This document shows, in pieces, positions 1 to 64,000 of a DNA stretch of 64,000 nucleotides. Under the pieces are notes generated by a model. That model saw only the letters and a list, made by a program, of their open reading frames with translations. It was not told the origin of the DNA and did not search any database. The stretch is from Botryllus schlosseri (Eukaryota), in contig CM119372.1 of NCBI GenBank assembly GCA_051294905.1, positions 33,852,001 through 33,916,000 of the forward strand, in the 5' to 3' direction. Within the stretch, counting starts at the first letter, position 1, and each line of letters begins with the position of its first letter. The position numbers and the translations under genes are program-made.

Positions 1-504
1 GAGATAGAGATAGAGAGAAAACAGTAATTTAGACTAAAATTAAATATAATTCAAACTAAAATTGAATAGAGAGAGACAGAGAGTTTAATTTCGGAATCAC
101 ATAACTGTATTAACGAAAAATAAATACATAATTTACTAAATGAGCAGAACCGTCATCAGAGTTGTCACGTATTGATGCCCATAATTTAACATGAAACCCG
201 AAATGAACACAAAGAGAAGAAAATAATGATTGGCAAATCCAGTTTGCGAGGTGCATTTAGTAGTGAGTTATTATTGTAACATGGGTGATCGAAGCAGCGA
301 TAGTTTTTGCAAAATGCGCAGATCGATTATTTAATGTAATGCAATCACAAGATTAAATACTGTATCGACTAATAAAATATAGAATTAAACATGCAGTTTC
401 TCAGCACAATATATAAACAAATAATTATTCCAGATGTGATAGGGTGTCTAAGTGAAATTAATGCAGTATATGTAGTAGCAGGTATAAGATGTCAGTGCAA
501 AATA

Positions 505-1323
505 CCCTATATTAATGCACACGATACCTAGTGACAAATCGGGACACATAATGCCACAATGCTGATGTACATATTGATGTTTTAAACGTCGCCAAATGTA
601 TCAAACGATATAGTCGTCCCATAAAATCAATATCTTCCGTCGCTTCGCCAACAATTTCGCAAGGGAATATAAGCTTACGCCTTAACGGTCTAGGCCCCAC
701 CCGAACAATGCATTTGACGTCTGAGTATTGCTACGCGTTGATATCGGGCAGAGTGTTAAACAGGTTTCTATATTTGCTACCGATATTACCGCCATTAACA
801 AGTTATACAGCAGTAGCCGGCACCCTGATAACACGGATTGGTTTCTATGATACAATAAACATATGAAATCAAGATTTGACTCCGTACGCCGGCTAGAATT
901 TTACATCAGACAACGATATCAATTTCATTGACTGGTTCAATAAGCAGCATTTTCTGACTACCTATACATGTAGTGTATTTCTCTCTTGATGTTGCGTGAT
1001 TGCGGGTCAAGCTCACAGCAGCGTCTCTAAATACCCACACGGAAAGCTGGATATTTCGTGTAAACTTTTGTAACAACGCTAGTAAAGTATTTGAGATTTT
1101 GAAGGTGCATGCTCTTTTAATGTTGATTTTTTTTAAATGCCGCCAGCGCCAAGCTTAGAGTGGCCCTCAGTTGAAATGCAATAAACTTTAACCAAAGATG
1201 TTATAATGAAGTGGAAATTGTAATATATGAAAAAGGTTCACAGTGCTTGTGAACGTGAACCACTAAATTTCTGAGGTTCACTCACAGAACGCGAACGTGA
1301 ACCTCACGTTCGCCTCATCCCTA
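505..1323 (+). mobile_element. 5'-truncated copy of the TAGGGATG-TIR hAT non-autonomous element
   Basis: Colinear, diverged copy of ~4279-5098; ends in GTTCGCCTCATCCCTA (3' TIR); no 5' TIR visible, so the start is approximate. Confidence 0.8.
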
Positions 1324-1729
1324 TTCGCAATTATGAGACAACGTGTCATCCAGCATGCGGCATTGTGTCTGTACTCGATGAAAGATCGTCGGCGATGGAA
1401 CCTTTGTTCAAAATGATAAACTCATGTTCTCTGAAATATTCGATATTGATATGTCCAAGCGCCGATTAATCATGTCCTGGTCAAATGAGCCCAGCGGTAT
1501 ACAGAAACGACGCGCAATATATGTACAACTATCACAATTATTAATCGAATTCATTCATTCATTCATTCATTCATTTTCGAAAAGTTTCGCGCTTGGCGCG
1601 GCTAGGACACGTAGACAGAGTTTTCATGACATGTTATCGATTTTTAGTCGTAGTAATATAAATCCTATTTTATCCGTTACCTAATGCGGCGTGCTTCTAT
1701 AGGACGACTAAAAAAAGGACATCAACATT

Positions 1730-1797
1730 CCAGTGGCCCGCGTAGTGGTTCGTAAATCTCATCTGACCCTTTAGCCAAAAAGGTTGGCCACCCTTGG
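1730..1797 (+). mobile_element. 3' end fragment of a Buster/Charlie-type hAT MITE
   Basis: GGCCCGCG subterminal motif followed by AAAAGGTTGGCCACCCTTG, similar to the CAGGGGTGGCCAA-type TIRs elsewhere in the window. Confidence 0.45.
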
Positions 1798-2383
1798 TAT
1801 ATGCAATAAACTCGGACTGAACTGTTTTTGATGTAGATATACGGTACTGCGGTAGGTCGTAATATTGTAACATAAAAATAGCAATAATTGAAATTTATTA
1901 TTTATTATCAACTTCCGATAGAAATTTCATGTCGCCGGAAGTCTAGATTTAATATGGATAGTAGGAATAAAATACGCATGTTTTATAGAAATAGGCGTAT
2001 TGGCGCCGGCGATTACCACGCATTCAGCAGGACTATATATGACTCTAACCACAGAATATCATTCTCAAACCGGAAAATAGGTCACGACCATAATAAAGGT
2101 TGAAACCCCCAGATTTAAAAGAAGGCAATATCCGGACGTATATAGGACGTCTTTCGGATCCACCCGACTGCGGCGTTTTCACAACATCAGTGCCGATCAC
2201 TGACCATGACCAGTTGTCCGCAAAATGATTTGGCGGAAGTTTGACACATTGTGGAAATAATATTTTCTTTTTAGGCGTAGAAGCACACAAATAATACGTT
2301 TCGCTAAGGATAGATTACTTGAAGACGCTCAGCTATATTACGATATCATAACTGGTGTCTGGTCAATATTTATGTTGTCTCCA

Positions 2384-5300
2384 CACTGTAAAAAATAAAA
2401 ACCTCGATTTACCGCGAAATGTTTGGAAGCACGGTAGCCAGACATTTCGTGGTAATCTAACATTACCGTCAGTCAATGCAAATTCAACTTACACTCGTCC
2501 GGTAATCTCACTTTACACGCCAGACTGTAATGTTACAGTCCCCTCCGGTATATCCAATCTACATGTTCTCCTGTACATTTGAGACCGAGACCGTCTACCT
2601 ACCCACCTAACTACCTACCTAAATCAGGATTACATACCAGCTTGTAAATTCACGTACATCCATACCTATCGCAAAGCAACCCGATGCTAAAATATCGCAA
2701 AATTTTCTTCACACTCCCAAAACGACATTGGAACAAACTGTATATTCATTCTTGATATCACGATGAAGTGGTAATCGATGGAAAAGTATTGCTGCTGGAG
2801 GTCTAATTCTTCTTTAGGAGACATGCAGTAACACGAGTGGTCGCAAGAAAAGGTGAATTAATTCCACCACCGGCCAAACTTCCAATTGTTTCTTTTTCTC
2901 TTCCTCATTCCTTCTGTGTAACTAGTATCTTGCAGTTCCACTAAAAAGAATTCATGAGTAAGTCGCTATATAAAGCAAAGTTCCTAACCTAGACATGACA
3001 TTATAAAGACTACTAAGACAAATAGGCTAACAAAAATATACGGTAACATGTTTTGAAGTACCGGTACTGGTACATTGTGTGATGAAGGCTCCGCCTTGTA
3101 CATGATATAGCAGAGATTCATGACTTACTTTATCTAATGTATTGAAGCAAAAGGTTCCTCATTTGAGGTGGCATGTGTGCCAAACAAATCCAGCAGTGGA
3201 TGAAAACATCTCTATGCCATGGCCCGATAATGACATAAACAAACCAACAGTTTCAACTCCTCCGCGACGGAGTATGTGGTGTCACAGGTCACTATATAAG
3301 TCGACTAATATCCCAAAATAGAACAGAGAATGCGGAGAATGAAATATTTCAATCATGAAATCAAAGTGGTGTGCACATTGCACAGTCGCAGATATCCACG
3401 GTAACAAATACTATGTAGTACTGTACCTTTTACGATGCGTATCCCATTCAGCGTTCCCAGGAATCTTCCACGATCGTGTCCAGCTGTCCACTTTCTTCAA
3501 GCACAACATGCTTCGCTCCACCCTTTGCTCAAATCTCAATAATGGCCAGACAACGATACGACACTCGAACGATTTCGAAATAAGTTGTATTCATCCGCTG
3601 ACAAGCCACCAATAATATTTGCTGGCCACGTTATAATGTTTGACTTAGGTTAGTTCTCTTTCATACAGAAACATTTATCATTACATATAGTTCCTTTCTT
3701 TTCCATCTAATTTCGTATAAATTGATATTTATCCCAAGTGTTGTTCACTACTTACTGTACTTACTAAACGAGACGCTACTTGTGATGTCACAGTTGTGCG
3801 TTGGCTGTTTACTACGAATCTCAGAAAACCAGTAACGCGTAACGGTAACCTATTGTAACCTATTACAGGTCGCCTTGTCCGCCATTAGCAAATGGTCAAC
3901 TGAGCATGCGGTGCTGATATTTCTAGTTTCCCGAACAATATTATACATCCTAAACTGATTTTCTAACTTATCAGCCCTATCCGTAACAACGAATGTAACC
4001 AGCGAGATCGGCCGTATAGCCATATAGCCCTATAATATAATATAATGGCTATGGCGTAACCACATTAGCTACGATTGTCAGTTGTTTCTTGTACCCTACT
4101 ATGTGCTATACTGAAATTGGTACTAGGTAGGGATGGTGTGAACCCCTGAAAGGTTCAGGTTCGTGTGAACGCGAACCTTTTTAAAAGGTTCTGTGTGAAC
4201 ACGAACGTGAACCTCATGACGTCACGTGACGTCATATTGCTAATTCCAACCCTATCTTTCAATGAAGTGATAGCCTATATTAATGTACACGATACCTAGC
4301 GACGACTTGGCCCACATAATGCAACAATTCTGAAGTACATATTGGCGTTTTAAACGTGTATCAACTGAGGCAATCAAAGGATATCATACTACCATAAAAT
4401 CAATATTTTTCGTCGCTTTGCCAACAATTTCGACGAGGACTTACCAGGGAATATACGCTTATCCCTTATCGGTCTAGGCCAGACCGGACAATGTATTCGG
4501 TGTCTGAGTATTGCTAAATTGATATTGATCAGAGTGTAAAATGGGTTTCTATATTTGCTACCGATATTACCTCATCAAGAAGTAGCCAACTCCTCAATCG
4601 CACAGATTTGGTTTTAATGATGCAGTAAAGATATGAAGTCCAGAGTGACCCCATACGCTTCTCGAATTTTTACATCAGAAAACGATATCAATCTTATTGA
4701 TTGGTTGAATAAGCATCCTTCGCTGACTACGTATTTCGCTCGTGATGTTGTGTGATTGCGAGTCAAGCTCACAGCAGAGAGTCACTGAATATTCACAAAC
4801 GGAAAACTGGATAATTCGAGCAAACTTTTGCAACAAAGCAAGTAAAACATTTGAGATTGTCAAGGTGCATGCTCGTTTAGTGTTGATTTTGAATGCTGCC
4901 AGCGCCATGCATGGAGTGGCCCGCAGTTAAAATGCAATAAATTTGAACCAATGATGTTATAATGAAGTGAAAATTGCAATATATGAAAAAGGTTCACAGT
5001 GCAGAACCTACCAAGGTTCTGTTGTGAACGCGAACCTCTAAATTTCCGAGGTTCACACACAGAACGCGAACGTGAACCTCACGTTCACACCATCCCTAGT
5101 ACTAGGGCCAACAATTTCCGTACGACAGACCCCAGTTTCGCGAACGAGGTTGAATCAAGTCAAATCACCACGAGAATGATATATCAGTAACATTCATTTC
5201 CACGTATAAATTGGCTGCAGCGATTATGAAGCTAATCAATCTTCCCAATAGCCTGGTAAACTGCAGTTACGAGTAACTGTCAGTAATTTTGCGAGGAACT

Positions 5301-5449
5301 TCTGGTAACTTGACTTCACAGCTAAACTAAGGTAATATCACATATTAAAATGTAAAATTACAAGCTACGCACAGTTATTGGCTGCGACCGGTAATTCGTT
5401 GTGAAATTTACAGAGATTTCCCAGTAAATCTACCAGATTTTTTACAGTG
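2384..5449. mobile_element. Probable non-autonomous CACTA/EnSpm element containing a nested hAT element
   Basis: CACTGTAAAAAAT at 2384 and ATTTTTTACAGTG ending at 5449; both ends flanked by CA (2-bp TSD); GGTAA/TTACC-rich subterminal regions. A 2-bp TSD could be chance. Confidence 0.6.
4128..5098 (+). mobile_element. Full-length non-autonomous hAT element (971 bp)
   Basis: TIRs TAGGGATGGTGTGAAC / GTTCACACCATCCCTA; perfect 8-bp TSD GTACTAGG (4120-4127, 5099-5106); GTGAAC/GGTTCA subterminal repeats. Confidence 0.92.
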
Positions 5450-6770
5450 CACGCTCCACTGGCGAACAACTGAGTAATTCTCAGTTGCCCCCAATGACAC
5501 AGGAATCCGATGGATATCGCCTTTAATGTTTACGCGCATACGGTTCACCAGATAGCACTAGTCACTACTCGTATACAAAGAGCATGTCGATTTAACATTC
5601 ACGGTCAGTTTGAAAGCGTCGTGGTTAGTAGGCCTATATGACTCCGATCCCCCAGTGAAACAGCAACTTCACAAGTTAACATGGCGTATACTGGTAGGAC
5701 TCTATAGGACCGTCTCACGAATTCCTATGAGAGCAACGAACCGGTTAGCATTGCTGGCTATAATTTTTTGTAACAGAGCCGGCTGGAAATATGACATTGA
5801 TGACTGCTGAGAACATACTAGAATCCGACCACAGCATATTATAGCCTTTGCAGTGCGCCAATTCTGCACCAGGCTACCGGGAACTGTACGTAGGCTACAT
5901 ATACAGACACACGACTGACTCACGAAAATATTCAATAACAGGTCGTGTCAAACTCATAGTAAATAGTTAGGGTTTCTCTATCATAGTCAAGTTTACTAAT
6001 TGATGATCATCAAAACACGGTACATGCGCAGATAAGGTGACTCATATCAGCGAATGGAGCACAACACAAGTATACTTTTCGTGACTCAAGTGTTCGTTGC
6101 AAAACATTTATACAGCTAGAAAGAGAAGTTCGTTTTCGACATAGTAGACTAACTCCAGATCGCACCGAGTTTTGGCCGAACTCGGGTAGGTTTGCCAATG
6201 CCATTTGTAGATAGTCGTGAGAAAAATCTTGGTATGCACAGAAACCTCGTAGATGGTACCATAAGTCGGATTTAAGATTATTGTCGGAGTTCGGAGAGCG
6301 GTTAATACGGTATGGATGTTGATTTATGTACTAATTCGAGAAGAAAGGCTGGGATCTTGTCAAAAATCGCTATTGGTGTTATAGATGCAAGCATCGTGCT
6401 ACCTAAAAGAGATTGGATATATACTAGTGTGTTGAATAAGTTGCAGGTTGATGGCAGTATCTTCAGCATACAGCAAAATTCTATAATAACGAGGTCCGGA
6501 GTCATACATGTTCTGTAACTAAAGCTTGCGATATGGTCATTCAACTAAGATATTTCAGTGGTTGGCATTACTTACAGCGACATATAGCCTATCTTCGATT
6601 TCCCTGTTATGTTTGATCGTCATGATAGCAATAAACATACACAATTATACATAGATTTGAAGAATGCTGGGCGAATTCGTTCGTCAAAGTCACGATCCTA
6701 TTACGTTTATGATTTCTCTTTCGTGTTTGTTCTCCAGGATACAATTAAACATTTAAAATAGATTTCAAGA

Positions 6771-9700
6771 ATGCTGGACGAATTCGTCAAGGTCACACTC
6801 ATGGTATTTTACTTACAAGGTAAGTCATCAAACAGTTGATGATTAGAAATTGTCGATATGAAAAGTTTCGGTTTCATGGAGCCTAATTATGATTGTATTA
6901 TAGACAAAAAATAATTCAATTTGTAAAGTCTCGACGAATGTCTGGTACTAATATTGGGCAATTCTGTACTGCGTTTTCTGGGGTGCATCAGGTATGATTC
7001 GCGAAATTATACAGTACACCGTTATTGCGAGATTTAAATCGAAATAAGAAAATAGAATACTCGAAATCCCTGCTAATTATGTAAACGAAATACCTCATTC
7101 GAATTGGACGACATCTATATTGATTCGTCGCAATTTAAAATTGGTGATTCATCTATTTGTTACTTTTAATCATAGGAATGGGCAGTAGGCCGTTCCTATG
7201 CTAAAGTATCCGAACATGTTCAATATACGACATGAATGTGGACCAATATAATTGATTTGATGATCGCCGACAGACTACAGGCTTCTTTTATCCGTGAGAC
7301 ATGACGCTTAAATGCGCTTATCCGACAAAATATGATATTGGAAAGCGGTATGGTCAGCGGGTCTAAAGGGTACGACTCTCTAAATACGATGTTCTCTCAA
7401 AGTACGGTAGAAATTGTGAAAACAATTTGCTATCAGTTACGGATTTCAGAAAGCCACCGTCTTCGAACAGCAGCTACAAGATTTTCGCGAAATGTAAAAC
7501 TTTGTGACTCTTGATATAAGTTTCGCGGTTTTTGCCCGGGGATACGCAGCCAGACGTCCGCTAATGTCAGTAATAAAATCTAAACAATTGGTTTTATGTT
7601 CTTGTTTGCAGACTGAAGAACACCTATTATTACCCAAAAAAAACATGAACAATTTTCAATAAACGTTCAGACTATGTTGATGATGCTGCTGTTGTTGGCG
7701 ATGACGGTAGTGTTCGGTTTCGAGATTTATGAGTAGTGTACATCAGACCTTTATTCCTATTTAATAATCCTGAGATGCCAACACATGGCACGAAACACTT
7801 TAGTCCTAAGCTTTTGAAGACACTTCTTACCGGTATCAAGTGGCGATGAGGTGCCCAGAAACTCGAGACCACCGTATTCCGTGTGTCTAAATATACTTGG
7901 GACTACCGTATTTGGCAATATTGCAGGCGTGGTGGCGTCAATGCCAGAGACCATCTCATGCTCCAACGCGGACGATTGCTCGAAATCGACAACAACAGGG
8001 AAACAATTCTGCTGCGGCACTTGCGAGCAAGGCTTTTGCTGCGGGAACGAAACTTTGGTGATCGACAGAACCGAATGCAAAGCGAATGCTCCAGACGACG
8101 GTGGGATCAACAGGTAACTTGCGTTTAGGATATCACCAGGACCGAGACAGCACTTCGTTAGCACCCCTCCAAAAAACGTTGGACTTGGTCCCTATCGTGA
8201 CCTCTCGAGAAAATCCCTCCTGATATACACACGGTTTTCTAGGCTTTTATTGACTAAAAGTTTAGACTAAACTACAAAGAATATAAACGTTAAAATACAA
8301 GGTAAATCAGGAAACACATGCTATACTCTCGAAACGCCCTACACCAGAATGATAAACTAACCGAAGGACAAACGGACAAAATAATAACGAAAGGAAATGA
8401 CGCAAAGCTAGACACCTAGTGGATACATAAAACATCACATCCCCCATTGTGTGATTAACCAAACTTCGCCCCCAGACCTCCCATCTTCCTTTACGTTTTA
8501 CCGGTACGTATTAGCGAGTTTTGTTTCACTGTTTACTGTGTAGGCTTTTATCGCCTAAACGCGCTAAGCGCGAAAATTTTATATAATTCATGATTGAATC
8601 GGTCAATATCATAACGTTTTCTCGCGGCCGATCGTTCTATGGCATACTTCTCGGAGTTACAGGGCCTAAACGCTTCATATGTCTTGGTGCGTCGTGGCGC
8701 GGTAATGGCTGACGCAGAAATGTCCATTTTCATAAATCAGACGTGTTTTTCTTAAGGAAAGGGTACTCAACAATCAAGATATTCGGCAACATTGAATTGA
8801 AGAAGTTGCATAAATTTCCCATATATTCATATTGAAATGAACCCGAATATTTCCCGCTGACACTCGATGTTCTTTTCCAATGCTCTACTAGTTGCTGACG
8901 ATTACCCCTGTCGAGTGTCAGCCGAAAATATTCGGGTTCATTTCAATGTGGATATACTTTTCAATTGCATATTGAAGTTCTGTAAATCCCCAAGAAGCTC
9001 TTTTATAATTTATGTTAATGCACAAAATAATTTGGGGCCCCTTCGAGCTCGCTCCCTCTCAATTGGGGGTTTGGAATGCGGCAGTTACGGTCCTGGATAT
9101 CACCAACGACGTCCAGGTTGCATGCTTCGTAATACGGAGTCCAAACTACGAACTTCTTATTCTTTGAATTACATAGAGTATAAATTAGTTTCGGAATATG
9201 CCTGGATCACTTATACGGGTGAAGTTGTGAAGACTTGGATGGCACAGTCTCAGTATCACCACTACAGATATGTTTTCGAAAATTGAGTGTGTAATCTGTG
9301 GTGTCATAGATCATTTTACATTAGTTGCGAAGATGCACCACGTAGTTTCGAAACTTGCCACCAACTATTAACTCCAAAAAGTATGCGACGCATCTACCTA
9401 ATCCGCTTTTAGAAATTTCTCCCTTAATGACCATTTAGATCTTCATTTTCTATTTGTACTTGACGAAGTGTTGACATATCTTTGCAAGTGCTAATTTTAC
9501 TTGTGAGTAAGTAAAAATTAACAACGATACTTTTACTTGATTATAGTAAGCGTTACTTATACCATCTCGGCATATTTGACGTAATTGAGGCTAAACATGT
9601 TTTTCCAAGCCTCATCAATGTACGCATAGGATATAGTCTGATCCCCGATTGTCCACTACCTCAGTTAATTTGAACTCCCGCTATTGCTTCGTTTTAACTT

Positions 9701-12700
9701 GCTTTTTTCGTATAATTCGCTGTTGTTGTGGTGATGATGGCGCGTCAAGATCAGTGGTCACTTAAGTCATCTTGCTATTTCGTTTCTTTGATTTCCTAGC
9801 TGATACCGTTTCGTTCTAGGAGGCTTTTATAACATCCCGACTATAAGGATCGGATGGCGATAGATAAACGTTCAACACTCGACGAGGGATTCCGGGGTCG
9901 TATTGCAAGTGAAGCTATTACCAATGGGTATACAGATGCGATTTTGTCCGAGTTTTAGGATTTGTTGGTCTCTTGTGAGGCATGAAGCGGCTATAGTATT
10001 CGCTATACTTCAGACCTCGCTTTATGCTATGCGGGGCGCGCGGTCACGAAACGCCTTATTGTACGAAGTGACCTAATTCAAGTGCAAAATATGGCGCTCA
10101 AAGATTTCGAATTTGATCACGTTACCCTAACGACCTAAACAGCAGTTGATCAAAAGTTTGGAGGGGACCCGATTTGAAGTTGTCCGTGTATCGCCACGTT
10201 TGATACAAATAGCACATTCCTGCGTAGTAGGCGATACCGATCTCATACAGCACATCGCCTCGGGTTTCATTTTGAATAATAACGTTTCGGAGCCCGTTAT
10301 CAATACCGCGCGGCAACTCTGATATATGATAATTTGTATTATGCAAATAAACTGATGAATCTGCAAAACATCCCATGACTTGAAAGCAAAAACACTGGCC
10401 TAACTAAGGCGACAAAACACAGACATTCGGTCAAATTTAACGACGGTACATTTTCGTCAATCGGCAATGTTGTAGTGGCAAATCAATGTCTTTCATAACT
10501 AAATACTGATTGATTACGTCGTAGTTTTCCGCGACCCGATGACCTAGTCGCGTCTCCTCTTATTTCAGCTCTTGTTTATACATTACGCTCTCGTATTCGA
10601 AATTTGATGCTGGCGACGTCGTATTTTGTGATACGATTGTTGCTATACGATGGTCTTTTGAATTCTCTACTAGTTGCTGACGATTACCCCTGGGTTTATT
10701 TGAATATGAATATACCGTGTACTATGTGTCTCCAAGAAGCTGTTATACATTATGGTAAAGTTTTACCCATCTCAAACTTATGTCAATGCCTCCAGCTATA
10801 CCTCATCTCTGTCGAATAAACTAATGAGTCGAAATCCCCTCATGTAAATACATGTAATTGCTGTTACGCAAATATTTAGGCCGCCGTTGTTGTTTAAACA
10901 TAAATATTTGGTGTTGTGCTATAGCGAGAATATTGTAATATATCACTGTTGTCATAATAATTATAATATAGGTGAAAGGTTACAAGGTTTGGACATCATT
11001 CGTATATGTTTTAGGAGAACAAGAATTCAATCTTATAGATTCTTCACATATAGCAATACGGAAACAATCGAATTCCTATTGACCAGTCAAGTAAAACATG
11101 TTCGGTGGTTTCCGGATACAACGATAAAAAGAAAGTGGACATTCTAGTTGTTCAATTATGAGCATATGATCATCGATGTCCGTGGTTCTCACATTTTTGA
11201 GCTTGAGGACCAGTAAAATCTCAAAACACATTTGCGGGCCGGTCAACTTTCATGAAATAAAAATAAATCCAAAATGCTACTAATACCACAAATATAAGGC
11301 AAACAATTTGAACTTTCCTTTTATGTAAAATTTGCTGCTGTCATTTTCATATTACATCTGTTATGCGTGATATTATTGAGTTTTCTGAAAGGCAAAGTCC
11401 TGTCAAAACCACCAACTCGAACTTCACTATTCGTTTTCATTTGAAAAAAGTGAGACTTAGCGGCATGCTGTAGTCTATTACATTGCGTAATGTCACGTAA
11501 TGCACCTGGCCGACACTCTTTATTAAGATTCCGTATTTGCAAATTTTAGCACGGTCCACTTCCAGGCTTTTTAAAGGCACCGCTTCCGCAGATCAGGCGG
11601 GGTGGAGCGTGTAGCCTATATAATGTTGGAAGTATACCATGAACTCTATATCCCGTCAGAATAAGTCCCTAATTAAGTTCTAAATTTCTACATTAGTTTA
11701 AAATTAGGTGCTGAATTTCTCTAATTAATGGACAAACCGTTAAACTCTTTGATTTTGCAATTAAGAATAAAATTTAAATATGCTTTGTGGACCAGCAGTT
11801 GAGAGCCTCTGATTTAGGCGACAGCGACAGGACTGCAAACAAAAATATATTGCAAATATATTATGAGCAGATGTTTCAAATATATGTAGTGTCGAATATG
11901 TATTTCGACTACATTCCGCAAATACATTGCCATATTAACTGAACATAACTGGCCGGATTCCTGATAGCGAATAACTTACGTTACAGCTCCGCAAAAATGC
12001 TCGGCGTTATCATTGGAGGAATGGTTATATCGTTTACGGGGGCCATGGTGGTACATGGGCTGATCAGGAAGCTGTTACGAAGGAGAAGGAAGCGGAGGAA
12101 TAGAGACGGTGAAAACGGTAGGGTGTACTTGGGCATACGAGGAGTGCCGTCATTCACCAGTTAGTAGGGATGGTGTGAACCTCTGAAAGGTTCAGGTTCG
12201 TGTGAACGCGAACCTTTTTGAAAGGTTCTGTGTGAAATCCATTTCATTGCTACTTGAAGAACAGTCGCCAAAATGACAACTTCAATGTTCTAGGGGTTTT
12301 CAATAAATTTGTAACGTCATAAGCTGATCGCAACGTAACTGGAGCATATAAGCGCACAATGTTGTATATACTGAATCCCCTAAATGGTTGCTTCTATAAT
12401 ATGGTATCTAATTGTAAGCTCACCAGAGGCTAGTGATTTCTATCTACCAGCATTTGCCTGTACAAGACTGTGTCAAATAGACAGTCCGGCACCTATTGTG
12501 CCCAAACTATTGATATAAAGATTACATCTTGTCTCGCCTCACAACGTGACATATCTTTCCAGGCGTTCCGATTTCTGAACCCGCCACATCAAACACCCAA
12601 GTAGGAATCGAATTGGAACTACCGTCATACGATCAAATTCACCTTTACAAGACTGTGGGCCACAGCGACTACATTGCGATAGAACCGGTGGACATGTCGT

Positions 12701-15700
12701 CACATAAATCAGCCAAAACAGAGGTGAAATAAAAATCATTTTTTCAGTTATGATAAAACAATTAATTGTTGGTGTACAGAATGGAAACCATGTTGCCACG
12801 GACGAAGACTTAGAATCGTCGTCGTCATCGCCGCCGCCTCCGTACAGTATTTCGTCGAGAGTTGCGTCTACTGAACACAAGTGAGTTATGGGTAGGATAT
12901 TGTGAGAATGGGGGTAGCCAGAACATCTTTTTTTTGGGGGGGGGTGAGGGCATCACATGAATGCACGAATATCTATTGTGATGTAGTGTAAAACAATGGC
13001 ATCCTAATGTCCGAATAGAAAATGTGGAGTATAGCTTTCGTGGTCGTCAGTGACTCAGAAGTCTAAAGTAGCCTATGCTTTGTCTGCTTCACTTAGTCAT
13101 GTTATGTCAATCTTGGAGAAATTAGTACGGACAGGCACAATCGAATCACTGCCGATTCAAATCGGACTTCACCGCTCACTACTGCATCGAATCGAATTGT
13201 TTTTTTTTTCTCAACTTTGCAATAAATGAAATTGTAGTTGGCTACTTTAGAATTGAGTTGTCTTGAATTTCAATGTTCCATTTTTATGGATGTTTGAAAG
13301 CGCGATTAGGGATGGGGAAACGGCGCTGTTGCCCCCGTAGATCTCAGTCATTTTACGTTATTTTTTTTATCACATACATCGCGACATTGTTGAGTATTTC
13401 CCCTCTAAATTTTCATTCCGGCGACGCAACCGCATGTAGGCAACATAGTGTAAGTACGAAATATTCTTATCCTTGAATGAAACGAATGTTTTATATAATT
13501 TCGTCCGTTTTAGCACACCGCAATCTTATATAAGATGTATATTCGACAGAAAGCGAACTAATATATATGTTCTCATCGAAATACAAAGAGAAAAATGTCG
13601 GCAACAAAATGAAGTATAGCAAACGCGAGTGATTAGAGCAGTGGTTCCCAGACTGTTTCTGCTTGTGGCACACTAGAAATATTCTAAAACGCGCCCGGCA
13701 CACTTACAGGGGAAGAAAAGTTGCTTAAAAACTAGTTTTGCGGGTTAATGGGCTTGTTTATAAGGACTGAAGTGAAACGATGTTGCATTGTTTCCAAACA
13801 AACACTATTTAGTAGGGATGGTGTAAGAGGTTGAGAGGTTCACCCACACAGCGCAAACGTGACCTCACGCTCACACCCTCCATAGCATTTAGTCGTTAAT
13901 TTATAAAGGTCTCTCTCGGTTTTAACTATTTTCATGCCATGTTCACATGCAGAACCGAAACAGCAATGTGTTTTGTCAGCCACACCCACATGGAAACGCT
14001 GATCATGGACCCCCATAGGGTGTTCACTGCTCAACCTAACTTGCCTCTTTCTTCTCCTAGTAATTTCATCATTAGCCCTTATACATGCGATTCACAAAAA
14101 CGTAGCGAACGAAACACGTGTTACGCGATAAACGAACGAGTCATATTTATCTGCAGAATACACGAAGGTGATGATGTTAAAAATTTAGGGAACGTAATTG
14201 TACATGATCATGTTCAATTGCTCATGCTACACTGTCAGGTCTATCCCTGAGTTAAAATGCTGGTCCCATATTATATTAATATCAACTTAATAGAGAATAT
14301 TATTGGACTGTCCGCGCGGATAAGTCTGCCTTTTCAGGCGATGTAGTGGTACTCTTTACGGTCAGTCTGCAACCGCGCCAAGTATTCCCGTTCGATCAGG
14401 CCCTCGATGCGTCCCTTCGTGACTGTAAATTATGGGTATTCTATTTAATTGTTTGTATTTGCTGGAACGGGAACCCCTATAAAAGTCAAGAATACCAAAC
14501 AGACTAAATTTCGCCTTATCGCGCCGAGCGCGAAGAAATTTTCAAGTTGAGCATTATGCTGTCCGCCAAATATACTATGCTTCATGTTGCATTGCGAAAC
14601 AATTTTGTCCCTCCTTCGAGCTTGGATCCTTTCAAATTTGGGGTAGGGACACGGCAGTTACGGCCCCGATCGCATAGCTGTGTAGATGCAGCGATTGTAT
14701 AATCAGCCCGCAATTGCACCGATCAAGGCATAGGATTTGACAGCAGACAGTCGAAACTCATCCATTTTAAAGCAGATCCTTTCGTAAATCAATGAGCTGT
14801 TCTTCTGCAAAAAGCTGTTTGTTTTACTGGCACAACAGTGGCACTTAAAGTCATATGCGCCACGACAGTATACATTGTCTTTACTTTTCGTCTTCTTCCG
14901 GGCAACCTGTCACACGCGCACTCATTCACCGTCGGTCTCCCTCGTTTTTTATGCGCCCGTTTCCTCGTCTCCACAGCCGATTTTGGGCTAGGCTCACTTT
15001 CACTTCGGGCTTTTCGTACGCACTGCAATCGCAGTGAGGTAGGTTAGCGATGAGGAGCTCAGATAAACCTCCGACATATGGTAGTTTGAACCCACATCGA
15101 TCGGTGTCGTGGGGCTGGCGGCTTAACCAACTGCGCCAGTCGGCACAAAGTTAGGGAATCACTGGATTAGAGCGTTGAAACGCACATCGTTGATTATGTT
15201 AGAAGTCGGCCTTGCCTTGTTTAAACTCGTTACAACCTTCGTTCATTCGCGTCATCCTTATATAAATATAGAAAATATAGATATCATATGTTATTAATAT
15301 TTATATGCATATACATAAAACATACATAGCTACCAAATGTAAACAAGAACATTGTAGGGAATCAGTAGTTGCCGTTTTGGTATTTTAAATAATCTTCACA
15401 AATATTCTTTTCTGTGTTAGGCTATGCGTGTCCGAGGTAAGCCGAATGTCGCTTCTCGAAATATCACGTTTCGCAAGCTTATGTAACGTCAACATTCTGG
15501 AACATGCTTCCGTAAGCCCGCCATGTAACATTTACATGCAAGCGATATATATTTGACAGCACTCCATGACTCGACATTGCTATAATTAGGCGTTGTTTAC
15601 GAAAGGCATTATTTCATTAAACCTGAACCTGCAATTGAAATAACGCGGTTTGTGCGACATTGTTCAATTTTAAAATATGCTGAAATCACGATGAACATGA

Positions 15701-16163
15701 TCTGTAAAGCCACAAATAACTGTATATTGCGTGAATGTCGCGCAAACGGGCCATAAAATTATCCGATTTTATTTAATATCTTTTCTCTTGTTGGACAGAT
15801 AATTGCAAAACAGAATAATAATACTGTCGGCGCGTATAACACTAATCCGTAATATTCCATTTTAGTACAACCCAACAATCAGAAGGCAACGCGTCCGTAA
15901 GTGAAGAAGTTGAAACCGCCAAACGGACGCCGCCCTCAAGGGAAGTGCAAGTCGACGAAAGCCCGTCAACATCAAGTCATACCAGAAATAGTGTAGCCGA
16001 CACCTCTACGCAACAAACATCAGAAACGATCATCGTCAGAGTGATGAACCTTCTCCAAACGCTGGAGTCAGGCGATAACACAGAGCACACGCACAATGCC
16101 ATACAGTCAGCGAGAAAATATCTCAATGAGGTCGTCGACAAAGGCCAACTGAAGGAAAAATAA
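6771..16163 (+). CDS. Shisa-like type I membrane protein, 265 aa; exons 6771-6819, 7927-8113, 11987-12117, 12748-12880, 15866-16163
   Basis: All introns GT-AG with matching phases (1,2,1,2); total 798 nt. Signal peptide MLDEFVKVTLMVFYLQGVVAS; 8-Cys domain C-C-CC-C-CC-C (FCCGTCEQGFCC...IDRTEC); TM segment MLGVIIGGMVISFTGAMVVHGLI; basic stop-transfer RKLLRRRRKRR; cytoplasmic PPPPY. Confidence 0.78.
8760..9000. mobile_element. Head-to-head inverted pair of Penelope-like element 3' tail fragments
   Basis: 8760-8866 (-) and 8867-9000 (+) both match the sequence directly downstream of the GIY-YIG remnant at 56690-56850 (CTCTACTAGTTGCTGACGA...GAGTGTCAGCCGAAAA...CGGGTT). Confidence 0.6.
10575..10715 (+). 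mobile_element. Penelope-like element 3' tail fragment
   Basis: ATGCTGGCGACGTCGTATTTTGTGATACGATTGTTG...TTCTCTACTAGTTGCTGACGATTACCCC closely matches the reverse complement of 56740-56830. Confidence 0.6.
11180..11811. mobile_element. Degenerate Buster/Charlie hAT MITE in intron 2 of the Shisa-like gene
   Basis: CCGTGGTTCTCAC ... GTTGAGAGCCTCTG imperfect TIRs; TSD poorly preserved. Confidence 0.55.
12165..12236 (+). mobile_element. 5' fragment of the TAGGGATG hAT family
   Basis: Near-identical to 4128-4198; truncated after about 70 bp. Confidence 0.85.
13639..13705 (+). mobile_element. 5' fragment of a Buster-type hAT MITE
   Basis: CAGTGGTTCCCA TIR preceded by GATTAGAG (nnnTAnnn); partner end not found. 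Confidence 0.45.
13813..13884 (+). mobile_element. 72-bp internally deleted mini-derivative of the TAGGGATG hAT family
   Basis: 5' TIR TAGGGATGGTGT joined directly to the family 3' end (GAGGTTCACCCACACAGCGCAAACGTGACCTCACGCTCACACCCTCCATA); flanks CTATTTAG / GCATTTAG (6/8). Confidence 0.7.
14790..15146 (-). mobile_element. tRNA-derived SINE
   Basis: Pol III A box TGGCGCAGTTGG and B box GGTTCAAAC, followed by GTCGGAGGTTTATCTGAGCTCCTC shared with the SINEs at 27-40 kb; no cloverleaf 3' end, so not a tRNA gene. Confidence 0.6.
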
Positions 16164-18039
16164 CCTAGCCCAAGTTAGAAACGCGGGGAAATGTAAAACA
16201 GTCAAGCCATCCGATGGTTCGCACTTACAAAGTTCCATAAACTATATACTAAGTTTATCAACCCAAATCTCACGCCAATCTCACCCAAATGTTTGAGAGG
16301 TTGGTGATGGAGAGGGATCAATCCAACAACATCCTAATTTCGGGAAGATGTCGAAAACACTGCCATCAGCTACGCACTTGAGCACTTCAGATTTTTGCTT
16401 CGCATACTTTACTATCACATAACCGGGTGATTATGACCATGTCTTTAGTAATAGTGCCGGTCTTATAGATGATCTTATCAAATGCCATTATATTTATCAT
16501 GTTGAAATTGTCGAGGTGGGATATCTGTCGATTTTTTAGATACATTCTCAGACACAATACCGACCACTTGTGGCATACAGTATTGATAAAATGTTTTCGT
16601 TCAAAACAGTATCATTTAGTGTCTTTTGTGTGATTCGAAAGTCACCGTGCAGTTATTTTTCACTTTCAAGCAGTGTCTGGTTGAATTAACTACCTTGAGT
16701 TGCAAGTTATGTCAGGTCAAATCATTTAAAATGTTTCTAGTAAGGATGTATGGCGGGTCATTTTATCACGGATGATGAGGACGAAAACGTTCCCTCGCGA
16801 CGCTCTAAATCGAGCAAAGTGAAATTTCATGTTGAATGAAAAAATAGCTGCGGCCCAATTTTTTTTTCGATCTGTGCTTCAATTTGCGACAACATCAATT
16901 TTAGGGCGCAGTGCCCCTTTAATGTTGCATAACTATGGACTTCTGAGTTGAGCGTTGGTGACGACTTTCGATTGAATGTACCGTTATCATTGTGCGACTG
17001 CGAACGACGTGACCCATATTCATAAATCTGCCTTTGCTGCACAGATAGAGAGTGCTATTAGTTTACAAATTTTTTAAACAGTTCATAGCGCCCACGTTTA
17101 CTCACAGCGAACCCAATCACCCAGTTCGTAGCTAGCTCCCCTTTCGATATCGTAAACGCCCCAAGGGGACGCTGGCTCTCACTTTGCGAACCGAGCAGCA
17201 TCGGACATCGAATCGACTATTGACGCACCAATAACTGGTTGTCAGTCCGACTTCAGACTTCTTTCCTACGTGTTGGAGGTTTGTTTAGGCTCCTCTGGGA
17301 GGACATCTGATCCGCGCAAAAGGTGTCTTAAAATGGCTAGAAGTCGGCAGATAAGGAATCATAAATGACCACTGTAGTCAAAACACCATGCTTGCCATAA
17401 ACAACAGCAATCGACCTAGCGAGGAAGATGCTGAACGTAGTGAACGCCCTACCATTATGAAATCTCGTAGGCGTCTCCACAGCTCCATCGCTCTAAACCT
17501 GGTGTCGTTAGGAATATTCCGGGTACCGCGAGACAAACGAAGAATTACAAGACTACTGGCTATTACTGTGATCCCATCAGCTGGGGATATTATGTATTCC
17601 AAACTAGGGGATGTTGCGCTTCAGCATTGCAAGTTACCGACTACAGGCGCCTCTGCGTTTCGACGCAAAATTCGTCGGGGCGAATAATGAAAACTGCAAC
17701 ACAAACTGGATACATTGCTGTGACAGAATACACAGAATAGTGTTTCGCTGCTCTGCGATTATCCGGAGAAGTGACGATTTTAGTAATACGGTGCGATTTC
17801 GTGAGAGGGCAGGCTGCTGGTGCCCTCACCAGAATGATCTTTACAATTCCGTAATAGCTGTGACAGTAGCTTTCTAATTATACCAGTTTGGATATATTTT
17901 CAGTTCCAGTTTGCCCGCTCACAGCAATTAGCCAACAGCTGGCTTTATCCTCGCAATTACTCGAAGCCGCAAGTTTCTTATGTGTCCCTCAAGATGTAAA
18001 AGGTTTTGGAGTCTTCTTCCGATAGAGGTTTAGCTAGGG

Positions 18040-20264
18040 CAGGGGTTCTCAACCTTCTTTTGATCGTGCCCCATTTTCTGGTTTGAAAATATTCTATGGC
18101 CCACATCTTGTCCTAGAGCAGCAGGCCGGGGCAAAGTGCGGCCCGCGACGTGATTTTGAGCGGCTCGCGAAAGCTAATTGGAATTCATAACATAAACCCT
18201 ACCTTTGAATGTTAACCCGTGGACTAAAATTTTAGGCTGTATAAACTGAACCGGAAATTCGTTCACTGTAGAGCTTGTTTATTCATTTGCCGTGATTGCG
18301 AAGCCTGCGTATGTCATCCCATAGTAATACACATTCAAAATAAAATGCCTTAACAATTGAATTCAAAAAAGTCATTGTTTCCATATTATTTTGTTCTAAC
18401 CTTCTCTGCGCGATACTGTCACATGCACACACTCTGTGCCAAATCCCTAATTTGTAAAACAAGTCAATCAGTGCTCGTGCTGAAACGATGAGCGGGCGGG
18501 CACGTAAAAAATGAAAGGTGAGGACCCACGGCTGAAATTCTAAGAAGATAATTCGGAGTACTAAATATTTATTTACTTGAGTCGGAGATGGACCCGTCCC
18601 TTTAGTTTGTCGCGAACAGGTCGCAATGGAGTGTAATTTATGTCGATATTATGGCAAAACACGAATACAGACACATCGGCTAATGGCGGGCGCATTCGGA
18701 AGCATCACTGCTAGTTTCCATCAACAACAAAGGCTGTTTTGCCAAGATGTATACTGCTCGGAAGGCAGTGACCGATGCAAGTTTTGTACTATCGTAAATG
18801 CATTTCAATGTCTTAATAGGAAACGTGTCTGTGGGTTAAAAAAGAAGTAAAAATATTTCATCTTTACCATTGATTTTAATTATGGCGGAGAATAAATATC
18901 ATATTTGTTAATTAACCGACACTTTCTCACTGCCAAATACCAATACATCCACTGAGCACCGTGTATTAGGAATGTAATTCACTGCTTTTAATTTAGAAAT
19001 ACAATTATTAAACCGCAGAACATAGTTAAAATTTTTGACTCGGCCCGCGTCAACATATTTTCTGCTTTCATTTGACCCGCGAGGAAAAATAATTGCCCAC
19101 CCCTGTCCTAGAGTCATAGTCTTGTACAATCAGTGGTAATCGCCGCCGAAGAGATGACTATATTTCTTTAAAATATGCACATTTCTCTCTTTCTAACCAT
19201 ATTTAAATCTAGGCCAGTAGGGACATCTTCACGTTGAATATTCTCCTCCAAAAAGCAACCAATGAAATAATTTTGGGCCCCTTCGAGCTCCCATAATTGG
19301 GGTTTGAGGTGCGACAGTTACGACCCTTGAAGATCGTATAACTCTTGTGTACATCCGCTGTCCCACTCACATAGCGAAATAACCCAATGATCCAATCCCC
19401 GCATCCTCTGTGTGATTGGGGTTTTATAGTTTCACTACCACTATGGTGGGAAGCAATATAATCATTCGGGATAAATGTACCCACTTTGAGCCCGCGCGTT
19501 TCAAACAATTATTTGGTGAATGGGGTAGTAAAGAGTGGAGAAAGAATTCTTGAATATGCTAGCTGTACAATGTACTGTACATGTAGGCTACATAGTAGGC
19601 TATGTCTTGTAGGCTACCTATTGAAGTTGCGATGACAGAGCATTAAATCCGATGATGCAATCGATTCATGTTAGGCTACTGTAACATTATGTACAATGAA
19701 GGCCGGACATTTTTAGACCGACTCCAAAGATTAATGTGCAGCGCAAAATCCTCAATCCATTACGATTCGGTGCCGTATACTTTCACCGGCAGTTGATCAT
19801 TGATAATAAATTACAATTGTGGGTATTTTACATTACTATAATAAGACCTGCCGAAGTACCGTGAATCTACATCATATGCACTTCGGTTCGAGTTTAACGA
19901 ACACCCATTTTAAGGGCATACAACGTATGAAACCGTCGGAATACTTCGTTACTTCAACATTAATTCCTAGTTATTAAATAATCGAAATTATTTTTGTTGC
20001 TGTTGGCCTTAGGTTGTCATAGCCAGGGGACAAACGCCGCCCCCCCCCCCATTTACGACTTGTACATTGTGACTCGATATACGTCTCATCAGAGTCGGAT
20101 GACAAGCTTTTCTGTCACCTACGTATAATTCGATAATATAAATATATTTTTTTATATATTAACATAACAAATGTAATAAAACTTCTACAAATTTTACAAT
20201 GTTCGAAATAGCTCTGTGGTCCAACCTCAAATTATTCCTGTGGCCCACCCTCCGAGAACCCCAG
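18040..20264. mobile_element. Buster-type hAT element (2.2 kb) carrying nested insertions
   Basis: CAGGGGTTCTCAA ... CCGAGAACCCCAG; perfect TSD AGCTAGGG (18032-18039, 20265-20272). Confidence 0.8.
18119..19105 (+). mobile_element. Internally deleted SPIN/Charlie-type hAT with decayed transposase N-terminus (~18488-18790)
   Basis: CAG-CAGGCCGGGGCAA ... TTGCCCACCCCTG; perfect TSD TCCTAGAG. Decayed frame MSGRARKK*KV...KYLFT*VGDGPVPLVCRE..ECNLCRYY..QQQRLF/..AVTDASFVLS resembles GTF2IRD2/SPIN-type transposase N-termini. Confidence 0.85.
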
Positions 20265-20429
20265 AGCTAGGGTTAACATATGTCCTCCTTTTACAGGGAA
20301 ACGAAACAGCAGTATAGTGTATCGTTAAAAAGTGGGTGATTTTTTTAGTCAACACAACGAGATTTCGAATACAAATTTTAGAATCAGCAGTTTTCTAGTC
20401 CGGTAATATGACTTTTATGATTTGTAAAG

Positions 20430-21383
20430 CAGATGTCTAAAACACGCGGCCCGCGAAAGCATTTTGTGCGGCACGCGACAAAATTTTAGAATTTCAAGTA
20501 GGCCTATTTGACAATGACAATATATAAGCGCCACATACATCTTTTCATGTTACAAAGTTAAAATTCCTTCTTAAACTACTCTAAAAGCCTGAAACTATTC
20601 GGAAATCTTTGTCACTATCATACCGATTGCAGACGCTACCATGCGGTGAAAGATTTACTATTTTGTCACTTTTCCGATTCATGATGATAAAACGGGGCCC
20701 TTAGATAATTCATGACCGAAATTTGTGACTCGGACGCGACCTTTCGTAGAATTACTCGGACTGACTCGATGGCATAATGAAAACGACTCGTGTCTCCGAT
20801 CTCGAACGGCGAGACTTGAACCCGGGTCGCCTGCATAGATGACGCCACTATGCTTTCTAACGTTGTTTTAATTTGACCAAGGACAATCATAAGAATAATA
20901 CCCCACTTATCAGGAGTAGCCTACACCCGGAACCTGGATTGGGCTAAACTGCTTAACCCTAAATTGCTGTGAATGTGATATCAGATCAATGTCTGTTATC
21001 AATCTGTTGAATTAAAAAATATTCGTGGTAGCTGCAAAATTATAACGCGATAGCTTTTATGCAGACATCATGCATTTGTAGGCTCGCCTCGCATGATGTC
21101 TATACCTTATAATTAATACCTACCAAGTACAACAACAATTTTATTCAAATAGTTATAAAGGTGATGTTTGTTTTCGTGTCAGGCCCAAATTGCTACAATA
21201 GTATATCACATTTTCACGGTGTGTGTGTCTGCTGGGTCGGCGCACTTTCAACAGGACATTATCATCCCGTCAAATAAGGTCTGCTTGGAAAGACATAGAA
21301 TAGCCCCTATTGATGTTGCGGCCCGCGGCGTCGTCAAAAACTAGAAAATTGGCCCGCGAGCACATTTGAGTTGGAGAGTCCTG
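20430..21383. mobile_element. Degenerate Buster-type hAT MITE with an internal tRNA-like (SINE) segment at ~20660-20880 (-)
   Basis: CAGATGTCTAAAAC-ACGCGGCCCGCG ... GGCCCGCGAG...TTGGAGAGTCCTG; flanks TTGTAAAG / GTATACAG (5/8); internal B-box-like GGGTTCAAGTCT on the - strand. Confidence 0.55.
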
Positions 21384-23147
21384 GTATACAGTGTCCTCCT
21401 CTCGAGATTATAAAAATATGGTAACCGAAGGCATAGCACATTACCATCTCTTCCTCATAATTATGATTCATAATTTGCACAAATGCTACACAAATATTCG
21501 AATAAATACGATTGACAAGCGCTAAACTTTACAACTTATTCGGTACTAGTTTATAGGCCTGCCGTTCTTTGAAATGATGAAACCGCATAAAGTGGATCCA
21601 GTGCTAGACCGCCACAAACTATTGTTCCCTTTGTTTGAGTGCCGCGAGGTCAAAAAGGTTTCGAACTACTGCGCTAGTTTTTTCCTAAACCTGACTATCA
21701 AAATCAGTGGTACGCGATTTCAAGAAATTACAACCAGTAACGACACACGCTTTTCGAGAATTGACCGTGATATAAAAGAAGTAAAAATCTTCGTTCGTTA
21801 CAACACAGCCTGTTACAGGAAAATGCACGTTAGTCCCACAGAATAGCGGCATGGTAAATCCAATTCATCAAAAAGAAATCGTGCAACGAGCTATCCAAGT
21901 TGGAAAGCTATAAAATGATCAGTTCGGTGATATGAAGAATGTAGCTATGGATGAGAATTTGAAAGGCTCCAAAGATCAGAAACGAACGAACATGCCACAA
22001 TGTCGAAAACTCAAAATTTGAAGCAGCAAAATCGTATTTTGGCTATACCTGGCGTGAACAGTCAATGCCCAGATCTCAGACCTGGCACTGCTAGTGTTGG
22101 TAATGACTATTTAGCAACGTGTGCAAATAAAATTGAAGTCCCCAACAACCGCGAGTAATAGCAATTAGTAAGTACTACGGTTCCAGGCAAAAACGTCAGG
22201 CATACTTTTGAGTGCGAAAAAGGTTAATGAATTCATGTAGAATTAGTCGCATAAGATATAACCTGCGTTCAAATTGACTTTGACAGGCTAATAAAATATG
22301 TCTAACCAAATCAATTATTGAAGATGTGGAACTCACATTATGCCGACTTGCAGTACATCACTTTGATAACGCGATGCGACAAAATAGGCTATAACAGTGA
22401 CTGAAAGCGAGGTGCGGTGGACACGTGTTGAAATTGACAGCTGCCCGACATTCGAGCAGGTGAGAAAATGAAAAACGACAGCCGAGCATGCGGACTCTAA
22501 ATTTGGTAAGGTGACTAAATTCACCCAGCTCCAATCATGCCCTGATTGGTAACTGGGTCTAGATGATGCTTAAAAAGCTACCTGATGAATACAAAAAGGT
22601 CACTTTCATCCAGCACATTCATGACTCTCATCCTGAGGTGAGCACAAGAAATACAACAAAACAAAGTCATAAGTCAAAAGTCTTATAAATAAGGACAATG
22701 TAGTTTGGTAGTTCTAGGTGCATTGGCCTTTCAAGGATTCTGTAATAGTACTCTGCTTTAGCATGTGACAGAGGAGCATACCACTTTATTGCCATTAAAC
22801 CAAAACCCAACGTTAAATCTAACTTTAACCCACATGCCCAAGGGTTGCTTGCTTATAATTATGTCCAAGGACCGAAGCTGACACCATACCGCACATGTCC
22901 TCGGTAAAATGGACTGTCGGGCATTGTAAGCAATTGCATAGCGCCACCACTAGGTCGATTATGCTGGACTGGCAAACGCGTCTACAGTTGGTCATTAGAG
23001 AATAATAACGGAACAACCACCAGGACCAGTGCATACAGTCGGCCACCAGACTATAACGATGGTAGGCTATATCCAGCAAAAGCAGTGCATGCACTCGGTC
23101 ATTACACCGGCACCTGACCAAACATAGTCTGACGAATAATGATTTCG

Positions 23148-25088
23148 TCAATGGTCCTTTTCCCGTTTTACATAAAAATTGCCGTCAACCTGAGACGACG
23201 GCACCGTCACCTCATGGTCCGGTATCAGATTCTGCAATCTGTTTGGCGAGTTACTCATATAGATCTGGTTCGCTATGCACTGCACCGTGGAATTCACACT
23301 GTCGATGTTAATACCGGCCGGCATCGAGCTCAGCGGAGGTATAACTGGTGGGTTTTCCACGCCTGAAGACACCAACGTTGCTGTAAACGGGACAGTGCCG
23401 TTTAAGGCCGTACCGGATATACACGAGGTTATCGGCGTAGGAACATTCTCGTTGGACGAAGAGGCTCCGTTTAATTGAACAAAAGGCATCGGAGGTGCGC
23501 TTGCTGTGGACACAGGTTCCGTTTTTGGCAATTGCATACGCGTGGGGGATTGCGGTTCCGATTTGGGTTTGATGTTTTGCGCGCTTGCCGCTGTACCCGA
23601 ATTTTTTCTTTGTTTTTTCACCGTTTTTGTTGATTTCGAAGTGTTTTTATCACCGCCTGGAGACATTATTTTCTTTTTTCGCGAAGGCGACACTTCTGGC
23701 TTTTTAGAAGCGACAGTAACCGCGTCGGTTAGCAAGTTCGGCATGTCCATTACTTTGGCCAACTTGGCGCCCATCGCGCTCCAAATCATCCCTTGCCTTT
23801 CGGCTACTTCTGGGAATCGAACGGAGAACTCGTAATCTGGATCGAGACGCAATCTCCAGCCCTTGCCAACTCGCATCACAGCGATATCATCTAGTATTGC
23901 TTTCACGTCATCGCCGGGTATTTTCACGGTCGCCGTGGTTTCTTTGCGCGACAGAAACTCCCTTATCGTAAACATGAAAAGAATAAAGTCTCTACTTCGA
24001 CACAAACTTTCGGCTGGCGTGCCGGACAAAGGGCTGACTGTTTCAGCCGGAAATATAACATCACTCTTCACGATCCAGCACCCGCGGATTAACACTGCAT
24101 AAGACTGCAAAGACCTCACAACAGTGTTAGAATCGGACGCGCCGTGCAATAGCGAAAGAAGATGTGAGAATTTAATAATTTTAGCGTTCCTCATAATTAA
24201 CTTAATCTGATCGCCGAGACTTTCGTGTTTCAACAATGACACCGAGAGAACGTTTTCAGGCATCGCGGTTTCGTCTACACCGTGCTGCGTATACACAGGC
24301 TTCAAACTGTCCAAATAGTCTCGCGGCGTTCTGCGCACTTCAGGGACGCTCTGCCCCATCATGCTATCCGCAGATATAGTCTGTTGGCACAGCAGCTTCC
24401 GTTTCTCAAGCTCGACAACGCCGTTTTCGGACGAGTAAAATTTCAGAGAGCACCATCTTTCTTCAGCAAGACGTTTTTCATAAGCTGCATAAGACCGTTC
24501 TCTCGCTAATCTGGCTGCTTCCGTTTCAGCGCCTTTAATACGAAGAGTCACGGCTTTTGCATCATCCGTTTCATCTTGTGACGAATCTGCTTCCGCAGCT
24601 TCCTTCATCTTCGCGATTCTCACAGCCCGGTGTTCCGCTTGATCCATGTACTTAAAACTTGGACGGAGTTGCAATACATGCGATATCGGTGTCAGGTGTA
24701 AATCATTATCGTGTATAACACCGCAGACGTATCTCTTCCCACTTGTAGGTACTGCGATAGACTGCAGCGATTGTTTATCCATGACGTTAGTGTCGAAGAC
24801 CGTACTACTTTGAAACGCCGCATCATTTCCGTCCACATTCAAAGCGATTTGTTCGCCTTTGCTCTGGTCATAACTCGGACTGCTAATATTCAGCGATACA
24901 TCCATTTCAAGTTTGTTATTGACCGGTTTGATTTTGGCGCCTTTTCTATCGTGCGGGCCGAAAGGCATTTGGTTTTTTTTCACAGGGTACTGTAATAGGT
25001 AAAGCTTTCCTTGTAGTCTTTTGGATAGGTAGACGTCAATCTCGTGTTCGACTTCATCGTCTGATTCACTGTCAGAAGCAGTATCCAT
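23148..25088 (-). CDS. POLR3E: DNA-directed RNA polymerase III subunit RPC5 (SIN-like), 646 aa, intronless CDS
   Basis: N-terminus EIDVYLSKRLQGKLYLLQYPV matches RPC5 (EIDVYLAKSLAEKLYLFQYPVR); conserved LHLTP....LQLRPSF.Y.D and AVLIRGCWIVKSD motifs; single 1941-nt ORF. Confidence 0.95.
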   Translation of the reverse strand: MDTASDSESDDEVEHEIDVYLSKRLQGKLYLLQYPVKKNQMPFGPHDRKGAKIKPVNNKLEMDVSLNISSPSYDQSKGEQIALNVDGNDAAFQSSTVFDTNVMDKQSLQSIAVPTSGKRYVCGVIHDNDLHLTPISHVLQLRPSFKYMDQAEHRAVRIAKMKEAAEADSSQDETDDAKAVTLRIKGAETEAARLARERSYAAYEKRLAEERWCSLKFYSSENGVVELEKRKLLCQQTISADSMMGQSVPEVRRTPRDYLDSLKPVYTQHGVDETAMPENVLSVSLLKHESLGDQIKLIMRNAKIIKFSHLLSLLHGASDSNTVVRSLQSYAVLIRGCWIVKSDVIFPAETVSPLSGTPAESLCRSRDFILFMFTIREFLSRKETTATVKIPGDDVKAILDDIAVMRVGKGWRLRLDPDYEFSVRFPEVAERQGMIWSAMGAKLAKVMDMPNLLTDAVTVASKKPEVSPSRKKKIMSPGGDKNTSKSTKTVKKQRKNSGTAASAQNIKPKSEPQSPTRMQLPKTEPVSTASAPPMPFVQLNGASSSNENVPTPITSCISGTALNGTVPFTATLVSSGVENPPVIPPLSSMPAGINIDSVNSTVQCIANQIYMSNSPNRLQNLIPDHEVTVPSSQVDGNFYVKREKDH

Positions 25089-27014
25089 TTGTTGTGTAAT
25101 TCAAAGCTTTGAAGCAAATAGGTAAATTAACAAGTAGGTTTATTGTACCAAATGTTAAATGAATCTGTGACGAAAAAACTCTTAGATGAAGTGTGTTGGA
25201 ATCTTGCCACGTCGTGGCACATGCACCTAATTGATATGTCTTTCTCATGACCATCGATTGCACTAAATGTGTGCTTCCCGCAATACTTGATAGATAGCAG
25301 GGTTGTAACCAAGTTATGTTCCGAGTCACAAGTCAATTCGACTTTTAGCTTTGACTCAAGTGATATCCAATTCACCACCGAGTTATAGAGTTCAATGTTC
25401 AGTATCATCGAATCAAGTCAGGTTCCACACACTTCTGTGAATGTCCTGGGTGCTATCGAAGGACATGGATTCATAATATCTTTCTCACTCTTAACATGCT
25501 TATTCAAACAAATAGAAGACAGTTTTTGGGCCTACCGTTCAATTATCGGTCCTGATATACACGAGTGGCCACGAGACTTGGATAATTCCTATAGAATGTG
25601 TAGAGCCATGTGCAATGACTCCAGTACAGGTTGAGTCAATACAGAAATTCTCCATTTTTATAAACGGACGAGTCAACGAAAAATTGCGACTCGAGTCATT
25701 ACATCTCTGGTAGATAGCCTAAGCATCACTACATACCGTAACTCTGGTAAGGGTTTAGGCCCTGATTGGAATCTCCGTCCTTTTTTTGAAATAAATCCTG
25801 CGTGATAGAAGCTTTTTTCGCGTGACAGGGTCAACTTAGCGGCGTGACAAGCTAGGTTACTGACTTCAAATGACTGTGTTAAGCCAGTGAGAGGAGATCA
25901 GATGCTAATGGTTAGCAACTGGTAAGGTGCAAGTACTTTACCAACAGACAGTAATCAACAGATCCTGGCTAAGGGATTAGGTCTAAACATCATATACCAC
26001 ATACTAACTGGAATATAGCATTTGGGGTGGCTGAGAACATTGACTTTTTTTTCAATTTTTTTTTTTTTAATTTTATTTTTTTAATGAAATCAACGACCCG
26101 TGACGGCGTGATCGCGTGCAACTGGCGACCAAGTCGGCGTGATCCTGCGTGCCTTGGACACCGATTCCATACTGGGTTTAGGCGTGAACGACATGAGGGT
26201 GTGATTTTTATCAATCACATAATGGGATAAGTTTCATGGAGTTATGAACACAGCTCCGCTACACTTACACTTATGCATGTCGCGTTCAAGTTAGTTTTAA
26301 ATATCCAAGTTGTAGCTGTAACAGAGCATAGGCAGGCAACCGAGACATGAAACGTGACCCAGCAAGACAATACAGTCACATCCAGTTGTGACACTGTGTA
26401 GCTACATTTTAATTCATATTTTCGGAGTCAGTGTGACATAGCTTTCGATCAATACCAGATTCAGTAAATTCTGCGCTCTGGAAGACAACTTTTGCACTGC
26501 CAGAAATTCTACAGCTGCTGCCACAAAATATGTTTGAAGGAAGCCACAGCGAAGCGGAACAAAGCTGCAAAATCGGTCGTTGCCATTCCATGTTTACATT
26601 TGAAGATTTGATAAACACATGAAACGTGAAAGCCGCAATATTAAAATGAAGTTTCCATATAGAAATGCATGGATAGGCTAGGCTACCGTATACATTTCAG
26701 ATAAACAAGTATAAGCAGGCCTATTATATATATATTATAATTATAATGGTAGAACTATGAATGACTATGTGATACAGTCCCTAATTAAATTAGGCTAATT
26801 CTAACTTCAGCATAATGTACAGCGCTTAAAAGCTACAATCATCACGAGCCTTCGTAGTTACGGACACTATAACAAAAATGAACTAATAGCCTACGTTACG
26901 TATACGCAGATTCAATCAATTCGCATAACATGCATGTTTTCACAACAGGGTGTATATCTGTTGTGCATACAACGCGGGTCATTTATATCAGCATTACGAA
27001 GCAGCAAGCAATGA

Positions 27015-27360
27015 CATAATCGTCGGATTATATTTTCATCCGCCCAATACACACACACACACAATATACAATGCGATATACAATACACACAATGCGACGT
27101 AATGAACATATAGCGGGATGCCGAACGACCAACTAGTTAGGGTCTCTGAAACTGGCATCCACCGCGACCTATAGTGCCCAATGTCACAATCTTCTTCGAT
27201 TGTATTCTTTTTTCGTCGGTCCCATTTTAGAAGCTCTTTTTTTGCTCTTTTTCTTTCATTATCGGGTCTTTTTTCTGGACTTTCTTTGCTGCTGTATGAA
27301 CAGCCACACGGGGACTAGGAGCCCAGAATAACCTCCGACGGCGGGAATCGATCCTGCGCC
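27015..27360 (-). mobile_element. tRNA-derived SINE family copy (5' part partly lost)
   Basis: GATCGATTCCCGCCGTCGGAGGTTATTCTGGGCTCCT...AAAAAGACCCGAT...TGTGACATTGGGCACT...GTTCATTACGTCGCATTGTG, shared with 30030, 30515 and 39885. Confidence 0.7.
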
Positions 27361-27857
27361 GCATGCGTAGATTGTTTCACAAATCTACATAAATTATATG
27401 GAGTATTTTGTAAGAGATTTCGTTCTATACTTCAAAATTTTCGTCCTCAGAGGATATTTTGAATTTCCTGAAAAAAGGATAAATCCTCTTAAAGGAGGTG
27501 TAGGCCCATACCAAATATAACGCTGGCCGAGAATTACCCCTGCATGTGGACCGACACCATCAATATATTATAGCCTATTTGCAAATTGCCATTGCCCCCA
27601 GGCTCGGAATATAGCCCTGTGCTTGCTATCTGAAGTCCTCATCGCACCCCCCTGAGCTGTACCAGTCTGATATATGCCATTTTTACCAATGTTATATAGA
27701 GAACAGTCAATCCATAGTATGGATTTTTCGCGCTTCACGCGACTATACGCACACACATAGACATTTAGACAATGACATGTACCCTATTACAGGCAAAAAC
27801 TGCAAATCTGTTATTGATAAAACGACCTGACGTGAAGGGGTGGAGTTTGGTTTGTGA

Positions 27858-30016
27858 TAGGGGGTGGCAACATACGGCCCGCGGGCCGGATCCGGCCCGC
27901 GGACAGTTTTCCGTCTTATATAATAATGTGGCCCGCGACTACAGTCTGCCGAGATTTTCAGCGACTTGCTTATTATACTTTGAATTTTAGTGACTGTATG
28001 TTATTATATACATGCGCACTGCGCAGCATGCGAGAGTGGAGCTTACGCATTAGTTCGTTGAGGAGGCAAGACTTACGTTATCGGCATTTACGATGTAGGC
28101 CTACTCAACCCTAATATCGTTTGTGGTAATCATGGTGTTTGTTGACTACAATGGTCAAACCAGGCCGGTATTTCTTATGTTTGATTCAGTAGCCGCAGAC
28201 TTGTAGCACCACGGTACCCGTCTAGGCTTTTGTAAGACACCGCTTATGCCATGGGTCGCCAACTCAAAACAGGTCGCGGACTCGCGGGCCACTTTTCAAA
28301 TGTCGTAGAAGCCGCGGCCCGCATGAATTCAATATATCGAGATCAAATATACCACACAGTTGAACAACGACGCTGTCTCATCGTCACCTACTCAGCCCTA
28401 ATGAATTGATATCTTGGTAAATTTGGGGTACCGGCTTATCGAGTGCCTTGAAATCTTAATTAGTGATTGCACCGTCAGTGTTGCCAACTCCGGATGGAAG
28501 AAAATCGCTAAAACTGGTGTCAAAAATCGCTAGATGTCGCTAAATATTGAGAAAAAGGCGCTAAAAAATAGCGCTAAATCTGTAACAATTGCTAAAGGTG
28601 TTAAATTGGACCATAATATCAATACATTCTTCTCAGCTATATTTTACTCGTCTGGAGCCAAAGTCACCTATCATATTTCTAGCTCATAATACGTAATAGT
28701 CATCTCTAAGCGGGACGAAACGTGTAGTGTATTTCGATAAAGGAGATCGCTTTGCGCAATGATCGCTATACGTGACCACTGACCAGGTTTGCAGGCATAA
28801 CCGCTCACTATATAAGCCTGCCTTGCTCGATGCGTCCGTGAATACGTGATGCGATGTACTGTGGAAATGCGCTTGATTTCTCTAAACTGTGTGTGAGTAC
28901 CTGAACACGACATGTCGCTGGACACACTTGTACACGACAAGCGACTTGACCCGACACAACACACGACTTGAATCGGGTTTACCAGCCACTATAAGTGGAG
29001 ACCTTAAGAAAATAATCCGGGGACCAACCCGGGCTACGAAATTTAATGAACTTGGTCTTGGACGAAAGCTGGTGTCGCATTGATTCCGACAATGCGAATT
29101 AGGTTCTTGTCAGGACAATGGAACGACCTCAAAACAGTCCCCGGGGTCTGAAATCGGCATTGATCAGGGCAATCACTGGACGAAATTGGTCATTGTTATG
29201 TTCATTGTGTTGCGACGGTGCCATTGTTGGAGCAATGCCGGTTTTCAGACTTTGAGGGCTGTTTTTGGACGCATGCATTGTGCTGACGAGATTTTGTTCT
29301 GTATTTCCGAGATCACTGCGACACTGGCTTTCGATCGGTGCCAATTATAATAAATTTCAGCGCTCAGGTCGCCAGATGTAGCACTGCCAATTATGTTACT
29401 TTTAGATTACTCAACAAGAAGAGACACTGTTTGCCCATGCGTAACCGCCAGGAGTTGCGTATCTATCCGTAGGTTAGTAATCTATAATCATAGTGTTCTT
29501 AGAACACCATGCAATATTATATATCATCGGAGTCCGCACTCTGGTGACCGGAGTAGCCAATGCAATCGTCGGCCACAACTGATCTTTATTAGTTATTTTC
29601 GGTAAAAAAGCGCTGAATAATCGCTAAATGCTTCTTAAAAAATCGCTAGACTTATCGCTAGGCGCTAGATCCATATTTTTTGGCGCTAAACTAGATGAAA
29701 AATCGCTAGATCTAGCGCGAAAATCGCTAAATTGGCAACACTGTGCACCGTGTGTTCATTGATCAGAGAAAAGTAGACATGGCGGCGCCTGTATGACAAT
29801 GCTGTTCTCAATCCACATTGTCTTCGTCATTAGCGGCGAGAAATGGCTTTGAAGTGACATTGCTGTCGTTAAAATACCTTCATTAAATACGATTTACACC
29901 TTGTATATGTGGATAAATGGGCGAAAAATGTGTCGATTCAGCAATCCAGCCCGCCAAGTAGGCTACCTAATATTCTGATATCCGGCCCGCCGACTGGAGA
30001 AGTTGCCCTGCCCCTG
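27858..30016. mobile_element. Buster-type hAT element with a nested 1.27-kb insertion
   Basis: TAGGGGGTGGCAAC-ATACGGCCCGCGGGCCGGATCCGGCCCGC ... CCGGCCCGCC...GTTGCCCTGCCCCTG; flanks GTTTGTGA / GTTTATGG (6/8). Confidence 0.7.
28476..29743. mobile_element. Non-autonomous TIR element with 8-bp TSD (hAT- or P-like)
   Basis: Perfect TIRs CAGTGTTGCCAA / TTGGCAACACTG; perfect TSD TGCACCGT; arrays of AAATCGCTA subterminal motifs at both ends. Confidence 0.92.
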
Positions 30017-30029
30017 GTTTATGGTACTG

Positions 30030-30385
30030 TTGGCGGAGGACGATAAGCGCCTACCAATTTGTTGGCTCTTGTTTGATTCCCGTCGGAGGTTTATCTGGGC
30101 TCCTCTTCCCCACCGTCGCCGTTCTCACGGCGACAAAAAAGCCCAGAAAAAGACCGACGAAAGAAAACACCCACAAGGAATGGAAAGAACTAGTAGAAAG
30201 GGCCACGTCTTCTAAAAGATCAACATCGAAAACAACTGTGACATCGGGCACTCTAGGCCGAGGTGGATGTTAGATTAAAATGATCGCAACTGCATATGTT
30301 GTTCGACATCCTCCTATCTGTTCATTACATCGCATTGTACATTGTGTGTGACTTGTTCAGATGAAAAATATAACTCAACGATCGT
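30030..30385 (+). mobile_element. tRNA-derived SINE family copy
   Basis: GACGATAAGCGCCTACC...TTTGATTCCCGTCGGAGGTTTATCTGGGCTCCTC...AAAAAAGCCCAGAAAAAGACCGACG; homologous to 27015-27360 and 39885-40130. Confidence 0.7.
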
Positions 30386-30514
30386 ATTGAGGCCCAAGAC
30401 TAACGCTGGGGGGCTGACGAAGCAGGCTACTGTTTCGGTCCTGCACACGGCGGGAGTGGGAGCCCTGGTAACTTTCCGTCGGCCACTGGTATAATTTATG
30501 AGCTTAGTTACTTC

Positions 30515-30690
30515 CGGCTGCTTAGATGGCTCTTTCTATTTCTTGTGAGTGGGCTCTTTCATCGGGTCTTTTTTGTCGCAGTAAGAACATCGACGCGGAG
30601 GAAGAGGAGCCTAGAATAACCTCCAACGTTGAATCGAACCCGGCGAAACTGGGCGGTAGGCGCTTATCGTCACCACTACGCTATCTCCCA
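30515..30690 (-). mobile_element. tRNA-derived SINE, 5' half with intact Pol III boxes
   Basis: A box TAGCGTAGTGG, B box GGTTCGATTC, then GTTGGAGGTTATTCTAGGCTCCTC; inverted relative to the 30030 copy. Confidence 0.7.
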
Positions 30691-31704
30691 CTCGCAATAA
30701 TTATCTTTTACTATCCTATGTCCCTTTCGGTTGTTATGACAATCGTGCCCATCAACAAAATCGAACCTAGCCTATACTTTCAAAGTACACACTACACACC
30801 CGATTCTTTCGCGTTGGATTAGGCCTACTGTCTGCATCTTGATCCCATCTTCCCACCAACCCTATTAATCTAAGGAAGTTGATACCAGATACTTCCTGCA
30901 TACATCACTACTCGATAATTTTTTTCATATTCACGTTTCCCAACAAGGGATTCTACATTAGAATTCAATAGTAAATCAATATTTTTCAAAGTGTATTTCA
31001 GAAAATATATATAATCAAATATATAATCTGCTTTGAATTCTGTCTGTCAACACAGATGTCATAAACCACTTCATAGTCGGTTTCAAACGTATTCATAAAT
31101 CATCAATAAATTTAGCAAAACTTGATGGAGGGATGTTTGTATCCTCAGTATCAGTATATTAATTATTTCATTAGATCAAACAATATATCTCGATACAATG
31201 AAAAGATATGAAGTAGTCGAAACGACTTGATGGACTAGTATAGGCCTACAATCAGACACTCACCTTCAAGTAGTTGATACTCCTTTATTTTTTTATACCA
31301 ACAATCTTTCAACATGCTTTCAAGTCGAAATCTATTCTTTAGGATTGACCAAATGGCAAATTGTAGGCATTCTGCAAACTGGCGGGAAACTTGGACTAGT
31401 GACCAAATACGTTAGGCTTTGTATTAAAATATGTCATCAGACAGACACGATCGAAGCTAGTCACCAACTGGCAAGCGTGCAGGGACTAGGGATATTATAT
31501 TGAAGAATTCTCCTTGTACACCTCAGCTTCTAAAATATGCTCAACACGCATTGAAATAACTGCATCCAGTTATCGATTCGCATTACAAAAAATAGCAGAA
31601 ACCAAAACCTATTAAGGTAATGCTATTAATCAAATGCAGTAGGCAGAAGTATGATTTATTGCAGATTCAGAGTACGGTAAGTCACCAACTAATGTTTTTT
31701 TGGC

Positions 31705-34700
31705 CTAGTAGTTGTAGGAACTGGATGGAACTCCATAAGCAAGCGAAAAATAAAGGTAAAACGGAACAAACAAACAAAATACATACACTGTTATAAAAAA
31801 ACGTTCGAAAAACAAGCAGGAAAACTTGTAATTACATGATTGAGATAACCGAACAGAAGCCCCTTCGAATATCATATTGTAAAAACAACCGCTAAGACAG
31901 CAATTGCACAGCATGGCAGGGTAATAATAATGAAAATAGACGACTCGTGGCATTACAAGAAAAGGCAAATAATTCAGTGCCCACGCAAGTACAAACAATT
32001 GGCAATATTGAAAGTGCAAAGGGTCAATACATTCGAAGATGTGTGAAAAGTAATTCTTATAAGCATACAACTTAGGATTGTTAGGTTTGAACTTTAAATG
32101 GCGGGACGCAGATAGGATGAAAACAGTAGCCAGCGACCAGATGTTGATGTAAAACACAATTGGGTTACTGAGAAGGTATACTCGGACGCCATGCTCGTCC
32201 TCTGTGAGCATTTGACCCTGTAAAACAATAGACAAGTTCAATTGAACATCAATATCATGGTAGACTAAGCATGTGGTAGACAGTAACAAAGTAGGCTACC
32301 TCAGTTGTTTTTGGAGTATTTACGTAGGTTTTTAGAAGTTTTACTTGAAACAGGTCACATTTTGGTATTAGTAAAACTATGTGATATCGTTGTCGGTTCA
32401 AAATTACGACATCGGTTAGTCTCCAGTAGTGTTAGGATCCAGCCAATACCTTTAAAACTCGTGAAAATTGTTAGCTTCAATCATTTCAAAATTTTCCAAG
32501 TCAAGTCATGAGTCAAGCTCGAAGCATCTTAAATTTTCAGATTACCAGTCGACATGAAGTTCGCAAAATCGCATATATGGTAGGCCCCGCCTGAGTAGTC
32601 CGTTCCAGAAATTTTGATATGAGTAACTGTGGTTATGCTGCGTGCTTTTCAAAATCATACCGGAGTTTGCCTCGGGGATATCCAGCTCATAGATATCAAG
32701 TTCTACATATCCCTGGTATAATTTTGAGTAACAGACATTTATCGACTGAAATGCTGGAGGAAGGCTCTTATCTAGTGCCGAACTCACATTTAGGCTGCAA
32801 AAAAATCATGTTGCAACAGAAAGAAGTGTTTTAAAAAATTTCGTCGAAATTGCCAAGAAATGACCAACTGTATCTCTAATACACCTGACTGAAAGTATTT
32901 ACGCACACATCGTAACTTGTAATGGCGTAATAATGCCAGACAAAGCCGTTATGACGGCATTTATTGGCATGTCGAAGCTGTTATGTCTATGACTGCCGAC
33001 ACAACTGACCACATCGAAATTGGAAACATGAATCGATCTCCAGGAAATGAAGGATTAGTATTGATAACGTGGCTGAACGAAGCAAAATATTTGATGACTT
33101 ACAAACCCAAAAACTTGTTTGTGAGCTCACGCTATTCCATATCTTTTGATATGTCGAGCTCGAGTCAATTAAAGCCATTTTCGGGCAAAGTGACTTAAAT
33201 TCACGTCAGTCATTCACAAGAACAGACTCTATGCATGGCATCCCCGAGCTCTACAGCGAGAGGTAGCTTGAACGGTAGCAGAGTGTTTGCACCAACTGTT
33301 ATCTATTATCAGCGGTTCTCAACCTTTCCAGCTTGCGGGACCGGTAAAATTACAAAAAAAATTACAGACCGGTTAACTTTAAAAGATAAAATCACTCCAG
33401 ATTTTAATCACAATAAAGGTCTGCAACTCAAAACAAGGAATTGGAACTTGACTTAGTTGAGATCTTTTTGATATTACACCTGTCAATTTCCATTAAAACC
33501 ACCTACTCCAATTTGAATGTTGGCTTTATTTTTAAGGAAATATGACTTTGTTGTCAGCTAGATTGTGTTCTGTCACGGGTCGTTAAATTGTATTGCTTCT
33601 GATTTTGTAAAGGAAGTTTTCTTACCTTTTACATAATACTGGTCTTAATTAAGTTGTCGGCTACTTTTAAACAATTTGGGGCAACACTTGCAGCATTGTT
33701 AAGTAGAAAAATTAAAAAGTAAACTAAAACTAAGGTACAAGCCTTCAACCTCATACATTTTATGACTATTGGTTGAGAACCACTGATCCATATCAAAACC
33801 AATGCCACCAACCTTGGAGTAAATAGGCCATTGCCAAGCGCTGGATGTCTGACTGATATCAGCCGGAGCGGAATGAAGGTGTAACGCAGCCATCGTCGCG
33901 TGAGACTCCATGAATCTGTCCCAAAAAGACATTTGACAGGGAACGATAGACTCTTCGTTCAACTTCTTGTGTGTATGTTGTTCAACATTCCACATGGCGC
34001 GCATTGATATTTGTTGATTGTTCGTGCAAGTAACCTGAAAATATATTTGTCAAACTGCATGAATCGGGGCTTTTCATTTTGTGGGTCATGTCGCTATTAC
34101 CCATGTCGCGCTCGGCAAAATTGAGCACCAAAACTAATTACCTTTTTACATTATGGATGTTGAAGATTGTAGAAAGTAGTTTTGGGAATGGTTGGGAACA
34201 CTTTTGCGAGTGAAATCATCGCAATAAGCTGTTGAAATAATCCTTGAATCGCGATAACTTCGTATGTTTTGAAAAGTAGGGGGAGAGGAGGCCAAGATGA
34301 GACACTTTTCTGATAATTCAACGCCACTCGAAGAGTAATGCCTTCTGAGGATTGATTTTGGTACCAATGGAAAGCCTGTGATCTGTACTATTTATGACTA
34401 TGGCTTTAGTTATATTGAACAACATACTGATGGATTACTTGGCCCTCAAAAATCCTTGCTCAAATGTCTCAACTTACCCCCAGGTGAGGGTAAGATGAGA
34501 TACGCTGTGTTCAAGATGAGACACCAAGCAATTCTTGCTCATTACACCACCACTTCATCCCAAACATGAATTCACATAACTGACATGGACTATGAAAATA
34601 TAGTTTTTGGCATTTTCCTCCCCAACCTCAAATCTGTTTGCCTTGGTAATATGGTAGGACTATATAATGACATTATAGGAACAGCATAGTTAAAGGAATA

Positions 34701-37700
34701 CGTCCCTCAGAAAATTTTTCTACGAAAAATTTGCATGTCTCATCTTGGCCTCCTCTCCTCTACACCTATTTGAAGTGTGATCAGAACTTTTGTGTTGACT
34801 GCAAGATTCAACTTTACGACTGCTACCATAAGACGTCTCACCCAAGTCTACTTTGTTCAGTACTTTTAGTCCTTTCATTCAACTTCTACTTGAAGTAGAA
34901 GGTATGTCCTGCAAGTAACAAATTACGACAATAGTTCCTCCTTCTACTGGAATAGGCCTGGGCTGTGGAGTCGGTTCCTTTTACACCGACTCCGACTCCT
35001 TATATTTTCTACACGGAACTTCGACTCCTAAATTCCAGTGACATCACCCGGGATCTTGTACCTCTAATTCATTTCTTAGACATGTATGGTTTGAAGAAAT
35101 AATGAAAAATGTACTCACAGAAAGAAATTAAGTTTGCGATGGTTCGATATTGTGAAAAACTTTATAACTTCTGTTACTGCAATGGCACTTTTTAGTAACA
35201 TTTGGTTTGATATTAATGTACTTGGAGTCGGAGTGAGAGCACTTTACCAAACTTCCACTCCAACTGCAGTGAGTATCTTTTCCCCATATCCGACTACAAG
35301 GAGTGCTACAAAATTTCTGTAACTTCAGCTCCGACTCCAAGAGAAAATCTAAGGAAACTCTGACTCGACGACTCCACAGCCCTGGTAGCAACGCATGTAG
35401 GGGAGAGTGGGTAGGTATGGGCCACCAAATCTTACAAAGCCTTAACTTGGCCAAACTTGGTCTAATATTCCTAAATTCCGGTATAGACGATCATTAATTA
35501 TATGGCTAACTAGTGCTGGTAGAATTAAGCTAAAATACCCAAGTATTTGGAAGTGACATTAAATTTTGTAACAATAAATCATTTTTGTAAATAAAAAATA
35601 GGCTTCGAGGTATGGGCCGGGGGGTGGTGAGGTATGGGCCGCTGTCTGTATTGAATCAATAAATGTCATTTATATCCTACAAACCTCAACTCTTGTCACA
35701 GTTACCAACAGTTTGTATATACTGATATAATAAAGCCGGGCTGGAAGTGGACAATTCATATATTTCAATTCCCGTATTGATCGTAAGCCATAACGCATAA
35801 CGAAACAAGATAACTAAAAATATGTAACATGAAAATCACTATCAAATCATGCTTCTTTCGCCTCAACTACCCCTTCAAATCCCAATGTCACAGCTCTATC
35901 TCTTATTTAAGTGGGAGTGACAAACCATGATACCTATTTGAGCATATGATGACATACTGTGCTAAAAAACTTTTCTCCTCTTCATTCAAGACAGTATTGG
36001 AAAACGAGTTTGAAATCTTTTTCATGTGAGACTCATCCCCTGTTTTTTCAGATACCTGTTTAATGTAGCTCTACCAATTTTGTACTGACGGCATGCTTCT
36101 CTTTTTGATACCTCCTCCCATGCTTTAACGTCTCATATTGCCATTGCCAAGCTCAGATCTGATTCTGAAAACTGGCCTTTTTATGGGTTTCATGATTTAC
36201 TTCCAAGTGATTGTATATGGGAGGGATAAGACCAACACCGTCTGTATTCTAGAGATTAATATATTTAATAGGATCAATCAAATATTGATTTCAGGTATAT
36301 GTTATGCTGTCCCATACCTCAGCCCATTGAGGTATGGGCCGGCCCATACCCCAACCTGCTAAAAGGCCCATACCTCAAACACACCGTCTTGGGGATTCTT
36401 ACCATAATATCAAGATCCGAGAGATTGACTAAGCATTAAAACTATACTCTATAGTCTATAGATAGCATATTTCTATAGCTTTCACACCATAAATAAGTCT
36501 AATCCAAACATTTACATATCTGGACTCAAACCCAAGTTCCCTATTTTCAAAAAAATTTACTTTAGACCGCAAAAATTATGTATCTCTAGCTGAGTCAAAA
36601 ACTCCGCTGGCCTCATGGATGTGAGTAACATGGGTGATTCTGGAGTCTTTTTCTAACAATCACAGAGCTTGACAAGCATATGCGATGTCACAGTCACCAG
36701 ATATGGCAGTGGCCCACACCTCAACAGTGGCCCATACCTACCTACTCTCCCCTACCCCTTTCACTGCCTTGCCCATCGCATGATGCACAGTTAGCATGCA
36801 ATAATTGTAAAACTTAAAATGGATGGAGTAAAGTAGGTCTACTGGCCAACACCTATCTCACCTCGTATTGGTTCGAGCCCCAATCCGGCAAAACCTGGAA
36901 TGTGCTACGTAAAGAGCAACCAGTATTCGCGTGAACAAGCCGAAACTGAGTGTTCAGACAATCCAAAGTGACAGCATCATCTGTTGATAAAAACCTTATT
37001 CAATGAAAGCAGAAAAGTACATTGCATTCTCAACTCTTGACGATAACTAGAGGGGGTCACTAGTCGGTAACGAGCTCCGTCTACTTCAGTGGTTCTCAAC
37101 CTTTCGTCTTTGTGGATTTAGCTCGATTATCGTGCAACCGTCAAAGGCCGTGTGCAAATATTACCTGTAGGTCAGCGATGAAGAGGAAGAAAATGACTTT
37201 TATTCAAGATAACATAATACTAATAATGTAGAAATTGGGAAGACTTTCTGTAGCTGCATTTCTTAAAATATGGAAAATTCATTTGATCGATTTGATATGA
37301 ACGAGTGCCTCTATCTAAACAGCAGTAGGCTGTGCTTGTATCAGTAGGCGATTGGCAATTGAAATGAGTTTGCTCAGTAGAATATTTCATTTCATACGGC
37401 CATTCGGTTTATGCGACTCCTGAAAATTGAGCAGTTACGAAGCGAAACTGCCTTTTGATTTCTTTAATTTGAAAAAAATTACATCATCAACCATTTTGCA
37501 AATTTACGCGGCTCCCCGGCTCAGAGCCACCGGTCTACTTGTACGAAGTGCAATAGCGACCTTTGTGTCTTTTCCAGTACTTGTTCAAGTGATTTTAGAC
37601 TACGATTTTAGACTACCTACTTCTACATCAACTTCTTTTGAGGCTACACTGCTTAGTTTTTATTTAACATTCTGAAAAAGTGACATATGGATGGATTCAC

Positions 37701-40700
37701 AACATTTCCATGTGTGAAGTTGCCACGTTGATTTGGTGACGCAGATACAGTGTCGTGGTAACACTACAGATATAAGTTTGAAAATTGCATCTAGTTTCAT
37801 CGGCAATCATCATCTTGTGTTGGTCTTGCAAATTTAAAAACTGACCTCTGACCAACAATACAAATTATGTGATGCTTTGTCCCATTCTAGATCATATACC
37901 TTCGATTCACGACCTTACATGCTTGGAAAACTGCACTACTTTTACTCGTAATTAAGTGATAGTGCGCGACATCAATTCAAATTCTATTAAATTACTTACA
38001 TTGACTACTTTGACGGCAAGCAATATCAGATTTTCAGTAGGGTTACCATCACAGAAATTAGATTACCGGACTAAATATGATAATACTGTCTTTATTTGTG
38101 CTATGTTGTTGACTAAAAATAGTTGGAAGATCCACATTACAGATTTCATGTCATTTATGGCATTTTTCAGTTGTGCCTGTCCATTAGTCTGTCTGCCACA
38201 GCTATAAAGGAGGTCAAATCCTCAGTTTGAGCGGCATGTTCCATAACCTACAATGATCTTCGACATCAGACGATAAAAACGAGGTACCTGTGACGCTCGC
38301 AATGTCCAGCCTCCATATTTCGTTCATTTTGGCTTCGTGCAAAGAGTTTTTGTGGCAAGAGACGATTTGATCGTAAGGAGTAAACGCTGCCTTGCGCACG
38401 TGCGAATGAAGGTAACACCCTGTTTTTACGTGACGTAACTTTAGAAAGTTGCCAGACTTGAGAAGTTGGACCTGTACAAGAAATAATATGTTAAAAATCC
38501 GAAATTTAGTGCATAATAGCCAGATTTGTACAAACTACTCATTTAGTTAGTTGACGCTCAGTTTTTTGAGTAGTTATTGTTCTAGTTTTTGTTGCAGATT
38601 TTGAAAATTGAGTAGTTCTAGTTCTAGTTGCAGATTTTGAAAAGTTAGTTGTTCTAGTTATAGTTACAGTTGCGAGTTTTAAAACTTGGATAGTTGTAGT
38701 TGCGCTTTTAAAAAATTCAGTAGTTTGTACAAGTCTGATAATAGCAGGAGAGCTTAAAAACTGATGAGGGTAAACGAACTTTGACACAATCAGCTGGTGC
38801 TTACAATATGTTTTATTACGAACTCCACCAATATACTGGACATCAGAGGTGGTATTATTTTATCTATTTATTTTTCATTATTATTTTATTTCTGGTAATG
38901 AAAGGTAGCCTACATGTTTCAGTGTCTCCCTGTTGCATGATGTCACGATGAATGATACTAGAAAAATATAGCTGAAGATTACTACTCAACTAGGAACTGG
39001 AACACCTAGGTTCTCGATTTTGCCCAGCCTTAATTTTAAGTGGGATAATAAACCATTTCTGTGATAGTTTGCAATAATTTTATAGTGTACCGGCGTGGAA
39101 GCCGTGCTCTATACTGCTCGTTGTCACAGTTATATTAGTGATGTCTCGTGTTGAATTCGCCTCTTTCATATATGGCAGCTTAAGTAGTGGGACGCATTAT
39201 AAAGTATCCGCAGCAGTACCATGAGTGATCAGTTACAGATAGAGGTATTTTAACCGGTACAGGAGCGAGGAAAAAAACAATGAAAATCAACCACCTAAAT
39301 AAGTTCTTTATTGCCGAACAATGCAATGTTTGGTGATGACTGTAAGAGTTTGATCACATGAAAACACAATAACAGTTGAATGACATGTCTGGTTCCGTAC
39401 TGTACCTCTGCACCGGACTTGTTATGGTATGACTCTTCAGCGAAATATCGCATTTCCACCTCGCTGGGATACACAACTTCCCAGAAGTTGTTTGCGTCTT
39501 TATGGAAATTCAGGGTTGCCTGAAAAAATTCCGCAGACGTGGTTAGCGAGATGCCGCCAACTAAAACATGCTAGCGAAACAAAATCAAGCATGAAAATTC
39601 GATGATGCATGAATCAGAGGAGTTTGATAAAACGTGGACTATACAAGTTGGTTCACTTTAGAGCCCGGCCGATCTATCATATATCTGTCTCTATAGAAAT
39701 ATCGCCATCTGCGGACTCAATATTTATCGACCTGTATAAAGTCATCTCCAATTCTACAAGAGTTCAAAATGAGAGGGTTTTCGGTACAGGTGGATTGACT
39801 TATGGGGACCATAGCAGTTCACTTCCTGGTTTAATTGCTAAAAAGTTTTGTTCCCTGAACTATAATCAATAAAATTCAATAATCGCCAGATTATATTTTG
39901 ATCTGATCAAGACACGCACAATGCGACATAATGAACAGATTGGAGAATGCCGAACGACCAGTTGTGGTCTCTTAAACTGACATCCATATCGACCTAGTGC
40001 CGGGTGTCACAATTCCTTTTTGATGTTAATTTCTATGGCTCTTTCAATTCCCTCAGTGCGTTCGTTCGTCGGGTCTTTTTCTGGGCTTTTTTTGTCGCTG
40101 TAAGAACAGCGACAACGTGGAAGAGGAATATGCCTATTGGACCGGAAACAACGGTTTATTACTAAGCTGGAGTCGATTGTGAATAAATGAAGTTTATATG
40201 GGTTGTATATCTTAAATTACTGCAGAGAACCGGTCAAAAAGTCCCTATATTGTGGTAACTGAATATTCTTTCCAAAATTGTTCTATTAGTAGCGTCATCA
40301 ATCATTTTGTGTTGTCACGGCGATTCAACTTGCCATTTCGAAAGAACCGCACCACCATTTGACCACCATTGATCAAATCAACTGTTGATATCAAGTTGTA
40401 ATTGAGTCAAAATTTATTGAGTTACTGCCACTTCTACTTGAGTATCACTTCTGACTGCATTGATCACCTCTCCAAGCAATCTGATAAAGTATAGGGACTC
40501 TTTTACCGACTACCTCTGATTACTCACAAAAAATAGTGTAAAACAAATGGACGATAAACACAGTCACAAACACACAAAACAATCTGATGCCTCACTTGCT
40601 GATAGGGAAAAGGCATAATGTCGACAGGGTATAATCTATCGTGCGAGTGCAGAAGACCGGAACGAGATGGTTGATGAAATTTCACTGAGATGAGCGAGTC

Positions 40701-43700
40701 GTACGCCACATGAGATGGCATGGAAGTGTTATGAAGTGGGTTACCTTAAAACACCATGCAATGGAAGATGTGAGCCACGGCGAGCAATTGGGACACACAA
40801 AATTACTGTAATGAGTCATTACTGGCTAGAAATCGGGTTGACGAAGTGCATGCTAAAATGAGAATGAATACCAACACATGCCACTACATATTCAGTGCTT
40901 GTCCATTTTATGATCTCGTTAGTTATTGTTCATTCAGTGAAGCTGCCTCCTATTTTACGTATTCTTCTTTTAGTGCTATCTGTAGGTTAAGGCGGGTGTT
41001 TGGAGACTATCCAATCCTTTTCTGGTCTGCATCTTCCTATCTTTTCATTGTACTTCAGTATTGTGATGTTTTTACCTGATTATTATGTTGGTATATGAAT
41101 GAATGTGATTAGGCTATGTAAAACAGGTGGATTCTGAGAGTGTGATAGACGACTTCTAAAATCTAGATAAAGGGACAACGGATACGGATGAAGGCTAAAG
41201 ATGCGTCTAGTATTAATTGACATCAATGTGGCTTTACAAAGGAATTTAATTTCTGCTACGCCGCTGGCAATGAGATTTTTGGGCGTGTTGGAACAAGCTC
41301 ATAATAATGCTAATAGACCCTGCCTTTCTTATAGGTCTGTCTGTGTTACCCAAAGAATACTTTTCAGAGAGATTGGTCACGGCTAGGAATAGGCTCTATC
41401 AATATCTGATTGAATATTCACGCAAATGATATTTTACGTCGATTCAAATCAAACATCTTTAATCAAATGATTCGAAGCTAATCATCAGGAACAAATGATT
41501 CGAAGCTAATCATCAGGAACAATGACATCGCTATCATCCAGATCCAGACAATAATATTAGCTTGGAGTGATGGTGCACTGACCGATATGCAACGCAATTT
41601 TGTTTGCCCAAAACGCTCATTCAAGACTGCAGTATTTTAAAGGATATACATTGATTATTAAAAAATGAAGTACAAAACAGTGTTTGATCCGATATATGAA
41701 TCGAGATCATTTCATATTTTGCCAATTTGAAAAATAAAAAGTTAATCACTTCTGGAGGGACATTCTATAACTGCAGTCATCGTTTATAAGGTTGTGTTCT
41801 TATCAAGTGGAGTCTTATATATATCATGCTATTTAATTTCTAGTCAAAGACGCACAAAATTCTGATACCTTTCAAACAAGATTGAAATAAAGATGAGTGG
41901 AAACCATCTCCGGTGCCACTGTGATTGAGAACTTCATAATGCACCGCAAACGTCGAGACATATACAAGGAAAGGCAAAATCACGAAGAATACGGCAGACC
42001 CAAGAAGTAGGCAGATCCTCGCGAAGATGGTAGCCTGTAATTACAAAATAACGACAACCGTTACAGATAATGCAAATGTCTTGCAAAATAATGTGGCGTA
42101 AGAATGAGTATGGATTGTACCCCAAGGCAAGTATTAGCAATGGTGTGAAAAAATTTCAATTTTGCTAGCAAGCAAAATAGAGTTTCCTGTTACGATTTGT
42201 GCCAGACCGATAACCAAGATCTGTCTCCATAGAAATATCAGTATCGGCCAACACTGGTCAATATTTATCGGCGGCCTGTTCAATGTCTTAATCACTCCTA
42301 CAAATATTCAAAGTGAGAGGATCTTCAGTACCGTTTGACTGAAGTGCTCCTTGGAGGCGTGAAAGCAACTGAAGGGTGCGTGAAGTCGCCTGAGAGAAAT
42401 GAAGTTTAGGAGATCGGAATGAGTTTAAAATTTGTGCTGAAACCTCCAAGTTTCAGCAGCAGTAATAATCCCAATTATATTTCAATTTTAAATGTCACAG
42501 TAGTGTCATACTATCTATAGGCAACACCGCTGATTGAGGCTGATACCGGAACTTGCACCGATCAGAAGATGTCTCCGAATTAGGATTAGCTGGTGACTGA
42601 GTGTAGGTATTAGCTGATGCTTTTATTGTCCGTTTGTCTAGCATCTGTGTAGAATGCGTGGACAGAAACCAAGTTACGGAGAAATAAGATATTTGCTTAT
42701 AAGGCCATGTCATGGGCCATGAATAATATGCCTTTTAAATCTAAGAAACAAGGAGTTATATGGAAGTGGCTTAGAACGTAGGGGCATAGCCACCCCGACT
42801 ATTTTATTGTCTTGCCCGACAGGTGCGACCTGTAGAGAAGAATTATTTGTCCCATGAGAAGTGTCAAGTTTGAAAGGCGGCAACCTGTACCATTGGTTTT
42901 TGATCTGCTTCTACTCATAATTATTGCTGTGTTTAGTCCAGATTTCATATTTGTGAGGCCTCTCAACAGTGACAACCTTCCATGCCATCAAACTATGCGT
43001 TGGGATTGCAAACATTTTGGTTACTCTTTTTAATATTTTTTGACATAATGAGGGGGCGCGCAATTTTTCATTATCATCAAGGGCGCGTCTAAAAAAATTC
43101 GAGAACCACTGATACAGTTGAAATATGTCACATTTGAATATCAACAGAAAATATCGGTTTTAGTAGCAAAAATAAGCCGTATCAGCTCAAAAGTCCGAAT
43201 TCAATTCTCATAACTCCTATGTTCGAATTCTAAATTGGGATTTGAAGCTCAACGTATTTGGACTAGAAATATTAAGGCCGCTCGTCTATGTAGCCTATGT
43301 AACGTGATACCGTCATGATTCAACCAATTTCCATACAAAAGTACTTGAATGCTACGGTGTATTACATTGAAAAGAAGAGGCACATACCTTTCTGCAAGAC
43401 CAGATATCCCACAGAGTCCAGAAGCAGATAAATATTGCTGTGAAAAGGCCGTTCCATTTCACAGAAACTGTGCACCCGAGACAAAATCCACAGCGCAACA
43501 TATCCCTGCACCACGATATCACGGGAAATGCCACCCGTTTGGATTTGGAGTAAAGTTTGAAAGAACTGAGCTTATTGGATGATTCGGCTTTAAAATATAT
43601 AGCGGCAGACATGAAGAAGAGTAAAATTGGGTCGAGAAGTATATATTGTGAAAGAGTCAGTAGTCCGCAGTCGAAAATCTAAAATAAAATAATTTAGATA

Positions 43701-46669
43701 AATTCAGTGTTTTGGCAGATTTATCAATATCTATTTACTGAATATGATAAAAAATTGGATAATACGAGATTAGTTGTTAAAAACATCAAATTAGAACTCA
43801 AAACCGAGGTATAACATGTAGTTTGTAAAAAATGTGGCACTTCTTCGATATACACTCCATATTGCCAATTGTTCACCATGGTCATTAATCCATACACATC
43901 ACTTACTCTCTTTAGGGAGAGCCTGAATTCTGAGGCGAGGAATGATGGGAATGTAGCGAACAGAACACCCCAACCTGCAGTACCAGCCTTACGGGTAGGT
44001 ATAACCAACTTTCAATTCCCTTAATCAAGTGCGTGTATTGACCGAACAACATTGGGGCCACTGTTGATTGGTTGCCAAGGAGACATTTCATACGGTGCTT
44101 GTATTGAAAAAGTGCCAACGTCGCTACACTGAAAGTAACGCGTCTCAAGAGTAAAATCGGTACATTTTATTAGTCAATTTCGTCTAATTCAGCACATACG
44201 ACAGCGTGTTGTTTACTGCTGAGATCGACCTGCATTAGAGTACACCTTACATGGCCGTTCTCTTTTTTGACATCATATATTTACAATAGAATGTGTTCCT
44301 GTTTACTTCTACGGAACTGTGTTTACCAGATCATAATTATTACACCAGAAATTTGAACTCCATCCATGGTATTACAGAATTCCACTGCTGAGGAGAATCG
44401 GTCGAAAAGCTTTAAGCAAACAAAGTGAACAAAATGAACTTATTGCTTTAAAATTTCAAGGAAAACAGTCAACATACACATCATATCGAGGACATCCAGC
44501 ATATGAGTGAAATTTAATTTATAGTAGGGGCCTACCATGAGCGCACTAGAGAGAAAAGCAGCTAGCTGGCTCCCAGTCAACCTTTTCACAGTATAATGTA
44601 GCAGCGAGATCGTCAAAGAGCCCAGTGTTGCACTTGAGGCTCTCATCCCGAAATAATGAACTTTCCAACTGCTGGTGTTGTACGCGTCACCGTGATTTTC
44701 AAACGAAAACCGTCCATCATAGCCTGTAAGTCTTCCTGAAATGGAAAAAAAAAACACTGTGGGTTGAAATTAGATCCAATTCAACCTCTGAAGGTCGTAT
44801 GTCCAAAGATAAAAAGGTTGAACTCAGCTTGTGCTGAACTCAAAATAGTAAATAAATGGTTGGACATCGGTTCTACGATGAGAAACGAGCAAAATCAGAA
44901 TTCGAATTGTACTCTAAGATCACTGAACGAAGAAAATAATTCCTAAAAATAATTTCTTGAATTACAATAGCCTACTAATAAATTGGTAATATAATGTTTG
45001 TTGTGTTGTTTTACCTCAGTACCGGTATATAAGAAAAAAGCACCTGCTGCTGCTATGATCATTTTTCCAAGTGGCGGATGGGCATCAGTGAAATAGGTGC
45101 GATTCAGGTATCTGCCGGCCATTTTACCATAATGCACTTCATCCCAACACACATATTCAGGCACAGCCAGATTATGAAATCTGAAAATGCAACAACTGTT
45201 AACATCATTAAAATCATTGATAGCATTAGTGTAGACGGGAAAAAATTAGCTTACATACAAAAACATGTAAAACAGCTACCTTGTGTAAAGCACTCATGTT
45301 CTTACACAAAGTGAATGGAAATTAGTAATTGATACTTGATATGCATGAGTGGTCTTCTTAGAGTTATTTAAACACAATTTTCTGGAATGACCTCCATATC
45401 TCATCAATATCACAGCATAGTTCAGTACAATTTGAAAAATTAAATACAATACTTCACAATGATAACATGTGTGATTAGTTCATGTCTCAATCAGATACCC
45501 ATGACACCTATAGGGCTATATATAATTGGATAAATGGACATTAGGGCTGTTCAAAAATAACCCTTTTTCCTTAATCTTGCGGGTTACTTGATTAAATCGT
45601 TAGGTTGCCTTGAAAAATGACGCACACCAAATTTGAATTCATTCCAACCAATATTCGCGGATTTCGTAGAGTTTGAAAATTTTGAATTTGCCTAAAAATG
45701 CAAAAAAAGATTTTTTCCAATTTTCCTTCCAACCTTATGAAATTGTTGCGCTGTCTTCAAAAACGATGCAAAACAAATTTGACTCAATTCCAAGCTGCAG
45801 AAGCCGAGTTATTCAAGCTTTTTGATGATAATTCTGGGATGATCCACCAATCAAGGATAATCCCAGAATTATCAAAGAAAAACTGAAATAACTCCACTTC
45901 TACGGCTTCGAATTGAGTCAAATTTGTTTGGCATCGTTTTCGAAGACAGCGCAACAATTTCATGGGGTTGGCAGAAAAATTTGAAAAAATTTTTTTTTGC
46001 ATTTTTAGGCAAATTCAAAATTTTCAAACTCTACGAAATCCGCGAATATTGGTTGGAATGAATTCAAATTGGGTGTGCGTCATTTTTTAAGGCAACCTAA
46101 CGATTTAATCAAGTAACCCGTAAGATTCAGGAAAAAAGGTTATTTTTGAACAGCCCTAATGGACATGCTTTCTAATATCCAAACCAGAATTCAAACTAAC
46201 TCTCATATTATAATCAAGTCTTTTCGAATAATAAAATTGTACACATACGAATGAAAATAGGCAAGCTGTACTATTTACCAATGATCCCCAATTACAAGCC
46301 TAGTTCTACTGCAGGGGCGGCCAACCGTTTCGGCCGGAGGACCACATTAGATTTACGAACCATAGTGCAGGCCACTTAAATTTTGATGGCCTTTATAAGT
46401 CTTCCGATAGGAGTGAACCGGATTAGGCTTTAAAAACTAGACTTATCTTACTACTAATCAAAATCAATAACAACTACATCATGGAAATCTTAAGACCTTC
46501 TCGCCCGCCACATTTGGCCTACGGGCCACGGATTGGTCGCCCCTGCTCTACTGGATAGAGCACAGGATTATTTCAAACATTTGTAATGAGCACAATGAAT
46601 TAGTCATTGTTACGCACTAACCTACCTTGTGAGAAGAGTGAAGATAATAAGTGTCCACATATGATCCAT
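31705..46669 (-). CDS. POMT2: Protein O-mannosyltransferase 2, 712 aa; exons 46626-46669, 45044-45180, 44536-44735, 43388-43678, 41869-42034, 40596-40744, 39406-39519, 38288-38471, 36862-36980, 33813-34034, 31705-32217
   Basis: 11 GT-AG exons with consistent phases summing to 2139 nt. Motifs: CWDEVHYGKM..YLNRTYF.D.HPPLGK (catalytic DE loop, POMT2-type), FDCGLLTLSQYILLDPIL, SVKWNGLF, SGTGDGFHSS.FQ, MIR repeats (LHSH x2, LVH..TGC.L...LPDWG..Q.EVTC), SFWDRF.ESH, WQWPI, RVYLLSNP, LAYG. Start codon less certain. Confidence 0.92.
32550..33200 (-). mobile_element. Decayed non-LTR retrotransposon (LINE) RT C-terminal remnant in POMT2 intron 10
   Basis: Broken frames KFLGL*V...SHVI, SLPPAF, LDIP..N...SYQNFWNGL resemble CR1/L2-type ORF2 C-termini. 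Confidence 0.45.
33310..33785. mobile_element. Buster-type hAT MITE 27 bp from the POMT2 exon 10 donor
   Basis: CAGCGGTTCTCAACC ... GGTTGAGAACCACTG; flanks ATCTATTAT / ATCCATAT (degenerate TSD). Confidence 0.85.
34279..34760. mobile_element. Tc1/pogo-like MITE
   Basis: TIRs GGGGGAGAGGAGGCCAAGATGAGACA / TGTCTCATCTTGGCCTCCTCTCCTC, both flanked by TA; internal AAGATGAGA repeats. Confidence 0.8.
34958..35384. mobile_element. TIR MITE with GACTCC/GGAGTC subterminal repeats (hAT-like)
   Basis: CTGGGCTGTGGAGTCG ... CGACTCCACAGCCCTG; many ACTCCGACTCC repeats; no TSD recovered. Confidence 0.75.
35400..36752 (-). mobile_element. Pogo-like (Tc1/mariner superfamily) deletion derivative with a decayed psq-type HTH
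   Basis: TIRs GGGGAGAGTGGGTAGGTATGGGCCAC / GTGGCCCATACCTACCTACTCTCCCC with TA on both flanks; AGGTATGGGCC subterminal repeats; - strand KGQFSESDLSLAMAI*DVKAWEEVSKREACRQYKIGRATLNRYLKK (~36030-36180). Confidence 0.85.
37087..37532. mobile_element. Buster-type hAT MITE
   Basis: CAGTGGTTCTCAA ... TCAGAGCCACCG; perfect TSD GTCTACTT. Confidence 0.85.
38545..38725. repeat. Imperfect minisatellite (TAGTT/GTTGCAGATTTTGAAAA units) in POMT2 intron 7
   Basis: Repeated TTCTAGTT and TTGCAGATTTTGAAAA blocks. Confidence 0.65.
39885..40130 (-). mobile_element. tRNA-derived SINE family copy (5'-truncated)
   Basis: Matches the body and 3' part of the 27015 and 30030 copies. Confidence 0.65.
43040..43111 (-). 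mobile_element. Terminal fragment of the hAT MITE family seen at 50969-51503
   Basis: Reverse complement reads CAGTGGTTCTCGAATTTTTTTAGACGCGCCC, like the 50969 start. Confidence 0.6.
45542..46158. mobile_element. 617-bp foldback (near-perfect palindromic) TIR element, hAT-like, in POMT2 intron 1
   Basis: Arms of ~300 bp beginning TAGGGCTGTTCAAAAATAACC, 9-nt loop at 45846-45854; perfect TSD ATGGACAT. Confidence 0.93.
46312..46545. mobile_element. Buster-type hAT MITE (234 bp)
   Basis: CAGGGGCGGCCAA / TTGGTCGCCCCTG; TSD TTCTACTG / CTCTACTG. Confidence 0.88.
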
Positions 46670-49600
46670 TGTTGAATCCGTCAGGAACTGTACTTGTATG
46701 TATATTCAGCCATTCCAATTTCAAGCCATTATTCATGAACGAACCACATTCAGTAGGCCTACTTCATAGGTACAAACACTAGAATAATACAATCGTTCGA
46801 TTGAAGCGACATAATGTAATTTACAGGGTTTAAGTCACACACTTCAGCTAAAATGGCAATGAGGGAATATAAAAGGCCTCGGGGCATTTTATGATTGTTG
46901 CACTCTGTATGCTATATTTGGACTACAAAATGTTTAAGAGAGTATTGTTGAGAAGAACAATCGCACAACATAGTAAAAGCACTGTGTAATCATATCAATG
47001 AAAAATTTATTGAATAGGAGCAAGGCATGTGTGGAAAGAATATTTGCATCAATATGAAAAGGAAGTGTGAACATCAAGTTTGTACAGTGGAGTTAGCGGC
47101 GATTATACTGATATCAGACATGCATGATGACATTAGGTGTCAAAAAATAGCATAGTATAATTCAAGGTAAGCATTTGTACATAATTTCCCTGAAAACTCA
47201 TTTGAGTGTTCAAAACTAAAAGCCTGTGCAATTCTCGATTTGTCCCAGATTCATATCAGAATAGTGTGTAAAATCTTGTTACAGCAAGATACAGCATGAA
47301 TGTATTCATAATATGACGAGAACAGTATCTTAAAATAACATTGAAGAACTAAAAGCGTAATAAAATATATTCAGATCACTTTAAAAGTGTAGTCGTAGCT
47401 TTTATGCTGCTTTAGCTTTTCTTAAAAAACAGATTGAAAAACTTGGGTTCTGTTTATCAGTAAGTAGCGTAGCCAAGTAGGCCAAAGGTGCAAATGTCCC
47501 TGTCAATTTTCGACTAGCACTAGGGCATTACGAGGTGATTCATTTTCGAAACAGAAATGGTTGCATTGTTTGTGGTGAAATGATTCGACAATATTTCGAC
47601 ACACATAAAATGCAGGCAGAAACAGCACAATAATGGGTCAATAAGCATGAAATCCTTCGGTCTTGATCGCCTTTTTCAACTGTGTTTTCAGAGTCGCTTT
47701 ACTTTCATAAGGCAGTAATTCAAGAATATTGAAACAAGTCCGAGCGAATGGCAGATAATCATTGATGCTGACAGCATCACCGTCACTCTCATTTTTCATT
47801 TTAGGCTGAATAGTCAATTCTAATCCTTGAATAGGAATTTTACTGGAGCCAGTAGTGAAACGTAAAAATTCTTCCTTTTCGTCTTGCGATAGACAATGGA
47901 ATACTTTCCAGAACCAGACAATGACTTTCGGTTTACGCGTTAGATTATACTCTCCCGTGTAACGTGTCACCTTTTCCAGTTCGCGCCAATCGTAGTTTTT
48001 ACTTCCGCCGGCCATCTCCATTAGCTCCTCAGGCCGATATAACTTGAACACCTTGCTGTCACAGACACGCTGAAAACCGTTCGCGAAAGCATCGACAGAC
48101 TTATGCAAAACATGGTCAACGTAAGCGTTTATATAATCGTTGCGATTTTCAGCAGCAACTGCGATATTTTTTCCGTTTTCAATCAATTCAGTAGAGGCAT
48201 CGGTCGTAAAATCTCGGCAGAACGTATTTTCGACAGTGTTTTCACCATTTTCAACAAATTCAGCCAGTATCTGTAACTTTCGATCCAAAACTGGATCGAT
48301 TTGCTTCAAGTCCAATCTGGTGAGATCTGCACCCAGAAGCTTTTTATACAACTCCAACGGAAAATTCATGTCCAAAACGACACCGTTGTTGACAGCAAGG
48401 CCACAATATATTCCTACAACACGGTACATATCATCGGATACGCACTCATCGCAACTAAACCATAAATGATCAACCTCTTCACATGGCCGCAACAATTTGC
48501 GTTTAGGGTCCAATAACTCTTCGAAAAGATGTAAGAAAAAATCCTTCCGCACGCCTCTTTCATCTATGCCGTCCTCCCCAACAAACTTGACCCTAAAAGG
48601 ACGTTTCAGATTCTCAACATCTTCAATCTTTTTTATTGCATCCTCAAATAAATGATCACGTCTAATATTAACAATCAAACAAGTGCTTTCCATTTGTTCC
48701 TCGATTCCCCAGAGTGCTGCTAAATTCCTCATAAAAATGTCGTCAACTATATTTTCTTCATCTATTCGCAAATTCATGTCAATTTGTAAAAGCAGAGCTT
48801 TTGCTTTGGTACTGAATACAAATGGATAGCAGCAAAAACTGAAGCGTTCAGTTGCAACCCAATTTCGGTAATCAAATTCGAGCACTTCTGCAATGCAAAG
48901 TTCAGGCATGTAGAACTCACTGAAACTAACGATGCTTTCAGCACAGGATTCATTCACCTTGTACAACTTCTCCATCATCTTCAGAAGTGATGTGACGTCT
49001 TGCTCGCAAAAGATAGAAGCCATGATCGCGATGATGCATTTTCGACACTTTTCAATCAGTGCCAAAAAGAAACCAGATTCAAGAGACTGATACCACCGGT
49101 CCAAAATTCTTGAAGAGTATTCATCCAATGCCAGCAGTTTTTCAATGAATGGTAAAAGAAGGCTGTCAAGATTTTCTGGAATGAGAACCATCAACTCGGG
49201 CAAAATGATATACAGCCGCAAAGCTTCAATGTCTGGCGGATTTTCCCACAATGAAGGCAATAAAGATTCCTGTAAGTGAGATAGTAGTTCCGAAATTAAC
49301 TTCGTGTGTTAGCATTTCATCAACTCGGAAAATGAATTACGAACGTCCTTCAGGTTTAAACCGTGGTATTCATCACTGGTTGCACAGTGATCGGTGGCTA
49401 AAAAAGATGAATTGATACATCTTTGTGAGCTCATGGTGCATTTCAACCGTTCAAAGATATTAGAAGGAATCACACCGGATGGTCTGACACGAGAAGCCCC
49501 GTTGTACAGTGAAGCGTCGATGCTCCAGGGTTGTCTGACCAATGTCCGAAGCAAGTCCACCGACGAATCACTCATAATCGCAAAACTCTGGTTTCCACAA

Positions 49601-50968
49601 GCATATATCTGCTTGATTTCACAGGGAGAATTCGATGACCTCCAAGAGCCTTCAACAATAGAAGGCACGGCAAGACATTTCAATTTCCTATTTTGACCGA
49701 GCTGACCATTTCCCCCATCACCCCACACAAAAATACTGGAAGAATCCGGGACATACACCATTGTGTGTGTATTTCCGCATGCAACTTGTGTTACAACACT
49801 TCCTATCAACACCGATACGTGTTCAGGATTCACTAAATTCCTTGAAATGTTACCGTTGCCCAGATGTCCTTTACCTGATAATCCAAAAGTGAACAGCTGT
49901 CCATCATGCGCCAGGACTGCACTGTGATAATCCCCATCAGCTACAACAGGGTTTCTCAACTTCCCTTGTATAACGGGCCGCATTTTAACCGAAGAAGACG
50001 CTGCGGGCCGCAGAAAAATATTTACATGTATTTGTGGACTACTGTCAAATTTAGGCTAATGTAGCCTATTTACTAGTTTTCAGCTGCTGCTTGTTGTGAG
50101 ACTATGTAGCTTTTTGCGGCGCAAGCAAATCCCTTCATGGAGCGTGCATTGCATTCGATACCAAGTCGGTATATTCAACTTCAAACCCTTCCACCAGAAA
50201 ACCGAATTCTCTGTTTCAAAGCGTGAGAGAGCATGTATGAAATTACTGTAACTTTTGCGTAACGGAGGCCATTATCACATTGAGCTCTGAGTGATATGAA
50301 AAGACGTCCGGTGATCGGGGCCATTTCTGAGCGAACCAATCAACCCTTTTTCTTTCCTTCCAAGCCTGGGGCCATGCAGCAATATTTACAGCTAGTCAGC
50401 TTTGTCAAGTTGATGTTTTTGCTGGTCCGCTCCCCACGTTTGCCCAGTATGCATTTCCTCTGCATATACGTCAACTCTGATAAAATTCAACCAGATAATT
50501 AGTCATGCAATATCGGTGGATTCGTCCGAGGCTGCGTTAAAGTAGTCTATAGACGTATACGCGGCAACGTGTTTCAGAACATGCGATAAAAGATCGAATG
50601 ACATTGATGTTTCTCGTCTGGTCACGATTGAATCAGACGACTGTATCTTTGCAAGTCGTCGGGTGACGTTGTCCTTGCTACTAAGTTCTGGAAACAGCCA
50701 ATATTTGCACAGAATGTTGAGGTTTTATTGAAATAACACCTTCTATAGCAGATTTCTTGGGTTTAGCGATATTCCAATCAATTTTGAACAATGCGTCTGT
50801 AACGTCGTCTGCAATCTCAACAACCGTACGCAGTGAATCTAACACTCTTGAAAAGTGTAGCCCTACTACGTAGCGGAATTCTCTCGAACTAGAGTCCAGT
50901 CGAATACCGATTCAAAACAATAACAATCTGAAGTTGAGCATATATCAAGAAACGAGAACACATTAAAG

Positions 50969-51503
50969 CAGTGGTTCTCAAACTATTTTAGACGCGCCCC
51001 CGATTTTGATAGGGAAAATTTAGTACCCCCTTATCGTCATGTAACAAAATGCAACCAGGAGAGAGATTCTTTTTCGCCTGCACCATCGAGATGCTTTGAC
51101 GACGGAGTTGCGATACGGCAGTGAGGCCATCTAGCCTGCTACCCCGTTTTTTTCTCCTCTGCGCTATCCCTGATTGCTGAGCGCCTAGCAGGAGAGCTGC
51201 GGATACCAATTTTCGAGTCTTTGGTATGACACGGCCCAGTATCGAACCCAAAACCTACCGATCGAGCCGTCGGTCGCATAACCATTACACTATTACACTA
51301 TCTCGCTCGTGATGCTAGCAACACAAACTGCTAGTTCGATGGCATGGAAAGTTACTGCTGTTGACGAGAAAAATAACTAGGAATCGGAGATAAATTAAGC
51401 CCAGCTCAAATTTTTTTCAGTTGACCACAGCTTCGCCCCCCCCCCCCACCTTCAGATGCGTTCATGCCCCAAGGGGGCGCGTCCTCCCGTTTGAGAACCA
51501 CTG
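50969..51503. mobile_element. hAT MITE nested in the 49947-51670 element
   Basis: CAGTGGTTCTCAAA / TTTGAGAACCACTG; flanks CATTAAAG / CTTTCAAG (6/8). Confidence 0.85.
51090..51292 (-). mobile_element. tRNA-derived SINE nested in the MITE
   Basis: A box TAGTGTAATGG, B box GGTTCGATACT, then GTCATACCAAAGACTCGAAAATTGGTATCCGCAGCTCTCCTGCTAGGCGCTCAGCA central domain. Confidence 0.75.
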
Positions 51504-53310
51504 CTTTCAAGAATGAGTAATCAAACGAAAGAGAGACGGTGCGATAAAAGAACTAAGTATCTAAATTAATTTGTAAAAATACCGTGTAATTGCGTTTATA
51601 ATGAAAGATGTCGCGGGCCGCAAAATGAACGTCTGCTGGCCGCATGCGGCCCGCGGGTTGAGAACCCCTGAGCTACAAACTTGATGGCAATAAATTTTTG
51701 CATATTCAAGGGACATGGAACATTACGATTTTTCTGATCACCAAGCCCCAGCTGACCAAAATCATTTCTGCCCCAGCAAAATACTCTTCCGGACACAGTC
51801 ACACAAAAAGAATGCCATCCGCATGCTTCAACTTGAGTTACAGGTAATCCGGCTATGGATAAGACTTTGGTAGGTTTCTCAGTAGGCTCATCAATGCCGA
51901 TTCCAAGTTGCCCATAAGTATTGTCACCCATTGCTTAGACAGAACCATCGTTACACAAAACCAATGTATGAGATACACCACATGATATCTGCACAGCCTG
52001 CTTACACGGGGTAAGGGGAACACTTGCTGGGACAATTACATAAGCTTCTTTCCAACCAAGTTGTCCGTATTTATTTTCACCCCATCCATATGCACGGCCA
52101 TCTTTAGCAACAGCAAACATATGGCTTCCACCAGAAAAAATATCAACAATTTTGAACTTCGTCAAAGTTGCCATTTTTATACTAGTGGCTATGTCATTCG
52201 TTGGATCCTTACGGTTAAAGATAGTGACAGCGTGATCAGAGTCAAGAATACAGCAATGATTTTCACCACCAGCGAGAACCTTCATGCTTTTTAGTATATC
52301 ATCATCTTGTGGTATTTCTGTAGGAGATAGAATATCTCTTCTGCGCAAATAGTATGATCCACTTGCGTTATCACCCCAAACAAACATACCGTAGCACAGT
52401 TTTCACAGTCGCAGGATCAAAAATTCACATTACTAATAAATATTTCACAGTGTCTGCAACAAGAAGAGTTGAACAAATTGAATATACCGTAACAGAAAAG
52501 TTACACAAGTATTTCATTTCAAGAAGAGATGGATATATAACAATGAGGAAATACAGTGTTCTGTGTTTCAATTTACTACACCCGAACAGCAGTTAAAGGT
52601 TTGACCATCAGAGAAATCAAGGTTCTGTCAGCCAATATCGCTATACTACATCAGATTTAAAATAAAGATTTTGGGAGTCAGAGACAGCCCATTCGTTTGA
52701 AATGATCTAGCTGCACATCATAATGTAATCGATAAAAATTCAAATTCAAATATCCTAACATTAAATACTTACTAGCAAACTCAACATTTCAGTTACAATA
52801 TATTAAAACTAATAACAATGCAATAATTTGAATAAAAACACATATTGAAGGCTCACATAGTTTTTTTGGATATCCCAACTTTCACACCAAAAATTTATTC
52901 ACAATTTGCAACAATCATTCATTCGTCCTTAACCAATTTGTCATTTTAAAGCATGATATTGCAAAACCAAGAACATTCAGAATGGCGTCAAATCGTATTG
53001 AAGTCTATCGGTGGAATGCTCATTTGTCATTTCTAACAATATTTCTAACATACACAGGAGTTTAGTTCCAAAACAGTATGTATAGTGAGAAAAATTACAT
53101 GCAAGGGCATGGAAAAATCGATATATGCCAGAAAAGGAACGCTGTCACTAATTTTCAAGTAGGGTAACACTGGTTTCTTTCAATTTCTCAACCATATCAG
53201 AGTTCTGCTTACAAAAGTTAAAATTGAAGAAAACGAAAGCAACCAATGAATGAAATCGAAAATATGGTACACAAAAACATAGCTAAACTATAACAGATCG
53301 CACACTCTGT

Positions 53311-56280
53311 TTAGACTAAATAAAAACCGTCAGTCTTGATAGCAAGTTTCAATTTTGACTCCAACGCTTCCTTATGCGTATAGCGTGGCAACTCCAGAAT
53401 GTATAAGCAGGTACGTGCAACTGGCAAGTAATCATTAATGTCATCATCGGGATGTTTCTTTTTCGGCCTGATTGTCAATTTGAGTCCGTTGATAGGAATT
53501 ACACTAGAGCCTGTTAGGAAACGCACAAAATCTCTTTTTTCATTCCTTGTCAAAGAGTGCAACACTTCCCAGAACCAGTGAATTACTTCGTCTTTTTTGT
53601 AATATCCGCAATCATAAACTGTCACTTTTTGTAATTCTTTCCAATCGTAGTTTTGCAAACCAGTTAGCATATCCCTCAGTTCCTCCGGGCGGATAAAACT
53701 GAACATTTTTTCACAACAGACGCGCAGGAATCCACTCTGAAAATATTCAAATTGAACCTCGACAGAATTGTGCAAAACGTGGTTCAAATAAGCATCGATG
53801 TATTCGTGGCGATTATCTCCAGTAACCGGGATGTTCTCTCCATTTTCTATCAGTTCTGTGGATTCATTGATTGCAAAATAAAGCATATATTCTTCGACAG
53901 TGGAGCCGTCTTCTTCATCTGCCAGTTTCTGTAGATTACGGGCCACATTTGGCTGGAATTCTTTCAAGTCAGCCAGTGTCGGCTGTACTCCGAGAAGCTT
54001 TTTGTAGAACGCCAGTGGAAAGTTGATGTCAATGGTTGCACTGTGATATAGCGCAAGACCGAAAAGTATTCCTATTTTATGGTATCTGTGGTCTGGTACA
54101 AGGTTACCATCACTGAACCATAAAAGATTTGAATCCTCATTTGTTATAAACATTTTAAACTCTGGTTTAACGACATCTTGAAACAAAAGCATGAAAAATT
54201 CCTTACGCAGACCGCCGTAATCTTGGCCTTCCTCTCCGTCAAAGTTAACATATAATGGAAGTTTCAATTTTCTTTCATCACGGATCGCACGTATTGCATC
54301 AACTAAAGGCCTTTGACGATGTGCAGTGATCACTAAGACCGGGTTTTCATTCTGTTCGCGAGCATGTCTGTACGATTCATCCATTTTAATTCCTGCATCT
54401 CTATTGAACAGATTGCATTTTGCAATCAAATCATATACGAAGGGATAGTGCGAAAGGGTATGATCTTGATTTGCAGATATCGTACGTTGAAGTGGCATTA
54501 ATTCGCTTAATTGTGGAATGTAGAACTTTCTGAAATCCACTATATTCACAGTGTTGTTCACATCATACAACTTCTGCAAGAAGTTGAGTAGTAGAGTGAT
54601 TTTTTCTGTTTTAACGTCTGATGCAAGGTTTCTTTTCAGAGTCGAAACAATGCATTCTTGACAAATCCGTATAGGTGTCATAAATGAGTCTGAATTAAGC
54701 GACTGATACCATTTATCCAAGATCTTTGAGGGACCTTCAGCCAAATCCAGTAATTTGGCAACAAACGGAAGCAAAAGGCTATCATGATAATCCGAGATAC
54801 AAAATATTTTAAATTCCGGAATTATAAGATATAGCCGAAGTGCTTCAACATCGCAAGGATTTGGGTGTAAAGAAGGCAGCAAGAACTGTGTTAAACTTGA
54901 CTCAATCATTTCGATCACACGTTTGTTTTTCTGTTCCATCAACATTGCAAATAATTTTCTGGCTTGCATCAAGTCTACATTGGCATATTCTGTGCTAGTG
55001 GGGTGTTTTGCGTTTTCCAAAAATGATGAATTGAAACAGCTTTGTGAGCTCATGGTGCATTCCAACCATTGAGTGACAGCAACTGGAATTCGCCGCGATG
55101 GACTCATTTTAGAGATACGGTGACAATGTGAAATATCAATGCTGCAAGGTTGACTGTGCACGGCCAGATTTCGGTAGTCCACTGATGAAGCACCTGTCAT
55201 CACACAACACTGATTTCCACAAGCATATATCTGCTTGACTTTACATACAGATTCCAAAGATTTCCAAGGACCATCAATAATAGCAGGCGTGTTAAGATAC
55301 TCAAACGTCATACGTAGACCGAGTTGTCCTTTTTCGCCATCACCCCACACAAAAATATTGGCAGAATCAGGAACATACGCCATTGTGTGCGTTTTTCCAC
55401 ATGCAATTTGTGTCACAACACTCCCTATCAACTCAGATACTCGTTCAGGTTCCACGACAGGATCTAGAGATCTACCGTTGCCAAGTTGTCCTTTACTTGA
55501 TGATCCAAAAGTGAACAACTGCCCATCATGTGTCAAGAGTGCGCTATGATAATCCCCTCCTGCTACAAACTTCACAGCAAGTGATTCTGGCATATGTAAC
55601 GGACATGGAACATTCCGATTATTTCGATCACCAAGCCCAAGCTGGCCAAAGTCATTTCTGCCCCAACAAAACATTCTTCCAGACACAGTCATGCAAAAAG
55701 AGTGCCATCCACACGCTGCAATTTGAGTCACTGGCACGCCGTTCAACAATGAGACTTTAGACGGTTCCGGCATACCTTCATAGGTCGACACACCGAGTTG
55801 TCCATAGGAATTGTCACCGAAGGAATAGATAGAACCATCGCTCAACAAAACCAATGTGTGTGATATGCCACAGGAAATCTGAACAACTTGCCGATCCTGT
55901 GGAAGGGGTACACTTTTTGGAATGCTTACATAGCTTTCTGAACCATCTTTCCAACCAAGTTGTCCGTGATTATTTCGGCCCCAACCAAATACACTGCCAT
56001 CGTTAGTGACAGCAAACATATGGTATCCGCCAGAAAAGATGTCGGTGATATTCAATTCCTTCAACCATGTCATTTTCTCAATGTTTGAGATGTCATTTTT
56101 AGGGTCATCGTTGTAAAACAAAGTGACTGTGCCATTGGTACTGAGGACACAGCAGTGGGATTCACCACCAGCAAGTACCTTCACATTCTCAGTGTATTCA
56201 TCAGGTAGTTCAACGGGAGATAAAATATCTCTCCCATATCCATAGTAGCATCCAATCGTACTGTCGCCCCAGGCAAACAT
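53311..56280 (-). CDS. HERC4: Small-HERC (HERC3/4-like) E3 ubiquitin ligase copy B, 989 aa, intronless CDS
   Basis: RCC1 repeats (WGRNNHGQLG, FGDNSYGQLG, WGRNDFGQLG), spacer, HECT (EEGQDYGGLRKEFF; LPVARTCLYILELP; C-terminal GFYLV); 5'-UTR splice acceptor at ~56360. Confidence 0.93.
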   Translation of the reverse strand: MFAWGDSTIGCYYGYGRDILSPVELPDEYTENVKVLAGGESHCCVLSTNGTVTLFYNDDPKNDISNIEKMTWLKELNITDIFSGGYHMFAVTNDGSVFGWGRNNHGQLGWKDGSESYVSIPKSVPLPQDRQVVQISCGISHTLVLLSDGSIYSFGDNSYGQLGVSTYEGMPEPSKVSLLNGVPVTQIAACGWHSFCMTVSGRMFCWGRNDFGQLGLGDRNNRNVPCPLHMPESLAVKFVAGGDYHSALLTHDGQLFTFGSSSKGQLGNGRSLDPVVEPERVSELIGSVVTQIACGKTHTMAYVPDSANIFVWGDGEKGQLGLRMTFEYLNTPAIIDGPWKSLESVCKVKQIYACGNQCCVMTGASSVDYRNLAVHSQPCSIDISHCHRISKMSPSRRIPVAVTQWLECTMSSQSCFNSSFLENAKHPTSTEYANVDLMQARKLFAMLMEQKNKRVIEMIESSLTQFLLPSLHPNPCDVEALRLYLIIPEFKIFCISDYHDSLLLPFVAKLLDLAEGPSKILDKWYQSLNSDSFMTPIRICQECIVSTLKRNLASDVKTEKITLLLNFLQKLYDVNNTVNIVDFRKFYIPQLSELMPLQRTISANQDHTLSHYPFVYDLIAKCNLFNRDAGIKMDESYRHAREQNENPVLVITAHRQRPLVDAIRAIRDERKLKLPLYVNFDGEEGQDYGGLRKEFFMLLFQDVVKPEFKMFITNEDSNLLWFSDGNLVPDHRYHKIGILFGLALYHSATIDINFPLAFYKKLLGVQPTLADLKEFQPNVARNLQKLADEEDGSTVEEYMLYFAINESTELIENGENIPVTGDNRHEYIDAYLNHVLHNSVEVQFEYFQSGFLRVCCEKMFSFIRPEELRDMLTGLQNYDWKELQKVTVYDCGYYKKDEVIHWFWEVLHSLTRNEKRDFVRFLTGSSVIPINGLKLTIRPKKKHPDDDINDYLPVARTCLYILELPRYTHKEALESKLKLAIKTDGFYLV

Positions 56281-56689
56281 GACATCAATTTTGCAATCGG
56301 GATTGAATTAAAAATTAAGACAGCATAATCCAACCATAGCTATTCTAGTTCACTATCACCTGTAAAAAAGAAAGTCGAATTACTTGAATTTATCCAAGAA
56401 GAAGAATTAAAATATCGCATCTAACACTTTAGCATAGGTCAGATGTCCGCAAATACCATTTGGCGTGACCCAAAAATCATCTTTAGATTTGCACAACAGA
56501 AGCGTCATGTCAGCATGAAATATAGTGAAAAATACAGTGTGATCAAAGCATCAGTTGTCATTTTCTTGCACATACTAGTGCAAAATATGGCTGGCAGCCA
56601 AAAAAGTAGGTGTTTGAGCAATTGAACAATGCTTGAGCAGTTTAGATGACAATTTCACTCTTAAAAATGACTTCCAAACATAAATATTT

Positions 56690-57095
56690 TCATTACAATT
56701 GAATAGTATATTCATATTGAAAAAAACCCGAAAATTTTCGGCTGACACTCGTCAGCAACTAGTAGAGAATTGGAAAGAACATTGTACATCAACAATCGTA
56801 TCACAAAATATGACGTCACCAGCATGAAAGAGAGAGCGTTCAATGTACTATTTTTAGGTGGTACACAACTCCTTTTGTTGACAGAGTTTGGGTTGGTGTA
56901 TTTTGATTAAAGTCGACTCCAAGGCACACAAACGGAAGTGTGAACAGCCCCTCCCAACGAGGCGAAATCTGTCATCTCGATAATTATTCGCACAAATCGG
57001 ATAATCTAACAGATGTTTGCCTATGGCAGAATTATTTGCCTTTGATCGGTTAGCATCAGGCTTGAGCGGATGAGTTAAGGGTGAGCCTTTCACAG
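56690..57095 (-). mobile_element. Penelope-like element 3' fragment (GIY-YIG endonuclease C-terminus plus tail)
   Basis: SAIGKHLLDYPICANNY....FRLV......FRLCALESTLIKIHQPKLCQQKE is the typical PLE GIY-YIG C-terminus; the tail is repeated at 8760-9000 and 10575-10715. Confidence 0.75.
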
Positions 57096-58323
57096 AGCCT
57101 GGTGCACTTGTTCTGATAAATCTAGGGACATGCTGGTTTATGCGTTACTGCAGACGCTTTGACGTTCTTCCCACGTGGCCACAATCACACTGGCACTTAT
57201 ATTCGTACACTACATTACTTAGTTGAAGTGCAGTACAATGAGGTCATGCTAATGTATCTAAAATTCTCTTTGGCTTAGACTAGAATATCCTGTAGCCTGA
57301 ATTTGTGCGATGATCCACTATTTGCGGATTCCTGACCTAGACAAGGGATAACTGAATCATGGCTGATCACAAATCGCAGAGTAATACGAAGGTGATATAT
57401 GCGAGTTCAAGTCCCTGCTGCACGCCTACAGTGGAATAGTGTTCTATACATCTGACACATGATATGACAATAGCAACATACCATATTTCAGATGCATGGA
57501 GGAAAAAAGGAAATAAAACGTTCGGTAAAAGGCCTTCAAACTATACATTTGATTGATCAAACAGCGACTGTGCAAACAATGGATTGACTAACTACAACAT
57601 CCCACATGGCCAATCTTGCTGTATATTCAGCGCCTTGAAAAGCCCAGAGGAAGAGAGAGCCAAACTCTGGAAAGACGGCAGCAAAAGATCAGAAAAAGAC
57701 TGCAAAGACATTGATGTTAATGCAATTACCGTGCTGGGCGCAAATGACCAAGTTGTTAAAAGCGCTAATTATGTCAATAAAACTACAAACATCGTCCCTG
57801 AGTTAGATGTTGACATATCTCGATATGCGGTGAGTACAAGTCACTAAATAGCAACTTGAATCAGCATCTATTGCTAATGCACAATTCCATCATTGCAATT
57901 TCCATACCATCACAAAAGTATTACTGCAAAAAAAAATCATTATTTCTAACATGATAATCATCATTTAAAAACATTGCCTGACTGCGATGCCATGAAAAGT
58001 CAGAGCGGAACGGTTTCACGGATCAAACACTCATATTCGCCTGCAATAGCAAGACACTGAGTTAAGATGTTAATTATGTAAACTTGAGAATTTTGCATAT
58101 AGAAGTGTCAAGCTCACGAAAAAAAGATATAAGAGCATGTATGAGTATTGAGTACACAGCACACGATGCCAAGTCAATATGGCAGGGATAGAACTTTTAG
58201 CACAGAATAACATTAATCAATTACTACTGTCTCATTGAAGTGCTATTTTCACTCGTGGAAATGAAATGGAGCCAATTGTGGGATACATATTAAAATTTGC
58301 ACATGAGACGGTGCTAATCTAGC

Positions 58324-61300
58324 CTATGCTACATAAAAGCCATCTGTCTTGATAGCAAGTTTTAACTTTGATTCCAAAGCTTCTTTGCGAGTGTACCGTG
58401 GCAAATCCAGTACATTGAAGCAGGTATGAGCAACTGGTAGGTAATCATTAATATTTTCATTGCCATCCTTCATTTTTGGCTTGATGACCAGTTTTAATCC
58501 AGTGATGGGGATTTTACTGGTGCCAGTTAAGAAGCGAACAAACGCCTTCTTGTCCTCGGCTGTCAACGAATGGAACACCTGCCAAAACCATATGATTACT
58601 TTTGCTTTTTTGACGTACCCGTCCGCATAAACCGTCACTTTTTCCAATTCTCGCCAGTCGTAATTTTGGTTTCCGACTACCATCTCCCTCAGCTCCTCAG
58701 GACGGAATAAATCCAAAATTCGGCCACCGCAGACCCGCAAAAATCCGTTTTTAAAACATTTAAATTGAGACCAAACTGACTTATCAAATATGTGTTCCAC
58801 ATAAGCAGTTATGTATACGTCACGATTTTTGACAGTAACCGGGATGTTCTCTCCATTTTCGATAAGTTCCTTGGACTCAGAAATTGTAAAATCAAGCCCA
58901 AATACTTCTTCTACTGTTGAATTATCATCTTCTTCAAAATCTCCAAGTTGCTGCAAACTACTACCCAGTATTGGATCTAGTTCAAGCAAGTCTGACAGAA
59001 TCGTTTCCATTCCTAGAAGCTTCTTATATAACGCCAGTGGGAAGTTGATGTCGACTATTGTGCCATGGTACACAGCAAGGCCACAGAGTAGTCCTACCAA
59101 ATCGTACATATCATCTGTTCCAAGGCAATCATCATTGAACCACAAAAGATTTGAGTCCTCAAACTGGCGAAACATGCCGTACTTGGGATTTAATATTTCC
59201 CTCACGAGAAGCATAAAAAACTCTTTTTGCACACCACCATAATCCTGGCCTTCCTCCCCAACAAACCTAACATATAAAGGACGCTTCAAGTTTCCTGCGT
59301 CTCGCAATTTGCTAATTGCGTCTTCTAGCAGTCTCTCACGTCTTATATCAATTACTAAACCCGGATTTGTAACAGTATTCCCTCTTCCAGATAACATGGC
59401 CAAAAAATTTTGTTGACATGTACTCAAGACTGCTTCCTCCCTTTGAATGTCAGTGTCAACTTTTAGGAGAATGACTTTCAGTTTCAAATCGTAGACAAAA
59501 GGATAACGAGAGAAACAGAATTCCCTCTTTATGTTCAGTGCCCACTGTAGGGGAAGCAAATCATTTAATTGCGGTATGTAGAATTTTCGAAAATCTACAA
59601 TGCTTGCAGTACTGTTGACACGGTACATCTTTTCCATGAACTTCAAAAGAATTGCAATTTTCTCTAATTTAAGATCTGGTTGTAGGTCTCTTTTCAGAGT
59701 TGAGGCAATGCATTCTTGACACATCTGCACGGGCGACAGGAATAAGTCAGAATCAAGCGTCCGGTACCATTGTTCCAAAATGTAAGAAGGTTTCTCCGCA
59801 AGATTCAAAAGCTTTTCCACAAATGGAAGCAAAATACTGTCATGATATTCAGGGATACGAAAGATTTCGCATTCCGGCAATAGAAGATATATTCGTAGTG
59901 TCTCAATAGAATGAGGATTCGGCAGCAGAGACGGCAGCAAAACCTGGCTCAAATGGGTTTCAATAATTTGCAGCAGTTGCTCATTTTTCTGCTCCATCAA
60001 CATTGAAAAGAACTTCCTGGCTTGCATGAGGTTTAGACCATGATATTCGTCGCCGGTGGTGTGATGATTCTTGGCCAGAAAAGAAGAATTGAAACAGCTT
60101 TGCGAACGCATCGTGCAGTCTAGCCATTGTGTGAATGTAGCTGGAAGTTGTCGTGATGGGCTTATCTGAGAAGCCTGATGGCATCTTGAGGTGTCAATGG
60201 TCCAAGGTTGTCTGTGCAACACTGGAATTTCAAAGCTCCTCAACGAATCACCAGTTATTGCCAGACTCTGATTTCCACAAGCAGAAATCTGTATGATTTT
60301 ATAGGAAGAATTTGATGACTTCCAAAGCCCATCGACAATAGTAGGCACATCAAGATATTCCAATTTCCTCTTTTGACCGAGCTGCCCTTTTTTGCCATCA
60401 CCCCATACAAAAATATTGGCGGAATCAGGAACGTATGCCATTGTGTGCATTTTTCCACATGCAATTTGTGTTACAACACTCCCTATCAACTCAGACACTC
60501 GCTCAGGTACCACAACAGGTTCCAAAACTCTACCGTTGCCAAGTTGTCCTTTACTTGACGATCCGAAAGTGAACAACTGGCCATCATGGCTCAGGACTGC
60601 ACTGTGATAATGCCCACCGGCTGCAAACGTCACTGCCAGTGATCCTGGCATATGTAAGGGACATGGAACGTTACGATTATTCCGATCACCCAGTCCAAGC
60701 TGGCCAAAGTCATTTCTGCCCCAACAAAACACTGTTCCAGACACAGTTACACAAAAAGAGTGCCATCCACACGCTACAATTTGTGCAATTGGTAAGCCAG
60801 TCAACAATGAGACTTCACTAGGTTCTGATGTAGGCTCGTAAGTGGTAATACCGAGCTGTCCATAAGAATTGTCACCCATAGAATAGACAGAACCATCGTT
60901 CAACAAAACCAATGTATGTGATATGCCACAGGATATTTGCACAACTTGCTTATCCGACGGAAGGGAAACATTTCTTGGAATGCTCACATGGATTTCTGAA
61001 TCATCTTTCCAACCTAACTGTCCGTAATTATTCTCGCCCCAGCCATACGCACGGCCATCATCAGCAACAGCAAACATGTGGTTTCCGCCCGCAAATACAT
61101 CAACGATTTTCAACGGTTGTAAAGTCGGAACGACTTTCAAACTAGTTGCAATCTCCTGCAACAAACTGCCAGATATGTCATTCGCTGCTAATATCGGATT
61201 TTCAAAAACAGTGACGGAACCATCTTCATCGAGGACACAGCATTGATGCTCACCGATAGCCAGAACCTTCATGTTTTCAAGTATAGCATCGCCTTGAGGT

Positions 61301-61374
61301 AGTTCGGTAGGCAATAAAATATCTCTGCCGAGGTCATGGTATGATCCAATTGAGTTGTCGCCCCAAACAAGCAT
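58324..61374 (-). CDS. HERC4: Small-HERC (HERC3/4-like) E3 ubiquitin ligase copy C, 1016 aa, intronless CDS
   Basis: ATG at 61374 (MLVWGDN, like HERC4 MLCWGN; the ORF track extends to a GTG at 61389); RCC1 repeats; HECT with canonical LPVAHTCFNVLDLP and terminal GFYVA. Confidence 0.95.
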   Translation of the reverse strand: MLVWGDNSIGSYHDLGRDILLPTELPQGDAILENMKVLAIGEHQCCVLDEDGSVTVFENPILAANDISGSLLQEIATSLKVVPTLQPLKIVDVFAGGNHMFAVADDGRAYGWGENNYGQLGWKDDSEIHVSIPRNVSLPSDKQVVQISCGISHTLVLLNDGSVYSMGDNSYGQLGITTYEPTSEPSEVSLLTGLPIAQIVACGWHSFCVTVSGTVFCWGRNDFGQLGLGDRNNRNVPCPLHMPGSLAVTFAAGGHYHSAVLSHDGQLFTFGSSSKGQLGNGRVLEPVVVPERVSELIGSVVTQIACGKMHTMAYVPDSANIFVWGDGKKGQLGQKRKLEYLDVPTIVDGLWKSSNSSYKIIQISACGNQSLAITGDSLRSFEIPVLHRQPWTIDTSRCHQASQISPSRQLPATFTQWLDCTMRSQSCFNSSFLAKNHHTTGDEYHGLNLMQARKFFSMLMEQKNEQLLQIIETHLSQVLLPSLLPNPHSIETLRIYLLLPECEIFRIPEYHDSILLPFVEKLLNLAEKPSYILEQWYRTLDSDLFLSPVQMCQECIASTLKRDLQPDLKLEKIAILLKFMEKMYRVNSTASIVDFRKFYIPQLNDLLPLQWALNIKREFCFSRYPFVYDLKLKVILLKVDTDIQREEAVLSTCQQNFLAMLSGRGNTVTNPGLVIDIRRERLLEDAISKLRDAGNLKRPLYVRFVGEEGQDYGGVQKEFFMLLVREILNPKYGMFRQFEDSNLLWFNDDCLGTDDMYDLVGLLCGLAVYHGTIVDINFPLALYKKLLGMETILSDLLELDPILGSSLQQLGDFEEDDNSTVEEVFGLDFTISESKELIENGENIPVTVKNRDVYITAYVEHIFDKSVWSQFKCFKNGFLRVCGGRILDLFRPEELREMVVGNQNYDWRELEKVTVYADGYVKKAKVIIWFWQVFHSLTAEDKKAFVRFLTGTSKIPITGLKLVIKPKMKDGNENINDYLPVAHTCFNVLDLPRYTRKEALESKLKLAIKTDGFYVA

Positions 61375-61659
61375 CGTCGAAATTGCCACGTTAAAATACT
61401 CAGTTGCTAAATATAGTTTGTAGCATATTGTTTTTAACCTGGGTAGTTGAAAAACAAAGGGTTAGATCAGTGGTTCCCAATGTGGGCAATATAACCAACA
61501 GTGGGTGATTTTGAGTAGCAAGGGGGCGAAAACATTAGAACGCCCTGTGAGATATATATTTAATTAACATGACCAGAAAATACACATGAATACGGCTAAT
61601 TCTGCATATTTGACACGAAAAAAAGTCAATTCAGTGAAAAGTAGATGCGGAAATCGTTT

Positions 61660-61800
61660 TTGCGAGCACCTACTACGTATCCAGAAACCACGGAACATTT
61701 TTTAATCTACTGCCCAAAATATGAGGGCAATCGTAATTTCCTTGTTGCGAAATGTGTCAAATTAAATGATGAATTCTGCCTTAAAATTCTCCCACTGAGG
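61660..61800 (+). mobile_element. LINE ORF2 C-terminal (zinc-knuckle) fragment inside the hAT element
   Basis: ETTEHFLIYCPKYEGNRNFL matches the ET.EH.L..CP.Y...R motif of non-LTR retrotransposon ORF2. Confidence 0.6.
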
Positions 61801-62048
61801 ACAAAATTATTGCATTCACCATTGAATTCGTATTATCCTGCATCCGCCATTTATGAATAGCCGTGACTGCTTTATTTTCCCACCGCACCGATATTTCCTC
61901 TTTTTGACCAGGATATTTTTTCGTGGTGCTGAAATGCTATTTAACAATATTATTATTATTCTATCCATTACGTACGCCATCATTGTCTGCTTTTTATTTC
62001 TTCTGTCGCATTTATTGACAGTGGTGCAAAAGATCAAAAGGTGATAAG

Positions 62049-62451
62049 TAGGGCAAGTTTTTGTTGCAGTTAAATCCGCGGAAAGTTGCATTTATTTATT
62101 TATTTTTGACAAAAGTTGCACTAAAAGACCATATTTTGCTCGGTTGACTAAAAAAAAAAGGTCAATTTACCGGCTCAGCTCCCGAAATACCCGTACTTCG
62201 GTGCTGATTTATGGCGTTTCAGTCGAATTTGGCTGTGTATTTCACCAAAACTGAAAATACTTGCATGAAAAATCGAAAAAGTTGCAAAATGTTGCAAAGA
62301 GTTGCATGAAAAAAATGGACAAAAGTTGCAAAAAGTTGCACTATAAGATACCTTCAAACAACTTAAAACAGCATTCTACATATCTCAAGAGTAATTAGGA
62401 AGCTGCCGGAAGCTGTAAAAAAAGTTGCAAAAGTTGCAAAAACTTGCCCTA
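62049..62451. mobile_element. TAGGG-type hAT MITE nested in 61468-62667
   Basis: TAGGGCAAGTTTTTG / CAAAAACTTGCCCTA; TSD GTGATAAG / GGGATAAG; AAAGTTGCA subterminal repeats. Confidence 0.88.
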
Positions 62452-63549
62452 GGGATAAGCACTAAATTTTTCTTTTAATAAACAACAGCGACAACAATGA
62501 GAACCTACTCGGAAAATGACCTTTTTTTGTCCATTCGCCAGCGATCGGAGTTATGTGAATAAATGCCCCGTTTACGTCTTCTTTTTCGGATCCGTAAATA
62601 TGGGGGGAGAAAATTTATATCGAGTTTGATAAGGGGGCGATGAGACGAAAAAGGTTGGGAACCACAGGGTTAGATGATTCATTTAAAGCCATGGAATGGA
62701 TCACATCCGATAATACGAATGAAGATGCAACACAAATATTCGATGGTCATCATCATCAATCAATGTCACAAGCTGATATCTCACCTGCAAATATCATAAT
62801 CCAGCAACAGAAAGAGTCTGAGACAGTAGTAGAGAAATCAGCAAACACAGGCCAGATACGCCCCACAAGCTGCTTCGTAGTCATTTGCTGTGATGTTGTA
62901 GGTCTACACGTCTCGACGCCTTACCGCAGTTTCATGAAATCGTTTCAAACCATTTAAACTGAAGCAAGTGTGTCTACTTTAGTAGCCTAATTGTAAACAG
63001 TACTAACATATCTTTCAAATAACTTGTCGCAATCAGAGGGGGATCATTCTTGCCAGAAGTGGTTATTTTGGAAGTATAAAGTAGATTTTTTTTAGTTGAA
63101 GGCTACCACTTAGTCACTGGTTATGTTTTTAGGCTACTTCCACTTCAGCTTTTTCAAATTTTATTTTTTACTTTAAACAGTTTATCAAGCAATTTGAATT
63201 TGGAAAGTAAAGGTAGATATGTTTGCATTATTTTTATGAGCGAAATGCCACCGGTGATGGAATTGCCCGTACCGAAAACATAGGCTACTTCGAAATGGAA
63301 TCTAGTAAATTAAGGATTAGCGACTCACCGGTTCAGAATTCTTCATGAAATGGTAGGTATATTTGATGACTGGAAAATTGACCCGAAAGTTTGATTTTTC
63401 TCATACACCAGGTTCAACTCAAGCCAGGTCATTTTGGGGCAGTGACTCACAACGAGAGACATCCCAACGCTGGTCAGTAACAAACTAGGCTACTTCTACG
63501 TTTTTTTCAAGTAGGCCTACTCTAGTGGGTTTTGCCTGCTTGCACCAAC

Positions 63550-63860
63550 AAATAGAGTGCTTCCGCATATGTTTTTAGACTGCTGCAAATGCTACTCGAA
63601 TGGTTGTAACGCAAAACTACTCACTATATCAATTTCATTTCAATCCGTATCAAAAGTGCACAAGTACGACACACGCGCGTCCTCGTCGTCCAACTACCTG
63701 ATGGCAGCCAAAAAAAGATCATTGCTTCATCAAATATGCCGGACCGGATTTGTGGAACGGTATCTCACCGGCTATCCGACAGTCATCGAGCATGTCCAGA
63801 GTCCACATTTAAGTCGAAATACACACCTGTCCTTTATGTTATCTTCTTTTACTTTTTATT
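63550..63860 (+). mobile_element. Decayed LINE (CR1/L2-like) RT C-terminal fragment
   Basis: NRVLPHMF.., VHKYDTR, then frameshifted IKYAGPDLWNGISPAIRQS. Confidence 0.65.
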
Positions 63861-64000
63861 CAGCGTGCATGTCGACTTTTTTATATCACCTAGTCCAGGT
63901 GGGTGTCTGAATTCAAAGACTACTACTCCAAGTTGTTTCGACACCTTCTTATCTTTCATTGTATCGCAGTCTTGTGGTGTTTTGGAATGATGAAATTTTC

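What the first reader, a model, noticed from the sequence alone, without database searches (positions are those of the whole stretch)
47638..61374. Tandem birth-and-death cluster of intronless small-HERC E3 ligases
Three head-to-tail RCC1+HECT genes with intronless CDS (only 5'-UTR acceptors visible), substantially diverged from each other, one recently killed. Known: vertebrate small HERCs are multi-exon, and HERC5/6 (plus fish HERC7) arose by duplication as interferon-induced antiviral ligases. Inference: a retroposed HERC3/4 copy was tandemly amplified into an independent, possibly immune-related family in a lineage not known to have HERC5/6.
Basis: partly seen in the sequence, partly recalled or inferred. 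Interest (0 to 1): 0.75.

Follow-up and report, generated by a model that had tools for sequence, protein, structure and literature searches.

The report
Tandem intronless HERC4 ligase genes, ascidian
A sea-squirt chromosome carries a row of four intronless HERC4-type ubiquitin-ligase genes (one conserved, two fast-evolving, one dead). The intronless state is old and shared by all ascidians examined, so only the local duplication and rapid divergence are new, and an immune role is unproven.

Summary
On the minus strand lie three head-to-tail RCC1-like + HECT genes with uninterrupted coding sequence. B (53311-56280, 989 aa) and C (58324-61374, 1016 aa) are intact. A (47638-52387) is dead: it has a 1,724-bp hAT-like MITE with a perfect 8-bp target duplication and two in-frame TAA stops. 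A fourth, intact copy (D) lies 10.3 kb beyond the window end.

The genome is a stolidobranch ascidian. HERC4 is also a single uninterrupted ORF in Ciona, Styela clava and three further ascidian genomic contigs, whereas amphioxus HERC4 is multi-exon. No intron-bearing small HERC exists elsewhere in this genome.

What is real is lineage-specific tandem duplication with strong asymmetry. D is the conserved orthologue, with 0 changes at 144 pan-metazoan invariant sites and omega about 0.03 in its set. A, B and C evolve 4-5 times faster (omega about 0.18; 11-23 invariant sites changed). They share a truncated hairpin in the HECT N-lobe. Styela and another styelid-like species show parallel duplications. 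An immune function is untested.

The parts
58324..61374 (-). Copy C: intact intronless small-HERC gene (1016 aa). It has a 7-bladed RCC1-like domain, a helical middle region and a HECT domain; the catalytic Cys985 codon is at 58420-58422.
   Evidence: AF2 model pLDDT 86.9 with 28 RLD strands. Cys retained.
53311..56280 (-). Copy B: intact intronless small-HERC gene (989 aa). The catalytic Cys958 codon is at 53407-53409. The residues next to the catalytic Cys are altered (AHTCFN to ARTCLY).
51671..52387 (-). Copy A (pseudogene), 5' part: codons 1-239 of the RCC1-like domain, with an in-frame TAA at 51935-51937. The last 8 bases (51671-51678, TTGTAGCT) are one copy of the target-site duplication.
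49947..51670 (.). hAT-like non-autonomous transposon (MITE) inserted in copy A, 1,724 bp. Its terminal inverted repeats are CAGGGGTTCTCAAC / CAGGGTTTCTCAAC, and it is flanked by a perfect 8-bp duplication, TTGTAGCT. It holds an inner 535-bp element (50969-51503) with perfect 15-bp inverted ends. The family is dispersed over all chromosomes.
   Evidence: (113 matches at 75-92% identity listed; 4,733 first-look candidates).
47638..49946 (-). Copy A (pseudogene), 3' part. It begins with the second copy of the target duplication (49939-49946), followed by the rest of the RCC1-like domain, the middle region and HECT. There is an in-frame TAA at 49309-49311. The catalytic Cys codon is still present at 47734-47736. 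The frame is continuous with the 5' part once the transposon and one duplication copy are set aside.
61439..61459 (-). Pyrimidine tract + CAG acceptor-like site 64 nt upstream of the ATG of C. It is a candidate 5'-UTR or spliced-leader trans-splice acceptor.
   Evidence: Sequence pattern only; no RNA evidence.
56360..56374 (-). Pyrimidine tract + CAG acceptor-like site 79 nt upstream of the ATG of B.
52454..52468 (-). Pyrimidine tract + CAG acceptor-like site 66 nt upstream of the ATG of A.
31705..44757 (-). Multi-exon protein O-mannosyltransferase (PMT/POMT-like) gene directly downstream of the HERC array. It is the conserved synteny anchor, also found downstream of HERC4 in two related species' contigs.
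   Evidence: PF02366, PF16192. PMT exon 5 kb after HERC in L032 and 1.7 kb after HERC in L033.

Best explanation
This is the HERC4 (small-HERC) locus of a stolidobranch ascidian. The gene lost all coding introns in or before the common ancestor of ascidians, most simply by replacement with a processed copy; that step is inferred, not shown. Much later, DNA-level tandem duplication in this lineage, most likely by unequal crossing-over, produced the row D-C-B-A between the original gene and the neighbouring PMT gene. D kept the ancestral housekeeping role and evolves slowly. A, B and C were released from most constraint and diverged 4-5 times faster in all three domains. Part of their RCC1-like domain was later homogenised by gene conversion. 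B and C still fold as complete RLD-HECT ligases with the catalytic cysteine. They most likely remain active E3s whose E2-docking hairpin and substrate surfaces have changed (sub- or neo-functionalised paralogues). A was inactivated late by two stop codons and a hAT-type MITE insertion. Similar duplications, each with one conserved and one or more fast copies, arose separately in Styela clava and in another styelid-like species.
For: Lineage: the best named hits are Styela clava (52%) and Ciona (40%), and the tunicate clade has 100% support.

Ancestral intronlessness: the gene span equals the CDS length in Ciona and Styela. There are single full-length ORFs on genomic contigs L032, L033 and L034. 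Amphioxus HERC4 has at least 17 exon pieces over 17.8 kb, and fish herc7 has 24 exons (PMC11277259).

No parent copy: genome-wide six-frame searches find full-length small HERCs only at this locus. The other hits are UBE3A, TRIP12-like, NEK9-like and an RCC1-only protein.

Lineage-specific origin: (A,(B,C)) forms a clade with 100% support next to D and P0001/P0002. In L032 the D-like gene lies 5 kb from PMT with no copies between.

Asymmetry: Tajima relative-rate counts are 207-248 against 45-48, p < 1e-17, in every domain. Changes at 144 invariant columns are D 0, C 11, B 23 and A 23. GY94 omega is 0.18 for the fast set against 0.03 for the conserved set.

Fold: AF2 pLDDT is 86.9 for C and 86.4 for D, both with 7 blades.

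A's lesions.

Gene conversion: dS in the RLD is 0.65-0.75, against 1.3 to saturated elsewhere.

Parallel duplications: Styela has three tandem copies. L033 copy 1 is sister to its neighbour P0003 (98% support), and synonymous-codon identity favours the neighbour (52% against 40%).
Against: - Retro-replacement as the way the introns were lost is inferred only. No poly(A) remnant or parent gene survives, and stepwise intron loss cannot be excluded.
- The D/ABC/P0001-2 node is unresolved (support 43-51). Synonymous sites between D and A/B/C are saturated. The duplication could therefore predate the split from the nearest sampled species.
- L032 has only 397 bp upstream of its HERC gene, so further copies there are not excluded.
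- A HECT-only tree groups L033 copy 1 with A/B/C (SH-aLRT 88), and they share an insertion and a His-to-Arg change next to the catalytic Cys.
- There is no expression data. B has as many changes at invariant sites as the pseudogene A, so B may be decaying rather than specialised.
Confidence: 0.8

Rival explanations
1. One reading: a recently retroposed HERC3/4 copy landed here and was amplified into an independent, possibly immune-related family, analogous to HERC5/6/7.
For: The coding sequences are intronless. The copies are tandemly amplified and diverge fast. One copy is dead. In vertebrates, duplicated small HERCs became antiviral (PMC11277259, PMC10003058).
Against: Intronlessness is shared by Ciona, Styela and other ascidians, so it long predates the amplification. 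There is no parent gene. Mean omega is 0.18, and the RCC1-like domain is the least diverged domain among A/B/C, not the most; in HERC5/6, by my recollection and not checked in a paper here, positive selection concentrates in the RLD. No literature links ascidian HERC4 to immunity.
Confidence: 0.07
2. A, B and C are simply redundant duplicates decaying at different speeds. A is already dead, B is next and C is last. None of them has a function distinct from D.
For: A, B and C all change otherwise invariant residues (A 23, B 23, C 11). B has altered residues flanking the catalytic Cys. All three share a deletion in the presumed E2-binding hairpin. Acceleration affects all domains equally. In Styela, copy S2 has lost the catalytic-Cys segment.
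Against: B and C keep roughly 3-kb open frames despite dS of at least 1 between them. Omega of 0.18 is far below neutrality. A shows no frameshift and only two stops, so even A was constrained for most of its history. C folds confidently as a complete ligase.
Confidence: 0.2
3. The fast copies descend from a single old duplication in the styelid ancestor. The species-specific clustering in the tree results from gene conversion between neighbours (concerted evolution), not from independent duplications.
For: The HECT-only tree groups L033 copy 1 with A/B/C (SH-aLRT 88). They share derived states: an insertion before the catalytic loop, AHTC to ARTC/ARAC, and NYNW to NYDW. There is clear evidence of conversion in the RLD of A/B/C. 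The AU test rejects the joint clade only marginally (p = 0.039).
Against: Synonymous-codon identity of L033 copy 1 to C is at the saturated baseline in HECT (40%), but is raised to its own neighbour (52%). The order of the array differs: fast-conserved-PMT in L033 against conserved-C-B-A-PMT here. The RLD-only AU test rejects the joint clade (p = 0.01). Long-branch attraction would itself produce the HECT grouping.
Confidence: 0.15

Closest known systems
HERC4 (small-HERC subfamily of HECT E3 ligases; a single gene in most invertebrates)
   Same: The architecture is the same: one N-terminal 7-bladed RCC1-like domain, a helical middle region and a C-terminal HECT domain with the catalytic Cys, about 1000 aa in all. 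All best database hits are HERC4. Copy D matches all 144 pan-metazoan invariant positions.
   Different: The coding sequence has no introns, whereas amphioxus has at least 17 exon pieces and a fish small HERC has 24 exons. There are four tandem copies instead of one. Copies A, B and C break 11-23 invariant positions and share a 7-residue hairpin deletion in the HECT N-lobe.
Vertebrate HERC5/HERC6/HERC7 expansions (interferon-stimulated small HERCs)
   Same: These are extra small-HERC paralogues made by duplication of a HERC4-like gene. Copy number varies between species and the paralogues diverge faster (PMC10003058, PMC11277259).
   Different: The origin is independent, inside the tunicate clade. 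The genes are intronless. There is no evidence of interferon-type regulation or ISG15 conjugation. Among A/B/C the RLD is the most conserved domain and mean omega is 0.18.
Tandem HERC4-like genes of Styela clava (NCBI models, e.g. 'putative E3 ubiquitin-protein ligase HERC4')
   Same: Three head-to-tail intronless copies: one conserved (S3/P0004) and two very divergent (S1, S2).
   Different: They are a separate clade from A/B/C. S2 lacks the catalytic-Cys segment. The downstream neighbour within 10 kb is an FMN-dependent dehydrogenase gene on the opposite strand, not PMT.
Single-exon genes of ascidian genomes (Satou et al. 2008, Ciona KH gene models)
   Same: In Ciona, 15% of non-operon genes and 38% of operon genes are single-exon (PMC2760879). 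This genome also has other long single-ORF genes: RPC5, NEK9-like and TRIP12-like.
   Different: The spacers here are 0.9-10 kb, unlike the near-zero intercistronic distances of Ciona operons as I recall them (not checked in a paper here). So these copies are probably separate transcription units.

Membership tests
Small HERC (HERC3/4/5/6-type HECT E3 ligase) | A single N-terminal RCC1-like domain (7-bladed propeller) | tested here: met
   PF25390 covers 2-363/363 in C (E 3e-76) and scores E 1.4e-76 in B. AF2 models of C and D each show 28 beta-strands, i.e. 7 four-stranded blades.
Small HERC (HERC3/4/5/6-type HECT E3 ligase) | C-terminal HECT domain with the catalytic cysteine | tested here: met
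   PF00632 scores E 1e-69 to 1e-82 in A, B and C. The Cys aligned with the invariant HECT Cys is present in A, B, C and D. The closest solved HECT is E6AP, E 2.5e-73.
Small HERC (HERC3/4/5/6-type HECT E3 ligase) | Phylogenetic placement with HERC4 orthologues rather than another HECT subfamily | tested here: met
   All of the best 120 hits that cover 90% or more of the query carry RCC1 + HECT domains, and all named ones among them are called HERC4 or HERC3. The tunicate clade sits among metazoan HERC4 sequences with 100% support.
Small HERC (HERC3/4/5/6-type HECT E3 ligase) | Ubiquitin-thioester-forming ligase activity | not testable with these tools
   Only the retention of Cys and of the fold is shown. 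B has altered flanking residues (ARTCLY), and A/B/C have a truncated N-lobe hairpin.
Recent processed retrogene (retrocopy of an intron-containing parent) | An intron-containing parent gene elsewhere in the genome | tested here: not met
   Six-frame genome searches with C and with Ciona HERC4 find full-length matches only at this locus. The multi-exon HECT hit on C15 is UBE3A.
Recent processed retrogene (retrocopy of an intron-containing parent) | Intronless state restricted to this lineage (orthologues in relatives retain introns) | tested here: not met
   Ciona, Styela and three other ascidian contigs are also intronless. Only the cephalochordate outgroup has introns.
Recent processed retrogene (retrocopy of an intron-containing parent) | Poly(A) remnant and flanking target-site duplications | not tested
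   No specific search was made. No canonical AATAAA/ATTAAA lies within 400 nt after the stops. Such marks would not survive at this age.
Birth-and-death tandem gene family | Lineage-specific duplicates, pseudogenes, and copy number differing between related species | tested here: met
   There are 4 copies here including 1 pseudogene. Styela has at least 3, L033 has 2, and Ciona has 1 within 23 kb. Duplicates cluster by species.
HERC5/6/7-like immune (interferon-stimulated, ISG15-conjugating) small HERCs | Pathogen- or interferon-inducible expression | not testable with these tools
   No transcript data for this species were reachable. The exact B and C sequences are absent from the protein collection.
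HERC5/6/7-like immune (interferon-stimulated, ISG15-conjugating) small HERCs | Signature of positive selection, concentrated in the RLD | tested here: inconclusive
   Mean omega is 0.18. The RLD is the least diverged domain among A/B/C and has been homogenised. There are too few sequences, and synonymous sites are too saturated, for site or branch-site tests.

The most novel reading that the evidence does not exclude
Stolidobranch ascidians have repeatedly and independently duplicated their intronless HERC4. Each time they kept one frozen housekeeping copy and released fast-evolving daughters that remodel the same functional spots. These spots are the E2-docking hairpin of the HECT N-lobe (7-residue deletions in A/B/C and, separately, in Styela S2) and the loop and residues next to the catalytic Cys (in A/B/C and in L033 copy 1). 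That would point to a recurrent switch of E2, ubiquitin-like modifier or substrate. It would be a tunicate counterpart of the vertebrate HERC4-to-HERC5/6 transition, serving immunity, allorecognition or gamete function.
Probability: 0.15. Interest if true: 0.6.

Novelty: new member of a known kind. Interest (0 to 1): 0.3.

Why it matters
Small HERCs are described as single-copy outside vertebrates, with expansion only in vertebrates (Marín 2010, PMC2837046). This locus, together with Styela and one more species, shows that ascidians also expand the family by tandem duplication with marked rate asymmetry. It also shows that the whole ascidian HERC4 lineage is intronless. That is a tidy example of ancient wholesale intron loss followed by birth-and-death evolution. 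It also corrects the tempting reading that an intronless gene must be a recent retrocopy. It offers natural variants of the presumed E2-binding hairpin of a HECT domain for biochemical comparison. Without expression or activity data it remains an ordinary gene-family expansion of moderate interest.

Tried and rejected
1. Search for an intron-containing parent. The exon-wise HECT hits on C15:8.208-8.213 Mb turned out to be UBE3A/E6AP. Long RCC1 or HECT ORFs on C8, C12 and C15 are NEK9-like, TRIP12-like and an RCC1-only protein.
2. Pairwise dN/dS of D against any other copy or species. NG86 and YN00 failed because synonymous sites are saturated. Only ML omega for whole sets was obtained, and the first IQ-TREE runs failed on thread settings.
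3. Alignment of the upstream regions of A-D. They are essentially unalignable apart from the acceptor-like motif.
4. Canonical poly(A) signals within 400 nt of the stops: none found.
5. A tRNA-derived origin of the transposon's inner part: ARAGORN found nothing.
6. Exact-sequence look-up of B and C in the protein collection, to find transcripts or the species: not present.
7. Literature searches for ascidian or tunicate HERC expansions or intronless HERC: nothing specific.
8. Word search of earlier scan notes: nothing.
9. A single old duplication shared with the L033 species. It is favoured only by the HECT-only tree. It is disfavoured by synonymous sites, array order and the RLD AU test. I kept it as a rival.
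10. An operon reading. Spacers of 0.9-10 kb do not fit the compact operons I recall for Ciona (not checked in a paper here).
Full report
**What is in the sequence**

The minus strand of window 47638-61374 holds three head-to-tail genes of the small-HERC type.
- C is 58324-61374: 1016 aa from the ATG, and the mechanical ORF runs up to a GTG at 61389.
- B is 53311-56280: 989 aa.
- Both have a complete RCC1-like domain (PF25390) and a HECT domain (PF00632), with E-values of 1e-76 to 1e-82. Each is one uninterrupted ORF.
- A is broken. Codons 1-239 lie at 52387-51671 and the rest at 49938-47638.

The 1,724 bp in between (49947-51670) have these features:
- The ends are imperfect inverted repeats (CAGGGGTTCTCAAC / CAGGGTTTCTCAAC).
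- The insert is flanked by a perfect 8-bp direct duplication, TTGTAGCT.
- It contains an inner 535-bp element with perfect 15-bp inverted ends.
- It belongs to a repeat family spread over all chromosomes; one search listed 113 matches at 75-92% identity.

An 8-bp duplication with CAG-type ends is the signature of hAT-superfamily elements (established knowledge). The element carries no transposase ORF, so it is a MITE. Setting the element and one duplication copy aside restores one frame of 1005 codons. That frame has two in-frame TAA stops (51935-51937 and 49309-49311) and no frameshift.

Pyrimidine tract + CAG acceptor-like sites lie 64-79 nt upstream of the three ATGs.

**A fourth copy, and the genome-wide count**

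The window is G000:C2:33852001-33916000 of a 495-Mb assembly. Six-frame searches of the whole genome with C and with Ciona HERC4 find full-length matches only here. They also reveal a fourth, intact copy D at C2:33923692-33926757. It is on the same strand, 10.3 kb upstream of C, outside the window.

The other hits belong to different families:
- A multi-exon HECT gene on C15 is UBE3A/E6AP (E 5.7e-30 to PDB 1C4Z).
- Three long single ORFs are a TRIP12-like HECT+WWE protein, a NEK9-like kinase+RCC1 protein and an RCC1-only protein.

So there is no intron-containing small-HERC parent.

**Which organism, and is intronlessness new?**

The closest named proteins are Styela clava (52%) and Ciona intestinalis (40%) HERC4. 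In trees, all ascidian sequences form one clade with 100% support. It splits into a Ciona-side group and a Styela-side (stolidobranch) group that contains the window.

Evidence on intron content:
- The Ciona gene spans 3090 nt for 1029 aa.
- The Styela gene spans 3078 nt for 1025 aa.
- Three further genomic contigs carry full-length single ORFs: L032, L033 and L034.
- Amphioxus HERC4 is spread over 17.8 kb in at least 17 exon pieces.
- A fish small HERC has 24 exons (PMC11277259).

Hence the coding introns were lost on the stem leading to ascidians. Simultaneous loss of all introns is most simply explained by an ancient processed copy replacing the original gene. That is an inference, because no diagnostic marks survive.

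Single-exon genes are common in ascidians: 15% of non-operon and 38% of operon genes in Ciona (PMC2760879). This window also has a single-ORF RPC5 gene. Acceptor-like sites 30-86 nt upstream of the ATG occur in all ascidian HERC4 genes examined. That fits either a 5'-UTR intron or spliced-leader trans-splicing, which is widespread in ascidians (PMC1488885, listed). It cannot be decided without RNA data.

**History of the duplicates**

(A,(B,C)) is a clade with 100% support. It joins D and two D-like proteins from other samples (P0001, P0002) at an unresolved node. Next out come P0003, the Styela S3 gene, and so on.

Evidence that D is the true HERC4 orthologue and A/B/C are derived:
- D has a short branch (0.10-0.11), whereas A/B/C accumulate 0.57-0.89 from the shared node.
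- Tajima relative-rate tests against D give 207-248 against 45-48 unique changes (p < 1e-17). The excess appears in the RLD, the middle region and HECT alike.
- At 144 alignment columns that are invariant from coral to vertebrates and other ascidians, D, P0003 and Styela S3 have no change. C has 11, B 23 and A 23.
- A GY94 codon model gives omega 0.18 for the fast set (A, B, C, L033 copy 1). It gives 0.03 for the conserved set (D, P0002 gene, P0003 gene, Styela S3). Synonymous sites in the conserved set are saturated, which is a caveat.
- Pairwise, B-C has dS about 1.1 and omega about 0.22. A-C has omega 0.17-0.21.

So even A was constrained for most of its history, and its death is late.

By domain, dS among A/B/C is 0.65-0.75 in the RLD but 1.3 to saturated elsewhere. 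The RLD-only tree is star-like for the three. This indicates gene conversion of the RLD among the copies.

**Synteny and parallel duplications**

A multi-exon PMT (protein O-mannosyltransferase) gene follows the array on the same strand. The same HERC-then-PMT order is seen in two related species.
- In L032, a D-like gene is followed by PMT 5 kb later with no HERC remnants between.
- In L033, the order is fast copy, conserved copy (P0003), PMT.
- Here the order is D, C, B, A, PMT.
- Styela clava has three tandem intronless copies: S1 and S2 very divergent, S3 conserved.

L033 copy 1 is sister to its neighbour P0003 in whole-protein, RLD and middle-region trees. Yet it groups with A/B/C in a HECT-only tree (SH-aLRT 88), and shares with them an insertion before the catalytic loop and a His-to-Arg change beside the Cys.

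Synonymous-codon identity resolves this in favour of independent duplications. L033 copy 1 is at the saturated baseline against C (40% in HECT) but raised against its own neighbour (52%). The array orders also differ. I therefore read the shared HECT states as convergence or long-branch attraction. I keep a single old duplication with gene conversion as a rival (about 0.15).

**Structure and likely function**

AlphaFold2 models built on a 33-sequence alignment are confident for both C (pLDDT 86.9, pTM 0.79) and D (86.4, 0.79). Both show 28 propeller strands (7 blades), a helical middle region and a bilobal HECT.

A, B and C share a 7-residue deletion in the HECT N-lobe. In D this segment is a beta-hairpin with two 6-residue strands (834-839 and 842-847). 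In C it is cut to 3+2 residues. It aligns with the E6AP segment ...FQISQTDLFGNPMMYDL.... From my knowledge of the E6AP-UbcH7 structure, this lies in the small N-lobe subdomain that docks the E2; that contact was not tested here.

This partly confirms an earlier scan note (s1-291561) that the copies 'lack' the hairpin. More exactly, the hairpin is truncated, and only in A/B/C, not in D. Styela S2 has its own 7-residue gap at the same place and lacks the catalytic-Cys segment altogether.

The catalytic Cys is kept in A, B, C and D, though B reads ARTCLY instead of AHTCFN. My reading has two parts:
- D is the housekeeping HERC4.
- C, and probably B, are still active ligases with changed E2-docking and substrate surfaces.

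The alternative, that B and C are merely decaying, has about 0.2.

**Comparison with what is known, and verdict**

Marín (2010, PMC2837046) found a single small HERC in invertebrates, with expansion only in vertebrates. Fish and mammalian expansions (HERC5/6/7) are interferon-linked. Searches of the library found nothing on ascidian HERC expansions or on the intronless state. NCBI gene models for Styela and Ciona already display both implicitly.

The finding is a genuine tandem birth-and-death cluster of a known family in a new lineage. Its headline inference, a retrocopy amplified into an immune family, fails in its first half and is untested in its second.

- Novelty: new member of a known kind.
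- Interest: 0.3.
- Most novel reading still open (about 0.15): recurrent, convergent remodelling of the E2-docking hairpin and catalytic loop in independently born daughters, i.e. a tunicate parallel to the origin of HERC5/6.

Noticed in passing
window 23148-25088 (-): A 646-aa single ORF encodes a complete RNA polymerase III subunit RPC5 (PF04801, E 2e-119, profile 2-427/429). It is another normally multi-exon gene that is intronless here.
   Followed up: partly
window 31705-44757 (-): A multi-exon protein O-mannosyltransferase (PMT/POMT-like) gene, with exons matching PF02366 and PF16192. Its position directly downstream of HERC4 is conserved in two related species' contigs (L032, L033).
   Followed up: partly
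L028:4729-7626 (+) (Styela clava, copy S2): A very divergent tandem HERC4 paralogue. Its alignment lacks the catalytic-Cys segment of HECT and has its own 7-residue gap at the same N-lobe hairpin as A/B/C. It changes 46 of 144 invariant positions.
   Followed up: partly
L037:3173-7216 (-) = G000:C8 about 17.307-17.311 Mb: A 1348-aa single ORF combines a protein kinase domain with an RCC1-like domain (NEK9-like architecture). It is another long intronless gene in this genome.
   Followed up: no
L036:2084-6673 (+) = G000:C12 about 6.629-6.634 Mb: A 1530-aa single open frame with WWE and HECT domains and a TRIP12-type TPR fragment (TRIP12-like ligase). It is either a very large exon or an intronless gene.
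   Followed up: no
window 50969-51503: A 535-bp element with perfect 15-bp inverted ends (CAGTGGTTCTCAAAC) is nested inside the MITE that disrupts copy A. Most genomic copies of the outer element lack part of this region (query positions 1020-1272).
   Followed up: partly
L039/L040 = G000:C15:8208350-8213723: The multi-exon UBE3A/E6AP orthologue (E 5.7e-30 to PDB 1C4Z). It shows that the related HECT ligase UBE3A kept its introns in this genome.
   Followed up: partly
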